Source: Lingula anatina
Taxonomy: Eukaryota; Animalia; Brachiopoda
Length of the DNA stretch: 64,000 nucleotides
Assembly: GCA_051362555.1 (NCBI GenBank)
Contig: CM120640.1
Span: 13,950,001-14,014,000 of the forward strand
Direction: 5' to 3'
Shown here: in pieces, positions 1 through 64,000 of the stretch
Position numbering within the stretch: the stretch's first letter is position 1
Layout: every line of letters begins with the position of its first letter
The notes under the pieces: generated by a model
What the model was told of the DNA's origin: nothing
The model's input: only the letters and a program-made list of their open reading frames with translations
Databases searched by the model: none
Translations under genes and position numbers: made by a program

Positions 1-505
1 CATTTTTTGTGAAACTCAGTACAAGTGTATGTTTCTTTGTTTACTTTTTTTTTTGCTCTTCTCAGTACAGTTTCTGGATTTTTGAAATTTAGGAATTACA
101 TGATCACTGATTGATAGACTGTTGGGGGTATATTACATACATTAAAAGTGAAGTACTCTGTATTCTGGGTGCAAGTCTTTATTTGGAGGAGATTGTTTAG
201 AGTATTCTGAAATTATGAAAAAATTAAGTTTCTAAATATTATCTAGGGTACATAAAAACAAAGTGCAGGAAATTAGGTTAAAGTTAACTGTAATCATTAA
301 TTGTACAAATATATAACAAAAACAATGTCCAAAGTTTTAACTTCAGTGGTTGATCCTGTCAGGAGACAATTACTACTAATATGTAACCTAGTTATTTGAA
401 GTGTTTCATAAATAGAAAGAGGCATATTTCCCAAAAAGATTCTTCTAAGCAAAATATCCAAAAAAGCATAATTGGTTTCACATCTGCATTTTCTTAATAT
501 TCCAG

Positions 506-987
506 GTGAAACAGCTCATGGAAGAAGCTGTAACCAGAAAGTTTGTCCATGAGGAGAGCAGCAGTATCATGTCTCTTAGTGGTAAGTTATCACCTGGTCA
601 ATGAATTTAAAAATTAAAATAAAAGAAAAAATGCCAGTTGAGGTTAATCCAAAGACATTTTTACTTTTAATGCAAATTAGATCTAGATATGGAATTGAAA
701 TTATACCTTTAGTGTTACACATTTCTAAATTCATACTTGGAGCAGATATAAGTCCAGTTCACATTAAAAAATAAAACCTGATCCAATAAATTCTGTTATT
801 ACCAGTGTCCAAAACTTGCCTTTTTATGTTCACACTAAATAAAACAACAAGGTCAAAATATTGGCCTCCCCAATCATACCTGTTAAAGCCCACTTTACAC
901 TGGATGGCGTCCTTTCTGCGTCCCGTAGTACAGCCCTATTTGAGAGTAAAAGTAAATGATATTACTGCTACTTATTTACTAATGAAA

Positions 988-1028
<41 letters not shown>

Positions 1029-4000
1029 AAAGATAAGAGATTGGATTCTACTGGCTGAAAACCGTAGGACATTAGGTATATCATCTGCTGTGTGTGAGAG
1101 TGTGTAGAATGCGATAGAGCCCAAGTCCCAAGGTGGGTTTAGTGCTGTCAGTGCATTCACTGTGTGGTGGGTCCTTGATGTACATTCGAAACAGAAACTG
1201 TGGTTAGGTGATAACTGTGGTCCAGATGGCTATTGTGAATTGAGTTAAAAATAACTATGACTGGGTTCACATACCTAGATTGATCTAACAGGATTGATTT
1301 ATTTCAAAGGGTTTTTTTGCAAAATTGCTTTCAGCTTAAGTGGCTTAGATGTCTGGAGCACCTACTGAAGCTGCTAATTATCGTTTAGCAGCTTCAGTAG
1401 GTGTGACAGACATCTAAGCCGCTTAAGTTGATTACAATTTAGCGAGAATCCCATCAGAGATAGATCAATCTATAGTAAGTACAATAATGGTCCCTATCAC
1501 TCCCTATGTACTTACTTTATCTGTTGAAACCTAGAAACTTGAAATACCATTCGATATGTTGAGTGTATACACGAGTGTTTAGAAGTGATCTGGTTGTATT
1601 ATCATGTGTATAATACTATGTTGTAGAGCGTGCTTTTTTTTTTATCTGATCCGTATTATGAAGGATGCTGTATACTTTAATTTATGCCAGTGTTCACAAA
1701 AGAGGAATAAATGCTGTTTTTTACCACCACCAAGGAGGTTATCTTTTCCCCCCTGTTTGTCTGTCTGTTTGTTTGTTTGTCATCAACATAACTCAAAAAG
1801 TTATAGACCGATTTTGATGAAATTTTCAGGGTAGGTGGGAAATGGGTTAACTTAGAAATGATTAGTTTTTGGTAGTGATCCGGATCAGTAATCAATCAAT
1901 AATCAATAATAATCAAAAATCGCTGCCTTAGCAGAGGTCTGCGCTCTCAGAGTGCTTTTCTAGTTTGCTTTAGCATTTACAAAATTGTCTCGGAACCCAG
2001 AAATTGAAGAGCACATTTTGAAGAAAAGACTTTTGGAGTATTGAGAAGCAATGAAAACATGAATATTGAAGCTGTTTCAACTCTCTCGTGGCTTTTAGAT
2101 GAAGAAAATAAAAGTATTATTCTGTGATGAATGTGAGCAGTGATTAACTTTTGGTATTAGTGAGCAGATTGTAAACCCAACGTTGACTCATAAGTCATGG
2201 CTCTTTCATGGAAATCAATGCAGCCTTTGAATAGTGGCTGTTATTGTGGTACCATTAAGGAAATCTCAGAATAATACTTATTGGATTCTCAAACTTTACA
2301 GAAATATCAGTTAAAGTAAACATATTTTAAAGACCAGGTTGCTGGCTGCCCCAGCCTGTATTTAACGTAATGGCATAATAATGGCATTTAGCATCTAGGA
2401 AAGGGAGATTTTATCAGCACATTTTTTATGACTAAAAGTGATGTAATGATAATTGTTTGTAATCCATGACTATGTAATCATTCATGGAGAGAAAACTGCT
2501 GTGAGATCCTGAGATATTGTCTCTGAGATCCTGAGATAGTGGGTGGGAACCTTCTAATATTTCCAGGAATTTGGTTAATCAAAAATGATATCCTAATACG
2601 TTGCCATTTCGATTTCTAAAAACCACAGCACTTTTAAGTAATGCTGTTAAATGGAGCTGAATTAATAATCCATTTATCCTCAGTTTCTCCTTGTAGTTAT
2701 TATTCATGGGTCAGATTTCAAGACAGCTACTATAGCTCATGCAGTTTATTGATTTAATGGAAAATTCCATCAGGTTCTTGTCCCTTACTTTTGCTATCAG
2801 TACATATACTTTTCAGTGACACTGTGAATATCACAGAAGTACACTTCAGAGAGTGTGTATGAATGTGAGAATCATTTTTTGAGAGCAAAATATTTTTCTT
2901 GAAACTGTCAGGCATCTTTATTTTTACTGAGGGAAATGGTTGCCCATCAATGGGTTAAGTAGTTTGTGCCACCTTTTAGTAAGCCATTAGTTCTCAGTTT
3001 TATCAAAGCGCTCTCACTACAGCTTAGAGTCAATATCAGCTGTGGTCTTGTAAATTCTTTTATATCTGTTGTTATTAGGTGCTGAGATATTTTATGACAA
3101 CCAGAGGCTTCTCTTTTCTTTACCCTCTCTTCCCTTCTGTAAAAAATCAATTTGAAGCCAATGTGCATTAAATAGCTTGCAGAAGATGTAGACCACATTG
3201 CTGAACATGGCTTTTACAAATAGAGTTGATGCTGTGAACATCCCAAGCTTTGACTGAAGGTCTAGAGGGAAATGACCACAATATGCTCCACCTCTGTTAT
3301 ATTGAAATGCTGTTATATTGAAATATTGTAAGATCCTGAAAGGACAAATTAACAAGTTTCCTTATTCAGGCCTTATAAACGGATTAGGCATTTACTAACA
3401 CTACCCGCAGATCTTTTAGCACTTATATCCATATTAACCATATAACCCACAAATTGACCAGCACTACAAAAAGGGATGAATGTTAGTGCTAGGAATCACT
3501 CTGGTTGTAGTAATTACTTTTAAGGTGTGTTGATTAATTAGTGGGTTATGTAGTTAATGCAGGTGTTGGTGCTGAAAGATCTGTGGGTAGTGTTAGTAAA
3601 TGCCTACTCTGTTTATGAGACCTGTTTTTAAGTACATAAGCATTGGCAGTATTTATCTGTGAGTACATTGAGCATGTTACAAATGAAGAGGTCCTTAAAC
3701 AGATTGATCAAAAAAGACGGCTTCTCAACACTGTCAGAGAAAGACAACTGAAGTTCTTGGGACATTGCATCAGAAAAGAGGGATTAGAAGATCTTAGCCT
3801 GAGCAGTAGGATACCTGGCAAAAGTGCCCGAGGCAGACAACGAAAGTCCTTTCTTGACAATTTTGAATTACCAACAAGACACCTCTGGTCATGGGCGAGA
3901 AATAGAACCCTTTGGCAAAATATCAGCGTTCGTCAAACACCGAATCGGTGGTGGCACATGAAGAAGAAGATCCTTGTTCACTTAACATAATTTCTGTTTT

Positions 4001-6752
4001 ACACATTAACGAAGTAAAATTTATCAAATTTAACTTACTAACAAGATCAGATATACATATGATAATAGCTATAATTTATTTTAAAAATGTTGTAGTTTTT
4101 TAAATCAATAATGATAATTCATTGAGGTCTCCCCATCCCCATCACGATGCTTATTGTGATTACAGAAACAGATTCGTAATGAGTATCTACAATCAGGTTA
4201 CAACTGCCCGAAGTTAAATTTTGGTTGTTAAAACCCTTATCAATTGTGCTTTTTTGTCTGGTCTTGAGGTACATGCAAAAAAAAAAAAAAAAATCAATAG
4301 AAATCAATGGCAGTTTAAGTGAAGTCCCTTGATAGAGCTGACACTGTTACCTTCACCCAGGCACTCAGAGAGCCTGAGGCATCAGATTGTTGTATGAATT
4401 AATGTGTGATGTCGATAGAACAATTACTGAACCATTCAGAGGCTGGCTTATTAGCTTTCTCGGGAATACAAACTGTGTAGATTAGAGGGAGGGGTGTTTA
4501 GTGAACGTGATAGAATGGCTGTCACAAGGGTACCCTACAAGATCAAGGGGGGGGGGAGGCGTGGTCATTATTTTTTAATAGATATTTTGAGATTGCATGC
4601 TGTATTTCATAAACATAATATTTAGAAGTGCTCCACGTTTCAGTGTTCCAGGGTTATGAAAGTTGGATATTGATGATCTGGATGTTTGGCCCATTTTTGT
4701 GGAATTTTGCTTTTACACAAATTGTTTTGTAGATGTTAGTTTGCGTCCCCTTGGTTATTAGGCCCTGCAGTAGCTACTGCTAGTCCACTTTATTGAAATT
4801 TGGTGGTGATTATGCAGTTAAGCATTGTATAATATTTATATGTCGAAATTGGCAATGAGGGTATTCAGTGCACTTCCTTGTTATTATCAACAAAATTATG
4901 TAATATATATAAAATTCACCCTAAGTTGAAGTAATAACTCATCTTGGTTACATAACTTTTTTTCAAATTATTCCAATTTTTGTGAATTTTTTGCTTTTAC
5001 AAAACTTTGCATTTTCAGAAGTGACAGACTTCTGGCCTGTTTTGCTGTTGATGTTCACTTTATATAGTTCTGGTCATTTGACAGCGTGTGCTGTCTTGTT
5101 CATTAAAAGGGCATATTTATAAACATTTACATGGAGTTGGCTGGAAACCTCAAAGAGTTTCCACACAAATCAAAATAACAAATTACAGTTTTAATTTGTT
5201 TCCAGGAGCTGTGGAAGCTTGTCTTCTGCATGGCCTCAAGAAACGTGCGCTAGGTCTCTTTAAGCTGAGCACCACTACTGCGCTGCTCCAGAAAGTTGCC
5301 AAGGGATTTGAACCAGCGGCCCATGTCATGAAGACTTACAGTGAAATAGAAAATCTGCATGAAGCATCCAAGTGAGATTCAATCTGGCACTTACATACAT
5401 TTGAACACACACACAATGCGCAAATTCATGCACACAAAGTAACATGCATACATGCGAACATTTGGTCAGATGTGCACAAGTAGGTGTAATACCTCAGGGA
5501 AGTGACCAGTTATATTATGTGTTCTCTGCATCTGCTATGATATTTATGAACCTAGGGAATACTGGAATCTGTGGATGGGTTTAATGAAATTATAGTAAGA
5601 AAGTGTGTGAAAATGTTTTTATAACACAGACCTCAAAACAAATGTATTTTTTAAATTTAGTCCAAGTTAAAGATGAATTAGAATGTATACAGAAGAACAT
5701 TGTTTTCATATGTATTTTGTATTTTCGTATTACTTGCCATTTACAGTTTAAAGCCTTTTTAGTATATGTTATTATAACAGTTATATTATCAAATTTATAT
5801 TTCAGAAAATCATCCATTTCCCTCACTTTAGATGGCAACAGAAATCAGAGTGTAAAGAAACCAAGTGGTATTTACAACCCCAAATACTTGTGGATCAGGA
5901 TTGCTCTTTTTGAGAAACAGCTGGCCAAGATTTTAGACTATCTTGTCAAAAACTGGAAGTAAGCAGCTTGGTTTTAAAGTTATGCTCATAAAAGATATTA
6001 AATGAATGTATTGATTTTGAAACGTGGCTAATGGGGTGTATCTTTTCTGAGTTCCGGGTGGATTGATGGTTATTTCCTCTCTTCCAAGATAACATATATA
6101 TTATTTGAAAACTGGCATGCAGTCTTTCATTTTTGGGGTACATGTTTATCTTGTGAAACTCCTTAGTAAAGATTGTCATGCAGACATTATGGAAAACTAT
6201 TCAGTTTTATAACTAAGTCTGCCACTTATTCTAAAAGCCCATTTGCTTAAATGCCCTCTTTTTGGAGTAAATACGAAGCATCTCCTGAATGATTTTTTTT
6301 GTTGTTGTTATTCTCTCTTTTCTTATGCAGAACATTCTCATGTTTTGTTTATTTGTATGTATGAACAATCGTTATTAATTAACATAAGTGAGCATTATTG
6401 GACTGCAAGATTACATACACAGGTACCCTCTAACATTGCAACTTTTTGTTAAATGCTGGACTTTTAAGGGGCTGTAACATTATAGAAACCCTGTTATTTC
6501 ATTCCAGAATATCTGCAAACATGATTTTCAGACAACTAGTTATTTAATGAAAATATACTAAATGTTATTTGGTTTTCTACCTTGAAACCTTTTATGAATA
6601 GATGAATGATTTATAGTGCCACCAGTGTTAAGTTGCTTAGGATTTGCCCTCCTTATTGCCGTACATTCCCCCTTCTCAGTCACATCTTATAACTTATAAT
6701 AGCCTCTCCTCACAAACTACAAGGACTAACAAAATGCACCTTTGGGCAATAT

Positions 6753-6831
<79 letters not shown>

Positions 6832-9800
6832 ATGAGTTTTATTAGGAAGAGCTTGTCTAATGTTAAATTGTTTTTCCAGTAAATATTATGAGGAGTGGGC
6901 ATTAATAGCTGATGGTTGTGATGGACCTATTCTCTCCTCTCTCTTAGGTAATGGTTGGCTTCCTTGATGTTTTGCTTAATTTTTTTTTTGTTTGGGTTAT
7001 TTTCTTAGAGTTGTTAATTACATATTGTTATTATCCAGTCAGTGTATTTTAATTGCCATTTCATATTAGTTATTAAAGCATGTGAGGATGAATCATGAGA
7101 AATTACTCAACTGAGGAAAAAATTAATGAATTAATTATTGCAAAAGATGTTCCATAGAAATACAATCACTTCTGTATTTCATTATCCTTTCATATAACAT
7201 GCAGTCATACCACACCTCCAGATCTTTAAATATTGCATGTTATGATGCTGGTACTATGTGACCTGCGATAATTTCATATCTCCATGCTTGTGTTTAGTTG
7301 GTCCCTGTGCCCTGGAATATACCAAGATGAAAACCACTGACCATCTGTGGACAGACCCGCCTGCAGATGAGCTGGTGCAAAGACACAGGATCCACAGTGG
7401 AGGCAATCACCACATTACCAGGCCAGACTCCCCAAAGAGGCCTGGACTGCAGGTATATAGCTGTTTTTAAATCTCACGTGGTGTAACACAGCACAGTTTT
7501 TCATAAAATCACATGTAATTTTCAGGTTCCTAGTGACCACATTGTGGCGGGTTGTCCACATTATGCCTAGGCACCATTTATTATGCCATTAGGGTTAGCA
7601 CACTGGTGTGACTCTTGGTTGTGTCATGATGCTACACCTAACAGCATGCTCTCATTGTTTATTATGTCATTGCTCATAGTCATTGGCACTGCTGACCTAA
7701 TAGCAGTTTACCTGTTAAGCCTCCTACATGACATGAATTATTTACATGCAGAGAAGAATTACATTACTTCTTAATAGAGTTTTGCTTATTAGAACCTTGT
7801 TATACATGTGAAGGGCATCAGTTTATTGAGGTTACTTTTCTGCTCTTTTTCCATAAAGAAAGCTTGTCTGTCTGTATATTTATTTATTTATGATTAAGGA
7901 GACCTGTTTTGGCTGCATTTTGTCATATAAAAAGTGTTTTCAGACTCTTCTGAATGAAATTTTCAGTGTAGAAATGGTAAACTTCCAATTTTCAGTCATT
8001 AAATATAGCAGCCTGTCACTGCTGCCATGTCCTGTTTTCAGTACTAAGCTCGTGTGTGTAGAGGCCAGGTGACGGCAATAGAGAGACACAGGGCCAATTA
8101 TATGTACTGGTTTACACCGAAGAAAATAATTTCAATAGGATTCCTTTCAGATAATTACTTGCTTGCAACAACATGTTGTATGCAAGAAGTAGGCTTTTTG
8201 AGAAGCATTGGTTGATCTGACATAGAATAAAGTTGACACAAAGCTGCTAATAGGGCTATATACTTCTTCGCTCAACTTATTTTAAATATTGATACAACTT
8301 TATAAATATAATGAAATCAGCTGTATAAGCAATTAATACTTTACCTATGAAAGTTTACAGTTTGTATATTCTGCATATAGTGATTAGTTAGACTACCAGA
8401 AGCTGACGGCACCTGCATGTTGGTGTGCATTACTTATGATGTTGATGTGACTTTGGAGAAGAGAGATGGAAAGTGTTATTTGTGGTTTGGATAGACTCTG
8501 CATGTTTGTATGGATCACAGGGCAAAATCAGTAGACAGAGCTCCATTATAAAGATAATGAGCAGAAATTTGATGTTTACTGTCAAGTTGTTTTGGAAAAT
8601 TGGATGGATTCAGGGGATTTTAATGTCATGTCCTAGAATTACATGATGGGAGTAGTGCAGAAATGAAGATTTGAGACTTAGTACAACCTTGGGTTGATAT
8701 TGTTCATGGTATTAAAATGACTGAAGTTGAGAAATATTGGGAATTCTGCTAACAGGAAAGTGAATAAGGGTATGAGGTGAATTTGTTAAACAGTTAAAAT
8801 AGGTTGAGTGAAAGACTATTGGCATAGAAAACCTCAGAATGTTCAGTCAGTTTGCCAGTTCATTTGAAGAGATCTTCACTTGTTGTGTGAAATTCCACAG
8901 AAAAAAGACCAGGAAGGCAAGAACAAGAAATAACAGTTTCTTCATAATAGATCAGAAAAAGAAGTTTAATTTTATACCAAGAAGAAAGAAAGTTACAATA
9001 GTGCACATAAACATGCAGAATATTGGGGAAAATGTCCATAACAAGGTAAATTTCAAAGATAAAAGAAAAGAGAACAAGAAGAAGAAAACCCCAACTATAT
9101 GTTTAAATATATAACACTTGTAAACACATGCCATTAATATAGGAAATCTTTTTACTAGATGTATGGACCCAAAGTTGAAGTGATCTTAAAATGACCTTCA
9201 TGCTGAAGGTTGATTGTTTTGCATATTCAGCTATGTAGTCATGACCTTAAACATGATGTTCAAGAGTGAAATATCTGTGCCAAAGCTCCAAGTATATGTT
9301 GTGTTATTTTAGATAAAACTTCTGTCAGGCGGATTTATAAAGCTGGAAAATGTGCATTCAACCGTACATTTGAAAAAGTGAATGAGTCACCTGTTGGATA
9401 ATTGCACCAAAGAGATAAAGTGCTGTAGAATGATCATTTATATGCACAGGCTTTGGAAGTTCTTGAAACCTTTATCATTATACTTCACAGTTAATTCCTT
9501 ATATTTTTGAAAATAAAAAAATGTGAAAGAATTATCAAAAGAAAAAAAAAAAAGAAAGAAAAAAGGCAATTCTTTCTGGCCCATGCCCATCATAATGCAA
9601 TATTTTAATAAAAGTTATATTTCTTCTAGATCCGGAGACACACCAGTAGCAGCAGTGAGGAGAGCATGAGGGGAGCTCCAGTGTCGGCCAAAGAATATGT
9701 AGAATCTCTTCATCAGAATTCCAGGGTGCTTCTCCTGTATGGAAAGAATAATGTCCATGTTCAGCCAGTATGTGTTCAATATGTTTTATATGGTATCATT

Positions 9801-12800
9801 TGATAAGACAACAGTGTTTGTTTAAAAGTTTCTTTATGCTATGATAAACCCGGCAAATTGTATATTAATTTTTTTAGTGCTCAGTTCTTACAGTTTTACT
9901 TGAAAATTGTTAAGGAGCCCGTCTTGAGAAATCTAACCCAAAGCTGCATAATTGTTACAAACCAGCAGAATACTGATAAATTTCAATATACATACCTGAA
10001 AGCAATTGCAGCGGAGAGTCATTAATCTTGCAATTATTGCATCTACCTTGATACTTTTATAAGGCCTTTTATTTCACTTCAAAAGTCTGAGAATCGTGCC
10101 GAATTGATATTCATTCAATCTCACTGATTTGATATAAAAAGAAATTCTTTGTATGTTATAGTATGTTTTTGCCTGCAGAAAGAAGATGCACAGCCCTTGC
10201 CTGGCTACCTGTCTCTTCATCAGTCTGCAGATGGACTGACCGTCAAGTGGACACCCAATCAACTGATGGGTGGTGGACAGAACACTCAGGAAGACACGGA
10301 TAAAAGGTGACCTACAGATACACTGAAATGATTGATCATAAAGCATGCCCCTCTTGTCTTTAGTCATTTACCAATGAATCAGCGCAGAAAAAAATCCTTG
10401 ATATTTGAAAACTGATGTTGTTCATGTATTACCTTTTGCTTTTTTTTTCTTTTGAATGTTGTCAATTGGAAATGAATGTGGTACTTTGATTATTCTCCTT
10501 AATCATGCTATTGTTAGTTGTTAGTCTTTGTGATTGACTCATTCTGCACACTTTGACTGTGCACATTTGTTCTATTTTTTATTTGATTGAGCAGAATACA
10601 CATCATTTTTCCTAGATCTTTTGTGCACCAGTGATTTTTCTGTGATTGACAATATATTGTATAGTTCAAATGCAGTGGATGTCATTTAGGTCTGCATACA
10701 TGGCTCACAAAGATAATCCAAATAGTGTGTTATACTGATATAATTGTGGCAATTAAAGCCTTTTTTTAACCGTAAAACAGGGGTTGGTGGGGAACTTTAT
10801 ATTGAGTTGGTGGAATACTTTTGTCATGGTTTAGAATGTAAGAATGAGTGAATGCAATGCTTATAGTACATACATGCGCATATTGAAATTTTGTTTGACC
10901 TCAAATGTTATTTGGAATCACATAGCACAAACCATGTCTCAGTGGAAGTTCACTGATTGTTAGATGGCTGTTAAATGTAGGCGGTGTAAAGATTGGTAAT
11001 AATACATAATGTAAAATCTTATTAGAGAGAAATGATGTGTAAAATCCCATCAGAGAGAAGTGATGTGTATTTTGTCTAGAATTTTCTGTTTGCTTTATCA
11101 AATTACCACTGAGTGTGTTGTAATGAGCAGTTGTTCTTATGTTCTGTAAAGTTTTAAAACCTTTTTTGTAAAATATTAAAGCTTAAAAGCAAATTTTATC
11201 TGTTTTTAAAAGAGTGTTCCTTTCAAAAATCTAGAAATGACATGCCTCCTGCTCAGGCTAACACTTTCAAATTTCTCATAACTTGTTTTGCATTTGTGTC
11301 TTAATGATATTTATGTTTTCTTTTTTACTCACTCACATCTGTTTCCCCCCTTTAGTTCCTCTCATCATTCTGCTAGCAACCATATTCATAGACATAAATA
11401 TAAGCGTTTCCTCAAGAAAAGGGGTTCACAGGAGTGAGTATAATTTTTTCCATTCCTAATGTTTTTCTCTTTAGTTGCATTCACCCATACCAAGTTAAAC
11501 CAGTTCAGCACCAGGTAATCTTCTCCTGCTAATCAGCTGGGCAATGTGCAAGTTATTTAGACCACGTTCCCATACCAAGATTGATCTAGCAGGATCGACC
11601 CATCTCCGTTGGGGTTCCCGCTAAATAACATTCTGCTTGAGCGACTCTGATGTCTGGCAGTTGTTAAGGGGTAATTAACTAACATTTAGCAGCTGCAGTA
11701 GACGTGCCAGACATCTAAGCCACTTAAGTAAAATGCAATTTAGCGAGAATCCCCTCGGAGACAGACCAATCCTGTTAGTATGATAGGGGTATGGGAATGG
11801 TCCCTTAGTCATCTATTAGTTAATTGTGCCACCAGCGTATGCATAGGAGGTACTTTGATATTAGCCCCAAACCACTGCACCCTCCTTGTCTGTTGCATGG
11901 GAATCAAGGAACTGGCATTTAGTAGGACTGAGACTGACATTTCATTAAAAGTTAAAAGGAAACATAGACTAAAATGTGTTTCACTAACCAAGGGAAAAGC
12001 AGATATAGTTATAATATAGAAGTTAAAAGGGAACAACACAATCCCAGCACTGAAGTCACTTTTTCCTAAACTATGGGTTTAGGGGCTGTGTGCTTTTTTT
12101 TATAAACTTCATGCAATTATACGGTAGTGTTTCCCATATGCTGTCAGAGTTTGTGATCAATAAGTACATTTTCAGCACAGTTTCTACCTTTTTTTTTTTT
12201 TTTTTTTTGGGGGGGGGGGGTCAAAATTGAAAATTTATTAGATATCTCTTCTGATCCTATCTTATTATCCATTTGTCATGTCTAATGCCAGCTGGTGGTA
12301 CAAACGCAGGAGGTGGTAATTTTGTGAGTTTTAACAATTCATCCAGTAGACCTGTGTAAAATCAACTTACTACTGGGCTACTGGGATGGGGACTGACTAA
12401 TTACTGGGCAAGGTGAATTTGATCTGGTGCTGAAATGGTTTAGTGGGAAGGGTGTTCTTTTTTTAATCTTTTACCTCATGTTTTTTCCTTTATCAGCAGC
12501 TTTGATTATCAGTTGCGTCATTTCTCTATTACATATTTTTTGATTTAAGAAAAATGATGAAATTTATGAATGTAAATAATTTATGAGCGAAAAGTATCTG
12601 GCAAAAGCAAGGGATTCCTCCAGCTTAAGTTGAAAAATTTGTTATTGGAGATTTTTAACAGCATTTTTAACCTTAATGACCACCTTAATGACTAACTTTG
12701 GATGGTAGTGCCTTTGCTGTTTGGTAGTAACAATGTGGGAGCAGAAATGAATAATATATACCTAATATCTATAATTAGAATAATAGAGGCTGGGTACTGA

Positions 12801-15800
12801 TGCAAAAGTTATTAGAATAGGCAAACTCATAGCAAAAATGGGTTTTATATTTGTTGCAGTCTTTTACATCAGTAAGACTCATCCTTGAATATTGCAATGG
12901 ATTTGGAAACAGTAGAAGTAATTTGTCCTTATATGTATGTGCTTGTTTTATAACAAAAGAAATGTGATTTAGTCTCTCATATATTTTTCACATGCAATGA
13001 GCACTAGACCTTTACATTGCAAAACATTTCCTAGAAATGCCAGTAAGTTTCCCTTAATCATCTAGTCATACACCACCCAAAAGTATTGAGAAAATGACAC
13101 CTGATTTTGAGTTTTTGGTTTAATTTTTAATCACTCTTGCAGTGAGTATGGAAACTGATGAACTGTTGGCGTGATGGTATGTTTAGAATAGGGGTTATAG
13201 ATTGTTATGTTCTTGGTGGTTTTGGACTTGATAAAGGGAATTTCCAGGAAAAATGAGTTTTCCTATAAAATGTCAAAAGAACATTGCATGACCTTAAGAG
13301 CACGCAAGGGCCACTTGAACTTAATGCTGAATTTTATTTTCCTCGAAATTTAAATAGTTTCCCACAGAATACCATATCCAAAACCATTCAAAGAACGAAA
13401 GTCAAGGTTTTTGAATCACTTTTGTAACTAAGATTAAATACTGGTTTTGCATAGGGTATAACATTGTGATTAAGGAGGGAATCGCTGAAATATCCAGAAA
13501 AGTTAATTTTTCCAATACAAAGGTCTAGTGCGCATTGTGTGCTTTAAATGCCTCTGGCAACAGCTTTCTCTGTGTAATTTTCCAGTATCTACTGGGACTA
13601 TGCCTTGGCCATTCATGTGGATGAGATAGTCTACCTTCACTGCCATCAGCAGCGTAAGTACTTCTGATTGTTTACACTGCGAAAATGAAACAGATTCAGC
13701 TCATTTTGAATATTTTTTTTTTTTAGTACAGACACAGTGATACAGATTCAAAATGCAAAAAGATAGCAGACCTGGCAAGCTATATATGAGTGTTTAAATT
13801 GGAATACTTTCTGTAACAAAGTATGAAACATAAAAATATTTATATCCATAGCAAATGTGGAGTTCTTAAATTTATGCATAAAACTATTTTTAGCTGACAG
13901 TGGTGGCACCCTGGTCCTAGTGGGGCAAGATGGTGTCCAGCACCCCCCTATACATTTCCCCAAAGGCGGTCATCTGCTGGCCTTCCTGTCCTGCCTAGAG
14001 AATGGCCTGCTGCCCCATGGTCAGCTTGACCCTCCCCTATGGTCACAAAGAGGTAAAGGTAGGTGTGGTGTTGATGTCCTCCCTAGTACTGTAGAGCCAT
14101 AAGACATAATTCCATTCTGTTTGTGAATTCTTGGTTTTATATGTGCTTTTTCATCAGACTGATTTCTTGCCATGGAAAGCTGACAGTGCATTCAGAACAG
14201 TGGACTAACAGATCTGAAGATCACCCACTAAAAAGCTTGCAGCTTAATTCCCAATTAGACACTGAATAGATTCTCCATGGGGATTACTCAACAAGCATTG
14301 TAGTTGGTTGGCCATATTTGATCCATGGATCAGTTAGTCCAGTGTTCTGAATGCGGCTTAAGCTTATTCTTTTCTCATTTTGCTCAATGACATTGTAAGT
14401 GAGTGGAAATGTATGCAGTGTCCAGCTATGAAACTGGTTAGCTTAGGTAGTGTGTTCTATTTTGAACGGTCACAAGTAGACAGGAAATGTGCCAGTGCTG
14501 TGCTGTGAGACACCCATGCTAGCATAGATTTTTTTCTTTGTCAAATATTGAAGAAAATTTAAATGAACTGAAAAATGAGAAATAAATTATCATTTGCATC
14601 AATTCATTGATTTGGTATAAAAAAAGTTAAAAGACTAGGTGAGGTTATTTGCTGGCATGGTTTGGAATGACCATGTCTAGATGCACAGACTGCCATCTCC
14701 ATGGGATTTTCAAGGGAAAAAATCTGTGTTGTTGCATATTACTACACTCTTGGTGAGACTGGACCAAGCATAGAAATCTTAAGTAAACTTTCTGATTCTC
14801 TTTGTTTTTAATCAAAATTGGCCTTCCTATGTTTTATCCAGTGTCATCAAAATTTTTTGTACTTTGAGTTCCATATATTATGTCATACCAGACAACAAGC
14901 TGACCATAATATATAATTTTACTCTCATGGTCATAATGCAGTCTGTGGCATGTGCGGTTTGATTCATGTTGATGGAACTAGTGCTTCTGATATGGACAAC
15001 TCCTCATTAATAATAGCTGCATTTATATTTTGTTTAGTTTACACATTCTTCAATGTGCATTGGACAGATATTGGCACCATGACTGTAGTTTGACATTTTG
15101 TCATACTTAGAGAGAAATTCAGATATTTTCACTGACCAGGAACTATTATATGGAGTTTTTCACTAAGTTTATCTTGACTTACCTTTTGGCCAAAAACTCA
15201 GTCTAATGAGTGGAAGTACATGTATGAGGTCATTGTATGTCATGATGGTTTGATGCTGCAAACGGTTTCTTTTAAGATTATAAAATATTCAAGTGGATGG
15301 CATCTCATTTTAGCTGTTGCATGCATTTTTACTGTTGAATTATTTTAATTGTATGTATCCTGCTTTTTATGTACAGACACAGTGTGTCTGTACATATAGT
15401 CATCATCTGTGTCTATTGTTTTTGGGTGTTGTTATCATTTTCTTTATGCCAGGTCATCCATACATTTTGATTATTTATTTCTGCACATTTTGGTAAGACC
15501 TGCTTTAAGATATTGAAACATTAGTAGCATGCTGTTATTAAACATTCTCACAATTGAATAAAAAATTAAGCAATAGATTACCATTTTAATTAATTTTTTC
15601 TTGAATGTATAAATAAGTTACAAAAATACACTAACTTGACAACACTTTTTAAGCAATATCACTTTGGCATGTACTAAATAAATATGTTTTATCTATGTAT
15701 GAAAAATTGCACTTTGAAAGTGATTCTCACATCAAAGACTGCGTAGGCGAGTGATGCACATTAATTATCATCCGATTGAGCTGCATCAGTTTTGATGAGA

Positions 15801-18800
15801 TTCTGTACAAAGAAATCAATATCATGATGTCTGCCTACAGCAGCATGCCTGGCATATTTCATATAACATGGTGAACACGAAGGCAAACCCAATGAGGAGG
15901 AGAAGCACCAGAGTGGCCACTGTCTGGATGTTTGATGCTATGAGGACTACAATGTATGCAGCTATGGCAAATGTGCTGCCATGCCCTGAGTGGGGGTCAC
16001 TTTGGTAGAAAGCAGGGATTGACATAGCTAGAGTATTAAATAGAATTACAAGAATAATAATCCACCATTCTTGAGTGCCGTAGAGAAATTTCTGCATGGG
16101 TGCTACCTGTTGAATGTCACGTATCCTGCTTTCGTTTGCCTCTGTGTTCAGAATGATGTGTTCCAGGGTGTCAGCAAAAGCTTCACCGTATTTTTCTCGG
16201 TATACCTCTACTGCATCTCCAAAATCTCTAGCTGCGTACTTACTGATGAGGAGTAGGCACTCCAGGATCCAGTAGTAGTTCACCAGGATGAAGTTTACCA
16301 GGCTTAGGAAGGGAATGAGAACAGTGCACAAAATCATGAAAGCTGATCTGAATGATAACAAATAATCCTCACTGATGTAATTGTCAGCATGAATCTGAAA
16401 ACCCAGCAGCAGCAACATAACAGCGAACAAAAAAGAATTTCCCACAATACAAATATACGTTCTTGTTAGAATTCCACCACAGAAGCCTGTTCTCTCCGAT
16501 ACCTTAAAACCATGCACATTTAAAATTAGTTCCATATCTTTCACAAGTCTTCGCACCATATACATTCTGCTTACATAGACTATGGATAAGTCCACAAGAT
16601 CTATGAACAATAGAATCATACCAGTTATTTGCCAGGCATTACCAAACTGGTAATCTTTTCCAACAGCTAGTCCAAAAACGGTGAAAATTATGATTGGATA
16701 GAGGAGAAATTCGTAGCAAAGATTGGTGATATACTGAATGCGTTTATTTCTGTGTTTATCCTCCTCTGATGTTTCTGTCATTCCAGTATTTTTATTTTTG
16801 TAATACCTTAACTTAAGGTAGAAATAGATGACAAGGAGAACAATGTTCTCTAGGATCCCAATGATAAGTGCAGGGATTTTAAAATGTAAAAAGTTTGGAT
16901 CAACCGCAATATCCGCTATGGTAAATACAAGGTTGGCTAAGAATACGCAGTGCATGAATACTTCCAATGAGGTGGCTATGCATGGGTTGAGGGGTTTCTC
17001 TGTCTGGGATGTAATTAATTTATGTCCAAGGTTAGCCTGGTCCTGATTTGCTCCGTATGATAACCGTTGGGTGTCAGAGACAAAACAGTGGTTTTTCAGT
17101 CTGTCACTGGCACTTATGTTGCCTGCACCGACATCTTGTCTGACTGCAGCCTGGTCTTGGTGGATGATTCTGTCACTTGTAGAAATATTGTCCATTTCTG
17201 GAATTGAAACGGCAACTTGGTCATTTTTTATTCTAGGTGTAGGCATTTCCACACTTGGGACAACTTGATTAGATTTTACGTGAGTGGTTCTTGGCTGTGT
17301 TTTTCTGTTCACAAACGTCTTTGTTGAACCAGCCTGTAAGTTAATGGTCCTTCCTGATGCATCTGTGTATGTAATTTGTTGCCCTTGATGGTAAGTAACT
17401 GCCGGACTGTCACCTTGACCTTCAGCCCCTGCGTGGTTGACTACTATTCTAACTGTCTTGTGCACAACTTTCGGCATTATGAAGATTTCTGTCTTTTATC
17501 CTGAAATGAAAGCATGTCTTGAATACTTATGAAAGACAAAGTGGACTATGTACACAAAACCACAAACTGGATGGACATAGAGTGACCTTAACCACAAATT
17601 TAATCATCAATAATAATAATAGATTTTTATTCATAATGAAATATTTGGAAAAGTGTGCTTAGTTTGAGGTTCATTATTTTTTATGCCTGAGGCCACATGG
17701 GGATAATAACCTGTCAAGGGGAACTTTTCCACCCAGGGGATAATTCAGACATCATTGACTACATTGAATGACAACACACTGAGTGAAAGCTTTAATCCTA
17801 TTTCCTCAGATATTTTTATGATAGATAGATCTGTTGAATTTAGCATTGGCAAGTCACTGTTGTATATTCCTTTTTCTTGGGAATGTGAATTTTTCTTGGT
17901 CTTTTATTTAGACATATTTATTGGACATCGGAAATATTTTTAAATTGTAGAATCCAAGAATTTAAATAATCTGTGTATTAACATTTTGAATTTTTTGTAA
18001 TGAGTTTAAAAATTGATTATTAATTATTGAAAAAGTATAAAATATATTGCATATAGAAAACTTACATGAGATTGTATTTTCACCTTTTTGAATGAGCTAG
18101 ATGACGGTTTCTTAAAAAAGTTCATTAGCCTGTTAGTTATACATGGATTGTTAAATTAATCAATTCACAGACAGTTTTTATCTTAACATTTTCATCAATA
18201 ATTTTGATCAATGACAAATGAATCAATGATTACAACTCGGCGTTAGAACATCAGTGCATGACCAGTTTGTCCTGAGGAAGGCTCTTGAGTTGAGCCGAAA
18301 ATAAGGTGGCACGAAAATATTTAGATAAAAACTGTCTGTGAAATGATTAATTTAACAATCCATAGATGACAGTTATTTACACAGGATAAATCACCAAGAG
18401 ATACCCCATACAGGAGGTTGATAGCATGTAAACATGCTGAGTTGGCAGTAGCACTGTTTTCACAGGAAGCTTTTTTGGTGTTTGAGAAGTGATCATGATT
18501 GGTTTCTAGTGTAATTTGAGACATGTCTCAAAATTTACAATGGTTGTGTGGAAAGGTAGAAAAGAAAATGGTGTGTTTGTTTTTTTCCCCTTTTATTCTA
18601 GAGGTATGATCCCCAGAAGACAGATCGACAGGTGTAATTTAACACTTTTGATAAAATTTGTAGTACAAATTTTAAGAAGAATTATAGCTGGGTAACATAG
18701 CCCTTTTCACTAGCTACACAATGCCATGAGAATTGTTTGTATAGCTGCTTTGGGGACAGGGAAAGTCCTGAAAGTGAAAGTTAAATTTTTATTCCCAAAA

Positions 18801-21800
18801 CATTTCTGTTACATAATCTGAGGAAATGGGGAACACAATTTTTAGTAAAAATGTATCAATAGTGTGCAGAATCATATTTTTTGGTTTTATAAATACTTAT
18901 GAAGGTATTACACCCTCTTTTAAGTTGAAATATTTTTACACTAGCATTCCTCATGTCACTGTATATTGGACACATATTGGTTTTACTGCACTCACCTATT
19001 TAGTGACTTTCTTTGAATTTGTCAAGCTTCTCTTTTCCTCTCCATCCATTTTAACGTCTTGAAATTCTTCTATTACTTCATAATATATATGTTCTGCTTC
19101 CAAAATGAGTTTAACGGCGAATTTGACAGCTAAACTTTCTGTTTTATTCAATATGGTGGACTCACTATTTGCTTGTATTTATACAGCAACATGTCACATG
19201 GTACACAGGATAAAAGCCAGGTATCCGTGTATCCAATAGAATGCACAGCCCAAACAATGAACCTCAGGTCTACGTCAGTAGGTTTTGTGTTGACCAAAGT
19301 AATGTAACCAGTATACCGTGAGAAGAGCTTAATTACTGGCCTTTTAAGTTTGCCATATTTATGTTAAGATGTTATTTCTGGGATTAGAAAGTTTTTTGGC
19401 AATATTTCTTAGCATATATGACTGCTGTTGACATCTAATAATTGTTGAATTTAAAATGTTTTCAGGATGCCCAATGTTTTAATATTGAAAATAAAGCAGA
19501 AATATAGTACATGACCTTGAAAAAAAAGCTCAAACTAAGATTTAAATTTTTAGTGATTTTTACCTGGATTATTTGTTGTGGAGTTTTAACACTGGGAGAA
19601 AATCAATGATTTAATGATTCAATTCTTCATGAAAATAGGAAAGAAATTACACATTGCTGGTTGAAATAATTGCTATAGAATTTCATAACCTAATGAGATA
19701 TGTAATATACAGAGAGAAAATTGAAGTGATTATCCAAAGGTTCAGAAAAAAGCACAGATATTAATGACATACATAGACAGGAGAGAGGCAGCTTATTGCC
19801 ACTAGCCTCCAACTTGATTTTTATATTGATTTTCTTTATGAGTTAAAAATTCATGCTTAGAGAATGCTGTGTTATGATTGGAACTCGGCAAAAGCATTGG
19901 GGCTTTTTCTAGTGTAAGTAAGCTGTATTGATCCTGTTTTACTTATTACAACATTGATGCTATTACTGCTAAACCTAAGGAAATTTGGTTGTTGCATTAA
20001 ATCAGAATTAATGCTAAATGATGGAACTTATACAGCCAAGATGGTTTTTCTATTGCTTGATGTATAATTGAGAAGTGATAAAAACCCAATACATAAGCTA
20101 TTGTCTTTCATGCACATTACCCTGATTTGATGAAATAGTGATGAGAAGCTCTTTATTCATACACATGCAAAAAATTTTAATCATGACTGTATATGCCAAT
20201 TAGTGCAAAATGGTTATAACATCTGCAATGTTTGGTAACACAGTACAGATAAATCATTTGTCAATTGATGGAAATATGTTCTTACATCTGACCAAAAAGC
20301 ACACAATGCACTTTTTTCTGCTTAGAAAATGCTTTTAAAATCTGCTGAAAATATCACATTGCTATTCGTTGAGATTAATGTCATCTTTTTTGTACATTCT
20401 GTATATTCCCATGCTAATCCCAGGGGTTTTCTTGTAACTTTCTACTTATGACCTATTGTTCACGTAAGTTGGTAATTCAAGGTTTGTAAGTTGTAACCCT
20501 TTTAAAATATTGTCTCAACCCCTCCTTTTTTTTTTTTTTTTTTTTTTGCAAACTTTAAAGAAAATTTGCTTATCCAAAATGCTTAGCAAATACACTAGAT
20601 TGGTGAGTTCGTATCAATATGTTATAGAACACATGATTCCATTATATTACAAGTTAAGTCTTTGTAAAGTCCCTGACCTTTTGTTATGACATAGACATGG
20701 ATCACAACTTTTTAACTGCTTCAATCTCAGTTTTATTATACTCCATGTGTGTTATCAGTACATCCAAGGACAATATTGCTGAACAAATCAGTCACTGGAA
20801 AAATACACAAAATTAAACTTTGCCTAATTACCTAGGACTATTGTAAATCATGGTGTATGATAACACTGACAACATTTATAACATCATCTGTTTGTCATGT
20901 TAAGTTTGTAGCAAAGAAATACATTGGTAAAACATCAATAATTTAGATAGCCAGTAATCCCATGCTTTACAAATTAAAATAAATATAAACATGCTGATAC
21001 CCATCACATAAAACATTGAACCATGATAAGAGATTAGTATACACTATTTATAGAATTTCTTTATATACTATATTCTGTGTGAAAGTCTTATCTTCACACT
21101 TTTATTCTGAGTCAACGGTTTTGTAACTTTAACATTAAAAAATAAATAAAAGAAAAAAAACAGAACTGAGTGGGAATCAAACCCACTCCCCTGTGATTGG
21201 CAGCCAAGGATATTACCACTGGGCCAGCAAGTCCTGCCATCTGATGGAGTGCTTTTGACAATATATGATACCTGTCACACATGCCTTTACAGAAATTGCC
21301 GAAGGCTAGAAAATGCCTTCAAAATATACTTTTAACAGTTATAATCAAATTTAAACTATGGCCACTACCTTCCCACTGCCCTAAGGTATTGCTAACACCT
21401 GACAGTTGTCAACAGATTATTGTAGTTTGAGAGACAAAAAAGGTAAAAAGGAGACTTCAGCTGATCTGCTATTACTATATAGATGCACTTTTTACTAGAT
21501 AAAAAAACGGATTTGTTCTATTTTATAAATTTGTATAACAATAAAAAGAATAGGAGGATAAAAAACACTAATCCTGCATACTTCACAATTCCATTTTGTT
21601 CAGAAGTCATCTCTTCCCATCTCTCTTTCTTTTTTTCAATCTCTTCATCCACTTCAGGTGGATCACTTGGTTTGCTGTACTTATGTTTGCCAGATGAATC
21701 ATCAATAGCATCACGAGGAACTGATTTAGTCTGACGTTTAGAGTTCCATTTTTGACTCACCTTGTCAACTGAAGAAGTCTTACTTGAAAATAAGGAGAAA

Positions 21801-24800
21801 CCCCTGTTGCTTTCAAACTCACTTAGCGTGAGTTGGCTGGTATGAGATCTGTTGCTACTGATGGTAGTTTCTTTTGTATCGTTAGAAGAGAGTGAATTTG
21901 TGCCGGTGCTTTTTTGTGGACTCGTGATTAGACTAAATGTCTTTTTTCTAAGCCCATGTTTATGTGATTTTTGATTAGGCATTTCTTGTTCCAGATGTAC
22001 TTCATTGTTTTGATTCATTGAACACATTGTGCACAGGCCTTCACTGTGATTGTGATTTGTTTCTGTCTCTCTGATTTCACATTCTATTTTAAAGTCACCA
22101 TTCTCTTCTGACTGTTCTTCAATTTCTTCTAAAAGCAAAGTTTCAAAATTACCTTTAATGTCATTTGAAGCACCGCATGTATGTTTGCCATCTTTCTCAA
22201 TGGATGTTACTACATCTACTTCCTCACATTCCACTCTTTCTGTTTCCTGGAATTCTGCTATCAGTGGCTCAGAGAGTGGTTTTTGAATTTTTTTGTGTTC
22301 TGCTATTTTCTTTTCTGTCCCAGTGCCTGCCTCTATACTGCTGTGATCACATTCAGGGCTCACAGATGAATGAGCAGGGTTTGCATTTGACCTATGTTTG
22401 AAAGCATGCTCTTCCTGATATGGAACTAGGAGTTGTCCATTGTCTTGGGCGTGGTCAGTATTGATGTCATGGTCACTAGTCCATCTGACAGTGGCATCAT
22501 GTCTCTCAGGTCCATCACCATCATCGGAAGTTCCAAAAAGCCATTCTCCTTGCACATTTTTCTCCTTTGTAACTGACTCATTTTTAAAACACTGTTTTGA
22601 TGCAGGGGTTTCTTCGCTGAATCTTTCAGCAAAAGTAAATTGTTGTCCACCTTTTTTGGGACCATCAGTGTCAGTGTTATTATTTTTCTCGGTGGCATTA
22701 GGAATGACATGTATATCTCCAGCCTCCATGAGAGACCCTGTGAAAAAAACCATGCAGTACATCTCAGTTGCATTCCTTCTAGTAGATGATGTTCGTGGCA
22801 TGGTTAAAGTAAGGAAGCAGCAAGAGCAAGTGGAATTTTAAAATGGAACTAGAGCTTTAGAAGTTAGAAAATCAGACAAAGAATGTTTTAACCTGTCTCC
22901 TATACATCTTGAAAAAGCTATTTTCCATTATGTAGTCTGATGACCATAATGTGTGGCAAGAAAATTTTCCTGACTGAATATTACAACTAAATGTCATCCA
23001 ATTGAACTGCACAGCTGCCAGGATTTTTTAAAAAAAGAAGTAAATGAGATGGGCAACTGCATACTCACTAATGTTGCAGGGAATGAGGCGAGCACTGTCC
23101 TCGATCGATCCTGTTGACACATAGGCACTTCAGTTTGAAAGTGTCATGCAAGATATGCACTGCTTGATTATAGGAATTCTTGTACCTTTTTTCATGCCTT
23201 ATTTCTCTCGGCAAATGATATATATGGCATAAGATAAGTAAATCACTTCCTGAATTCCATTCAAAACCTTGCCTTTTTTGCCATGGTCAGTTCCCTACAA
23301 AGAAAAAAAAATTTTGAAAAGCAATTACTCTGTGTTAATCTGACACTTTCTCTGATATAAAAATAAGCTTACGGGATTAACTCTTCCAGTATGAAGTCAT
23401 TCATGCCTTTCTTTGGGAGATTGATAAGGTAACATATTTCAAATCCAGATAATAAATTATATTATAAATCTCTAAAGATATGATTAACTTTGATGGTAAT
23501 GGATTCAAGTTCATCCTTTGAACTGATAGGAGAACATTACTAATGAAACGGGAATTAATCTTTTTGATAAAATTTCCTTAAACTACATTTCCTGAAAAAA
23601 ATATATGCATCTAACATTTACCTGCTTTCCACTTTTGTCCCTTTTCAATTTTTCTACATTATTCAACCTGGGGTGCTTGACTCAATACTATAATTGTGTC
23701 CTCTGTTATGAAGAATATTTAAAGTGCTAATAATATTTCACCTATATGCTGGAGGGTGTGAATAATTCCTCTGGGAGTAATTCAGGACATTGCCCTCTCT
23801 TTGATACACATCCTAATGACCAAATTACCAACTTGTGTGTGAAATGGAATCATGTTAGAGTCCATAAAAACTGAATGTTTGATTAAATTACAGTGTTGCT
23901 TGTTAATAAATTTTCTTGCATTTGGTTTCTAATCAATAATCCCCTGAGTGCAAGTTTAATATTGGGGATGCAATTTCAAAGTTCAGGTAAACTCACTTCC
24001 AAGCCTATCTCTCGGGAAATAACTTCAGAGATCAAGACAGCTGATTAGATAGGATGCAACAATGAAGAGTTACACCTGAAGGTGGAAACTTGGAAAATCC
24101 CTACATATTTTGTATCAAAAGTATATTAAAACAGTAAAGTAATTATCTTATATCCCAATAACAATGCTCGGAAATCATCAACAATCATATGAAAATCATC
24201 TTACACCTCAACTTGGTAAATATTTGTCAGCAGAATTATTTCTTTTGCATTTGTAATGTTAAGTAAAACTTACCACCTGAATCTTCAACCATTATAAAAG
24301 TGTTATAAAATCGCTTATTATTCAAGCCACTGATCGAATCTTGGCTTTGTTTTGTTTTCACAATCATTTCATTTTTATGCAAAGCATACTTGTTCTAAAG
24401 TGAGCATAAAATGATTGCTGCTGGAATAGATTTTTAATTTAGAGTTGTCAAACTGTGAAATTGATAATTCCTCTGTACCGAATTGTAAAAATATTAGGAC
24501 TTAGAAATGGATGGCATTATAAATGGTCGCCAGAAGACAATGACAGTTGGACTAATGGAAATAGGAAGACAGTTAAATAATGTTCCTACCTTGTCAGAAT
24601 GAAGGGTTCTAGCACACCAATATCTTCAGCAGGATTTCAATAGGGATCACTTGAGTAAATGAATTTAGGTCATGAGGCCCATTACTCTGCATTTCAGTGT
24701 CAGTTGGTTGTTATACCCATATAAATGTATATCTTTATACGTATACCAGTTGGGTCTTTCCTCTACCTTAGATCTTATTCATATCTTATTCATTTAATCT

Positions 24801-27800
24801 AATTTCCATAGTCACTGTTTATTTTCTTTCCTTTTGTACAAAAACAGGGTTCCACTTAAGAGTTATCTTTACTTTTAGGTAAATACACATAACACATGTG
24901 CTAATTGTTGACATAAGTAAATATTTTGTATGGAGGGCACTTTGCTAGATTTCACCCATACTGTTCATTTGGACCTGAATGTGATTGTTGAGATGAATAA
25001 AGATTATTTTCACTGCAGTGGACTGATGTCAATAGTGTACTGTGACATACAGTTGTGTCTTGGTTGTGGCTCTTCATGATATGCTTATTTAAACCTATCT
25101 TGGACTCTTTGGACCAGGAACCCAGTGAACCACTAGAGTGAGAAGAAAAGGAATGGATCTCATGTTGACTGCAAAAAAAAAAAATAAATAAAAAAAAAAA
25201 AATAATAATAAAATAAATAAAAAAGATTAATAATAATAATAATAATTAGATAAAATTATTATTATCATCATTATTATTCTTGTTATTATTTATTTCTTTA
25301 TTTTTAAGAATAATAATGATGATAATAATAATTGTTTAATTAAAAAAAACTATATGCTAGCGAGAATGTCTAATGATTTAATTTAAATGTGTGACATTAT
25401 TAACATATTATTGTTTTCAATGATGGACAAGATAACAAATGACACCACTGACTGCAGACATATCAGTATGCTTGTGCTCAGATCATTGTAAAACCCTGAA
25501 AAAAAGTAAAGTGGTGGGAGAAGTGCTTTTAAATTTTAGTCTGATATTTATAAGGTGTAAGGTTAATTTCTGAAAGAGTTATTTTGATATAATTTTAATA
25601 GTTGGAGATGGTATGTGTCAGCTTCTGGCCCAATTCCAATCAACAGTTTTGATGAAAGTGGGCTGCAAATATTTTTGAGGTGTTCATTATTTTTCAGCAA
25701 TCAATAAGCTTTCTGAAAGCTTTTTTTCCACATTATCATAGTTATTGTAAAAATCAATTTTTGGAGAAAGAAAAGGTGTTAAATACCTTTGTTTGGCACT
25801 AGTACCAAATACAAATTATTTAACTTATATTTTTGAAATAATTTATTGTCATTTAAATATGAGATAGATGATGAATTCTTTACATTTGATAACTTCTGTC
25901 AGAGCAGTATTATGTGTTTTGATAAATCTTTAAAACTTTATATATCATTTTCTGCTGGTAAAAATTCGGTATTACTAATCAGATGGAATTCAAAGTAAGT
26001 TTTGACATGCAAACAGAGACTAAAGTCTTTATTCAAAAAAAAAAAAAAAAAAACACTGAAAACCCAAATCTAACTTTTCTATATAGTGCGCAGTCAGTGC
26101 ATCTTGTATCTGTGTTGCGCAAGTCACTTTCTCCAAAGAAATTTTGTGGGGGTTACGGAAGAGGGTATCGAAAACAGTCCTTGTGACCAGATTGAAATGC
26201 CCCCTGTGTAGGTAACAAACACAACAATACCATGCTTTTCATGCCTCAAGAAATTTGTATGAGGAGTAGTGTATTACTTCTTTTGTATGGCACATGAAAG
26301 CAGAACTGTAATATAAATATGTGCCACTCTTTGCAGTATTTGGCTAGCACGACATTAATGGTACTATACTTGAGAATAAGGACCTCATAGCATCGATGGA
26401 GGAAATTCATGTCAAAATGTCTCTCTGAAAGGCAAATATTTAAGTCACCTGTTTTTACCTTAATGAACTTGAAAGTTAAAACCAAATTACACGTGACTTC
26501 TGAGAAGCCAGGATATTAGGAAGAGGAAGATATTTGTATATATATTTCGTAGTCCATGAGATTTGGTTACTTGTCCTTTTTGAACACAGAGTTAAAGGAG
26601 ATTTTAATAGAACATAAGCAGTTCTTATGAAAATGACAACAAGGATGACAAGCAGAAGCTTAATGAACACAGCACCAGATCATATGCCATAGTACTAGAA
26701 CACTTCAGAGAATGTGACTTTGAACCCAGACAATTTTTTTTCTCTGCCATTTTGGAAACTTAGTGAAGTACCGACATGGCGGGCTCTAATAGGCATAGTA
26801 GAGTGATCTCCAAATCTTTCCGGGTAAGTGGGTATTGATCTATATCCTTCACTTTTCAAACATACAATTCTACTCTAAGATTGAACTGAAATTAAAAAAA
26901 AAATACGACAAAAATTATGGAAAGGCATACTGATCAAGCATTTTATGATTTTGTCTCAGTAAAAGATGGTTGATCTAGTGATAATTTAATGAATAATCAA
27001 CTGATTTGATGAATGGTGATGTGCTTCTGCATTAATCTGTAACATTATTGGAAGTTCAGTTTCTACTCAAAGAATCTTTAGACTATTTTGAAAAATTTGT
27101 TTTGTACAAATTTCAGATGTTTGGAAATACAAATGGTGGGGATTCAGATGATGATGATGATAGCAATGGGGAAAATAATGATGGACTTGAAGAAGAAGAA
27201 GAGGAAGAATTGAGATCCCTGAGAAGTCCATCAATTCCGTCCATAGCTCCAGATTTGGATGATATCCTGGAGGACGTTTCTCCTACGCCTACTCCCACAC
27301 CTCCCCCAGACGAGCCACCAGACGAACATTTAGCAAGAATAATTCCACAATTCAATCATCCAAAGAGGGAAGAAAATCGCCAAAAAATTAGGAACATGGT
27401 GAAAAGGGTGAATGTGGTGTCAAAATGGAGGGACACAAGGACAGTGACAGGAAAAGTTACCACAACGTTTATATGTGCACCTACACAGAGGATTACCTAC
27501 AGGGAGAATCGAATTCAGGCATCTGCTGCCTTGGAGACTGTCAATTTGGTAACAAAGCCTCCGCTCAGTAAAATTAAGAGCATTTTCTTCAGGGTTCTGG
27601 CAGAATTGATTTTTCTGGCTAACTTGACTTTTGCCCTGTATGATATCATTACTGGCCCTGAATTTCTGTATTTCAAGGTCACAGCATTTCTTTTTGGAGT
27701 TTTTGAAAACCTGCTCATGTTTACAATGTGGTTTATTCTGTCCTGTCCTTGCATGAAAGGAGAGGAAGAGAAAACCAAGAAAGTCGAGAAGTATCGTCAG

Positions 27801-30800
27801 TATATAGAAAATGTTGTTCATGAACTTTTGATCTATCCTGCCATTATTATCAATGTAATTGCAATAGCCACTGAGCAGTCGTATACATTTGAAGAGGTTG
27901 CTGCTATCATAACTATGGCATTACTCTTCATAGATGGCATTGATTTGATTTTCAACGTTTACACTGTGAGAATGTTCATGGCTTGGAAAATCACCAGGAA
28001 TATTGAAGATGAAATCTTGAAAGTAGCAGTGGACGAGAGTAATACATTAGAAAATGCCACCCTCGGAGGGAGCAAATTTGGTCGTGTGCTACAACGATTT
28101 TACTTCACTATGTTAGGAAACACAATGCTTATGGGATTGATGCTGTGCACTCTGGGAGTGCAGGTTTTATATGACAATCAAGACTCAGGGGACTATACCA
28201 TGTCATTGTATGCCATTCTCCAGATCGTTTTAGTTCTCTTTTTTCCATTTTACAGCATTTTCCTCTTCATAGCAGTCAATTATTTTTGGATTTTTGAGTT
28301 GTTCATCAGTATTAATCGTGCTGTCATGCGCAAAAAGGAAATTCAGGAAAATTTAGTTATAGATTATGGGGAGATGGTTGGGGAAGTATTGAATTTTGCC
28401 ATTGATAAATCAGATTATACGGAAGTTCGGCATGAAGATATACAGACTATCACATCCACCCAAAAGTTTTTCTATGCTTTATGGGAGTGGTGGATTGCCA
28501 TATTGTTGTTAATGTGGCCATTAATGTATGCTGCATTTGGAGAGTCACTGAATGTAATCGATGTCCCAAGTGCACCTGAAATGAAGGTAGCATTCTATGT
28601 GACAGCAGCTGTGGTTAATTTACAGGTGTGCTTTTTATCAATTTGTATGCTGGTGATAGCAGTGCTGTTTCTGGCTGGTGGTTTTCTGGTTGTTATTTAT
28701 TATTATTGTGTAGGTAAAAAGAAAAGTAAAGTAGACCACCATGGCAAAGCAGATGACATTGTGAAAGTAGAAAATGGCAATATTGATAAGCTACGATAGT
28801 TCAAGTTTTGATGGTCATATAAAAAGCAATATTTTATGAGAAGTCATGTTCACAAGTGCTGAGCTGAAAAAAAAAATGAAAGAATTGTGAACTGGATTCT
28901 TATTGTGCATTGTGTAGGCTATTATTGATAGCCAAAAGAATGTTTGTGTGTAATCTATATCAAGGACTAATATTGTTGCTGGTTTTTGATCATAAAACCT
29001 TAATACTCAAAATTATTTTTGTTGTTATTTGTCACATACATCTCACACTGTATGCATGTACCCAGCATGTGTGTATAGCATATAGATATATGTACATATG
29101 AATGTGCGCTGTGAAGGCCAGAACTACTATTCGTGCTATAATAAGTTGAATCCTGCTGGGATTACTTGTAATCCTATAATGCAGGTTATGTTAAATAGGT
29201 ATGATTCATTATTCCTTATATTTTCAATGTGTTTGAAAATTAATTTTGGTCTATTATTGAAAATTAAAGTAAATTATTTCTCTAGAAACTAAGCATGTTT
29301 TTACATGTAACTACCCTAGCCTGCATAGCATTTTGACTCATGAATGCATGACTCACATGGCTATGAATAAGGATGAAAGCACTACTTTTTTTCATTTTTA
29401 CAAAAGAGACAATAAAAAATCTATTTCACTGATCCACTTATTATTGTTTTTGATCATTTTAACTGTGTAGACACTTTTTCTACTGATTCAGATGAAACAT
29501 TCTGGCATTTCCGTACGGCCTACTTTGTAGGTCAAGTGTTAAATTGGCTTGATCAAATTATTCTTTCAGTAATATAATTTTACTTTTTTTGACCTGCTTT
29601 AAACATTCTGTTTACAGTAGAAGTGGGGGCTTAACTGTCAAAAATAAGTTTAATTATCATAAGGTTGTCTGTACATATGTCGTCATTAGGTGACTTATTT
29701 TCAAACCACGAGGGAAAAGAAAGAATTACTTACAGGTCATACTGTACTGTACGAGTTAAGTGAGGTCTGTGTATAGTTTGCTTAAAAATAAAGATTAGAA
29801 ATAAAGTTTGCTTAAAAATAAAAATTCATCTTTCATAAAATATACAACTATCAAGAAAAAGAAATGCTATTTAAGGCATTTACATAAAGGTTCTCCAAAA
29901 AGCAATTTCAAGTTATGAGAAAAAAGACCCATCCACTGACATTCTTTGGATTTCATTTCAAAAGTATTTCTTTTAATTCTAATATTTATTCTTATATATA
30001 CTTATACATTTTTTGTCTTTTGCAGGCAAAGTATTTCCAAAATTGCGAAAGAGGAACAATCGTCTGCGGGGCAGCAGCTCCAGTGCCTCAGGCTCCAGTT
30101 CAAGCCAAGATGGAGACCTGCATTCAGACTTGTTTGTAGATGAGGAGACCACAGACTATGTTTTTAGGATTATCACCACATTCAGACCAGAGAACATGCG
30201 TAAGTCCTGAGTTTCATAATAGGTCTGAATAGAAGGTATTTGAATTATATTCTCCCCTATAAGGACAAATAGAAATTATACTTTTACTTAATATTGTGCC
30301 TGTTTTGTGTATATTATTATTGGACTTGTTACTACAAAGTTAAATGTCAGTGATTTGGTAGATGCATGTTCCTTATTTGTAATTTCAGATAGTAAATCAT
30401 CTCTGTTGTTACACACTACGTACATTTCAGTTTAAAGAATTTTGAGACTAATGCTTTTACAAGGTAATTTTCTTCTATGAAATGGTTGCTTTCAAATTTG
30501 TTCATCACATTTGATTTAAGCCCCAGAAATCCTTGACACAAAGACAGAGTTCAACTTCAAGCTGTTGGACCTGTTTCCATGGCAGAATAAAGAGACCAAC
30601 GTGAGCAAGCCGTCTACTCCAGTCACCCCAGAGACTTCCGTGCATTCGTACGCTAGGGCGCAGCAGCACATGAACAACACATGTATCTTTCAGAATCAGT
30701 CAAACCACAGGTATTGATGCTTTTATGGACAGTTCATCTATTCAGTATTTGCCAACTGTAAGTAAGATGTGGGGATTTTAAAGTGATAAAATTGGATGAA

Positions 30801-33800
30801 GTTATTCTGGATAAACCTATAGAGAAAAAGAAATGCAGAGTAAAAACTCAAATGTCATTTCAGATTTTAAAAAAACTTAAAGATGCATGTGAAGTGCTTG
30901 TAAATGCCCTATTACATAGATAAATTGTTTAAACGAGTTTCTTACACAATTCAAATAAAATCCAAATGCCAGAAAACTAGTACCTGCATGTCACAACCTA
31001 GCTACTGTACACATTTTGCTCCATTCAAATACTTGCTTTGTAAAAAAAATTGAAAAAGAATTGAAAATAAACTATAAAAGAATTGAAAAAAAAAATTATA
31101 AAATAAACTGTCACTATTGTTCCATACATTTGTATACATTCCAGAGCCACCATAAAACAGCTGTGTGATACTATGAGGAAGCAGATTCTGTCACGGGCAT
31201 TCTATGGATGTAAGAGAATATTGTACCTATGGAATCATTACTTGTGTCTAACAGTTTTGTAGAGGTTCATGTACAGTCATACCTACATTGTCTATAAAAT
31301 AAATAGATCATAAAAAAGTAGTAGAACTTTTTTTATGCAGGAATGTTTACAGATTTGAAACCTTGTCATTAAAGAGCACCTATCCACCTAATTAAGCATC
31401 ATTCATTCTCTGACTTGGGCGTTTACCAACTATGAAATATAACTAAAAAAAGACAAAGTATTTTTATTTATTTATTTATTTATTTATGTAATTTATTTAT
31501 GTAATTTTTTGCCATCTCTCTCAGGGCTTGCTCACCGTAGACACCTGAAGACAGTGCGTACTCACCTGTCTGGTCTGGTGAACAGTACCATGTACCCTGT
31601 AGATGACCCATGTGACGCGGCTTGTGGCCTCTCTGCTGATACCTGGGCAGAACTGTATAAGAACCAAGTGGTGGAAGACTCCTTGGAAGTGAATAGACTG
31701 ACTTATTATGGTGGTGTGGCACATGAAATTAGGAAGGAGGTGAAAATGCATGTACTTTGTCTTTTGCTTTTAAGCTGTGAAAATCATCATTGTTGTTATT
31801 AGTTACTGAAGTATATTGTATTGTTGTACAAATTATTGATACTTTTTATTCCCAATGACATTGTTATAAAGTTAGGCACATTGGTAGTTTACCAGAATTA
31901 TGGTGTGTCTTCTCAATTCATCTAATGTTGTAGTAGCCGGCACTCATTCTGTTCTCTATGTGGGAAGTGTAAAAAGCCTTAATGGTAGAACAATTCCTGT
32001 GATTTTTTAACTAAGCACAACATATAGCAAAACAATATTCTGAAGTACAGCTAATTAAAAGTTTGTATTGCAGGTATGGCCCTACTTACTTGAACATTAC
32101 ACATTTGGCAGCACTCCAGAGGAGAGACAAGCACTGGACCAATCCATACAAACTGGCTACGAACAAACCATGTCTGAATGGCTTGCTGTGGAGGCAATTG
32201 TTAAGCAACGAGAAAAGGAATCTGCTTTAGTCAATCTATCGAAATACTCGTCAGGAAGCACCGATACCATTCCTTTAGTCAGGAAGGATTCCAGTTTGAG
32301 TAATGATGTTTTCTTCGATGGCAGCCTTGAGGTGGAAGAATTTCATCCCCACGAGCCACCATTGACAGAGGAGAGCTCAACCGGAGCCTCAACCCCAATG
32401 AGTGATCAGGCTGCGTTAAAATTGGTCCAGTCAGAAGTGGCTCAACTGTCAGCCAAAATCCAAGAAGAATTCACAGCAACTACATCCACGACTGCCACAG
32501 AGAACAAAGAGAAGGTGGATGACATGAGAGCGACGATACAACGACGTAATCTGAAAAGATCTGATGAACTGGACAGCACCAGCCCAGATGAGGGGATAGG
32601 GGACTCCCTCCTTCAGAGACAGAGTACCTGTGAGTCCAAGGGGACTCTGTATGACAGTTTTGACAATGACAGTGCTTGTGATCGAGGTGACGAAGACCAG
32701 GGGCCAAGTAAGGACATTGTGGTCACATACCCAGCAGCAGAGGATGTGTTCTCCAAGGGCGAGAGCACCCCTAAAGGGGAGGTCACACCTGAAGACCAAG
32801 AAGTCGCAGCGCTCAATGAAAATGCCAAACGTTCAGGCATCAGTGGTTTGTATTTTCTTCTAATTTATATAGAGTATTATTTAGTTTTTCACTTTCAATC
32901 ATCAATTGAAATATTAGGTTCTTCTTTCATGATAGAGTTCACATTTTTCCATACATTCAAAGCAAGAGCTTAAGCTATCTGTAATTAAGTTTTCTTCCAG
33001 TTTTTTCATGATTGAGTGCTTTCATTATCATCTTTGAGACAAAATATTTTAGAAATTGCCTGTCATCATTATGCAAATTTACTTTCAGAGAAAACCAGAC
33101 ATCTTTCTACCTCAAAGGAGAGTTTGGCATCTCCAGCCTCCCCAGCTTGTCATGGTGCTGCTTACACTGTAGGCCTATGTTTATAACTCCTGGAATTTTT
33201 ATTGTGATAACTTTAAAAAAATAAAATAAATGCAGATTTTTTGCCAAAAGAGAAAGCTTCTGAGCAATTAAGTGACAATTGACTTCATAAAATTTGATTG
33301 GTTGTGGTTTAAGGATTTTGTCCATTTCATTTTTTTACCATTTTTTACACTATTTCCATTAAATTAATCAGGTTTGAACTATGTGGCTATAATATTGCTG
33401 CTTGTGAAGCCACGATTTCAACATAGCTCCAACTTTTCTCCTTTTCTTGAGTTGAAATATTTCCGCTTTGTAAAACTAAAAATTTTTTATTCATATTAAC
33501 ATATTTAATTACAGCCAGAATTACTGGACAGTGTGGCTCTCAACCTCCACCGTATTGACAAGGATGTTCAGAGATGTGATAGGAACTACCACTTCTTCAC
33601 TACAGAGAACCTGGAAAAGCTGAGGAATATAATGTGCACGTGGGTTATGATTATTGCAGTTGCTTTGGGTTAAATTCTGTAACAATGAGAGTTAGAATAG
33701 TCAAGGTGATATGTGGTTAGCACCCACTGATAAAACTTCATATTTTCATCTTAGAATAGCTACAGATGTAAGCAAAAAGTAGAGACATTCTAAAAAGATT

Positions 33801-34366
33801 CACTGTCTAAATTGATACCTAGAGAAGTGACTGCAGCAGGAAGTGATATGTATGATGAACTATGTTGCATTAAAGAAGATGTCCTCAAGGAAATCCCATG
33901 TCCATTTTGTTTTCAGATATGTGTGGGAAAACTTGGATGTTGGCTATGTTCAAGGCATGTGTGACCTCCTGGCCCCCTTGCTAGTCATTTTTGATGATGG
34001 TAAGTAGCTCATGGTTATTTAGGGAAGTGAGTATATACATATTTAAAGCATTCTAAATGTAACCCAGAAAGGAGAGCCATAGCTGATCATTTTTTTGTGA
34101 TGGCATGCTACAGATTTTTGTCTTAATATCTGTGGCTGTAAGGCCCATGCAAAGGTGAGAGGTGTGAAACAAGTCTGAAATGGACACAATGGAGGCCTGG
34201 GCAGTCTTAATTTATCTGCAAATGAAAGATATCACATCTAGGGAATTTTTGAAGGACATGATACAGACACCTGCTGAAGACTCGCCTTCCTAGATATACT
34301 GTGAAGGTGTGGGCTGTAGCATTGAAGCAGGCCAAGGTCAGCACAGACCATCCAAATTATTGTCTT

Positions 34367-34443
<77 letters not shown>

Positions 34444-35840
34444 TCTGTGATTTCAGAGGCCCTGTCATACAGCTGCTTCAAGCAGTTAATGAAGAGGATG
34501 TCTGGAAACTTCCCACATGGAGGCGCAATGGACACACACTTTGCTAACATGAGGTCACTCATTCAGGTGATAGTTTACTCTTTGCTGCAATTTGATAACC
34601 AGGAATAACTTTGCACAGGTTGACTGTTTAAGTGAAAAGTCTCATAGGTTCTATATAATTATAGTTTTCTTCTGATGTCCCTGTTATTGGACTTATTTTT
34701 TCATGGTTATTTTACCACCAGTGTGTATACTGTAGATTGTGGTTCACTACTGCTGTATCTTACGTCTTCCATATCCACCTGGGGTATATATTGGGAGCAA
34801 ATCTTCCTGGCAGCTGCTCTTTATAGAATACAGAGGCTAATGTCATTTTATAGCAAGAAATGAAAACTCTTCTTAACTTATTTGCTTTGCTGTGTGTTTT
34901 AACCCCTTTAAACCAAGCTGGTAGTACTTAGAAAGTAGAAAGTAGTAATGCCTCTTAGATTCTCTTTTTTTTTCTTTGATTGAAGCAAAATAACATGCTA
35001 ACTTTATAGCACAGACATTAATGAATGCATTTCCTGAAAAATTCCTCTTTAGATCCTAGATTCTGAGCTGTTTGAGCACATGCACCAGAATGGGGACTAC
35101 ACACACTTCTACTTCTGCTACAGGTGGTTCCTGCTGGACTTTAAGAGAGGTACTAGCTAACCAAATAACTTGGAGTGATGTTCTTTTAACTTCACAATAA
35201 TTTGCAGTATTTTGTGTGTGTGTGTGTGTGTGTGCGTGCGCGCGCGCATGTGTGTGTTTATAAATGATAAAGGGACAGTGTTTTGCAGTTAAGATTTAGT
35301 CCCTATTTTGTATTTTAGAAGAGAGTTGATTAATGACTAAGTATTATAGCTCCAGTAAATATGGTGTTCAATTTTTCCCCCTACAGAACTGGTGTATGAT
35401 GATGTTTTCTCAGTATGGGAGACCATCTGGTCTGCCTGCCACATCAGCTCCTCTCACTTTGTCCTCTTCATTGCTCTGGCACTGGTGGAATACTACAGGG
35501 AAATTATTATGGACAACAACATGGACTTTACTGATATTATCAAATTCTTTAATGGTGGGTGAGACCGGCATTGTAGATTATTGATGCCATTGATACTGAA
35601 TTTCTGTAGTCTTTTTGATTGACTTTTTCAATATAAAAGAAATAACAGATAACTTTTTTAGCTGTTTGTCATGTATTTTTAAAAGTTAATTACCATTGCT
35701 ATTTCACAAATGACAAATGTTTGACATAGTGCTGTTGTTTTTCAATTTCAGAAATGGCTGAGCACCACAATGCTAAGCAGGTGCTTGCTATTGCACGTGA
35801 CCTCGTTTACAGACTGCAGAATCTCATTGAAAACAAGTGA
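506..35840 (+). CDS. SGSM1/2: Small G protein signaling modulator (RUN + TBC-domain Rab GAP), 5'-partial; about 1094 aa encoded in the window
   Basis: Phase-consistent GT-AG exon chain: 506-581, 5206-5371, 5806-5958, 6880-6947, 7298-7452, 9630-9767, 10179-10306, 13586-13653, 13894-14058, 30026-30199, 30521-30710, 31145-31209, 31525-31739, 32074-32845, 33089-33168, 33515-33639, 33917-33999, 34457-34566, 35053-35149, 35387-35554, 35752-35840 (TGA). Recognisable SGSM peptides: [88 protein letters not shown]-finger ([12 protein letters not shown]) and Q-finger ([12 protein letters not shown]) are intact; C-terminus LQNLIENK*. Exon 1 lies upstream of the window. Confidence 0.96.
990..1022. repeat. 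(CA)n microsatellite
   Basis: Run of CA dinucleotides in an SGSM intron. Confidence 0.95.
1262..1495. mobile_element. Palindromic MITE, family M1 (related copies at ~11558-11807, ~45275-45460, ~50391-51170)
   Basis: Long inverted arms cagcttaagtggcttagatgtctg..cacctactgaagctgctaa / ttagcagcttcagtaggtg..cagacatctaagccgcttaagttg; shares cagacatctaagcc.cttaag and ttagcgagaatccc with the 11.6-kb copy. Confidence 0.75.
1715..1965 (+). mobile_element. Short non-autonomous Helentron/HINE-like element, family H1
   Basis: 5' subTIR-like accaccaccaagg, a (GTCT/GTTT)n microsatellite, 3' subTIR-like ccttagcagaggt, 3' hairpin gcgctctcagagtgc and a ctagtt end; second copy at 44862-45102. Confidence 0.7.
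3367..3624. mobile_element. Foldback MITE with long terminal inverted repeats
   Basis: caggccttataaacggattaggcatttactaacactacccgcagatcttttagcac pairs with gtgctgaaagatctgtgggtagtgttagtaaatgcctactctgtttatgagacctg; pairing continues inward. Confidence 0.8.
3660..3970 (+). mobile_element. 5'-truncated LINE (RTE-clade-like) 3' end
   Basis: Translation EHVTNEEVL...[41 protein letters not shown] resembles the C-terminal region of RTE-type ORF2; the element ends in a (GAA)n tail, ggcacatgaagaagaaga. Confidence 0.75.
6750..6826. repeat. (TATT)n microsatellite
   Basis: Perfect tetranucleotide run just upstream of an SGSM acceptor site. Confidence 0.95.
11356..11433 (+). CDS. Candidate alternatively spliced 78-nt cassette exon of SGSM
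   Basis: Acceptor gtttcccccctttag, donor GA|gtgagt; 78 nt, phase 2-2 matching the flanking exons; open frame [25 protein letters not shown]. Confidence 0.55.
11558..11807. mobile_element. MITE family M1 copy, apparently inside an older TIR element (~11482-12454)
   Basis: Ends accacgttcccatac / gtatgggaatggtcc. The outer element ends are cacccatacc..aaaccagttcagcaccag / ctggtgctgaaatggttt..gggaagggtg. Confidence 0.65.
12988..13546. mobile_element. MITE with ~35-bp TIRs
   Basis: caatgagcactagacctttacattgcaaaa pairs with ttttccaatacaaaggtctagtgcgcattg; inner ccttaatca / tgattaagg pairing. Confidence 0.6.
14188..14354. mobile_element. Small MITE
   Basis: 22-bp TIRs gcattcagaacagtggactaac / gttagtccagtgttctgaatgc with one mismatch. 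Confidence 0.7.
15822..17477 (-). CDS. Nested gene A: uncharacterised ~9-TM membrane protein (551 aa), paralog of 26776-28799
   Basis: Uninterrupted 551-codon ORF in AT-rich DNA. An acceptor tttcag lies 23 nt upstream of the ATG with an in-frame TAA between, so the ATG is the start. Hydrophilic N-terminus of ~160 aa, then about 9 hydrophobic segments and a Cys-rich C-tail (CQACCC). Aligns colinearly with gene C. Confidence 0.88.
   Translation of the reverse strand: MPKVVHKTVRIVVNHAGAEGQGDSPAVTYHQGQQITYTDASGRTINLQAGSTKTFVNRKTQPRTTHVKSNQVVPSVEMPTPRIKNDQVAVSIPEMDNISTSDRIIHQDQAAVRQDVGAGNISASDRLKNHCFVSDTQRLSYGANQDQANLGHKLITSQTEKPLNPCIATSLEVFMHCVFLANLVFTIADIAVDPNFLHFKIPALIIGILENIVLLVIYFYLKLRYYKNKNTGMTETSEEDKHRNKRIQYITNLCYEFLLYPIIIFTVFGLAVGKDYQFGNAWQITGMILLFIDLVDLSIVYVSRMYMVRRLVKDMELILNVHGFKVSERTGFCGGILTRTYICIVGNSFLFAVMLLLLGFQIHADNYISEDYLLSFRSAFMILCTVLIPFLSLVNFILVNYYWILECLLLISKYAARDFGDAVEVYREKYGEAFADTLEHIILNTEANESRIRDIQQVAPMQKFLYGTQEWWIIILVILFNTLAMSIPAFYQSDPHSGHGSTFAIAAYIVVLIASNIQTVATLVLLLLIGFAFVFTMLYEICQACCCRQTS
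18272..18312 (+). other. Degenerate hammerhead-ribozyme-like motif (possible Penelope-like element relic)
   Basis: CTGAGGA-A-GGCTC-ttgagtt-GAGCC-GAAA: core boxes and a 5-bp stem II are present; stem I, stem III and the cleavage triplet are not convincing. Confidence 0.3.
21163..21234 (-). pseudogene. tRNA-derived Pol III relic (pseudo-tRNA or SINE head)
   Basis: Minus strand GGACTTGC-TGGCCCAGTGG (A box)...CTGCCAA...GTGGG-TTTGATT-CCCAC (T arm/B box)-TCAGTTCTG followed by a T8 run; acceptor, D and anticodon stems are imperfect. Confidence 0.55.
21518..22801 (-). CDS. Nested gene B: orphan 427-aa disordered acidic/Ser-rich protein with a single C-terminal TM (tail-anchored)
   Basis: Intronless 427-codon ORF with an in-frame stop upstream of the ATG. 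Hydrophilic throughout except the C-terminal [24 protein letters not shown]. No recognisable domain. Confidence 0.75.
   Translation of the reverse strand: MPRTSSTRRNATEMYCMVFFTGSLMEAGDIHVIPNATEKNNNTDTDGPKKGGQQFTFAERFSEETPASKQCFKNESVTKEKNVQGEWLFGTSDDGDGPERHDATVRWTSDHDINTDHAQDNGQLLVPYQEEHAFKHRSNANPAHSSVSPECDHSSIEAGTGTEKKIAEHKKIQKPLSEPLIAEFQETERVECEEVDVVTSIEKDGKHTCGASNDIKGNFETLLLEEIEEQSEENGDFKIECEIRETETNHNHSEGLCTMCSMNQNNEVHLEQEMPNQKSHKHGLRKKTFSLITSPQKSTGTNSLSSNDTKETTISSNRSHTSQLTLSEFESNRGFSLFSSKTSSVDKVSQKWNSKRQTKSVPRDAIDDSSGKHKYSKPSDPPEVDEEIEKKKERWEEMTSEQNGIVKYAGLVFFILLFFLLLYKFIK
26776..28799 (+). CDS. Nested gene C: uncharacterised ~9-TM membrane protein (~576 aa), paralog of 15822-17477
   Basis: join(26776..26823, 27117..28799). 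Kozak-like gacATGG; exon 1 encodes [16 protein letters not shown], donor CGG|gtaagt, acceptor tttcag|ATG, phase 0 and in frame. Acidic/Pro-rich N-terminus, then about 9 hydrophobic segments. AATAAA at 29411. The TTG start at 27048 in the ORF track is intronic. Confidence 0.9.
34368..34440. repeat. (TA)n microsatellite
   Basis: Perfect AT dinucleotide run immediately upstream of the SGSM acceptor at 34456. Confidence 0.95.
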
Positions 35841-37150
35841 CATTTTGAAGGAGTCTACCAAACAGTCTTATGACTTAAAAGTAAAACTTTTATGCCAAAG
35901 GAAATAAAAAGGGGAAGATATGGGACCCTTTTTGAGTCAAAGTAAACACTAGACAAAAATAGAAATCCATATATTATCTGGCCAAACTGAATGAATCAGC
36001 TATACCAAAAAATGGCCATTTACATATGTTTACATCATTTAGTTTGGAAGAAAAATCACAGCCTTATCAGAATTGCTACATGAATAATATATTTGTCCTT
36101 AGAAAAGACATATGTTCATGCAGTTGCATAATTTATCTTAAAGTTATGTATGTATTTTTTTCTTCTACCCAAAAATGGCATATTTGATATTTTGGTGAAA
36201 GTCCGGTTCTGTTTTGAAGTTAATACCAACTAAAGGCCAGAACCTGTTTATTCCATTTCTCATTTTCGTCCAGTGCATCATGTGTTGACTTTTACCTTTT
36301 TTCATCGCTTAAACTTTGAGCAATTAACTTTTTCCCAAAGTACAAATTTTATAATGAAAATAATTTTAAATTATGACCTATAGGGACAATTTATACCAGC
36401 TTTAGATTTCTTCTTTTGAAAAGAACTTTTACATTTCTTGACTTTTGTCAATTACAAAGTGGTGCTGGCAGTTGAAGGTGTAAAGTAGAAAAAAAAGTAT
36501 GATGGACTGGCTTTAACAGTTTTAATTTATTGGTTTTTGTGGTATTCAGTTTTATCTATAAATCTTCAAAATACTTAACTTCAGAGGAATGTTCTCAAGA
36601 TATATATAATTTAATGTCTATTATATTCTTCATGACCATTATATAGGTTGTAGATGTTTATCCTTCATTGATAGACATCTTTTCTCTAATTAGTTGTAAC
36701 ATTCAGTATTTGAAGATGGTTCATAAAAGTAATGTACAAATAGTGGAAAACATACAGTAATATGTAGGATATGAGCTTACAATGCAAAATAGAACCACTT
36801 GATAATTTGCCATTCTCAACTTGTAAAAATAGTCTTGGTATTTTAATTATGATCCATTTAATTCTCAATGGGAATATTTTAACTTTCATTTATGAAGATC
36901 TGTAACCCACAAATGTGCACGTTTTAAACAATAAACTTTTAATAATAAAACTTCAAAAGCACATTACTGCCACTCTTATTATGTAGATATTCATTTCTGT
37001 CAACATACTTAATATAAGCTATGATAAATTCTGTATAGTGATGTCTTGTGGTTTAGTGTTACAAATCTACAGTATATATTATTGTACATTCACGTAGTAG
37101 ATTTTGGACTGTGATGTTATAAGTCGATAAGGAATCTAAACCTCACTTAA

Positions 37151-39075
37151 TTAGTACCACCAGCGTGTACGCTGGCGGTACTCATGGTTTTAGTCCCGAC
37201 CCGTCTCGTCCGGCTCCGCCGGCTCCGCCGGCTCTGCCGGCTCCGTTGGCTCCGCCGGCTCCGCCGGCTCCGTAAGCTCCGCCGGCTCCGCGTACTGGCG
37301 CCGGATACAAGTCACCGTTACCGCTTCTCCTCCTAGACCGCAAGGACCCCTGTCCCCATCTCTTGGATTTAGGTCACATATAACCTCAACTTGAACCCCC
37401 AGGTTTTTTTGTCTCAGTCGGTACATTGACCTGGGCGTGACGCTCCTTGAAATGCACCCTTGTCAAAATTTTTGAAAATTCAATGCCAATTATCTACCCT
37501 ACGGAAGGAATTATGGGAAAATTTTCTACAGACGGCTTTCCAAAAGTCATATGTGTAGATTTCAAATATGCCCTTGGATTTGACCTTTGACCTTTATTTC
37601 AAGGTCAAACGGGCCAAAATTTTCAAAAAAATGAAATTTTTTATGAAAAAAAATATTATTTGCACTGTTATTCAGACACTACACAGACTTAACCAATAAT
37701 TATATTGGAAAGTGTTACCCTTTGGGTCATCTTTCATCTCTGTGAATTTGGGGTCAATCGGTGCATTTTCACAGGAGTAGCGGCCATAAAATACCGAAAA
37801 TGAAAACTGTCTCTAATTCGGGAACCGTTAATGCTAGCGACCCGTTCTTTTTTGCATTTTGTAGAGCATGTAAAGCCCAACACTGAGAGTGGTCTCCGTT
37901 TTTTTTGTATTTCATACGGTTTTCGTGTTATGCTGTATTAAAAAGTACTTTGTGGTGGCACATTTTTGTAACTCAGAATTGTAACATTTAGTCCCTTATA
38001 TCTCCAAAACTGGCAGAGATAGGTCAATAGTTATTATTTAAGTTGAATAGGAAGTCATTTACTTGCAATCTAGATGTGAGCTTGAAATTGACCTTTGACC
38101 TACTTTTCACCATGAATTGAACTTTGCCAATTTTTGTTCCCTTTAATCTCCAAAACTGGCAGAGATAGGTCCATAGTCACTATTAAACTTGAATAGGAAG
38201 TCACATACTGGCAATTAATCAGTGACCTTAAAATTGACCTTTGACCTACTTTTCACCATGAATTGAACTTTGCCAATTTTTGTTCCCTTTAATCTCCAAA
38301 ACTGGCAGAGATAGGTCCATAGTTACTATTGAACTTAAATAGGAAGTCATGAACTGGCAATTTACTGTGACCTTTAAATTGACCTTTGACCTTCCTTTTA
38401 CTATGAACTGAACTTAGCAAATTTTCGTTCACCTTTATCTTCAAAACTGACAGATAGGTCCATAGTTACTATTGAACTTGAAAAGGAAGTAATACACTAG
38501 CAATCTGTGACCTTGAAATTGACCTTTGACCTACTTTTTATGATGAACTGCTTTTTGCATGTTTTCTGGCCTTTAAATCTGCAAAATTGGCAAAGAAATG
38601 TCCATGGTTGCTATTGAACTTGAATAGAAATTCATATACTATGATATTGAAATTGACCTTTGACCTACTTTTTCACCATGAACTGAGCTTTGCATATTTT
38701 CTTGCCTCTCATATCTTTAAATCTAGCAGAGATGTGCCCATTGTTTCCCCTGGGTTTTCTCTTTTGTCAGCATATATGCACCATTGACAACACATTTCAA
38801 GGAAAACCAATAGGCCTTTTGTCTAGAGAATACAGTAGTGAGCAAGGGTAGGAAAATGCAAGTCAATTTGAAAATCTGCTTGATTGTATCATTTTTAGTT
38901 ATATTTTTTGCATATTTTGAGAACTCTTGTTGATTGCATCTTATAGAGCTTGTCAAACACCAGACTGGTGATGGTGTCCCTTTTAGGAGGGGGGGGGGGG
39001 TCCATACGAATGCGCTTACTCCAGCTGGTGGTACAATATCTGGAGGCGGTATCGCCTCTCTGATCCTCTAGTTTT
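37151..39075 (+). mobile_element. Non-autonomous Helentron/HINE (DINE-1/pearl-like) element with internal tandem array, family H2
   Basis: TT plus a 5' hairpin agtaccaccagcg-tgta-cgctggcggtact (37153-37182); a 9-bp (CCGGCTCCG)n microsatellite (~37209-37290); a central tandem array; 3' subTIR gctggtggtac (39024-39034); 3' stem-loop gaggcg-gtat-cgcctc; ctagtttt end. End fragments of the same family occur at ~12288, ~50295, ~53825 and, inverted, at ~62760-62813. Confidence 0.8.
38001..38745 (+). repeat. Tandem array of ~146-bp units (about 5 copies) inside element H2
   Basis: Units start tctccaaaactggcagagataggtc at about 38001, 38147, 38293, 38438, 38578 and 38714; each full unit carries aaattgacctttgacct. 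Confidence 0.9.
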
Positions 39076-41379
39076 TAAGTGAATTAAAACATGGTTTTAT
39101 TGAAAGGAGGAATAAAGGAAGAAAATGTATAATTTCTGTAATGTAGAAGGGCAATATAATATATAAATATTGTTGATGTTTGATATGTAAACCACATATG
39201 GTATTGTATTTTTTGTCAGCAAGGTGCTGTTTAGTTCATTGGTGCATTTAAAAATTTATTTTTTTGGAAAATTATGTTATTTATATTTTTTATGTGTATC
39301 TGTATTTTGTAATCCCGAGTTTTAACTACTGCGTTGGGCTACCTTCTTCATTTTTAAAAGTCCACTCCTTTTGTCTGAACTTCAACGGCAATTGATTGAA
39401 GATTGCAGTTCTATAGAACCATGAAATACAGCATACTAGATGCCCAGTTGTAATTGGTGCAATAAACTGCAGTGTGTGGAGATAAAAATGAAGAAACTGG
39501 CACGCCGCAGACTTGTAGCTCAGGGTATGTTTTATGTAATATATAAAATGTTGTCTTCACACTTGTCATTCAACATCAGTCGGTGCAAAGTTGAGATATG
39601 CATTATTCTCAACCTTTCTACCAATAAAATTTTCAAAAACATGAAATTGTGACAAATCTAGTTATTGGAAGTACGTGCAATATCTTACACAGATTATACC
39701 AAATTGCTATCTGCATGTCAATGTAGATATGATGTTCCATGTCTTTTAGAAGAACACGAGCCTCTGTAGGAATGTAAACATACAGTGCTGCTATTAAAAC
39801 ATGAAAAGCGAATGGTTTTGTTTTATTTCATTGAAAACATGAATCAAGTTTCCATATGCTGTAATACAATTTCTCTACAAAATAAGAGCTCCGTTGCACT
39901 CTAAAAAGAGTTCAAGTACACAAATCCAGACACTGCTATTCTTTGTTCCATTAAAGTTATCTTCAGAAAGTTTCACTTCCTCAACTCTTAGAGCTGTATG
40001 ACTTATGTACATTTTAATTCTTATACATATTTCAATCTAGGTAAATTGCCTCCATCCTAAAGTTCACCTTTTCCAAGTACATTAAATTGAATCACTATTT
40101 TGTCTCTGATGGAAAAAGTAACAGGTTGTGCTTGAGACACTGTCTAACATAGCACAGGTACAATAATTCAATGAAATGACCATAGTTGCCTCCATCAACA
40201 TGTTTGATGAAGAAATAATTTAAAGTATAACTGCTGACAAAAATGCAAAGACGGTAACAACTCATCTATGTAAATAGACTTTCCCCTGATTTTCTTTGAA
40301 AAATAAGCTATTTGTTTCACTTATAATTCTACAGACTTACAATCTAAAGAGAGAAAACTGAGCTACTACTATTTTTTTGATATTCACACAACATCATTTA
40401 AAGTGAAAGATGATTAACATTTCCATTATCTTTAGCATGACTTGGTTTATAACACTATCCGTGTTCATTAAAATATTCCCAATGCAATAGATGAAACCAA
40501 GATGATTTTATTCTGTGTAACAAGTCTTACTTTAATAAGTAAATCTCAACTGCATATGGGTCAGAATGGCTCTGCCTAGCAGAACAGGACAGGACAAAAC
40601 AATCTTACAATCCTAAAATATTCATCACAGTATCTCCCTATCGAGTCATGCACTTGTAGAAGTTTCATGCCTCTTGCAATAAATAAAAGATCCCATTTTA
40701 TATTTCAAAATAGTACAATAAACAATCACTTTACATGCCACACTGGCACCATGATATAAAACTACTGTCCAGACTAGTTCATTTAAAATGTTACTGAAAA
40801 ATTGACAATGAAACACAATGACATTTAAGGTGCTGACTATTTATAAGGACTTCTATTTTGATGAACAAATTGAAGAATAACTTTAGGGAAGAAGTTTATC
40901 TTTTAAGCCTTATCAATCAAGAAGCCAGCTAACAGAGAGTACAGACAGCTTATTTCTGCTTAAATATTAGGAAAAAATAACCTGTGCACTAAACAACTTT
41001 ACCTGTAAGAAAATTCTGCATGTGCCACCAAGGAATTTAAAGGAAAGGAATTTTTTCATCAATAGATTGTTGAAAAAAATATGGAATAATTGAATCTGGC
41101 CCAGTTTGACCTGCATTTTAGGACAATGAAAAAACACAGAGTGAAGCAAAACCAGTTAATTTTGTAACAAGAAATATGCACATTTCTGACTTGCGTGCAG
41201 ATGATGGCAATATGTACTAACAAAACTGTCCGTACATAAAATATGACTAAAGAAAATTTATATTTTCTCCTCCAACACTATACTTCCACATAAATTAAAC
41301 AACATACATTCTTTGTGCTCCCACACTCAGACATTTGTGCAAATGCCAGAAGTGTATAATAATTATGCAGCATTGGGTG

Positions 41380-44300
41380 TTAATTCTGGGATGTTGTTGC
41401 CACAGCAATGGTCGTGGGAGGATGAGAAGATCCAGATGTTGATACCACATTGGCAACAAATACTGGTTTCACCATGGGTTGACCAGCAACCACAGGTGTT
41501 TGCAACTGCAAAGGGGATTGCAACCCCATGATGGGAATGTGGGTCTTAAACAATGTGTGATTCATCAAATGGTTCTGCTGTAAAGGTAACGAAGACATCA
41601 TGGTGACGGGGATGACCGTCTGCGTCATTCCAGGTGACAACTGGGCAATTGATGACATGACTGGATGAAGGGCGGACACCTGTGACACTGAATTGACTCC
41701 TGGTATCACTGGCACAGCCGGGCTGTTATTATTGGTTGTTGTTGACGCTTGTGACACTGTGGAGGAAATGACGTGGGGCACAGTAGTGGCCATGGGAAAT
41801 GGCGTCCTAGCAATGGCCTGCGTCAAGGCTGTAAGGGCAGACAGTTGTGTGCCATGAGGAACAGGGTGCACCACTGACGCATTCAACGGTGCAGTGATGA
41901 TATTTTTGACTACAGACACATGTTGAGCCGCAGGCTGCTGGTTTGAGGATCCTGTGATGGCTGCCTGAGGCTGACTATTCGACACTGCTGCCACCGAGGT
42001 TGCAGCTGGTGCTGTAACACTGGTAGCTGTACTCGTTCCCGTTACAACAGATACTGTTCTAGCTGTTGATGAGGTTCCAGCACTAATATTACTACTACTG
42101 CTTAAAACTGGGAGTTCCACTGTGGACGTTGGAGTCAGTAATACAGGTAATTGTTTAGTGGTTATGACATTGAAAGGACTGGACGAAGGACGTGTGCTCG
42201 TAGTCACTACATTGCGTAACACTGACACATGTGGAATTCCCTGTGAGCTGACAATTGTCTGTCGTACATGTGGCATTCCTACAGGTCGTATCATCTGCGG
42301 TGGGGCTCGCAAGCTGTTAGACAGCACACTACCAGTTGTGGGCATCACTGAAATGGAAATAACAATGATTAACAGAGTTTTGTTTTACTTTTAGTCTGAA
42401 ATTTTTATGTGTTACATGAAAACAATTTGACAAAATTCGGCAAATTGATTTTAAACAAGGGTGAAAAAGTTTGTAAATTTTTTCCAAATATTTATTGGAA
42501 ATTTATTTGTGTTACCCTGAGCTTTAATTCAAAAGTGTTCCAGCTTCTTCATTTTCAAATCTCCATATATACATGCTTATCAGACTCGGACTAAGTTTAC
42601 TTTTTACCAATAACAGTGCCAGTGGAAATCGTGCAAGACAGTCTAAAACGAGGCTTTCAGCAATGCGTGACATCATACAATAGTACAAAATGTTCGAGAA
42701 TCCATGAGATTAACTTTTCAGCAATAAGGGTGAAACTTGATGTGCTGGGAATGGCATCTTTGAAAGCAATACATATGTGGCACACAAAACATGAAGAATT
42801 TGTACTGTTGTGCAATGAAAATAACCACATTGAACTTTTGGAAGTTTTTTTGTCATTGCTGGAATGCATTCTGTATTTTGGTTTTATTTCTGACCTCACT
42901 CTCCTCCAAATCTCATAAAATCAGACTTGATTTAAACCTATGTTGTCAAACTTTGGACTCGTAAGATTTCCATTTAATGATATGAGGATGTGGTTCCATA
43001 AAAGGGCAAGTGACACAGTAGATAAGCCCACTGAGTGGTGCCACCACAGAGACCAGAGTAAGTTTGAGCAGGTTGTCTTAACATGCAGATAGATGGCCAA
43101 ACATAAATCATGTTACCACTGGCATTTTTGAGGAATGTGCATATTAAGCCTTTATTTGCTACTAACATGACTGTACAGAGACAATCTCTTTGATAGCTGC
43201 CATGTCTACAACATATCTCTGCTTATATGAGCCCAGTGTCACAATGTCTACATGCTTTTCAAAGGTAAACATCAGACACAAAGAAAAGTGTTTACCATGG
43301 GTTGAAATAATCCTCTGCAACTGTGAATGTTGCTGCTGCTGCTGCTGTTGGTGGTGTTGCTGTAATGCTGTCAGAGCCTTCTGCTGCTGCTGTAACTGAA
43401 CTCTGTGAGTGATTGCCTGATGCAAGATCTGGGTAACCGGAGTCTTTGTGATTCCTTGGGGTTTTCCAGCTGGAGTAATGGTTGATATCACAGTTGATCC
43501 TTTGACTGAGGTTGACACAGCTTGAGCTGTTGTTACAGGCGCTGCTGCTGCTGTGGTGGTGGTGGGCGGTGACACTGCTACTGCTGCTATTGAATTAGGC
43601 ACCACCTGAACAGGAGCCCTTTTAACTGCAAAAAGTAAAAATTATGTATTAGTTTATCCTGATACTAAATACAGGCATACATAAGAAATGAAGAAAGTCG
43701 GTATGTTGCAAACTTTGAATAAAAATACATCTTGCTCCCTGACATTGTAAGACAACAGTTAAAGAGTGCCACTGAATTTAATATAATATCAACATCACAC
43801 CAGGGGAAGTCTAACAGTATGTAGTACAAAGTCTTAAGAAAGCATCAACAGTAGTCTTCTGAAAGGTGAGGCCACTATGTTTACAAATTTTTTTGTGTGA
43901 GCTCACAGGAAGAAGCAGTGCAAACACAACTTATCCCAACTAAACATCATTTTCCTACTGCAGTTGAAGTCAAACATAATACTCACTTATACTAAGAGTT
44001 TGTCCACTAGGTATCTGAACTGTAGTGGTTGTTAACTTGTCTGCAGCCTCCTCTTCCTCTTCTTCATCACTCAGAACTTGACTAGCTGTTTCTGTCAGTG
44101 GCAGCACAAATATCAAAAGAGGCTACTTTTCATTTGCTATTACTTTCTTATAGCAATTCACATTCTAAATTTTGTTAATAACCATTTCTCTCCGTAATTC
44201 CATCCTTATTTTGAATCTTTCACTATTCTGGATCTTTCATACATTTTACAGTAACTGGCATGGCAGTAAACAGCAGCGCTCCTCTGCTGGATGCTGCCTT

Positions 44301-47300
44301 TAAAATCAATACGTAATCTAGGAATCAAACTTACTTTATTAACTTGGAAACACGACAACTCACCAGTGGCTGTAGATGTAGAATTAGTTTCCTGATCTTC
44401 TGTGGTTATCCAGTGGTTCATGTCTACCTCTATGTTCATCTGGTGAAGATCTCTTTTTAGTGTGGCTATTCGCTCTTGAGCAATTATTTTTTCTTTGGCT
44501 AGCCGCTGCATTTCTTGCTCATGAGCTTTCTCCTTCCTTTTCAGGGTCTATGAATATCAACAAACAAATGAACATTTGTATTTATGTATGTTTCTCAAAA
44601 AACTATGAATAACGACAAACAAAAGGACATTTGTATTTATGCATGTTTCTCAAAGAAACATCACTTATTGTTTTATCATTACTGCCAAAGATAAACCAAC
44701 TGAGTTGGGAAAGGTCGGAAAAACTCAGTTTATATAGGAACAAGTATTAATTTTTAAATCCTGTACACATAAAAACTACATGTGTAATTTAGAAGGCCAA
44801 TTCTAATTTAAAAAATATCAGTTACATTCAGACCATTGAATCTTAATACTAAATGGATTAATTTTTACTTCAGCCAAGGTTATATATTCACTTCCATTTG
44901 TCTGTTATTCTGTTTATCACAAGCATAACTCAAAAAGTTATGGGTGGATTTTGATGAAATTTTCAGGATAGGTCAGAAATAGGCTTATTAAAACTTTGGT
45001 GGCGTTGATCTATTGTGCAATGTAAGTAGTCTCAACTACCACAATTTATCAGTCTAAAGTCCTTGGTGGAGGTCTCTGTACTCTGTGAGTGCCTTTAAAG
45101 TTTCAAATATCATGCCAGATTAAGTTGATCTAAGTTGATTAACTAGAACTTAAAAAATAGTTCAAACTTAAAGTCACATCTGGGCTTGCCATAAATGATT
45201 TCCTATATGTTAAACTGAAACTATGGGTGTATCTCATCTTGTTTAGGTGACAGTGTAACCATCTTAATTCTCTAACACGCCTCCTTGAGTAGCAAGGGGG
45301 TTATTAACTCTTGTATATGCTCGGTTTAATTACCCCCCAGCAGCTTGAGGCAACACGTCAGACATTTAAGCCGTTTACAGTGATTGCACTAAGGGAGAAT
45401 CTGTGCGGCAGTTACATCGATCCAGTTAGTACGATGAGTCTATGATCTGAATGTTCCCTAAGACCCAAGAAAAATTAGGGGAAAAAGCACATTTCATCGT
45501 TAAAAAAAAGGGCATGGGTCAAATTCAGAAATGAAAATAATACATAACAAAGAATTAAACAAAATTAAATTAAACTGTTAAATTTACTCTTTGCTGGCTC
45601 AAAAGCATTTTTAAAAAATCTGACGGGTTTAAACATGTCCTTCTTTGTTGCAGATTTTAATATCTATTATAAGTGTTCATATATTACTATATAATCAAAT
45701 AAAATGATTTACAGGGTCAAAGGAACAGATAACTAAAAAAAAAAAAAAAAAAAACCCTGAAACTTTCTTGTGGCAGCAGCTGAATACTTAAATCCAAAGA
45801 TATGAATGTTATGGATATTCACATTACTCCATAAAACATGAATTAAAATGCAGCCAATTTTATGAGATGGGCAAGCAAGGGCTTAGCAAACATACCTTTA
45901 ATTTTGGCTTCCTGTTTTTCATTCTCAAATTATGCTCTATGCAACATTGTAACTTAATTAATACCTTGACTTCAATACAGACGCTCTAGGTAGTCACTCT
46001 AATGATTGTAATTACAGCTTAGTTGGAAAACCTGCCCATTATCTTTTCCATGTCTCCTTAATGAGTTATTTACTGTGTGAGCCGAACCCTTGCTGTATAC
46101 GTTGATACCAACCCCTATTTTATATGTATCAACTGGTATTTATGAACTATATTTACAATGAGCTATATATGTCTGTCTAAAACACTCCAAACAAATGCCT
46201 GAAATGATTAATAGTAAAAATTTGAAAATAAATTGAAATACTAAATGATTTCTAAATATTTAGGTCAAATTGTTATTTCAACCAATTAATGTGTAAATAT
46301 TTCAACCAATGTCACACTCTGCTATAAAAGTCTAGATATCTACCTGTATGTATCTTAGAGCACTCCTGAGGATACTTAAATTGGAAGTCTTTTTCTCATC
46401 TATGTTTGGCAACTGCCCTTTCAAAGTCTCAAAGCATTCTTTCAAATGAGCCCTCCTGAAAAAATAATCTAAGTTTTTAAACTCTGTTTTTTTTTTCAAC
46501 AAACAGAAAAAATGAGTTCTGAATCTTGAGCTATATTTTAGTCCTGTAAGTAACCCATCAGATTTCATTTGGATCACACTATATGCTCACGAGGAAAAGT
46601 TAAGTTGTAGCTTATATACCAAAGACATAAAAACATTTTGTCACAAAAAATTAAAAACGATGTTTAAAACCTGTGATAATAAAAACAACAGGTAATGTTT
46701 TTCTTCATATTTAGAAGCTTGTAGCATGATTTCTCTTAATGGCAGTATTTCACAAGTGTAAAGATGAGTGCTTCTTTAGGGCACCGCAAAATGAAATGAA
46801 TTTGTTAACCTCACTTTGGTGTAGAACACTTTTGTTGTGATATTCACTTCTTGTAATGTAAGGGATCAAATTTCTATTGCTCTCATACTGGGGGCATTTA
46901 GAGGGAAAATTAATTCCATTTTCCACTTCTCTGAAATCACAGAGTGTGCATAATCTTTCAGTTTCCAGAACAGGATGAGGTAAGGTGGGCTCTTCAGTTT
47001 CAGTTATCTAAGACCAAACGTGATGGTTGCATAAACATTACATTAAAATTGGGACAAAAATGTGACATCCACCTCACCCAGCATATTTTAATTATCACCG
47101 ATGTACACTCCACGAAGAATGGCAATGGACATCTTTTTTCCATCTTGACAGAACACAAAACACTCTTTCATGCGTTGTTAATTTTCACAAAATGCTTTAC
47201 AGATCTTCGTATCAGGAAATGTAATGATCACACAAGAAAAACAATATAACAACACGTGGACATGGCAGCACGTGTGGCCTTTATGAATAAATAACTGACG

Positions 47301-47982
47301 AATGGTTCGCGTGCACTGCCGCTACATTAAAATAGTTCCTCGTATTTACCTATTTTTCTCCAATTTATTGTGCACTTCTCTTGTGCCAGCTCTGAAATTT
47401 AGAAAAAACACACAATCGTTACACCATAAACTGTATTTACAACATCAAATTATCGTTGTGGATTCGTTTTCTCATACTTCAGCATGAAACCAAAGCCAAA
47501 AATAGACAATACAAATTTACATATCGAACACTTACCCGCCCGCTCGCCGCTTCTCTTTGCCATCTTCCGAAGGACTATGTATGGAGTTTTCCCCATAATC
47601 GGAGCCGCCAGAATTATCTGCGTTAGGTTGAGAGTTTGGAGACTTTGCATACTGATGGAATTCTTTGCTTGATTCGTTTTCTGAAAGAAGACGTGTCCTC
47701 GACCTAATTACTTATGCCAGTTGTTTATGAACAGTAAATTAGGTCATGCATTTTACACCACGCATACAGATCAATTGTAAACAATCTCGCCTTTAGTTTC
47801 TTACTTAACTATCCTATAGCTATCGCTGTAAATTCAACAGCATGTTTAACTTGTAAAAACGTACTAAATATCGTTCTAATACTTCAAACATCTCCAGCGT
47901 GCGTGGACTACATACCACGTGCATTAGTATTTGATCGCCACTCCAAATATTCTGCTGCCTCCAGGAGAGTCTCCAGACTCAT
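41380..47982 (-). CDS. MNT: Max-binding protein MNT (SID + bHLH-ZIP transcriptional repressor), ~650 aa
   Basis: Exons (minus strand): 47982-47916, 47680-47536, 47391-47350, 46455-46344, 44547-44364, 44091-43987, 43625-43296, 42347-41380; phases are consistent. N-terminal Sin3-interaction motif MSLETLLEAAEYLEW; bHLH GAGTREVHNKLEKNRRAHLKECFETLK..KKTSNLSILRSALRYIQTLKRKE; zipper; DQETNSTSTATE; polyQ and a Thr/Val/Pro-rich tail. Confidence 0.95.
44862..45102 (+). mobile_element. Second copy of HINE-like family H1
   Basis: cagccaagg ... cataactcaaaaagttat..gattttgatgaaattttcagg ... ccttggtggaggtct ... gagtgc, matching 1715-1965. Confidence 0.7.
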
Positions 47983-48601
47983 CTTCCCTTCTTTAGGCGT
48001 TTGTGCTTAAACCTAATACTCCTAGGTATCCCGGGTAACTTTAGGATGAAAAACCGATAAAAATTGAGTTGATTAATACCCGTTTTTTCAGCCTTTAAGA
48101 AAAGGCAAGACGGTCAAAAATACAAAGCTACGCGAAGGTGATCATCCCACGTGGGATATGATTGGCACCTGTCAAATTCTGACCAATAGAAGCATGACAA
48201 CATACGTCATCACACACCACGTTGGAAATCACATGTTATGTTTTGGCTGTTCCAAACAAATGCTTACACCCATTTGTTCAAGTCACTTGTTATTTGTATA
48301 TGTCATATAGACTCTTTTACAAGTTTTCTATCTTCGGATGTGTTCAGCAATTCTTACAAAAGCTGGTTGTAATAGTTGCTTCTCAGACTGCCCTTACAAC
48401 TTTAATTACTTAATTTTCGATTTAGGGTGGGCGTGGCACAAGTGTATCTAACTAACGCTTGAAATCGCGAGAGAATTGGAGACCACGATAGTTGTCAGTC
48501 AATGATGGCGGTGCAGGTGGAAAGTGTAACATAGGTACGCAAAATGTGTCCCCTTAGATCAGACTGAGTGGAAAGCAAAAGCCGTTTCTATTCCGACTAG
48601 T
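47983..48601. promoter_or_regulatory. Bidirectional promoter region MNT / TMEM248
   Basis: Locally CpG-rich. Palindromic E-box ATCCCACGTGGGAT (48144-48157), CCAAT boxes in both orientations (48161-48165, 48183-48187), CRE-like TACGTCA (48203-48209), GC-box-like gggtgggcgtggc at ~48425. A probable TMEM248 non-coding exon ends at the donor gtaagt at 48602. Confidence 0.65.
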
Positions 48602-49352
48602 GTAAGTGTGAAGTTTTATACGCTTAGCATGTTTACATGTTGCATTTGCTAGAAAACAAAAGATGATTTGAGAAAATCTGTTCTGTTTATTTCCACTGGG
48701 CATTACTAGAGTCCAATAACTAATATTAGATTCTTTTACGTTATTAATTACTAGAACTTAGAAGTAATAGGGCATCCAACATCGAGACATTTAAAACTAC
48801 TTACGTGTACTACATACACAGACAATGCAGTCATGGGCAACTCTTTTTGTCACCAAGTAATGATTTCATCATTTATATGAGCCACGTTGTTCCGAGTGAT
48901 ACTGATAGTGATACAGTGATAACAACTTTTGGTTTGTACTTCATTTTTTGTTTTTGAAGATATTTTGTGAGTCTGCCTTCGTCTCTGAGAAAGGACAGAG
49001 TTGTGCATATTTCAATAACTGGCAAGTACATTTGCAGTAGGCGTTTTGCTTCAAAGCGTGGGGATTGTTTCAAATATTTGCACTTTTGAAGATAAAGTGT
49101 GTTATCTCGTCCTGGCAATCCCTTATAATCTCATGTTTGATACAGTACAATTGGAACTAGAATGATAGGGGATTATCAGTGCCACTACTTTGTGCTAGAT
49201 GGCAGTACTATGGTGGGACTTCAGTTGCTCCCCTTAATGACATCACTTTACTTTTAACCAAAACTTCAAAAATAAACCATCATCTACAGAATATTTTTAA
49301 AAAATACAATGGTCATGAATTACTCTTTTAATATTCTAGGTACAATCCAACA

Positions 49353-50080
49353 ATGGCGATGATAACACCTTATGAGAATGCCAAAGGATTTGTGCTGGGC
49401 CGTCCTCCGCTGGTTGTGTTTATGGTCTGTTTAGCAGCATTTGCTGTGGTTTTACTTTCTCTGGCAGTGTACATGAAGACAAATGAAGTAGAAAATACAG
49501 ATGTTCAAATAGTAAGTAATCTCATCTGAACAGAAATCTTTTAGAAATCTTTTCTCTGATAAAGCAAAAACATTGGTTATCGGGCCACTTGTGCATCAAG
49601 TAAAGTTAATAAATTTAACTTTCTAATCTGAACACAATAACAGTTATTGTCTTCAGATTAGAAAGTTAAATTTTTTACCCTGCTTCTTTATGTAATTTTC
49701 TTATATTTGTTCAATAGTTTGGTACAATTTCTTAAATGGTTCTTTTTCTTGTCAGATTGCTTGGATAACAAATAAATCAGTAGAGTTGACCCTTGGGTAA
49801 CAAATCTTTTCCTTGACTCTTATTTGGGAACAAATGACCACAAACTGAGATATTTGAAATCAGGCTTAGGTTAAGCCATCTACTCTGGTTCCCATTTGAT
49901 TTGGCTGTGTTGTATTGCTTGGTGCAATCAGGATCATTAACACAATCCAGATGCTTCTCTATTTTACTCTTTGTTTTGACACCATTTGACATACTGGTAC
50001 ACTTCAACCCAGAGCACCATCACCAGCTTTTCACTATCTTGGTATCTATAATAAGGCTTATCTAATGCTGTATTATGCAA

Positions 50081-50121
<41 letters not shown>

Positions 50122-53100
50122 ATTTTTTATAAAAAGCTAAGGACAAACAATATTCATGGTATGCATATATGAACACTGCTCAATGGAAACGTGATTGCAG
50201 GAGTTGGTGCACAAGTTCATTGGCATTCCCCGAAAGTAGTGTATGTAAGCCAACTAAAAAAAACCAGCTTTAACTTACAAAAACCAACTTTAAAAAGTAC
50301 CACCAGCATGAGTGCAATGTGCCAGATGACCAAGTATTAACATTAGACAAATTTGGATAAATTACAGTAACGTATGTTATATAGTGACAGTAAGGGGGCA
50401 TTCCCATAGATTTTAGATTGATCTATCCCCATGGGGAGTCTCACTAGATTACTGTCAGTTAATCTGGTTTAATACCCCATTCACACGACAGTTGCAAAAA
50501 TGCGCATTTCTGTAATCCGAATTTTTCGTGAGGAATTCGATTCGGTATTGCGTTCACACACGCTAAGCGAAACAGAATCACACGTTGAAAATTTCAGGTT
50601 TAACTTCCTGTTTTGAACACTCGTGCATGGGCCGCACTGGAAATCTTAAAATACCAACAAAAATTTGTGACGACAAATGCAACTCAAAAGACATTCCAGC
50701 ATTCTTGAGAAGTATAAGATGGCAAAATAAGTTTATGTTTCCTCATGTTGTAGTGAGTGGTGACCTTCAAATATACGTTTGGTGCAATCGCTAATGTAAT
50801 AAACAAGCGTTCATAGATACCCGTACTTATCTGCACACATGCGCAGTAAGGTCTGTACAGGTGTCGATTCCGGTAAGTTATTCGGATCGCGCTTAGAAAT
50901 CCACCTCGCTTGCAGGATTTTGAAAATTCGCATTACAGAAATCCTCTTACGTTCACACTACTGCATTTATTCGAATTGTGACCTAATTCGCAACTTATCC
51001 GGATAACTGAGCGTAGTGTGAATGGGGTATTAATGTCTGTCCCGCCTACTACAAGCTGTAAGGGGGTAATTAACTTTTGTGCCCACTCAGCTGACAGCTA
51101 TTTAGAGTGAACCCCTAGGGAGTTAGGTTGATCTAGTTGGATCGATCTAATCTCTGGGAATGGGGTCTAAGATTTTCATTTGGTAATAAAGAGACCAAGC
51201 AAAGTCTTTTTTTCCCTCAAGTCACTGAATGCAGTTACACTACACCGAAAAAGTGGATATTGTCATTAATACAACTTTACCCTTTACCAACAAAAACAAG
51301 TGTATAGTGATCATCATGGTGTTAGTGGCAGATCTTTTGTATTGCACAATCTTGCTAAGGTTCATTTGGTAATGCAGACACTAATATAGCAAAGTAACAA
51401 CTGTTTTCTGACATTTTTTAAATTTTTTCATTAATACCAATGCAAATTTGTTGAAAAAAAATATTGAATGATAGATTTATACTGGAGACAACAAAATGAT
51501 TACTGCTACTGTGCAAAAGTTTTGATCAGGTACATGTATCTGTGCTGCATTATAGGGGGAAAAGAGAAGAAAGGAAGTGATGTCAGTGTCATGTCACCCA
51601 ATAGAATTGAAGAGCAGACTAAATTTCAGCAGGTGCTCAAAATAGACACAGTTTACCAGTCAAACACATTAAATTATAAAATTTAGTATAGAACGTGTCT
51701 CTGTTGGTAAACTGGGAATGTGTGCAAAAACATTTATTATAAAATTATTGATAAAGCATTTCTGCAATCTGTTGGATAAAATGCAACAGAACATATGAAA
51801 AATGCTTTTAAAACACCCTTAGGGTTTTATAATGTTATACCCCCATTTCAACACAGCAAAGTTTTTCTGGCACAGCCTACATTATGCTGGCATATTTCTT
51901 GGGGCCAGTGCTAATGTGTGCAGACTGCATATATTTATTTAGCTTCAGTTGTCAGTGCACATAGTTAACTTGAATATTGATAAACCTGGTACCATGAAAA
52001 ATACCAGTAGAGTATATGGCTAATATCATTTAAGTGTCTGTTTCAGCTGCGCCTCTGGCTTTAAGTTGGTTGTTCAAAGTCAAAGAGGTCAACTGAAGAC
52101 AGAAAGTGAAGCTTATAATACATTCACATTACACATTTCAGTCATTTCATCAAATAGTGCACATAATGCTTTTAAAGAAACAAACAGTAGACAAACAGAT
52201 ATAAATATAAACCACAGCACAAAAGTTAGGGATACTTGATAGATGGTTTGATAAAATAATGACACACAATTTCTGTTTTCAGAATTGGAACACATTCCTC
52301 AAAAATTTTGCTGAAAATGATTTTTGCATGGATGAAAACTTCACAGTCCCAACAACAGAACCCACACCAGTAGCCAACTCCCTTTCATCACCTAACAATT
52401 CACCAGAAAGGACTAGGTAAGGAAAATATAATGTGTTGGACCCCAGCTATTCCAAGGGTGATAAAACATCTACATGTATAATATGATTGATGTGGCACTG
52501 CTGGCATTGGTGTCTTTTCTGCCTTTTTGAAAAGATGGAGGTGGACTACTACAGACTGAGAGATTATGAGAAATACATTAAGAATTTTGGTAAAGGAGAA
52601 AGAGAACTTTTTCAGGACTTCCTTAAACTTGAAAGTTTTAATGAGCCTTAAATGTCCACGGTCACAAAAATTCATAGCTACTTAGTTGGTGATCTATAAA
52701 GTATTTAAGTAGAACTACAATTGTTTTGATTGCAAGATTTTTCATTGAAGTCTTTACATAACTGTGGCCAATGGTACAATCATTGTTTGTTTGAAATTTG
52801 ACCTGTAAGTTTGCTTGTAAAATTCTATATTCCGTAATTGCAATTTTATGGTTTACTAGTTGGTCCAGCATTCAAAATACCACTCTTATTACTTTTCCAT
52901 TATATGATACTGCCTTCCCCCACTTCCAGGCACCATAAGAAGTTTGCCTTTTAAAATAGAGGTTAACAATATCATTTTAGAAATTATTCTGTGGCCTTAT
53001 GGTTGACTGTGTGGCCCACCATGGACTTCACAAGGTTTCACTACAATCACTCCAGATTACTAGCCACGTTGAGGGGGGAGGATTTGGGATTGAAAGGTAC

Positions 53101-54376
53101 TTGAAGTTAAATTTTTTAAAAATGAAAACATTCATGCTTAATATGTGGATGTAAATTGCATGTATTTTGATTAAACACCAAGTTATTGACAATTATTAAG
53201 TTTACGCCATTATGTTTTTTGTTATAAAAATTAAAAGGGACTGAAAAAATTTGATTTGATGTGTTTGACTGTGAAGATGGCAAGCCTTGCAAATTACCTT
53301 CCAACAATATACAATATTATCTTACTTTTGTCTGTTGTTTTACAAGACAGTTTTGCTAGGCAATAGTCTTCTTTGTCTTATGGTAAACAAACCACAATTT
53401 ATAGTTGCCTTTAATTTTGTAGCAGTTGAAGGTACTTTGATTTTATTTTAGGTCATTTAGTGTCTGAGGAAGTAAATGTGACATTTGAATTACCATTTGA
53501 CTGGAACCTTACTAACTGCCACAGTGCACGGAAGTGCGATTCAGTCAGACTGCGCACTTGTGTGTATTTTCAAGCAACTGCTCAAGTCTTTCCTGGTTAT
53601 AGGTGAGATCTTCAAATAGTTCCTCAGTTTTTGTGCATAGTTGTGAATTAGTTTTGGTTCAGATCATAATATCATATTTTTCCCATTAGTGGAAACCATG
53701 TTATGCTGATTTCTCCAAAGTAAGGCACAGAAAAATGTTATGCAACACCATCAAGACGAAACATCACTGTTAATCGGTTTTCTGTCTAGTTATGTATTAT
53801 AATCATGCCTTTTGTATCCAATACCCAGCTGGTGGTACATACCTTGTAGGTGATATCATCTCTCTGATCTTCAAGGTTTCGAAAGCATTTCACCGGGGAT
53901 GCTCATTAATTTGATGAATGCACATTTGTTCTTCAGGGCACCAGAGACGTGTATTCCTTTAAATGAATCAAGCCAAGGCCCCTATTCTCATATGACAAGT
54001 AGGAAGGACAATACTTTCTTTAGACATTTATGGTGCAGTCAGCATCCCAAAATAGAAGTGCAATATGAATGGGATCCAACTCTCAACATCATGCTGTCCA
54101 TAGTAAGTATGTGTTATTATCCCCACAAAAAACTCATAAAGAAAAGAAAAAAAAATTGTTCAACTTGTCAAAAAAAAAAAAATTAACAGCTCACATTTTA
54201 TTTACTCCATGTTATTTTGTATATTTCAGGGTGATAGATCAGTGATTAACTTGCACCTGATGCACACAAGTTACTTCCTATTTGTCATGGTCATCACAAT
54301 CATGTGTTATGCTATAATTAAAGGGAAACCAAAAAATAAAACTATACAAGTAGTTAATGGAGGGTCAGTTTTGTAG
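49353..54376 (+). CDS. TMEM248: Transmembrane protein 248, ~290 aa
   Basis: Exons 49353-49511, 52283-52416, 52981-53096, 53452-53602, 53937-54102, 54230-54376; phases are consistent. Signature peptides RPPLVVFM, WNTFL, EEVNVTFELP, DRSVINLHLMHTSYFLFVMVITIMCYAIIKGKP. Confidence 0.93.
50082..50118. repeat. (AAT)n microsatellite
   Basis: Perfect trinucleotide run. Confidence 0.95.
50473..51029. mobile_element. Young non-autonomous DNA transposon (557 bp) inserted into an M1 MITE
   Basis: TIRs TACCCCATTCACAC / GTGTGAATGGGGTA flanked on both sides by TTAA (50469-50472, 51030-51033). CpG-rich. Removing it rejoins the halves of the M1 MITE (~50391-51170). Confidence 0.85.
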
Positions 54377-54687
54377 GTGCCAGAGGGTAAGTATAACCAA
54401 ATTAATATAGAGAAAAAAATTGAAAAGTCATTCATAAGTATTTTTTTTTCATAATTCAGTATGCACTGTTGGTAAACATGATTAGCAATCCTACACTGCC
54501 AAGTTTTCTAAAATTGCTCTTCTGAGACAAAATGGCTGCAGTTGTAATAAAACTTAATTTAAAGTGGACATTGGAAACCTGTTTAGTTAATATGTAAAGA
54601 CTGCATACTTGTTGAGTTTTTGTGTCATTATCAGAATAGATAGGAACATCTTACATTACCCTTTGTCATAAAAAAATGATTTGTCGA

Positions 54688-54870
54688 TTCCCATTTAAAT
54701 ATGGACACAGTAGCACATATCTATATAAACAGTTATTTTTAGCTGGATTGTTGAAAATGTGTGTACTATAATAGTACTATAATAGTACACACATTTTCAA
54801 CAATCCAGCTAAAAATAACTGTCTACATACTGTTAGATATGTGCAACTGTGTCCGTATATAAATGGGAAT
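54688..54870. repeat. Long inverted repeat / foldback element
   Basis: Perfect 41-bp arms at 54729-54769 and 54782-54822 around a self-palindromic ATAGTACTAT centre; degenerate outer arms at 54688-54723 and 54834-54870. Confidence 0.9.
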
Positions 54871-56169
54871 AGTTATGTAAAACTTTTGCCACCACATGGT
54901 CTATGTGAGAATCTTAAATTTTATCACTGCTGATCTGGAACATGTAAGAAATATCATGAGGGATACTTGAATTTTATCCATTGCTTTTTTAAATAAAAGT
55001 ATGTCACAATGTTTGTTTTTGCAGGAACTCTATGACATGTATAATAATTAACCATTTATGACCTACTAGAAATTGGCTTTACAAGCAGGGAATGTAATTG
55101 GCCAGGGACAAGCAGAGGAATTGGGTTTGAAGTTTTCTACAGGTCATCACTAGATGGAAGCTTGAAGTTGTGATAGTGGCATAGTTAGATGTTAAAGCAC
55201 AAAGTAAGAGGCCATGAAATAAGAAGTACTTCAACATGGAATCCAGTTAGAGATATATTATAATTGCTTCATAAATAAATGCCAGTGACTGCCAAGCAGA
55301 AATGTGGTGTTTTATTCAATGTACCGGTGTACAAAGTTATAAACATATATGCCATACAGTTGTCTCAATACTGCATAATACTTGATGATTGTACTTACCA
55401 GTTTTTTGTAATGGTATTGCGCAGATCAAGATGTACCCTATACCAGTCTGGATCAAAGGAATATTGTTATCTACCAAAATGCAATGATATGTCTAGAAAA
55501 GTACCACACCACACAACTTCAGTGAATCAGCTGTCACTTCTCTACATGACGCATGAAGCCAGGTGTGGTGTAGAGGCTGACACTTAAGATTGGGTAGTTT
55601 GACACTTTTTTGTTTATGTCATTTTGTTCACGATCCTCAGTTTGTCATGACTTTTTGGAAGGCCTGCATTGCAGTGTTAATTAAATAATTCTCATGAAAT
55701 TTGCAACACTTTATATCTTAAATTAGAATTGTATTTATGATTATATGTGATGTGATATGGTATCAAAATTGCACCTTTGTGTTGGAAAAAGAAGGGAAAC
55801 GTTTGGCAGAATAAATGCATTGTTTGTGGCTATAATTGTATGATAATATACTGCTTATAAGTATAGTACTAGTACAAATCATTGTGGTCATTTAACTATC
55901 ATTCAAATTAGTAACATAATGTTAACATGCATGTACATGTTTTGTGTAAACCATAAATATTTGTCTGTGAAAATCTGTTTTAAAATTGTGATTTAAGTTA
56001 AATTGTTTTGAGCATTTTAATAATTGGTCCCATGTAGTATCGGAGCAGCATTTATATTTCATTTACGGACAAAAATTACATCTCGTGTGTATTTGGTGTA
56101 AAAACATTACATTCAGTAATTATTCATTGTTGCATTTATTAAATTGTATGTCAGTAAGTGTGCTACACA

Positions 56170-59100
56170 TCAAGTCACAGAGGATATATTCTGTGTGTTT
56201 CCAGTCTTTTTGTCTTTTTTGTGCTTATTTTTCTTCTTCTTTGTTTTTTTAGATGCATTCTCAGTTTTATTTTGCATCTCATTTGATTGGATATAATCAC
56301 ACTTTTGACTAGCTATATCTGCAGTGTTCTTTATATTACCATTATTCAGTACTGTCTCAGCAGAAACTGCAACTTCAAGAAACTTTGACAAGTCCTCAGA
56401 GCTGTAATAGAATGAAGTCAGACAAATTTATTCGTGTAAAACTTGGACAGATGATTGTCAGTGTTAAATGTAAAGGTAATCTGGTTTCAGAGTTACAAAC
56501 TGAGGTCTTTTCATGCATAATATAATTGTATACAAATCCATTTTATGCTTTGAAAGTAATACAAAAATTAATACTATACCTGTCACTACTAGTGGACATT
56601 TTTCGTTTCTTTTTGCACATATTTGTTTTTACCTCATCATGGCTGTGCGACGTGGAAAACAATTTAAAATCTAAAGAGATGGAAAAAAAATAAACATTTT
56701 TTGTCATTATAAAAGTCAATGATTATATGAAAACCAGCTACATACAGCATATGTCCTATTGTTTTATCATACAGAGAACATTTAGCACTCACTTCACAGG
56801 TTCAAATTAAGATCCAAACATACCACTATCATCAGATGATTTGCTTTGTTCACTGGTTTGCACAAGGGTTTGAGTCTCTTCAATTGAACTGCAAAATTAA
56901 AATTTAATCGCTTGGTGTTCATAAACTGAATTGATTATAAAACATAAAAAGTAATAAATACATACAGTAATTTTGTTTTGAATAAATTTGAACAAATGTT
57001 GACTAAACTTCAGTATGTTTCAACTTTGATATTAGTGCGTTTTTCAGTGTCACTTACCAGCTCTGACACTGAAAAATGCAGAAAATATCGAGTAACTGAT
57101 ATGAAGTTGGTCAGCAACCCAGTGGATTTCATCAAACAAATGATTATAGCATTCCTTTCTAAACAATATTCAAAGCCAAGTACCATGTGACTAAGGCCCA
57201 TGGGAATTCCCCTAATGAACATGCAAACTGCTGTGAAAAAAATGAGGGAAAAAGGAGTACAATATAAAATTTATGTAAAACAAGATTTCCATCGGAGCAA
57301 CAACTGCTTCATGGATATGGCTTCAAGCAGGAAAATGCTACCTTCATCTGACAAGTGAACAGCCATACACACTTATGGATTGGTAAGCTTGCCACACAAA
57401 AAACTATAATACAAACATCTGCTTTGACAGGTCCAATGAGATTCCTGTGATTCAGTGTTTCACCTAGGGCTAAGTAAGAATTAGAATAGTGGTATTTTTA
57501 TATACACATTTGCAGGTTTCTCTCTTTTTTTTTCAAATGTAGTTTGCTCTCAGAAAAAAAGGTGCATACAAAACTAAATTGAGCATGTAATATAAATAGC
57601 ACTATATATTCTCAACAGTTATTTTCATTATTCTAATTTAACTTAATTGTTTATTCATTTGGGCAAACATTACCTAAAATTAGATACTCCATGACACCCA
57701 GTCATGTTGGTTCCATAAGTAAAATCCCCAAAAATGTCTTTTTCCAATGTTTCAAACAATTATTCTTACTCGTCCATTTAACTTCATCATAACCCAAAAT
57801 GTACAAAGCCATTACAAACTCTTTCAAACACAAACTTACTCGTCAAGAACTTTTGACAGCTTCCCTGCTAGAAATGTTTTAAATTCTGGAGTTATTTCCA
57901 ATCCCTGCACATCTGCACTTTCAACCCTATAAAACATTTAATCTCATATGAAATCCAACACTGACAAATCTCATGATAAATCAATATATATATAAACTTA
58001 ATTTTCATAACAAAGATGCTGTTAACCCTATATCAATTCCTAAAGTTGTCACAAAAGCCTTACACTTTTTCCATTTTTGTTCTTGTAAAGGGTCCAGCTT
58101 GAAGTATTACATTTAGCTTTGTAATGCAAAATGTGATACAAGCCAATTACTGTTTTAATTCACTCAGAGCTGAAAATACAGTGTATTTACCCTCTGATAT
58201 CACAGGGGCCTCTAGAATAAACCTGTAACAAAACTGAAATAGGGGCCCCTGTGAAATCTGAGGTTATCAATGTCTCCTGGTATAGTATGTATCTTCCGCA
58301 CCCCTACCCACCAGTTAAATTGTGGCACAGCACCAGTGGTGGGTATAATTGTGAGGTTGAGCACCAGAAAATGTTTTTGGTCCATGCTTGACTTAATCTT
58401 TACAGCTATAAATTCATTATGTAACACAAACAGGGATATGTGCTAGTCAGCAACAGGTATGAAATAATTTTCACATCTGTATAATAATTCCCCTTGTGAA
58501 CCACTAAATGCCCATGTAACGTGTAACCAACAGAACTGTTCAGACAAAGTGGGAAAACAGGACTTCTGTTTCACAAATAAAATTTGTTTGAGAGGAATGG
58601 TGAACAAAAAAAAAATGGTAGCATTTGAGATTGATGGTCAAATGCACCTTATCCAGCTAAGACCAGTTGCAGATTTTACTATCGAAGAAGTGGTTTTTGG
58701 CTTCAAATAGTCATTTTGTGAAATGGGCCCAAGAGGAGGCTTATATCCATAGCCAGAAAGACAACTCAACACCGGTGCTTTTCTCCATTTGTGGAGGAGT
58801 GTGGGTGTTCGTTTATAGAAAGCCAGATCTCATTCTGTTGACCTACACGCTATCTAGTCTCTTCCCACCTTGCTTTACTGTGTGATCTGCAAGCAGAAAA
58901 GATAAAATAACTCGCATAAGAATGAAATATTTTAACTAAACATCCAAGGATGGCACATAAACAGACATTACACCAAACAAGTAACATAAAAGTTATATTA
59001 ATAAAAGAGTTGGTAACGTGATACATGACTTTGTTCGTTCGAGCCTATAAACGCCATTGGTGCTGATTTGTAAATCATTTTTACCATATAATTTTTTTGC

Positions 59101-59218
59101 TGAAAAAATATATATTGTTGAACTCACGATTGGATTTAACTACAGGGCGTATATCTACAACAGCGTCCTGTAAGCGACGCCTTTCATCTTCATCCGATTC
59201 CGTACTGGTGGTCGACAT
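56170..59218 (-). CDS. CUSTOS: Protein CUSTOS (C12orf43 homolog), ~205 aa
   Basis: Exons (minus strand): 59218-59128, [58886-58869, 58097-58064 tentative], 57926-57840, 56888-56824, 56670-56580, 56401-56170. Motifs SDEDERRRLQDAVV, LEITPEFKTFLAGKLSKVLD, DFKLFSTS, KKKRKMSTSSDSSED..EVAVSAETVL and a Lys-rich tail follow the CUSTOS motif order (TPEF..KL..LD, GFRLF.TS, EAAVS). Confidence 0.82.
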
Positions 59219-59698
59219 TTTGTTTACCTTCAGAACGAGGTAAGGGACTTTCCCGCGAAATCTCTTCCGAGTTCATACGCCACCAATATAGTACATTATC
59301 ATCTGCAAGTTTTCAGTTTTGTCTGACGTGTTTGGGTTTGTTATAGTTCCTGACAAGACGGAACATTACTAGCGGTATCTTCATACCTCTAACAGTACTT
59401 TTTTGATTGCTTCATTACTGTTTAGTGATCGAAGTCACATGGCAGTTATAAAGTAGTACCTTTGTCGAGTAAAGACGAATACTTATTGTTAACGGCAGGA
59501 GAATATAACTGTTCTGTTTAGTGGAAAGATGAAGCTTTATATCTTGATATGGATACATTAGGATGACATCAACCAGTCTGTTTGCTGGCAAGAGCAGATA
59601 GGAGATCATTGCTGTATGAATTAGATTTCACTGATGAACAGCTTTCGACACGACCCGGCTGAACGTGATCGACCTCGGGAAGACGCAATATTAGCATC
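59219..59698. promoter_or_regulatory. Bidirectional promoter CUSTOS / MORC2
   Basis: 480 bp between two divergent ATGs; locally CpG-rich. E2F-like TTTCCCGCG at ~59249, CCAAT at ~59283 and TGACGT at ~59324. Confidence 0.6.
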
Positions 59699-59760
59699 AT
59701 GGCCAACTACAGTGGCCTAAGCAGGGCTCAATTGAGCTATGAATATCTGCACACAAATTC
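59699..59760 (+). CDS. MORC2: MORC family GHKL ATPase (MORC2-like), first coding exon; remainder not found in the window
   Basis: atcATGG start; encodes MANYSGLSRAQLSYEYLHTNS, then a gtaagt donor. This matches the MORC2 N-terminus (NYSSLNRAQLTFEYLHTNS). The expected next exon (TTHEFLFGALAELVDN) was not found before 64000. Confidence 0.88.
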
Positions 59761-61695
59761 GTAAGTGGGAATGGGAAATACTAAAATCTAGAAGAATCTT
59801 CAAATGGCAGTACCAATGCAAGCTCTCAAGTATTCCTGAATGGGCATACGTGCTACCAAGAATCTGTGGTAGAATATTCTGCACACGATGTAATATTTGC
59901 AACGCTATCTTAAGATTAAAGGAGGTGGGGCAGGTGCAGTTTTAAGCTGATACTACGAGGTCACAGTTAGGACATCGTTGTTATCGTAATCAATTAACAA
60001 TGTCATGTTTGACCCCAAAAAGTTTATTACAGCACATGAGCACTATTTATATCCTCCATATCTTTTGCAAAAAAATTCCCCTGATAAAATTGGGTGGGAT
60101 AGATATTGTTGATGACAAGCCATTTAAACTTTTCAAGTCAGAATTTTGAAGACATTCTTTTGGCATGAATCACCTTTTTGTTGAGTTTATCTGAGGGCAA
60201 TTAAATTTAACTTTTAAAACATACAGACAGATAAATGGCCTAATCAGTGTTGCAGAAAATAATCATATTCTCCATCCCTTGCCAAACCTCGGTAGTCGGC
60301 CATCTTGACACAGTTAGAAAAAAACATGGGTTCATTGGCAGCATGTACTAGATTTTAACCAGGTCAAAGCATGAGAGTCTCACAGTATCTGGAATTCAAG
60401 TGATGGAATGAATGATGTATCAAAACCTTTGCTTAATTGTGGGTTTTGTTCTTTTGCTTTTTCCAAAATTGTTACAGAGTTATCGCGAGTGTCAGAATAG
60501 GAAGATTAAAGGTTGGTAAGTCGAGGGGCAAATGACGTTAAGCCCAGGAAAATTAGTTAAATATGAGTTTTTTTATGTATAGGATATCTCTAAATTTGGT
60601 CCATTTTTCCGCCAATGTAAGCCAAGCTTACATGTGACCAACTCTGCATAAAAACACTTATTGACCACTTTTGAGTTTGCATCTAAAAAGAGTTATGATT
60701 GTACAATTTTATAAACTCCCAGGAAAATATTAGTTTTTATTCGCACTGATGGCAAATTGACCCTTTAAATTCACCATGCTCTTTCTTACAAATAGCTGTG
60801 ATGTTACAGAACACAGCAAGTTATTCCTTAGTGAAAAGTTGACTATAAAATAATTTTTTTTATTGAAGAAATTGCTTTATTAAATTTGAAATGGCCAGAT
60901 GTTCTTATTATCAAGTTGGCTACCTACTGAAACATATCCTGAGCTTCAGATTCTCACAGACAATCTTTGTAACTGCAAGAGAACAACAGAGAGCACAAAC
61001 CTCTCACAAACTGTATTTCACCTCAAATAATTCTTTACTCAAGCTTTTTGATATATATTCCTATTAAAGAATCAGTTTAAGAACAGAGAAGATATGCAGT
61101 CCATTAAAATGCATCATGTATGTTAAAAGGACAAATGCAATCTTGGACATTTTTGGACCAAATTAGTCAAACAGCTGGGGGAGAGTAGGATAAAAGTTTT
61201 CTGGACAGGAATACTAATTGGTGCAATGCTTCTCAGAATATTGTTCTTGGTTTCGAATTAATGGATTAAGTACATATTTAAATCCCTTATTTATTGCAAT
61301 AAAATTTGTAACAGGTTGGTCTTCTATAAATTATGGGGATGGATTTGACACGATGCAAGATTCATGTGACTCGAATAACAAAATGATATGTGAATTAGTT
61401 AAGAGATAAAGGCGAAATGGAAAAGATGTCTGATGAGGGCAGGAGATGAAAGTCTCCCTTCACTAGAGGGAACCACCTGAACAGGGTCACTTAACTATAA
61501 GGAGTTCCAGTATCTACTAACCTAAGAATAAAATAAAAACTGGCAAAAGGAATTAACAGGAACCTGAAAAAATGTCCGAAATGAAGAGGCAAAAGAGAAA
61601 AAGGTATAGGCCCACACAATGACTAAAGACAATATTCCTAAGAAGTTACATATTTACTCCCTGTGGTCCTCATATAGCAACAAACTGGTAAGTAC

Positions 61696-61946
61696 TACAC
61701 CAATAGTGACTTAAGAGGGCTGGCAAGAAGATTCCCCCTGCTGCACCAGGAACCTGGAAACTATTTTTGATATGGTTGATGAATGCCTTGCAATAGTTGC
61801 TAATGCTCATTAAAACCTCAATTACACCAATAGTGACTGAAGAGGGCTGGCAAGAAGATTCCCCCTGCTGCAGTAGGAACCTGGAAACTATTTTTGATAT
61901 GGTTGACGAATGCCTTGCAATTGCTAATGCTCATTCAAACCACAAT
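61696..61946 (+). repeat. Direct tandem duplication of ~127 bp
   Basis: tacaccaatagtgact.aagagggctggcaagaagattccccctgctgca...gctaatgctcatt starts at 61696 and again at 61823, with few differences. Confidence 0.9.
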
Positions 61947-62229
61947 TTCCTATTCCTGCCGAGACTCCTCTTGGACTTCTCGCCTGACAAGATCACACTG
62001 GTTTTTTAATTTTAAAAAACATCTAGGCAAGGTGTGGTAAGGCTTTCTTGTATCTCAAAGGAGAACACAGCAAGTGGACCTACTTTGTGTTTAGTTTTGA
62101 CTATTTTTGAAGGTTCAACAGCATGAATACAATACATACACAAATAAAAGAAGAAGAACACCAAGTTCAGGGCTGCCTTTAGAGCTTGGCATCTTGATGA
62201 CTTCTAAATTTGACATTGAAGGTCAGATT

Positions 62230-62560
62230 AAATATACATGTGATGCCCGTTTGAAAATTGAGGCGTGTGATCTGAAGCTCAAGATGACTGAAGAAAGCCT
62301 TTTGAAAATGTTCCAACACAAATTCATTTGTAAATTTAGAGTGCATCCAAAGACCATGCTTACTGTTGTATTTGGCAGATTGGGAAGTCTTCATTAAATA
62401 TTGAAATATGAGAAGAACAAAACCTGGATCTTATGAAATATAAATTAATCAACTTTTATCTATGACTGAGCTTGACCAGAAGAAAAGTAAGGTTTTGTCA
62501 AGAATGATACAACATTATTTCAAGATGCCTAGATTGATGTATTGGGGTGGAGGATTGAAG
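62230..62560 (+). mobile_element. Decayed LINE ORF2 C-terminal remnant
   Basis: KMFQHKFICKFRVHPKTMLTVVFGRLGSL resembles the post-RT 'KFCK.ILGV...T....V.GELG..P' segment of non-LTR retrotransposons; interrupted by stops. Confidence 0.4.
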
Positions 62561-64000
62561 ACTATGCGTAAAAGCTAAGCCAGTTTGATACAATTTCAGG
62601 CTAGGTAGTTATCTGACCGTGGTGATGTGTTGCATCATCCAAAACCTGGGCATTGATAATGATCAGGATAGGAAAATAAAGGAACAAAAATTTTTAAGGG
62701 ATTTCCCCCTAAATCCATTACCATCACATGTAGCAGCCTTGTGAAATCAGAACACAGTGAGTCGGGTGGAGACTAAAACCATGAGTACCACCAGTCCTCA
62801 TGCTGGTGGTATTATAAATAAATGCCAAGCTTTTAACTAGGAGTGTACAGTGCATTGATGCCTGCCGGATTTAATGTTTATCTGCTTTATGATTGCCAAT
62901 GCACCAGTTCTTAATAGAGATTGAAGTCAGATTGAATAAGAACTACTGCCTTTTACTGTTGACAGGTCCTTACAACAAAAAATGAGAGTATTGCATTTGT
63001 TATAGTTTTTTCTTTTTATTTTCTTATTAAAATTGTTATTTTTTACATCAATGTATATTTACCAGGATTGTTGGAAAAGTCAGTCTAATGTTGAGTGATA
63101 CTGTCGTACATATGAAGAATGTTTATTTTTAAGGAAGCAAGTTTGTAACATTGCTCTAATGATACAGGAACACCACCCACCTTCTACAAACATACAAGGT
63201 TTATGTTTTATTGCTCTATTTTTTATATATGTACATATTTGATGTGAAATAAAATGTTCCCAAACTGTGTTTGTGTGGTTGACAAGCAGGGCAGCTGATG
63301 GCTTGTCTGTATCTGATTAAAAGATGTTTCTGACACAGAATGTTTTTCATTTGTATGGTTTAAGTCCTGGAGGGTCTTTTCACATCAAACGTACTATCTT
63401 AAGCATTCTATCCTTAGCATTCTGTTTTAAGAGGAGCTACCATGTAATCCCACACTAGTGGACATGACTCCTCATAAATCAAGTGTTCACAGGCTTCCTG
63501 CTGGTTTTTTTTTTTTTTCTTTCTTCCCAGGTCAAAGTATTCAGGGTCAACCGTTTTTATCATCATTTTTGCAAGTCTACAAAACGTATGCTGGAAGGAG
63601 GGGGTTACACTTTTAGAAAAATAATAAAACGCGACCTTAATCTATAGGGGTGTGGTAGCAAAGGTAATAATTTTAGCTTTTCAATTTGTATTATCTGAAG
63701 GTGTGTGGGGGTCTGGGAAAAGTCTGCTCGTTGTAGACTTGTAAAAATGATAATATAATGGAAGACCCCTTCCAAAGGTTCTTAAACCTAAAAACCAGTA
63801 TTGTGGACAATAAGCAAGGCTAGTTGTTCTACCGACCAAAATTGATTGGCTGTTTGAAGAATGTAGGGTCCATTTTGGTGATTCTCTTACATGATGGTTA
63901 GGTTATCTAGCTGTCAATCTCAAAACTGAACACTAAAGGTGGGATGCTTAGAATGGAATGTTTGAAAAGAAAAGCCCCTCTGAGAAATGGTACATGTTAT

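What the first reader, a model, noticed from the sequence alone, without database searches (positions are those of the whole stretch)
14059..30025. A three-gene cassette of unknown membrane proteins nested inside one 16-kb intron of SGSM
Seen: all other SGSM introns here are under 5 kb, but this one is 15,967 bp. It holds three long ORFs: A (-, 551 aa, multi-pass), B (-, 427 aa, tail-anchored) and C (+, ~576 aa, multi-pass). A and C are clear paralogs pointing away from each other, with B between them. Their coding regions are essentially single-exon, unlike the exon-rich neighbouring genes. I recognise none of the three proteins. Inference: a lineage-specific module, possibly a heteromeric channel/receptor pair plus an accessory subunit, that arrived by retroposition or transfer and expanded by inverted duplication.
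Basis: partly seen in the sequence, partly recalled or inferred. Interest (0 to 1): 0.85.

Follow-up and report, generated by a model that had tools for sequence, protein, structure and literature searches.

The report
Unnamed ancient membrane-protein family inside intron
One large intron of a lamp-shell (brachiopod) trafficking gene holds two distantly related genes of an unnamed family of many-pass membrane proteins, likely channels or transporters, with relatives in a sponge, annelid worms and an acorn worm, plus a third orphan reading frame that nothing here ties to them.

Summary
The window is Lingula anatina. RNA reads splice across the 15,967-bp SGSM intron, which holds ORFs A, B and C. 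A is a real independent gene: antisense, with a spliced 5' exon, seen in 2 of 4 RNA runs, pN/pS about 0.13. A and C are paralogs but not lineage-specific. A profile search found 145 other relatives, with named members in a sponge, two annelids and a hemichordate. No member scanned reached a Pfam cut-off (73 proteins). The family has a conserved core of about 9 hydrophobic helices with near-invariant buried polar residues and prolines, and a variable disordered N-tail, so it most likely transports ions, solutes or lipids (inferred; no usable fold). A and C are only 31% identical, as far apart as from their closest database relatives, so the duplication is probably old. B has no relative found and had no reads over most of its CDS in runs that express A. 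A co-working trio, retroposition and transfer are unsupported. Nested clusters of membrane-protein paralogs are known (insect TipE). The undescribed family is the real lead.

The parts
13895..14058 (+). SGSM exon upstream of the large intron (PH_RBD domain)
   Evidence: Pfam PF12068 E 1.8e-21; junction 13653>13894 and onward splice seen in reads
14059..30025 (+). 15,967-bp SGSM intron that hosts A, B and C
   Evidence: GT..AG ends; 31 reads in X12 join it to the next exon
15822..17477 (-). Gene A CDS, 551 aa, about 9 hydrophobic helices after a 165-aa disordered N-tail; RefSeq LOC106150892 and near-identical LOC112041363
   Evidence: depth 3-11 over most of the CDS in X17 and X18, near 0 in X12 and X15; 13 synonymous and 6 non-synonymous alleles
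17501..18995 (-). 5'-UTR intron of gene A, 1,495 nt, GT..AG on the minus strand
   Evidence: junction in 9 reads of X17 and 10 of X18; splice sites printed
18996..19300 (-). Non-coding first exon of gene A; far end approximate (depth bin only)
   Evidence: depth in bin 18916-19309 and the junction
21518..22801 (-). ORF B, 427 aa, acidic, Ser/Glu/Lys-rich, one hydrophobic segment at residues 404-422 (tail-anchor-like); no relative found, expression not seen
   Evidence: zero depth 22068-22855 in 4 of 4 runs
26776..26823 (+). Gene C coding exon 1 (16 codons)
   Evidence: translates to the first 16 residues of XP_013379434.1
27117..28799 (+). Gene C coding exon 2 (560 codons), paralog of A; RefSeq LOC106150944; RNA not tested here
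30026..30199 (+). SGSM exon downstream of the large intron (end read by eye)
   Evidence: matches the loose ends of reads at 14059; sequence

Best explanation
A and C are two paralogous genes of an unnamed animal family of polytopic membrane proteins that likely act as channels, transporters or lipid scramblases; they sit in an SGSM intron, likely as passengers, and B is likely an unrelated orphan. Shown: intron splicing; A's own spliced antisense transcript and purifying selection; family membership; occurrence in a sponge, annelids and a hemichordate. Inferred from hydropathy and charge: N-terminus inside, short acidic outer loops, long basic inner loops, 8 full crossings plus one interfacial or re-entrant helix, Cys-rich inner tail (perhaps palmitoylated). 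Inferred mechanism: helices 3-6 form the working core, where near-invariant E256, P261, R304, N366, P389, W403 and N516 (A numbering) would line or gate a polar path, and the 24-977-residue disordered N-tail would carry regulation. Inferred history: an ancestral copy came to lie in the intron and was duplicated in inverted orientation long ago, or two old paralogs came together there.
For: Family: 147 hits at E<=0.001 among 1.84 billion representatives, 2 of them A and C themselves; 58 at 1e-10 and 27 at 1e-30. All 148 stored proteins re-score at E<1e-6 with a 27-sequence seed profile. Named members in 4 of 10 clusters looked up: Owenia fusiformis, Ptychodera flava, Lamellibrachia satsuma, Oscarella lobularis. 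Topology: family-mean K+R 4.9-10 in loops N, 2, 4, 6 against 0.2-1.2 in loops 1, 3, 5, 7; no hydrophobic segment or signal-like stretch above 1.8 in 73 N-tails. Conservation among 95 near-full-length rows: P389 95/95, E256 90/94, N366 89/95, W403 88/95, N516 77/84, P261 84/94, R304 74/94. TM3 and TM6 are the most conserved, and the conserved faces of TM4-6 lie 150-167 degrees from the hydrophobic face. Two or more Cys in the last helix and tail in 53 of 79, against 21% of random windows. No His is conserved above 41/94, which weighs against a His-metal enzyme. A: stranded reads opposite to SGSM in X17, spliced junction, pN/pS 0.13, p 2e-5. Age: A-C core identity 30.8%; best identities to others 31.7% and 31.0%, 26-27% to annelid members. 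B silent where A is expressed. Precedent for nested clusters of membrane-protein paralogs: PMC3240667.
Against: The transport role rests only on topology and conservation; the conserved polar residues sit near the membrane borders and could be structural (E256-R304 as a salt bridge). D293 and D189 are conserved only in the close subfamily (28/93 and 26/76). The A-C pairing is not rejected (AU p 0.22), so a brachiopod-specific duplication followed by fast divergence is possible. Two old paralogs kept side by side may be kept so for a reason, as argued for TipE. B was tested in only 4 RNA runs, read at 6-25% of each run and of unknown tissue, and B has codon-position G bias like A and C, so it may be a real tissue-restricted partner. 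The pN/pS uses the 40 best-supported of 151 variant rows (19 alleles at 18 sites in A). 6 of 10 clusters looked up had no name and 135 of 145 relatives were not looked up, so non-animal members are not excluded.
Confidence: 0.5

Rival explanations
1. A and C are obligate partners (a heteromeric channel or receptor) kept together by selection, with B as an accessory subunit: the first reader's module.
For: Two paralogs only 31% identical are still within 10 kb in one intron. The insect TipE cluster is a nested, co-regulated cluster of channel-subunit paralogs (PMC3240667). B has a long open frame beyond chance and a C-terminal hydrophobic segment.
Against: B had zero depth over 22068-22855 in the two runs that express A. 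A has its own promoter region between B and A; A and C do not share a bidirectional promoter. B has no relative found (547 candidates) although the A/C family is widespread, so an obligate B is unlikely.
Confidence: 0.15
2. The family is a remote offshoot of a known polytopic fold such as the XKR scramblases, below the reach of sequence profiles.
For: XKR9 has eight crossings, short outer and long inner loops, and a polar TM3 kinked at a conserved proline motif (PMC8298096 passages). This family has the same loop pattern and a conserved Glu..Pro in TM3.
Against: No Pfam family is matched by more than 2 of 56 members at E<=1, and none of 73 reaches a cut-off. Profiles of 56 and 90 members give no PDB sequence better than E 0.1 and 0.07. 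No internal two-fold repeat was detected (hhalign probability 1.9%). The long inner loop follows TM6, not TM2.
Confidence: 0.15
3. The proteins are membrane sensors or receptors (chemosensory or immune) that signal through their disordered N-tails, rather than transporters.
For: Fast divergence, many paralog-like branches, near-single-exon CDS, sample-restricted expression of A, N-tails of 24-977 residues.
Against: Outer loops are very short (6-15 residues), and no signalling domain is fused in 73 members scanned. A is under strong purifying selection.
Confidence: 0.12
4. The trio is cargo of a transposon, virus or horizontal transfer.
For: Compact CDSs in an unusually long intron; several MITE-like inverted repeats in the intron.
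Against: No transposase or RT frame among frames of 120 codons or more; no terminal repeat or target-site duplication of 14 nt around the trio; named relatives are all animal; spliceosomal introns in A and C; host-like GC3.
Confidence: 0.05

Closest known systems
Insect TipE/Teh gene cluster nested in the last intron of CG18675 (PMC3240667; abstract and section 6 read)
   Same: Several paralogous membrane-protein genes nested together in one intron of an unrelated, widely conserved single-copy host gene.
   Different: TipE proteins are characterised sodium-channel auxiliary subunits with conserved synteny over 21 insects and shown co-regulation. Here no function, synteny or co-expression is shown, and the proteins have about 9 hydrophobic helices with no Pfam match.
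Nested (intronic) genes in general (PMC13343718; passages read)
   Same: Internal genes with their own transcripts; the paper counts 513 nested pairs in Drosophila and 1,129 in mammals, so nesting is common.
   Different: Three internal ORFs on both strands; two belong to an undescribed family.
XKR scramblases (XKR8, XKR9; PMC8298096; passages read)
   Same: N-in polytopic layout with short outer and long inner loops, a polar TM3 with a conserved proline, an even number of crossings (inferred here).
   Different: No sequence-level match to Pfam or PDB; PQL motif absent (YPL/YPI at the nearest place); no internal repeat detected; fold not determined.

Membership tests
Nested gene (internal gene in a host intron) | Lies wholly within an intron that is spliced out of the host transcript | tested here: met
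   31 reads join exon 13895-14058 to the exon at 30026; A, B and C lie between
Nested gene (internal gene in a host intron) | Own transcript, independent of the host | tested here: met
   Met for A: antisense, spliced, present in 2 of 4 runs while the host is present in all. Not seen for B. Not tested for C (RefSeq model only)
Co-regulated functional cluster (TipE-like) | Members co-expressed | tested here: inconclusive
Co-regulated functional cluster (TipE-like) | Linkage conserved across related genomes | not testable with these tools
   No genome held for this window or for animal relatives; no locus of a relative retrieved
Lineage-specific (orphan) genes | No homologs outside the lineage | tested here: not met
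   A and C: 145 other relatives, named ones in Porifera, Annelida and Hemichordata (phylum labels recalled). B: none found by the word-limited search; the sensitive search was not run on B
XKR scramblases | Match to the family profile or to solved XKR sequences | tested here: not met
   No such Pfam row for A, C or 73 relatives; no XKR chain among PDB rows to E 10
XKR scramblases | Conserved PQL motif in TM3 | tested here: not met
   TM3 has E256..Y260-P261 followed by a hydrophobic residue, no Gln (motif)
XKR scramblases | Two structurally related four-helix repeats; XKR fold | tested here: inconclusive
   No sequence repeat (1.9%), but such repeats are often invisible in sequence; models too poor to judge the fold (pLDDT 44 and 41)
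His-metal intramembrane enzymes (ceramidase/PAQR, desaturase types; features recalled) | Invariant His cluster | tested here: not met
   Best-conserved His column 41 of 94
Retrogene | Loss of the parent's introns, with poly(A) remnant or target-site duplication | tested here: inconclusive
   A and C keep 5' introns; no flanking duplication around the trio; exon structure of relatives unknown
Transposon or viral cargo | Element ends or mobility genes around the ORFs | tested here: not met
   No 14-nt direct or inverted terminal match, no other long frame
Tail-anchored protein (B) | Single hydrophobic segment within about 30 residues of the C-terminus, no signal peptide | tested here: met
   One segment, residues 404-422 of 427; that the protein is made is not shown

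The most novel reading that the evidence does not exclude
A and C represent a new class of animal channel or scramblase with an undescribed fold, kept from sponges to hemichordates and overlooked because none of its members has been named, and the two Lingula paralogs stay linked in the SGSM intron because they assemble into one heteromeric complex.
Probability: 0.2. Interest if true: 0.8.

Novelty: new variant of a known kind. Interest (0 to 1): 0.5.

Why it matters
Ancient animal membrane-protein families with no Pfam entry and no solved relative are uncommon leads. This one now has a defined core, about 95 near-full-length members and a short list of near-invariant residues, which makes its fold and activity directly testable. 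If it is a channel or scramblase, it adds a class of membrane transport protein present since early animals. The locus also warns that 'orphan' calls in Lingula (21% of genes had no BLAST match in PMC4595640) can fall once a profile search is run: two word-based searches found only the proteins themselves. The nesting itself is ordinary.

Tried and rejected
Word-based protein searches found only the Lingula records for C and A and nothing for B; the first two were false negatives, as one search showed, so the blank for B is weak. Structure: both AlphaFold2 jobs were run before relatives were in hand, with 1 and 2 sequences, pLDDT 44 and 41. Fold searches on them gave only generic helical matches (best Z 9.1 and 10.0; Foldseek best E 0.53) and say nothing about the fold. 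Complex prediction for the A and C cores: no answer, score 0.00 in two runs, folds uncertain; not used either way. ESM Atlas: C gave only leads under 0.8 (TMEM117, TMEM39A), B no usable hit; blanks show nothing. NCBIfam and PHROGs: no match better than E 0.02. Pattern scans of viral, metagenome and prokaryote contigs: no relative; low sensitivity. Scans with the deep alignments could not run for lack of a conserved stretch. No RNA holder was listed in the run index; raw reads were laid instead, on 13400-25200 only. Rfam and ARAGORN: nothing in the intron or window. No further decayed A/C copy in the intron. Rows dropped: 52 of 148 stored proteins were fragments or partial and left out of the alignment statistics; the AU test used 35 rows on a quick tree. 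Literature: no paper held names the Lingula accessions or those of four named relatives; one supplement file of PMC13425148 had none of them; topic searches listed nothing on this family (titles and abstract starts only). Subscription papers and bioRxiv supplements were not searchable. Earlier-findings look-ups by sequence gave nothing. SGSM exon borders other than those seen in reads were not mapped by script.
Full report
Source and host gene. C matches XP_013379434.1 of Lingula anatina at 99% and A matches XP_013379368.1 and XP_023930220.1 at 99%; the two A records are probably alleles assembled twice (inference; the 2015 genome paper gives 1.6% heterozygosity, PMC4595640, passages read). 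The host exons match RUN, PH_RBD and TBC profiles, the SGSM layout. No whole genome was available.

Observation. The intron 14059-30025 has GT..AG ends, and 31 reads of run X12 pass from the upstream exon to the exon at 30026. It holds A (551 aa, minus), B (427 aa, minus) and C (plus; 16 + 560 codons). Simulated introns gave at most 212 stop-free codons in 300 runs, and shuffles of B at most 188 in 2000. Other SGSM introns in the window are under 5 kb by eye. A and C align at 34% over 355 residues, E 7e-52.

Expression and selection. Four RNA runs from three studies were laid on 13400-25200 (6-25% of each run read). A is covered at depth 3-11 over most of its CDS in X17 and X18 and near 0 in X12 and X15. 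In X17 its reads have the mate orientation opposite to the SGSM exons. A 1,495-nt intron (17501-18995) is spliced in 9 and 10 reads, so A has a non-coding first exon and its own promoter region between B and A. Among the 40 best-supported of 151 variant rows, 19 alleles at 18 sites fall in A: 13 synonymous and 6 not, pN/pS 0.13, binomial p 2e-5. B has zero depth over 22068-22855 in all four runs and at most 0.69 over 21674-22067.

The family. Word-based searches returned only the Lingula records, but hmmsearch with the A+C core against 1.84 billion representatives gave 147 hits, 145 besides A and C. A seed profile of 27 re-scores all 148 stored proteins at E under 1e-6; 96 are near full length. 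Of 10 clusters looked up, 4 carry names: Owenia fusiformis and Lamellibrachia satsuma (annelids), Ptychodera flava (hemichordate) and Oscarella lobularis (sponge); all are labelled unnamed, hypothetical or uncharacterized (phylum labels recalled). So A and C are not lineage-specific. None of 73 members reaches a Pfam cut-off, no Pfam family is hit by more than 2 of 56, and profiles of 56 and 90 members find no PDB sequence better than E 0.07. I found no paper naming these proteins (limits under Tried and rejected).

Anatomy and likely mechanism. Family-averaged hydropathy gives seven separate segments and a final 40-residue hydrophobic run. Loops alternate between long and basic (N-side, 2, 4, 6) and short and acidic (1, 3, 5, 7), and the N-tails (24-977 residues, median 138) have no hydrophobic segment. 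This implies N-in. With a Cys-rich tail in 53 of 79 members, probably inside, the simplest reading is eight crossings plus one interfacial or re-entrant helix (inference). Near-invariant positions are P389, E256, N366, W403, N516, P261, Y260 and R304; TM3 and TM6 are the most conserved, and the conserved faces of TM4-6 point away from lipid; no His is conserved. Kinked helices with buried polar residues and no catalytic cluster fit a channel, transporter or scramblase best. This step is inference only.

History. A and C are 30.8% identical over the core, about the same as their best identities to other proteins (31.7% and 31.0%) and little above those to annelid members (26-27%). The best tree joins A with an unnamed protein, P0016 (SH-aLRT 98), not with C, but forcing A with C is not rejected (AU p 0.22). 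The duplication is therefore probably old; whether it happened in place is open. There is no mobility gene, terminal repeat or target-site duplication; GC3 is host-like; named relatives are animal. Transfer and mobile cargo are unsupported. Retroposition is not needed, since both genes keep a 5' intron.

B. It is acidic (net -21), rich in E, S, K and T, with one hydrophobic segment at the C-terminus. Its frame is beyond chance and shows codon-position G bias, but no record or relative was found among 6,547 candidates of 234-748 residues, it matches no family member, and it was not seen in RNA. It may be a tissue-restricted orphan, the last exon of a longer unseen gene, or a decaying gene. Nothing ties it to A or C except position; it is head-to-head with C, 4 kb away.

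Comparison with the known. Nesting is common (PMC13343718, passages). The insect TipE cluster is a direct precedent for paralogous membrane-protein genes nested in one intron of an unrelated conserved gene (PMC3240667, abstract and section 6); there co-regulation and synteny are shown, here they are not. XKR scramblases share the loop pattern and a proline-kinked polar TM3 (PMC8298096, passages), but the family fails the sequence and motif tests, so it may work like one without being one. An earlier scan note (e1-7275469) describes an annelid nine-helix domain of no known family fused to PARP; no PARP domain appeared in the 73 members scanned, so a link is untested.

Verdict. Observation confirmed; interpretation partly supported. 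The arrangement is a known kind and the three-gene module is not shown. The lasting result is an unnamed, ancient animal family of polytopic membrane proteins with a defined conserved core. Interest 0.5.

Noticed in passing
window 41380-47560 (-): A bHLH gene (Pfam HLH E 7e-10) with long Thr/Pro/Gln-rich exons lies tail-to-tail with SGSM; it looks like MNT. SGSM2 and MNT are neighbours in human too (recalled, not checked; one search listed 2 papers, none read), which would make this an old microsynteny and suggest that the nested genes moved in.
   Followed up: partly
window 49340 onward (+): Multi-exon gene matching Pfam TMEM219 (E 4e-14), probably TMEM248 (name recalled), head-to-head with the bHLH gene.
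   Followed up: partly
window 15363-15414: A 50-nt piece draws hundreds to over a thousand partly matching reads in all four runs, which continue into GTC-type repeats elsewhere: the end of an abundant transcribed repeat.
   Followed up: no
window 14177-14365, 18136-18370, 1238-1470, 11567-11825, 3367-3624: Several MITE-like inverted repeats in SGSM introns; the 1238-1470 and 11567-11825 copies are related.
   Followed up: no
window 21169-21228 (-): A short stretch with tRNA-like A- and B-box look (by eye), perhaps a decayed SINE head; Rfam and ARAGORN did not call it.
   Followed up: partly
window 17165: A 6-nt in-frame insertion allele in A is read in X17 and X18 and is the form in both RefSeq records (553 aa).
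   Followed up: yes
P0143, P0060, P0045, P0024: Family members with very long low-complexity or repetitive N-tails (up to 977 residues) or a long acidic insert in inner loop 2.
   Followed up: no
window 37987-38700: Tandem array of a 146-bp unit, about five copies, downstream of SGSM.
   Followed up: no

Follow-up and report, generated by a model that had tools for sequence, protein, structure and literature searches.

Genes A and C, which lie in a 64,000-nt stretch of the Lingula anatina genome (the window), encode related multi-pass membrane proteins with charged residues inside their membrane segments, and the question is what such proteins do. An earlier note on this DNA proposed an undescribed channel, transporter or receptor family without known relative. 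This proposal found no support: the predicted structure is in part matched by the Xkr phospholipid scramblases. The family thus appears less exotic than first proposed, and its possible function is now concrete and testable.

The gene pair and its genomic setting

Gene A occupies the minus strand with one coding exon (15822-17477, 551 aa). Gene C lies on the plus strand and, according to the NCBI model (99% identical), has a first coding exon of 16 codons (26776-26823, annotated start 26776), a GT..AG intron (26824-27116) and a second exon (27117-28799) that contains the membrane core (about 27561-28715); the whole protein has 576 aa. Both ORFs match Lingula anatina records at 99%: C corresponds to LOC106150944 and A to LOC106150892 / LOC112041363, annotated as 'uncharacterized'. 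The latter two are near-identical NCBI models on different scaffolds, both of 553 aa, and are likely alleles or an assembly duplicate. Compared with the window sequence, reads over gene A have 6 additional nt at 17165, which keep the frame. The open frame of C was first given as 27048-28799 (plus strand) with a TTG start; since the NCBI model places an exon at 26776-26823 and an intron up to 27116, this TTG is likely intronic and the start had to be revised.

RNA reads of four of nine listed runs (X1, X4, X7 and X8) were mapped to positions 13300-25200. Fourteen junction reads from X7 and X8 define a 1495-nt GT..AG intron in the 5′ UTR of gene A (17501-18995, minus strand), with the upstream exon ending at 18996. 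In X7 and X8, most bins over A have a read depth of 2-5 per read direction; in X1 and X4 the depth is close to 0. Gene A is spliced and transcribed. Among the read differences that fall inside A, a partial sample drawn from the best 30 of 130 across the mapped stretch, 14 of 23 are silent compared to 34% expected for transitions (p=0.007). Of the purifying selection claimed earlier for both copies, that on gene A is supported by these data.

BLASTP aligns A and C with 119 of 355 residues identical (34%, E 2e-51). MAFFT places the cores in 411 columns, 125 of them identical, colinear to the C-terminus and with the motifs listed in the earlier note in register, which confirms both ORFs and their colinearity. 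The local alignment score of 506 compares to maxima of 74 in 300 full shuffles and 163 in 300 local 10-residue shuffles. The N-terminal tails had been described as unrelated; however, similarity begins already ∼30 residues ahead of TM1. A tblastn search found no third copy within the 64-kb window. Judged by these alignments, A and C are diverged paralogues of each other. Both genes are intact.

Both genes are nested in a single 15,967-nt intron of a host gene on the plus strand (14059-30025): 31 X1 reads leave the upstream exon at its end (14058) and continue at 30032, where the sequence follows a canonical acceptor. The host gene (5082-33000, plus strand) comprises a RUN exon (5082-5372, Pfam), a PH_RBD exon before the intron (13894-14058, Pfam and reads) and an exon after it (30026-30199, reads and sequence). 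We take it to be SGSM, a RUN / PH-RBD / TBC-type gene whose TBC exons presumably lie at 31443-32970. Three ORFs on both strands are nested in the 16-kb intron. Between A and C lies ORF B (21518-22801, minus strand, 427 aa), an acidic, low-complexity protein with one C-terminal hydrophobic helix of the tail-anchored type; it has no Pfam match above cut-off, its exact sequence is absent from the protein collection searched, and it attracted almost no reads in the four runs.

Other features of the window were recorded as well. Exons at 41383-44547 (minus strand) encode a coiled, zipper-like part and extended regions rich in Ser/Thr/Pro/Gln, without a good Pfam match; in our view they resemble an MNT-type Max-network transcription factor. 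At 15364-15414 and 14183-14332, two short elements combine very high read depth with many loose ends; they are dispersed repeats or small inverted-repeat elements whose transcripts come from elsewhere. A tandem repeat of ∼146-nt units with 76-82% identity spans 37992-38745, and palindromic elements occur at 1265-1470, 3367-3624, 11560-11802 and 54687-54870.

Family range and conserved residues

With a profile of the A and C cores, 156 proteins were retrieved from 1.84 billion representatives (E<=0.001), and 57 of these reach E<=1e-10 (the two Lingula records are included in both counts). For 6 of 20 clusters looked up an organism was given: Capitella, Owenia, Lamellibrachia, Lingula, Branchiostoma and Oscarella. 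Besides Lingula, the named members therefore come from annelids, amphioxus and a sponge, and this range is a lower bound because the other 14 clusters gave no organism. The Lingula cluster is a third paralogue, so that Lingula has at least three. A metagenome scan yielded one 6.5 kb locus with an intronless relative in an uninterrupted reading frame; word-index homologue searches yielded no more than two family members besides the Lingula records and are uninformative on range. On this sequence evidence A and C belong to a real, old and unnamed family of animal membrane proteins, as the earlier note had held. In the literature covered, which largely excludes subscription journals, we found no account of the A/C family, nor of any remote family with an Xkr fold.

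Known families were not recognized by sequence. Pfam gave no match for A or C up to E 1 and none above cut-off for 72 family members; XK-related was absent among the 25 families listed of 129 for 85 members. PDB sequence searches returned nothing significant and no Xkr among 16 matches. In these searches, sequence similarity to Xkr was thus undetectable. The DRY and NPxxY motifs of rhodopsin-type GPCRs, the GxGD motif of the GxGD proteases and the matching folds were not found.

Of 121 aligned rows, the 101 with a core coverage of 70% or more went into a FastTree tree, which served for clade definition only. It separates three clades: one of 33 rows that includes A, C, annelids and amphioxus, a second of 17 rows, all unnamed, and a third of 51 rows that includes Oscarella; the pairing of Lingula with amphioxus was flagged as a long-branch join. 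Many conserved residues are clade-specific, so that many of the long motifs common to A and C are pairwise identities and not family signatures: FLANLxFxxxDI, PxFLxFK and LLFIDxxDL each occur in 2 of the 101 full-length rows, whereas Ex[LI]xYP is present in 72. In A, this TM3 motif (E256-x-L-x-Y260-P261) maps to 16695-16712 on the minus strand. E256 is the best-conserved membrane acid (of 110 rows that have a residue here, 105 have Glu), the proline is conserved (103/113), and both are 5 residues apart in 85 of 86 rows. Conserved family-wide, in A numbering, are G151, P162, E256, Y260, P261, R304 (16566-16568, minus strand; 94/115 rows), G359, D/E365, N366, P389 (119/119), N/T400, W403, E406, K463 and N516. 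D189, K200, D293 and R339 are found mostly in clade I, clade III has E175, R251, D266 and K361 instead, and R304 is lost in clade II. Regarding TM1 acids, clade I carries N182 and D189, clade III E175, and clade II neither acid. D/E means are 0.78-2.21 in TM1-4 versus 0.02-0.22 in TM5-8. The conservation of membrane acids claimed before was thus borne out, as was the absence of ESxPQ (0/101 rows). DxxD[GSA], which we take as a crude proxy for a caspase site, is not enriched in the N-tails (14 versus 17.2 in shuffled sequences); the C-tails hold 4 versus 1.9, in 3 of 119 rows.

Topology and predicted fold

A and C each contain nine hydrophobic segments (19-mers), in line with the ∼9 TM helices originally counted. 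However, loop composition over 101 relatives (K/R, Cys and sequon statistics) implies eight net membrane crossings, which would put both termini into the cytosol. An AF2 model of A predicts TM1-TM8 in an Xkr-like arrangement within the membrane core (residues 165-546; 15840-16985, minus strand), followed by a C-terminal hydrophobic helix that ends in a Cys cluster. TM2 (197-230) and TM3 (238-273) are joined by a 7-residue loop, and a short conserved helix (460-469) precedes TM7 and includes K463 (91/112 rows). An AF2 model from a two-row alignment (pLDDT 43) was set aside, and the structure matches of the Atlas's own model were ignored as this model is poor (0.38).

In VIA-align, Xkr structures rank 1, 2 and 4 and superpose colinearly over both halves. 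We consider it quite probable, on the basis of this model, that the family adopts an Xkr-like fold of two four-helix halves; an HHalign comparison of the N-half with the C-half gave no repeat signal. According to the earlier note, a full-length structure match to a characterized family would remove the novelty: Xkr, which it had dismissed for lacking ESxPQ, provides such a match in part. The note also suggested that EN, ExLxYP, DxxD and WIxE converge on one pocket. The first three are placed within helices 2-4, so that a contact is conceivable, but WIxE, judged by helix positions, belongs to the other half, at the cytosolic end of helix 6, and is therefore likely apart.

Possible functions

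Because the predicted shape is closest to Xkr, our leading, still tentative reading is that the family of A and C combines an Xkr fold with phospholipid scrambling. A charged core would be formed by buried acids and an arginine of helices 1-4 (D189, E210, E256, D293 and R304 of A, with N182); in Xkr8 and Xkr4 such a core is needed to move lipid head groups or to thin the bilayer, and it can bind Ca2+. The proline of helix 3 may serve as a hinge. Scrambling would be caspase-independent and possibly Ca2+-assisted; in place of a conserved caspase site, activation might depend on the variable N-tail in the cytosol, on a partner protein or on Ca2+. A broader version, which we hold slightly more cautiously, sees here a second large Xkr-fold family that has existed since before the sponge/bilaterian split and lies beyond a sequence link to XK. 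In this version, its members in brachiopods, annelids, amphioxus and sponges would scramble lipids free of caspase control, by a charged core with a different wiring.

Less likely, the family shares fold and ancestry with Xkr while performing another job: its acids would form the Ca2+ or cation site of a sensor, a small-solute or ion carrier or an adaptor and not a lipid path. The rewired charges, with acids in TM2 and TM4 and no canonical motifs, would suit such a role, as would the large number of divergent paralogues, with three clades and no fewer than three members in Lingula, which recalls receptor or sensor families. The acids of Xkr4 themselves bind Ca2+ (PMC10495444), and the role of the buried charges of XKR9 is left open by its authors. 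Conversely, Xkr1, 4, 8, 9 and CED-8 are all reported as scramblases in PMC12334663, and the family's outer loops average 12-21 residues and include no extracellular domain according to family loop statistics.

It is rather unlikely that the proteins represent an unrelated new fold of a channel, transporter or receptor and that the Xkr match reflects a common helical arrangement. The match was obtained with a predicted model at moderate Z and a high rmsd (4.9-6.0 Å), ∼130 residues among the first 392 of the model remain unaligned, as does its last helix, and support from Pfam, PDB sequences and Foldseek is absent (no match at E<=0.001 against PDB or viral models). Yet three separately solved Xkr proteins head the list, and the topology and the bias of acids towards the N-half agree with Xkr independently of the superposition. 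The top row of the viral fold search, a 405-aa Barrevirus 'transmembrane protein', was not significant (probability 0.54, TM 0.26, E 0.25).

A distant branch of TMEM117 (PF15113), a multi-pass animal membrane protein of similar size, is very improbable: among named clusters it scores best by language-model features with either paralogue (Atlas 0.76 and 0.75), but these scores stay below 0.9, a level that shuffled proteins often exceed, with 144-147 of 256 features shared, PF15113 matches neither A and C nor the 72 members at E 0.01, and TMEM117 is absent from the families listed for 85 members (25 of 129); if TMEM117 itself had an Xkr-like fold, both readings would merge.

The scramblase reading would give over 150 animal proteins that lack annotation a first hypothesis on their function. 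At ∼10% identity to Xkr the family of A and C would keep the architecture and the N-half acids with the acids moved to other helices, and as charge pairs are swapped between clades it offers a natural experiment on the features that scrambling needs. If it does not scramble, it would present the Xkr fold doing another job.

Comparison with Xkr scramblases

The closest systems are human XKR8 (8XEJ), rat XKR9 (7P16) and human XKR4 (9BOJ), which we compared using PMC8298096, PMC8500837, PMC12334663, PMC10495444, PMC9436381, PMC8976877 and PMC12785667. As described there, the eight TM helices of Xkr proteins are arranged as two repeats, and there are re-entrant helices (IH1 between TM2 and TM3, IH2/IH3 before TM7). 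TM3 is polar and has a kink at PQL, and acidic residues cluster in the N-terminal domain. XKR8 requires D26, D30, R134, E137, E141 and R183 for scrambling, and the fold is reported to be without structural relatives (PMC8500837). How the buried charges move lipids is disputed, with a stairway, a Ca2+ bridge and membrane thinning under discussion (PMC8500837, PMC12334663, PMC10495444).

The predicted architecture, the N-half acids and the Glu and Pro of TM3 are common to both families. Residue correspondences follow from spacing: the Arg after the TM3 Pro comes 44 residues on in the A/C family and 39 in XKR8, which makes R304, located where TM4 reaches the cytosol, the likely counterpart of R183 (PMC8500837). 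ExLxYP stands in place of ESxPQ/PQL, in which the Glu precedes the Pro by three residues. Unlike Xkr, the family has acids also in TM2 and TM4; it lacks the paired TM1 D-x3-D (D26/D30 in XKR8), the re-entrant helix between TM2 and TM3 (IH1, none in the model), the beta-hairpin and enriched caspase sites. Additional elements are an N-terminal helix that is conserved, a helical insert on the cytosolic side that follows TM6, and the long hydrophobic C-terminal helix with its Cys cluster. With the architecture in common and the motifs missing, the A/C family falls outside the Pfam XK family yet likely works like it. A caspase site in the cytosolic tail is a feature of XKR4/8/9 and CED-8 that XK (XKR1) lacks: XK is caspase-independent, partners with VPS13A and scrambles all the same, as we propose for A and C.
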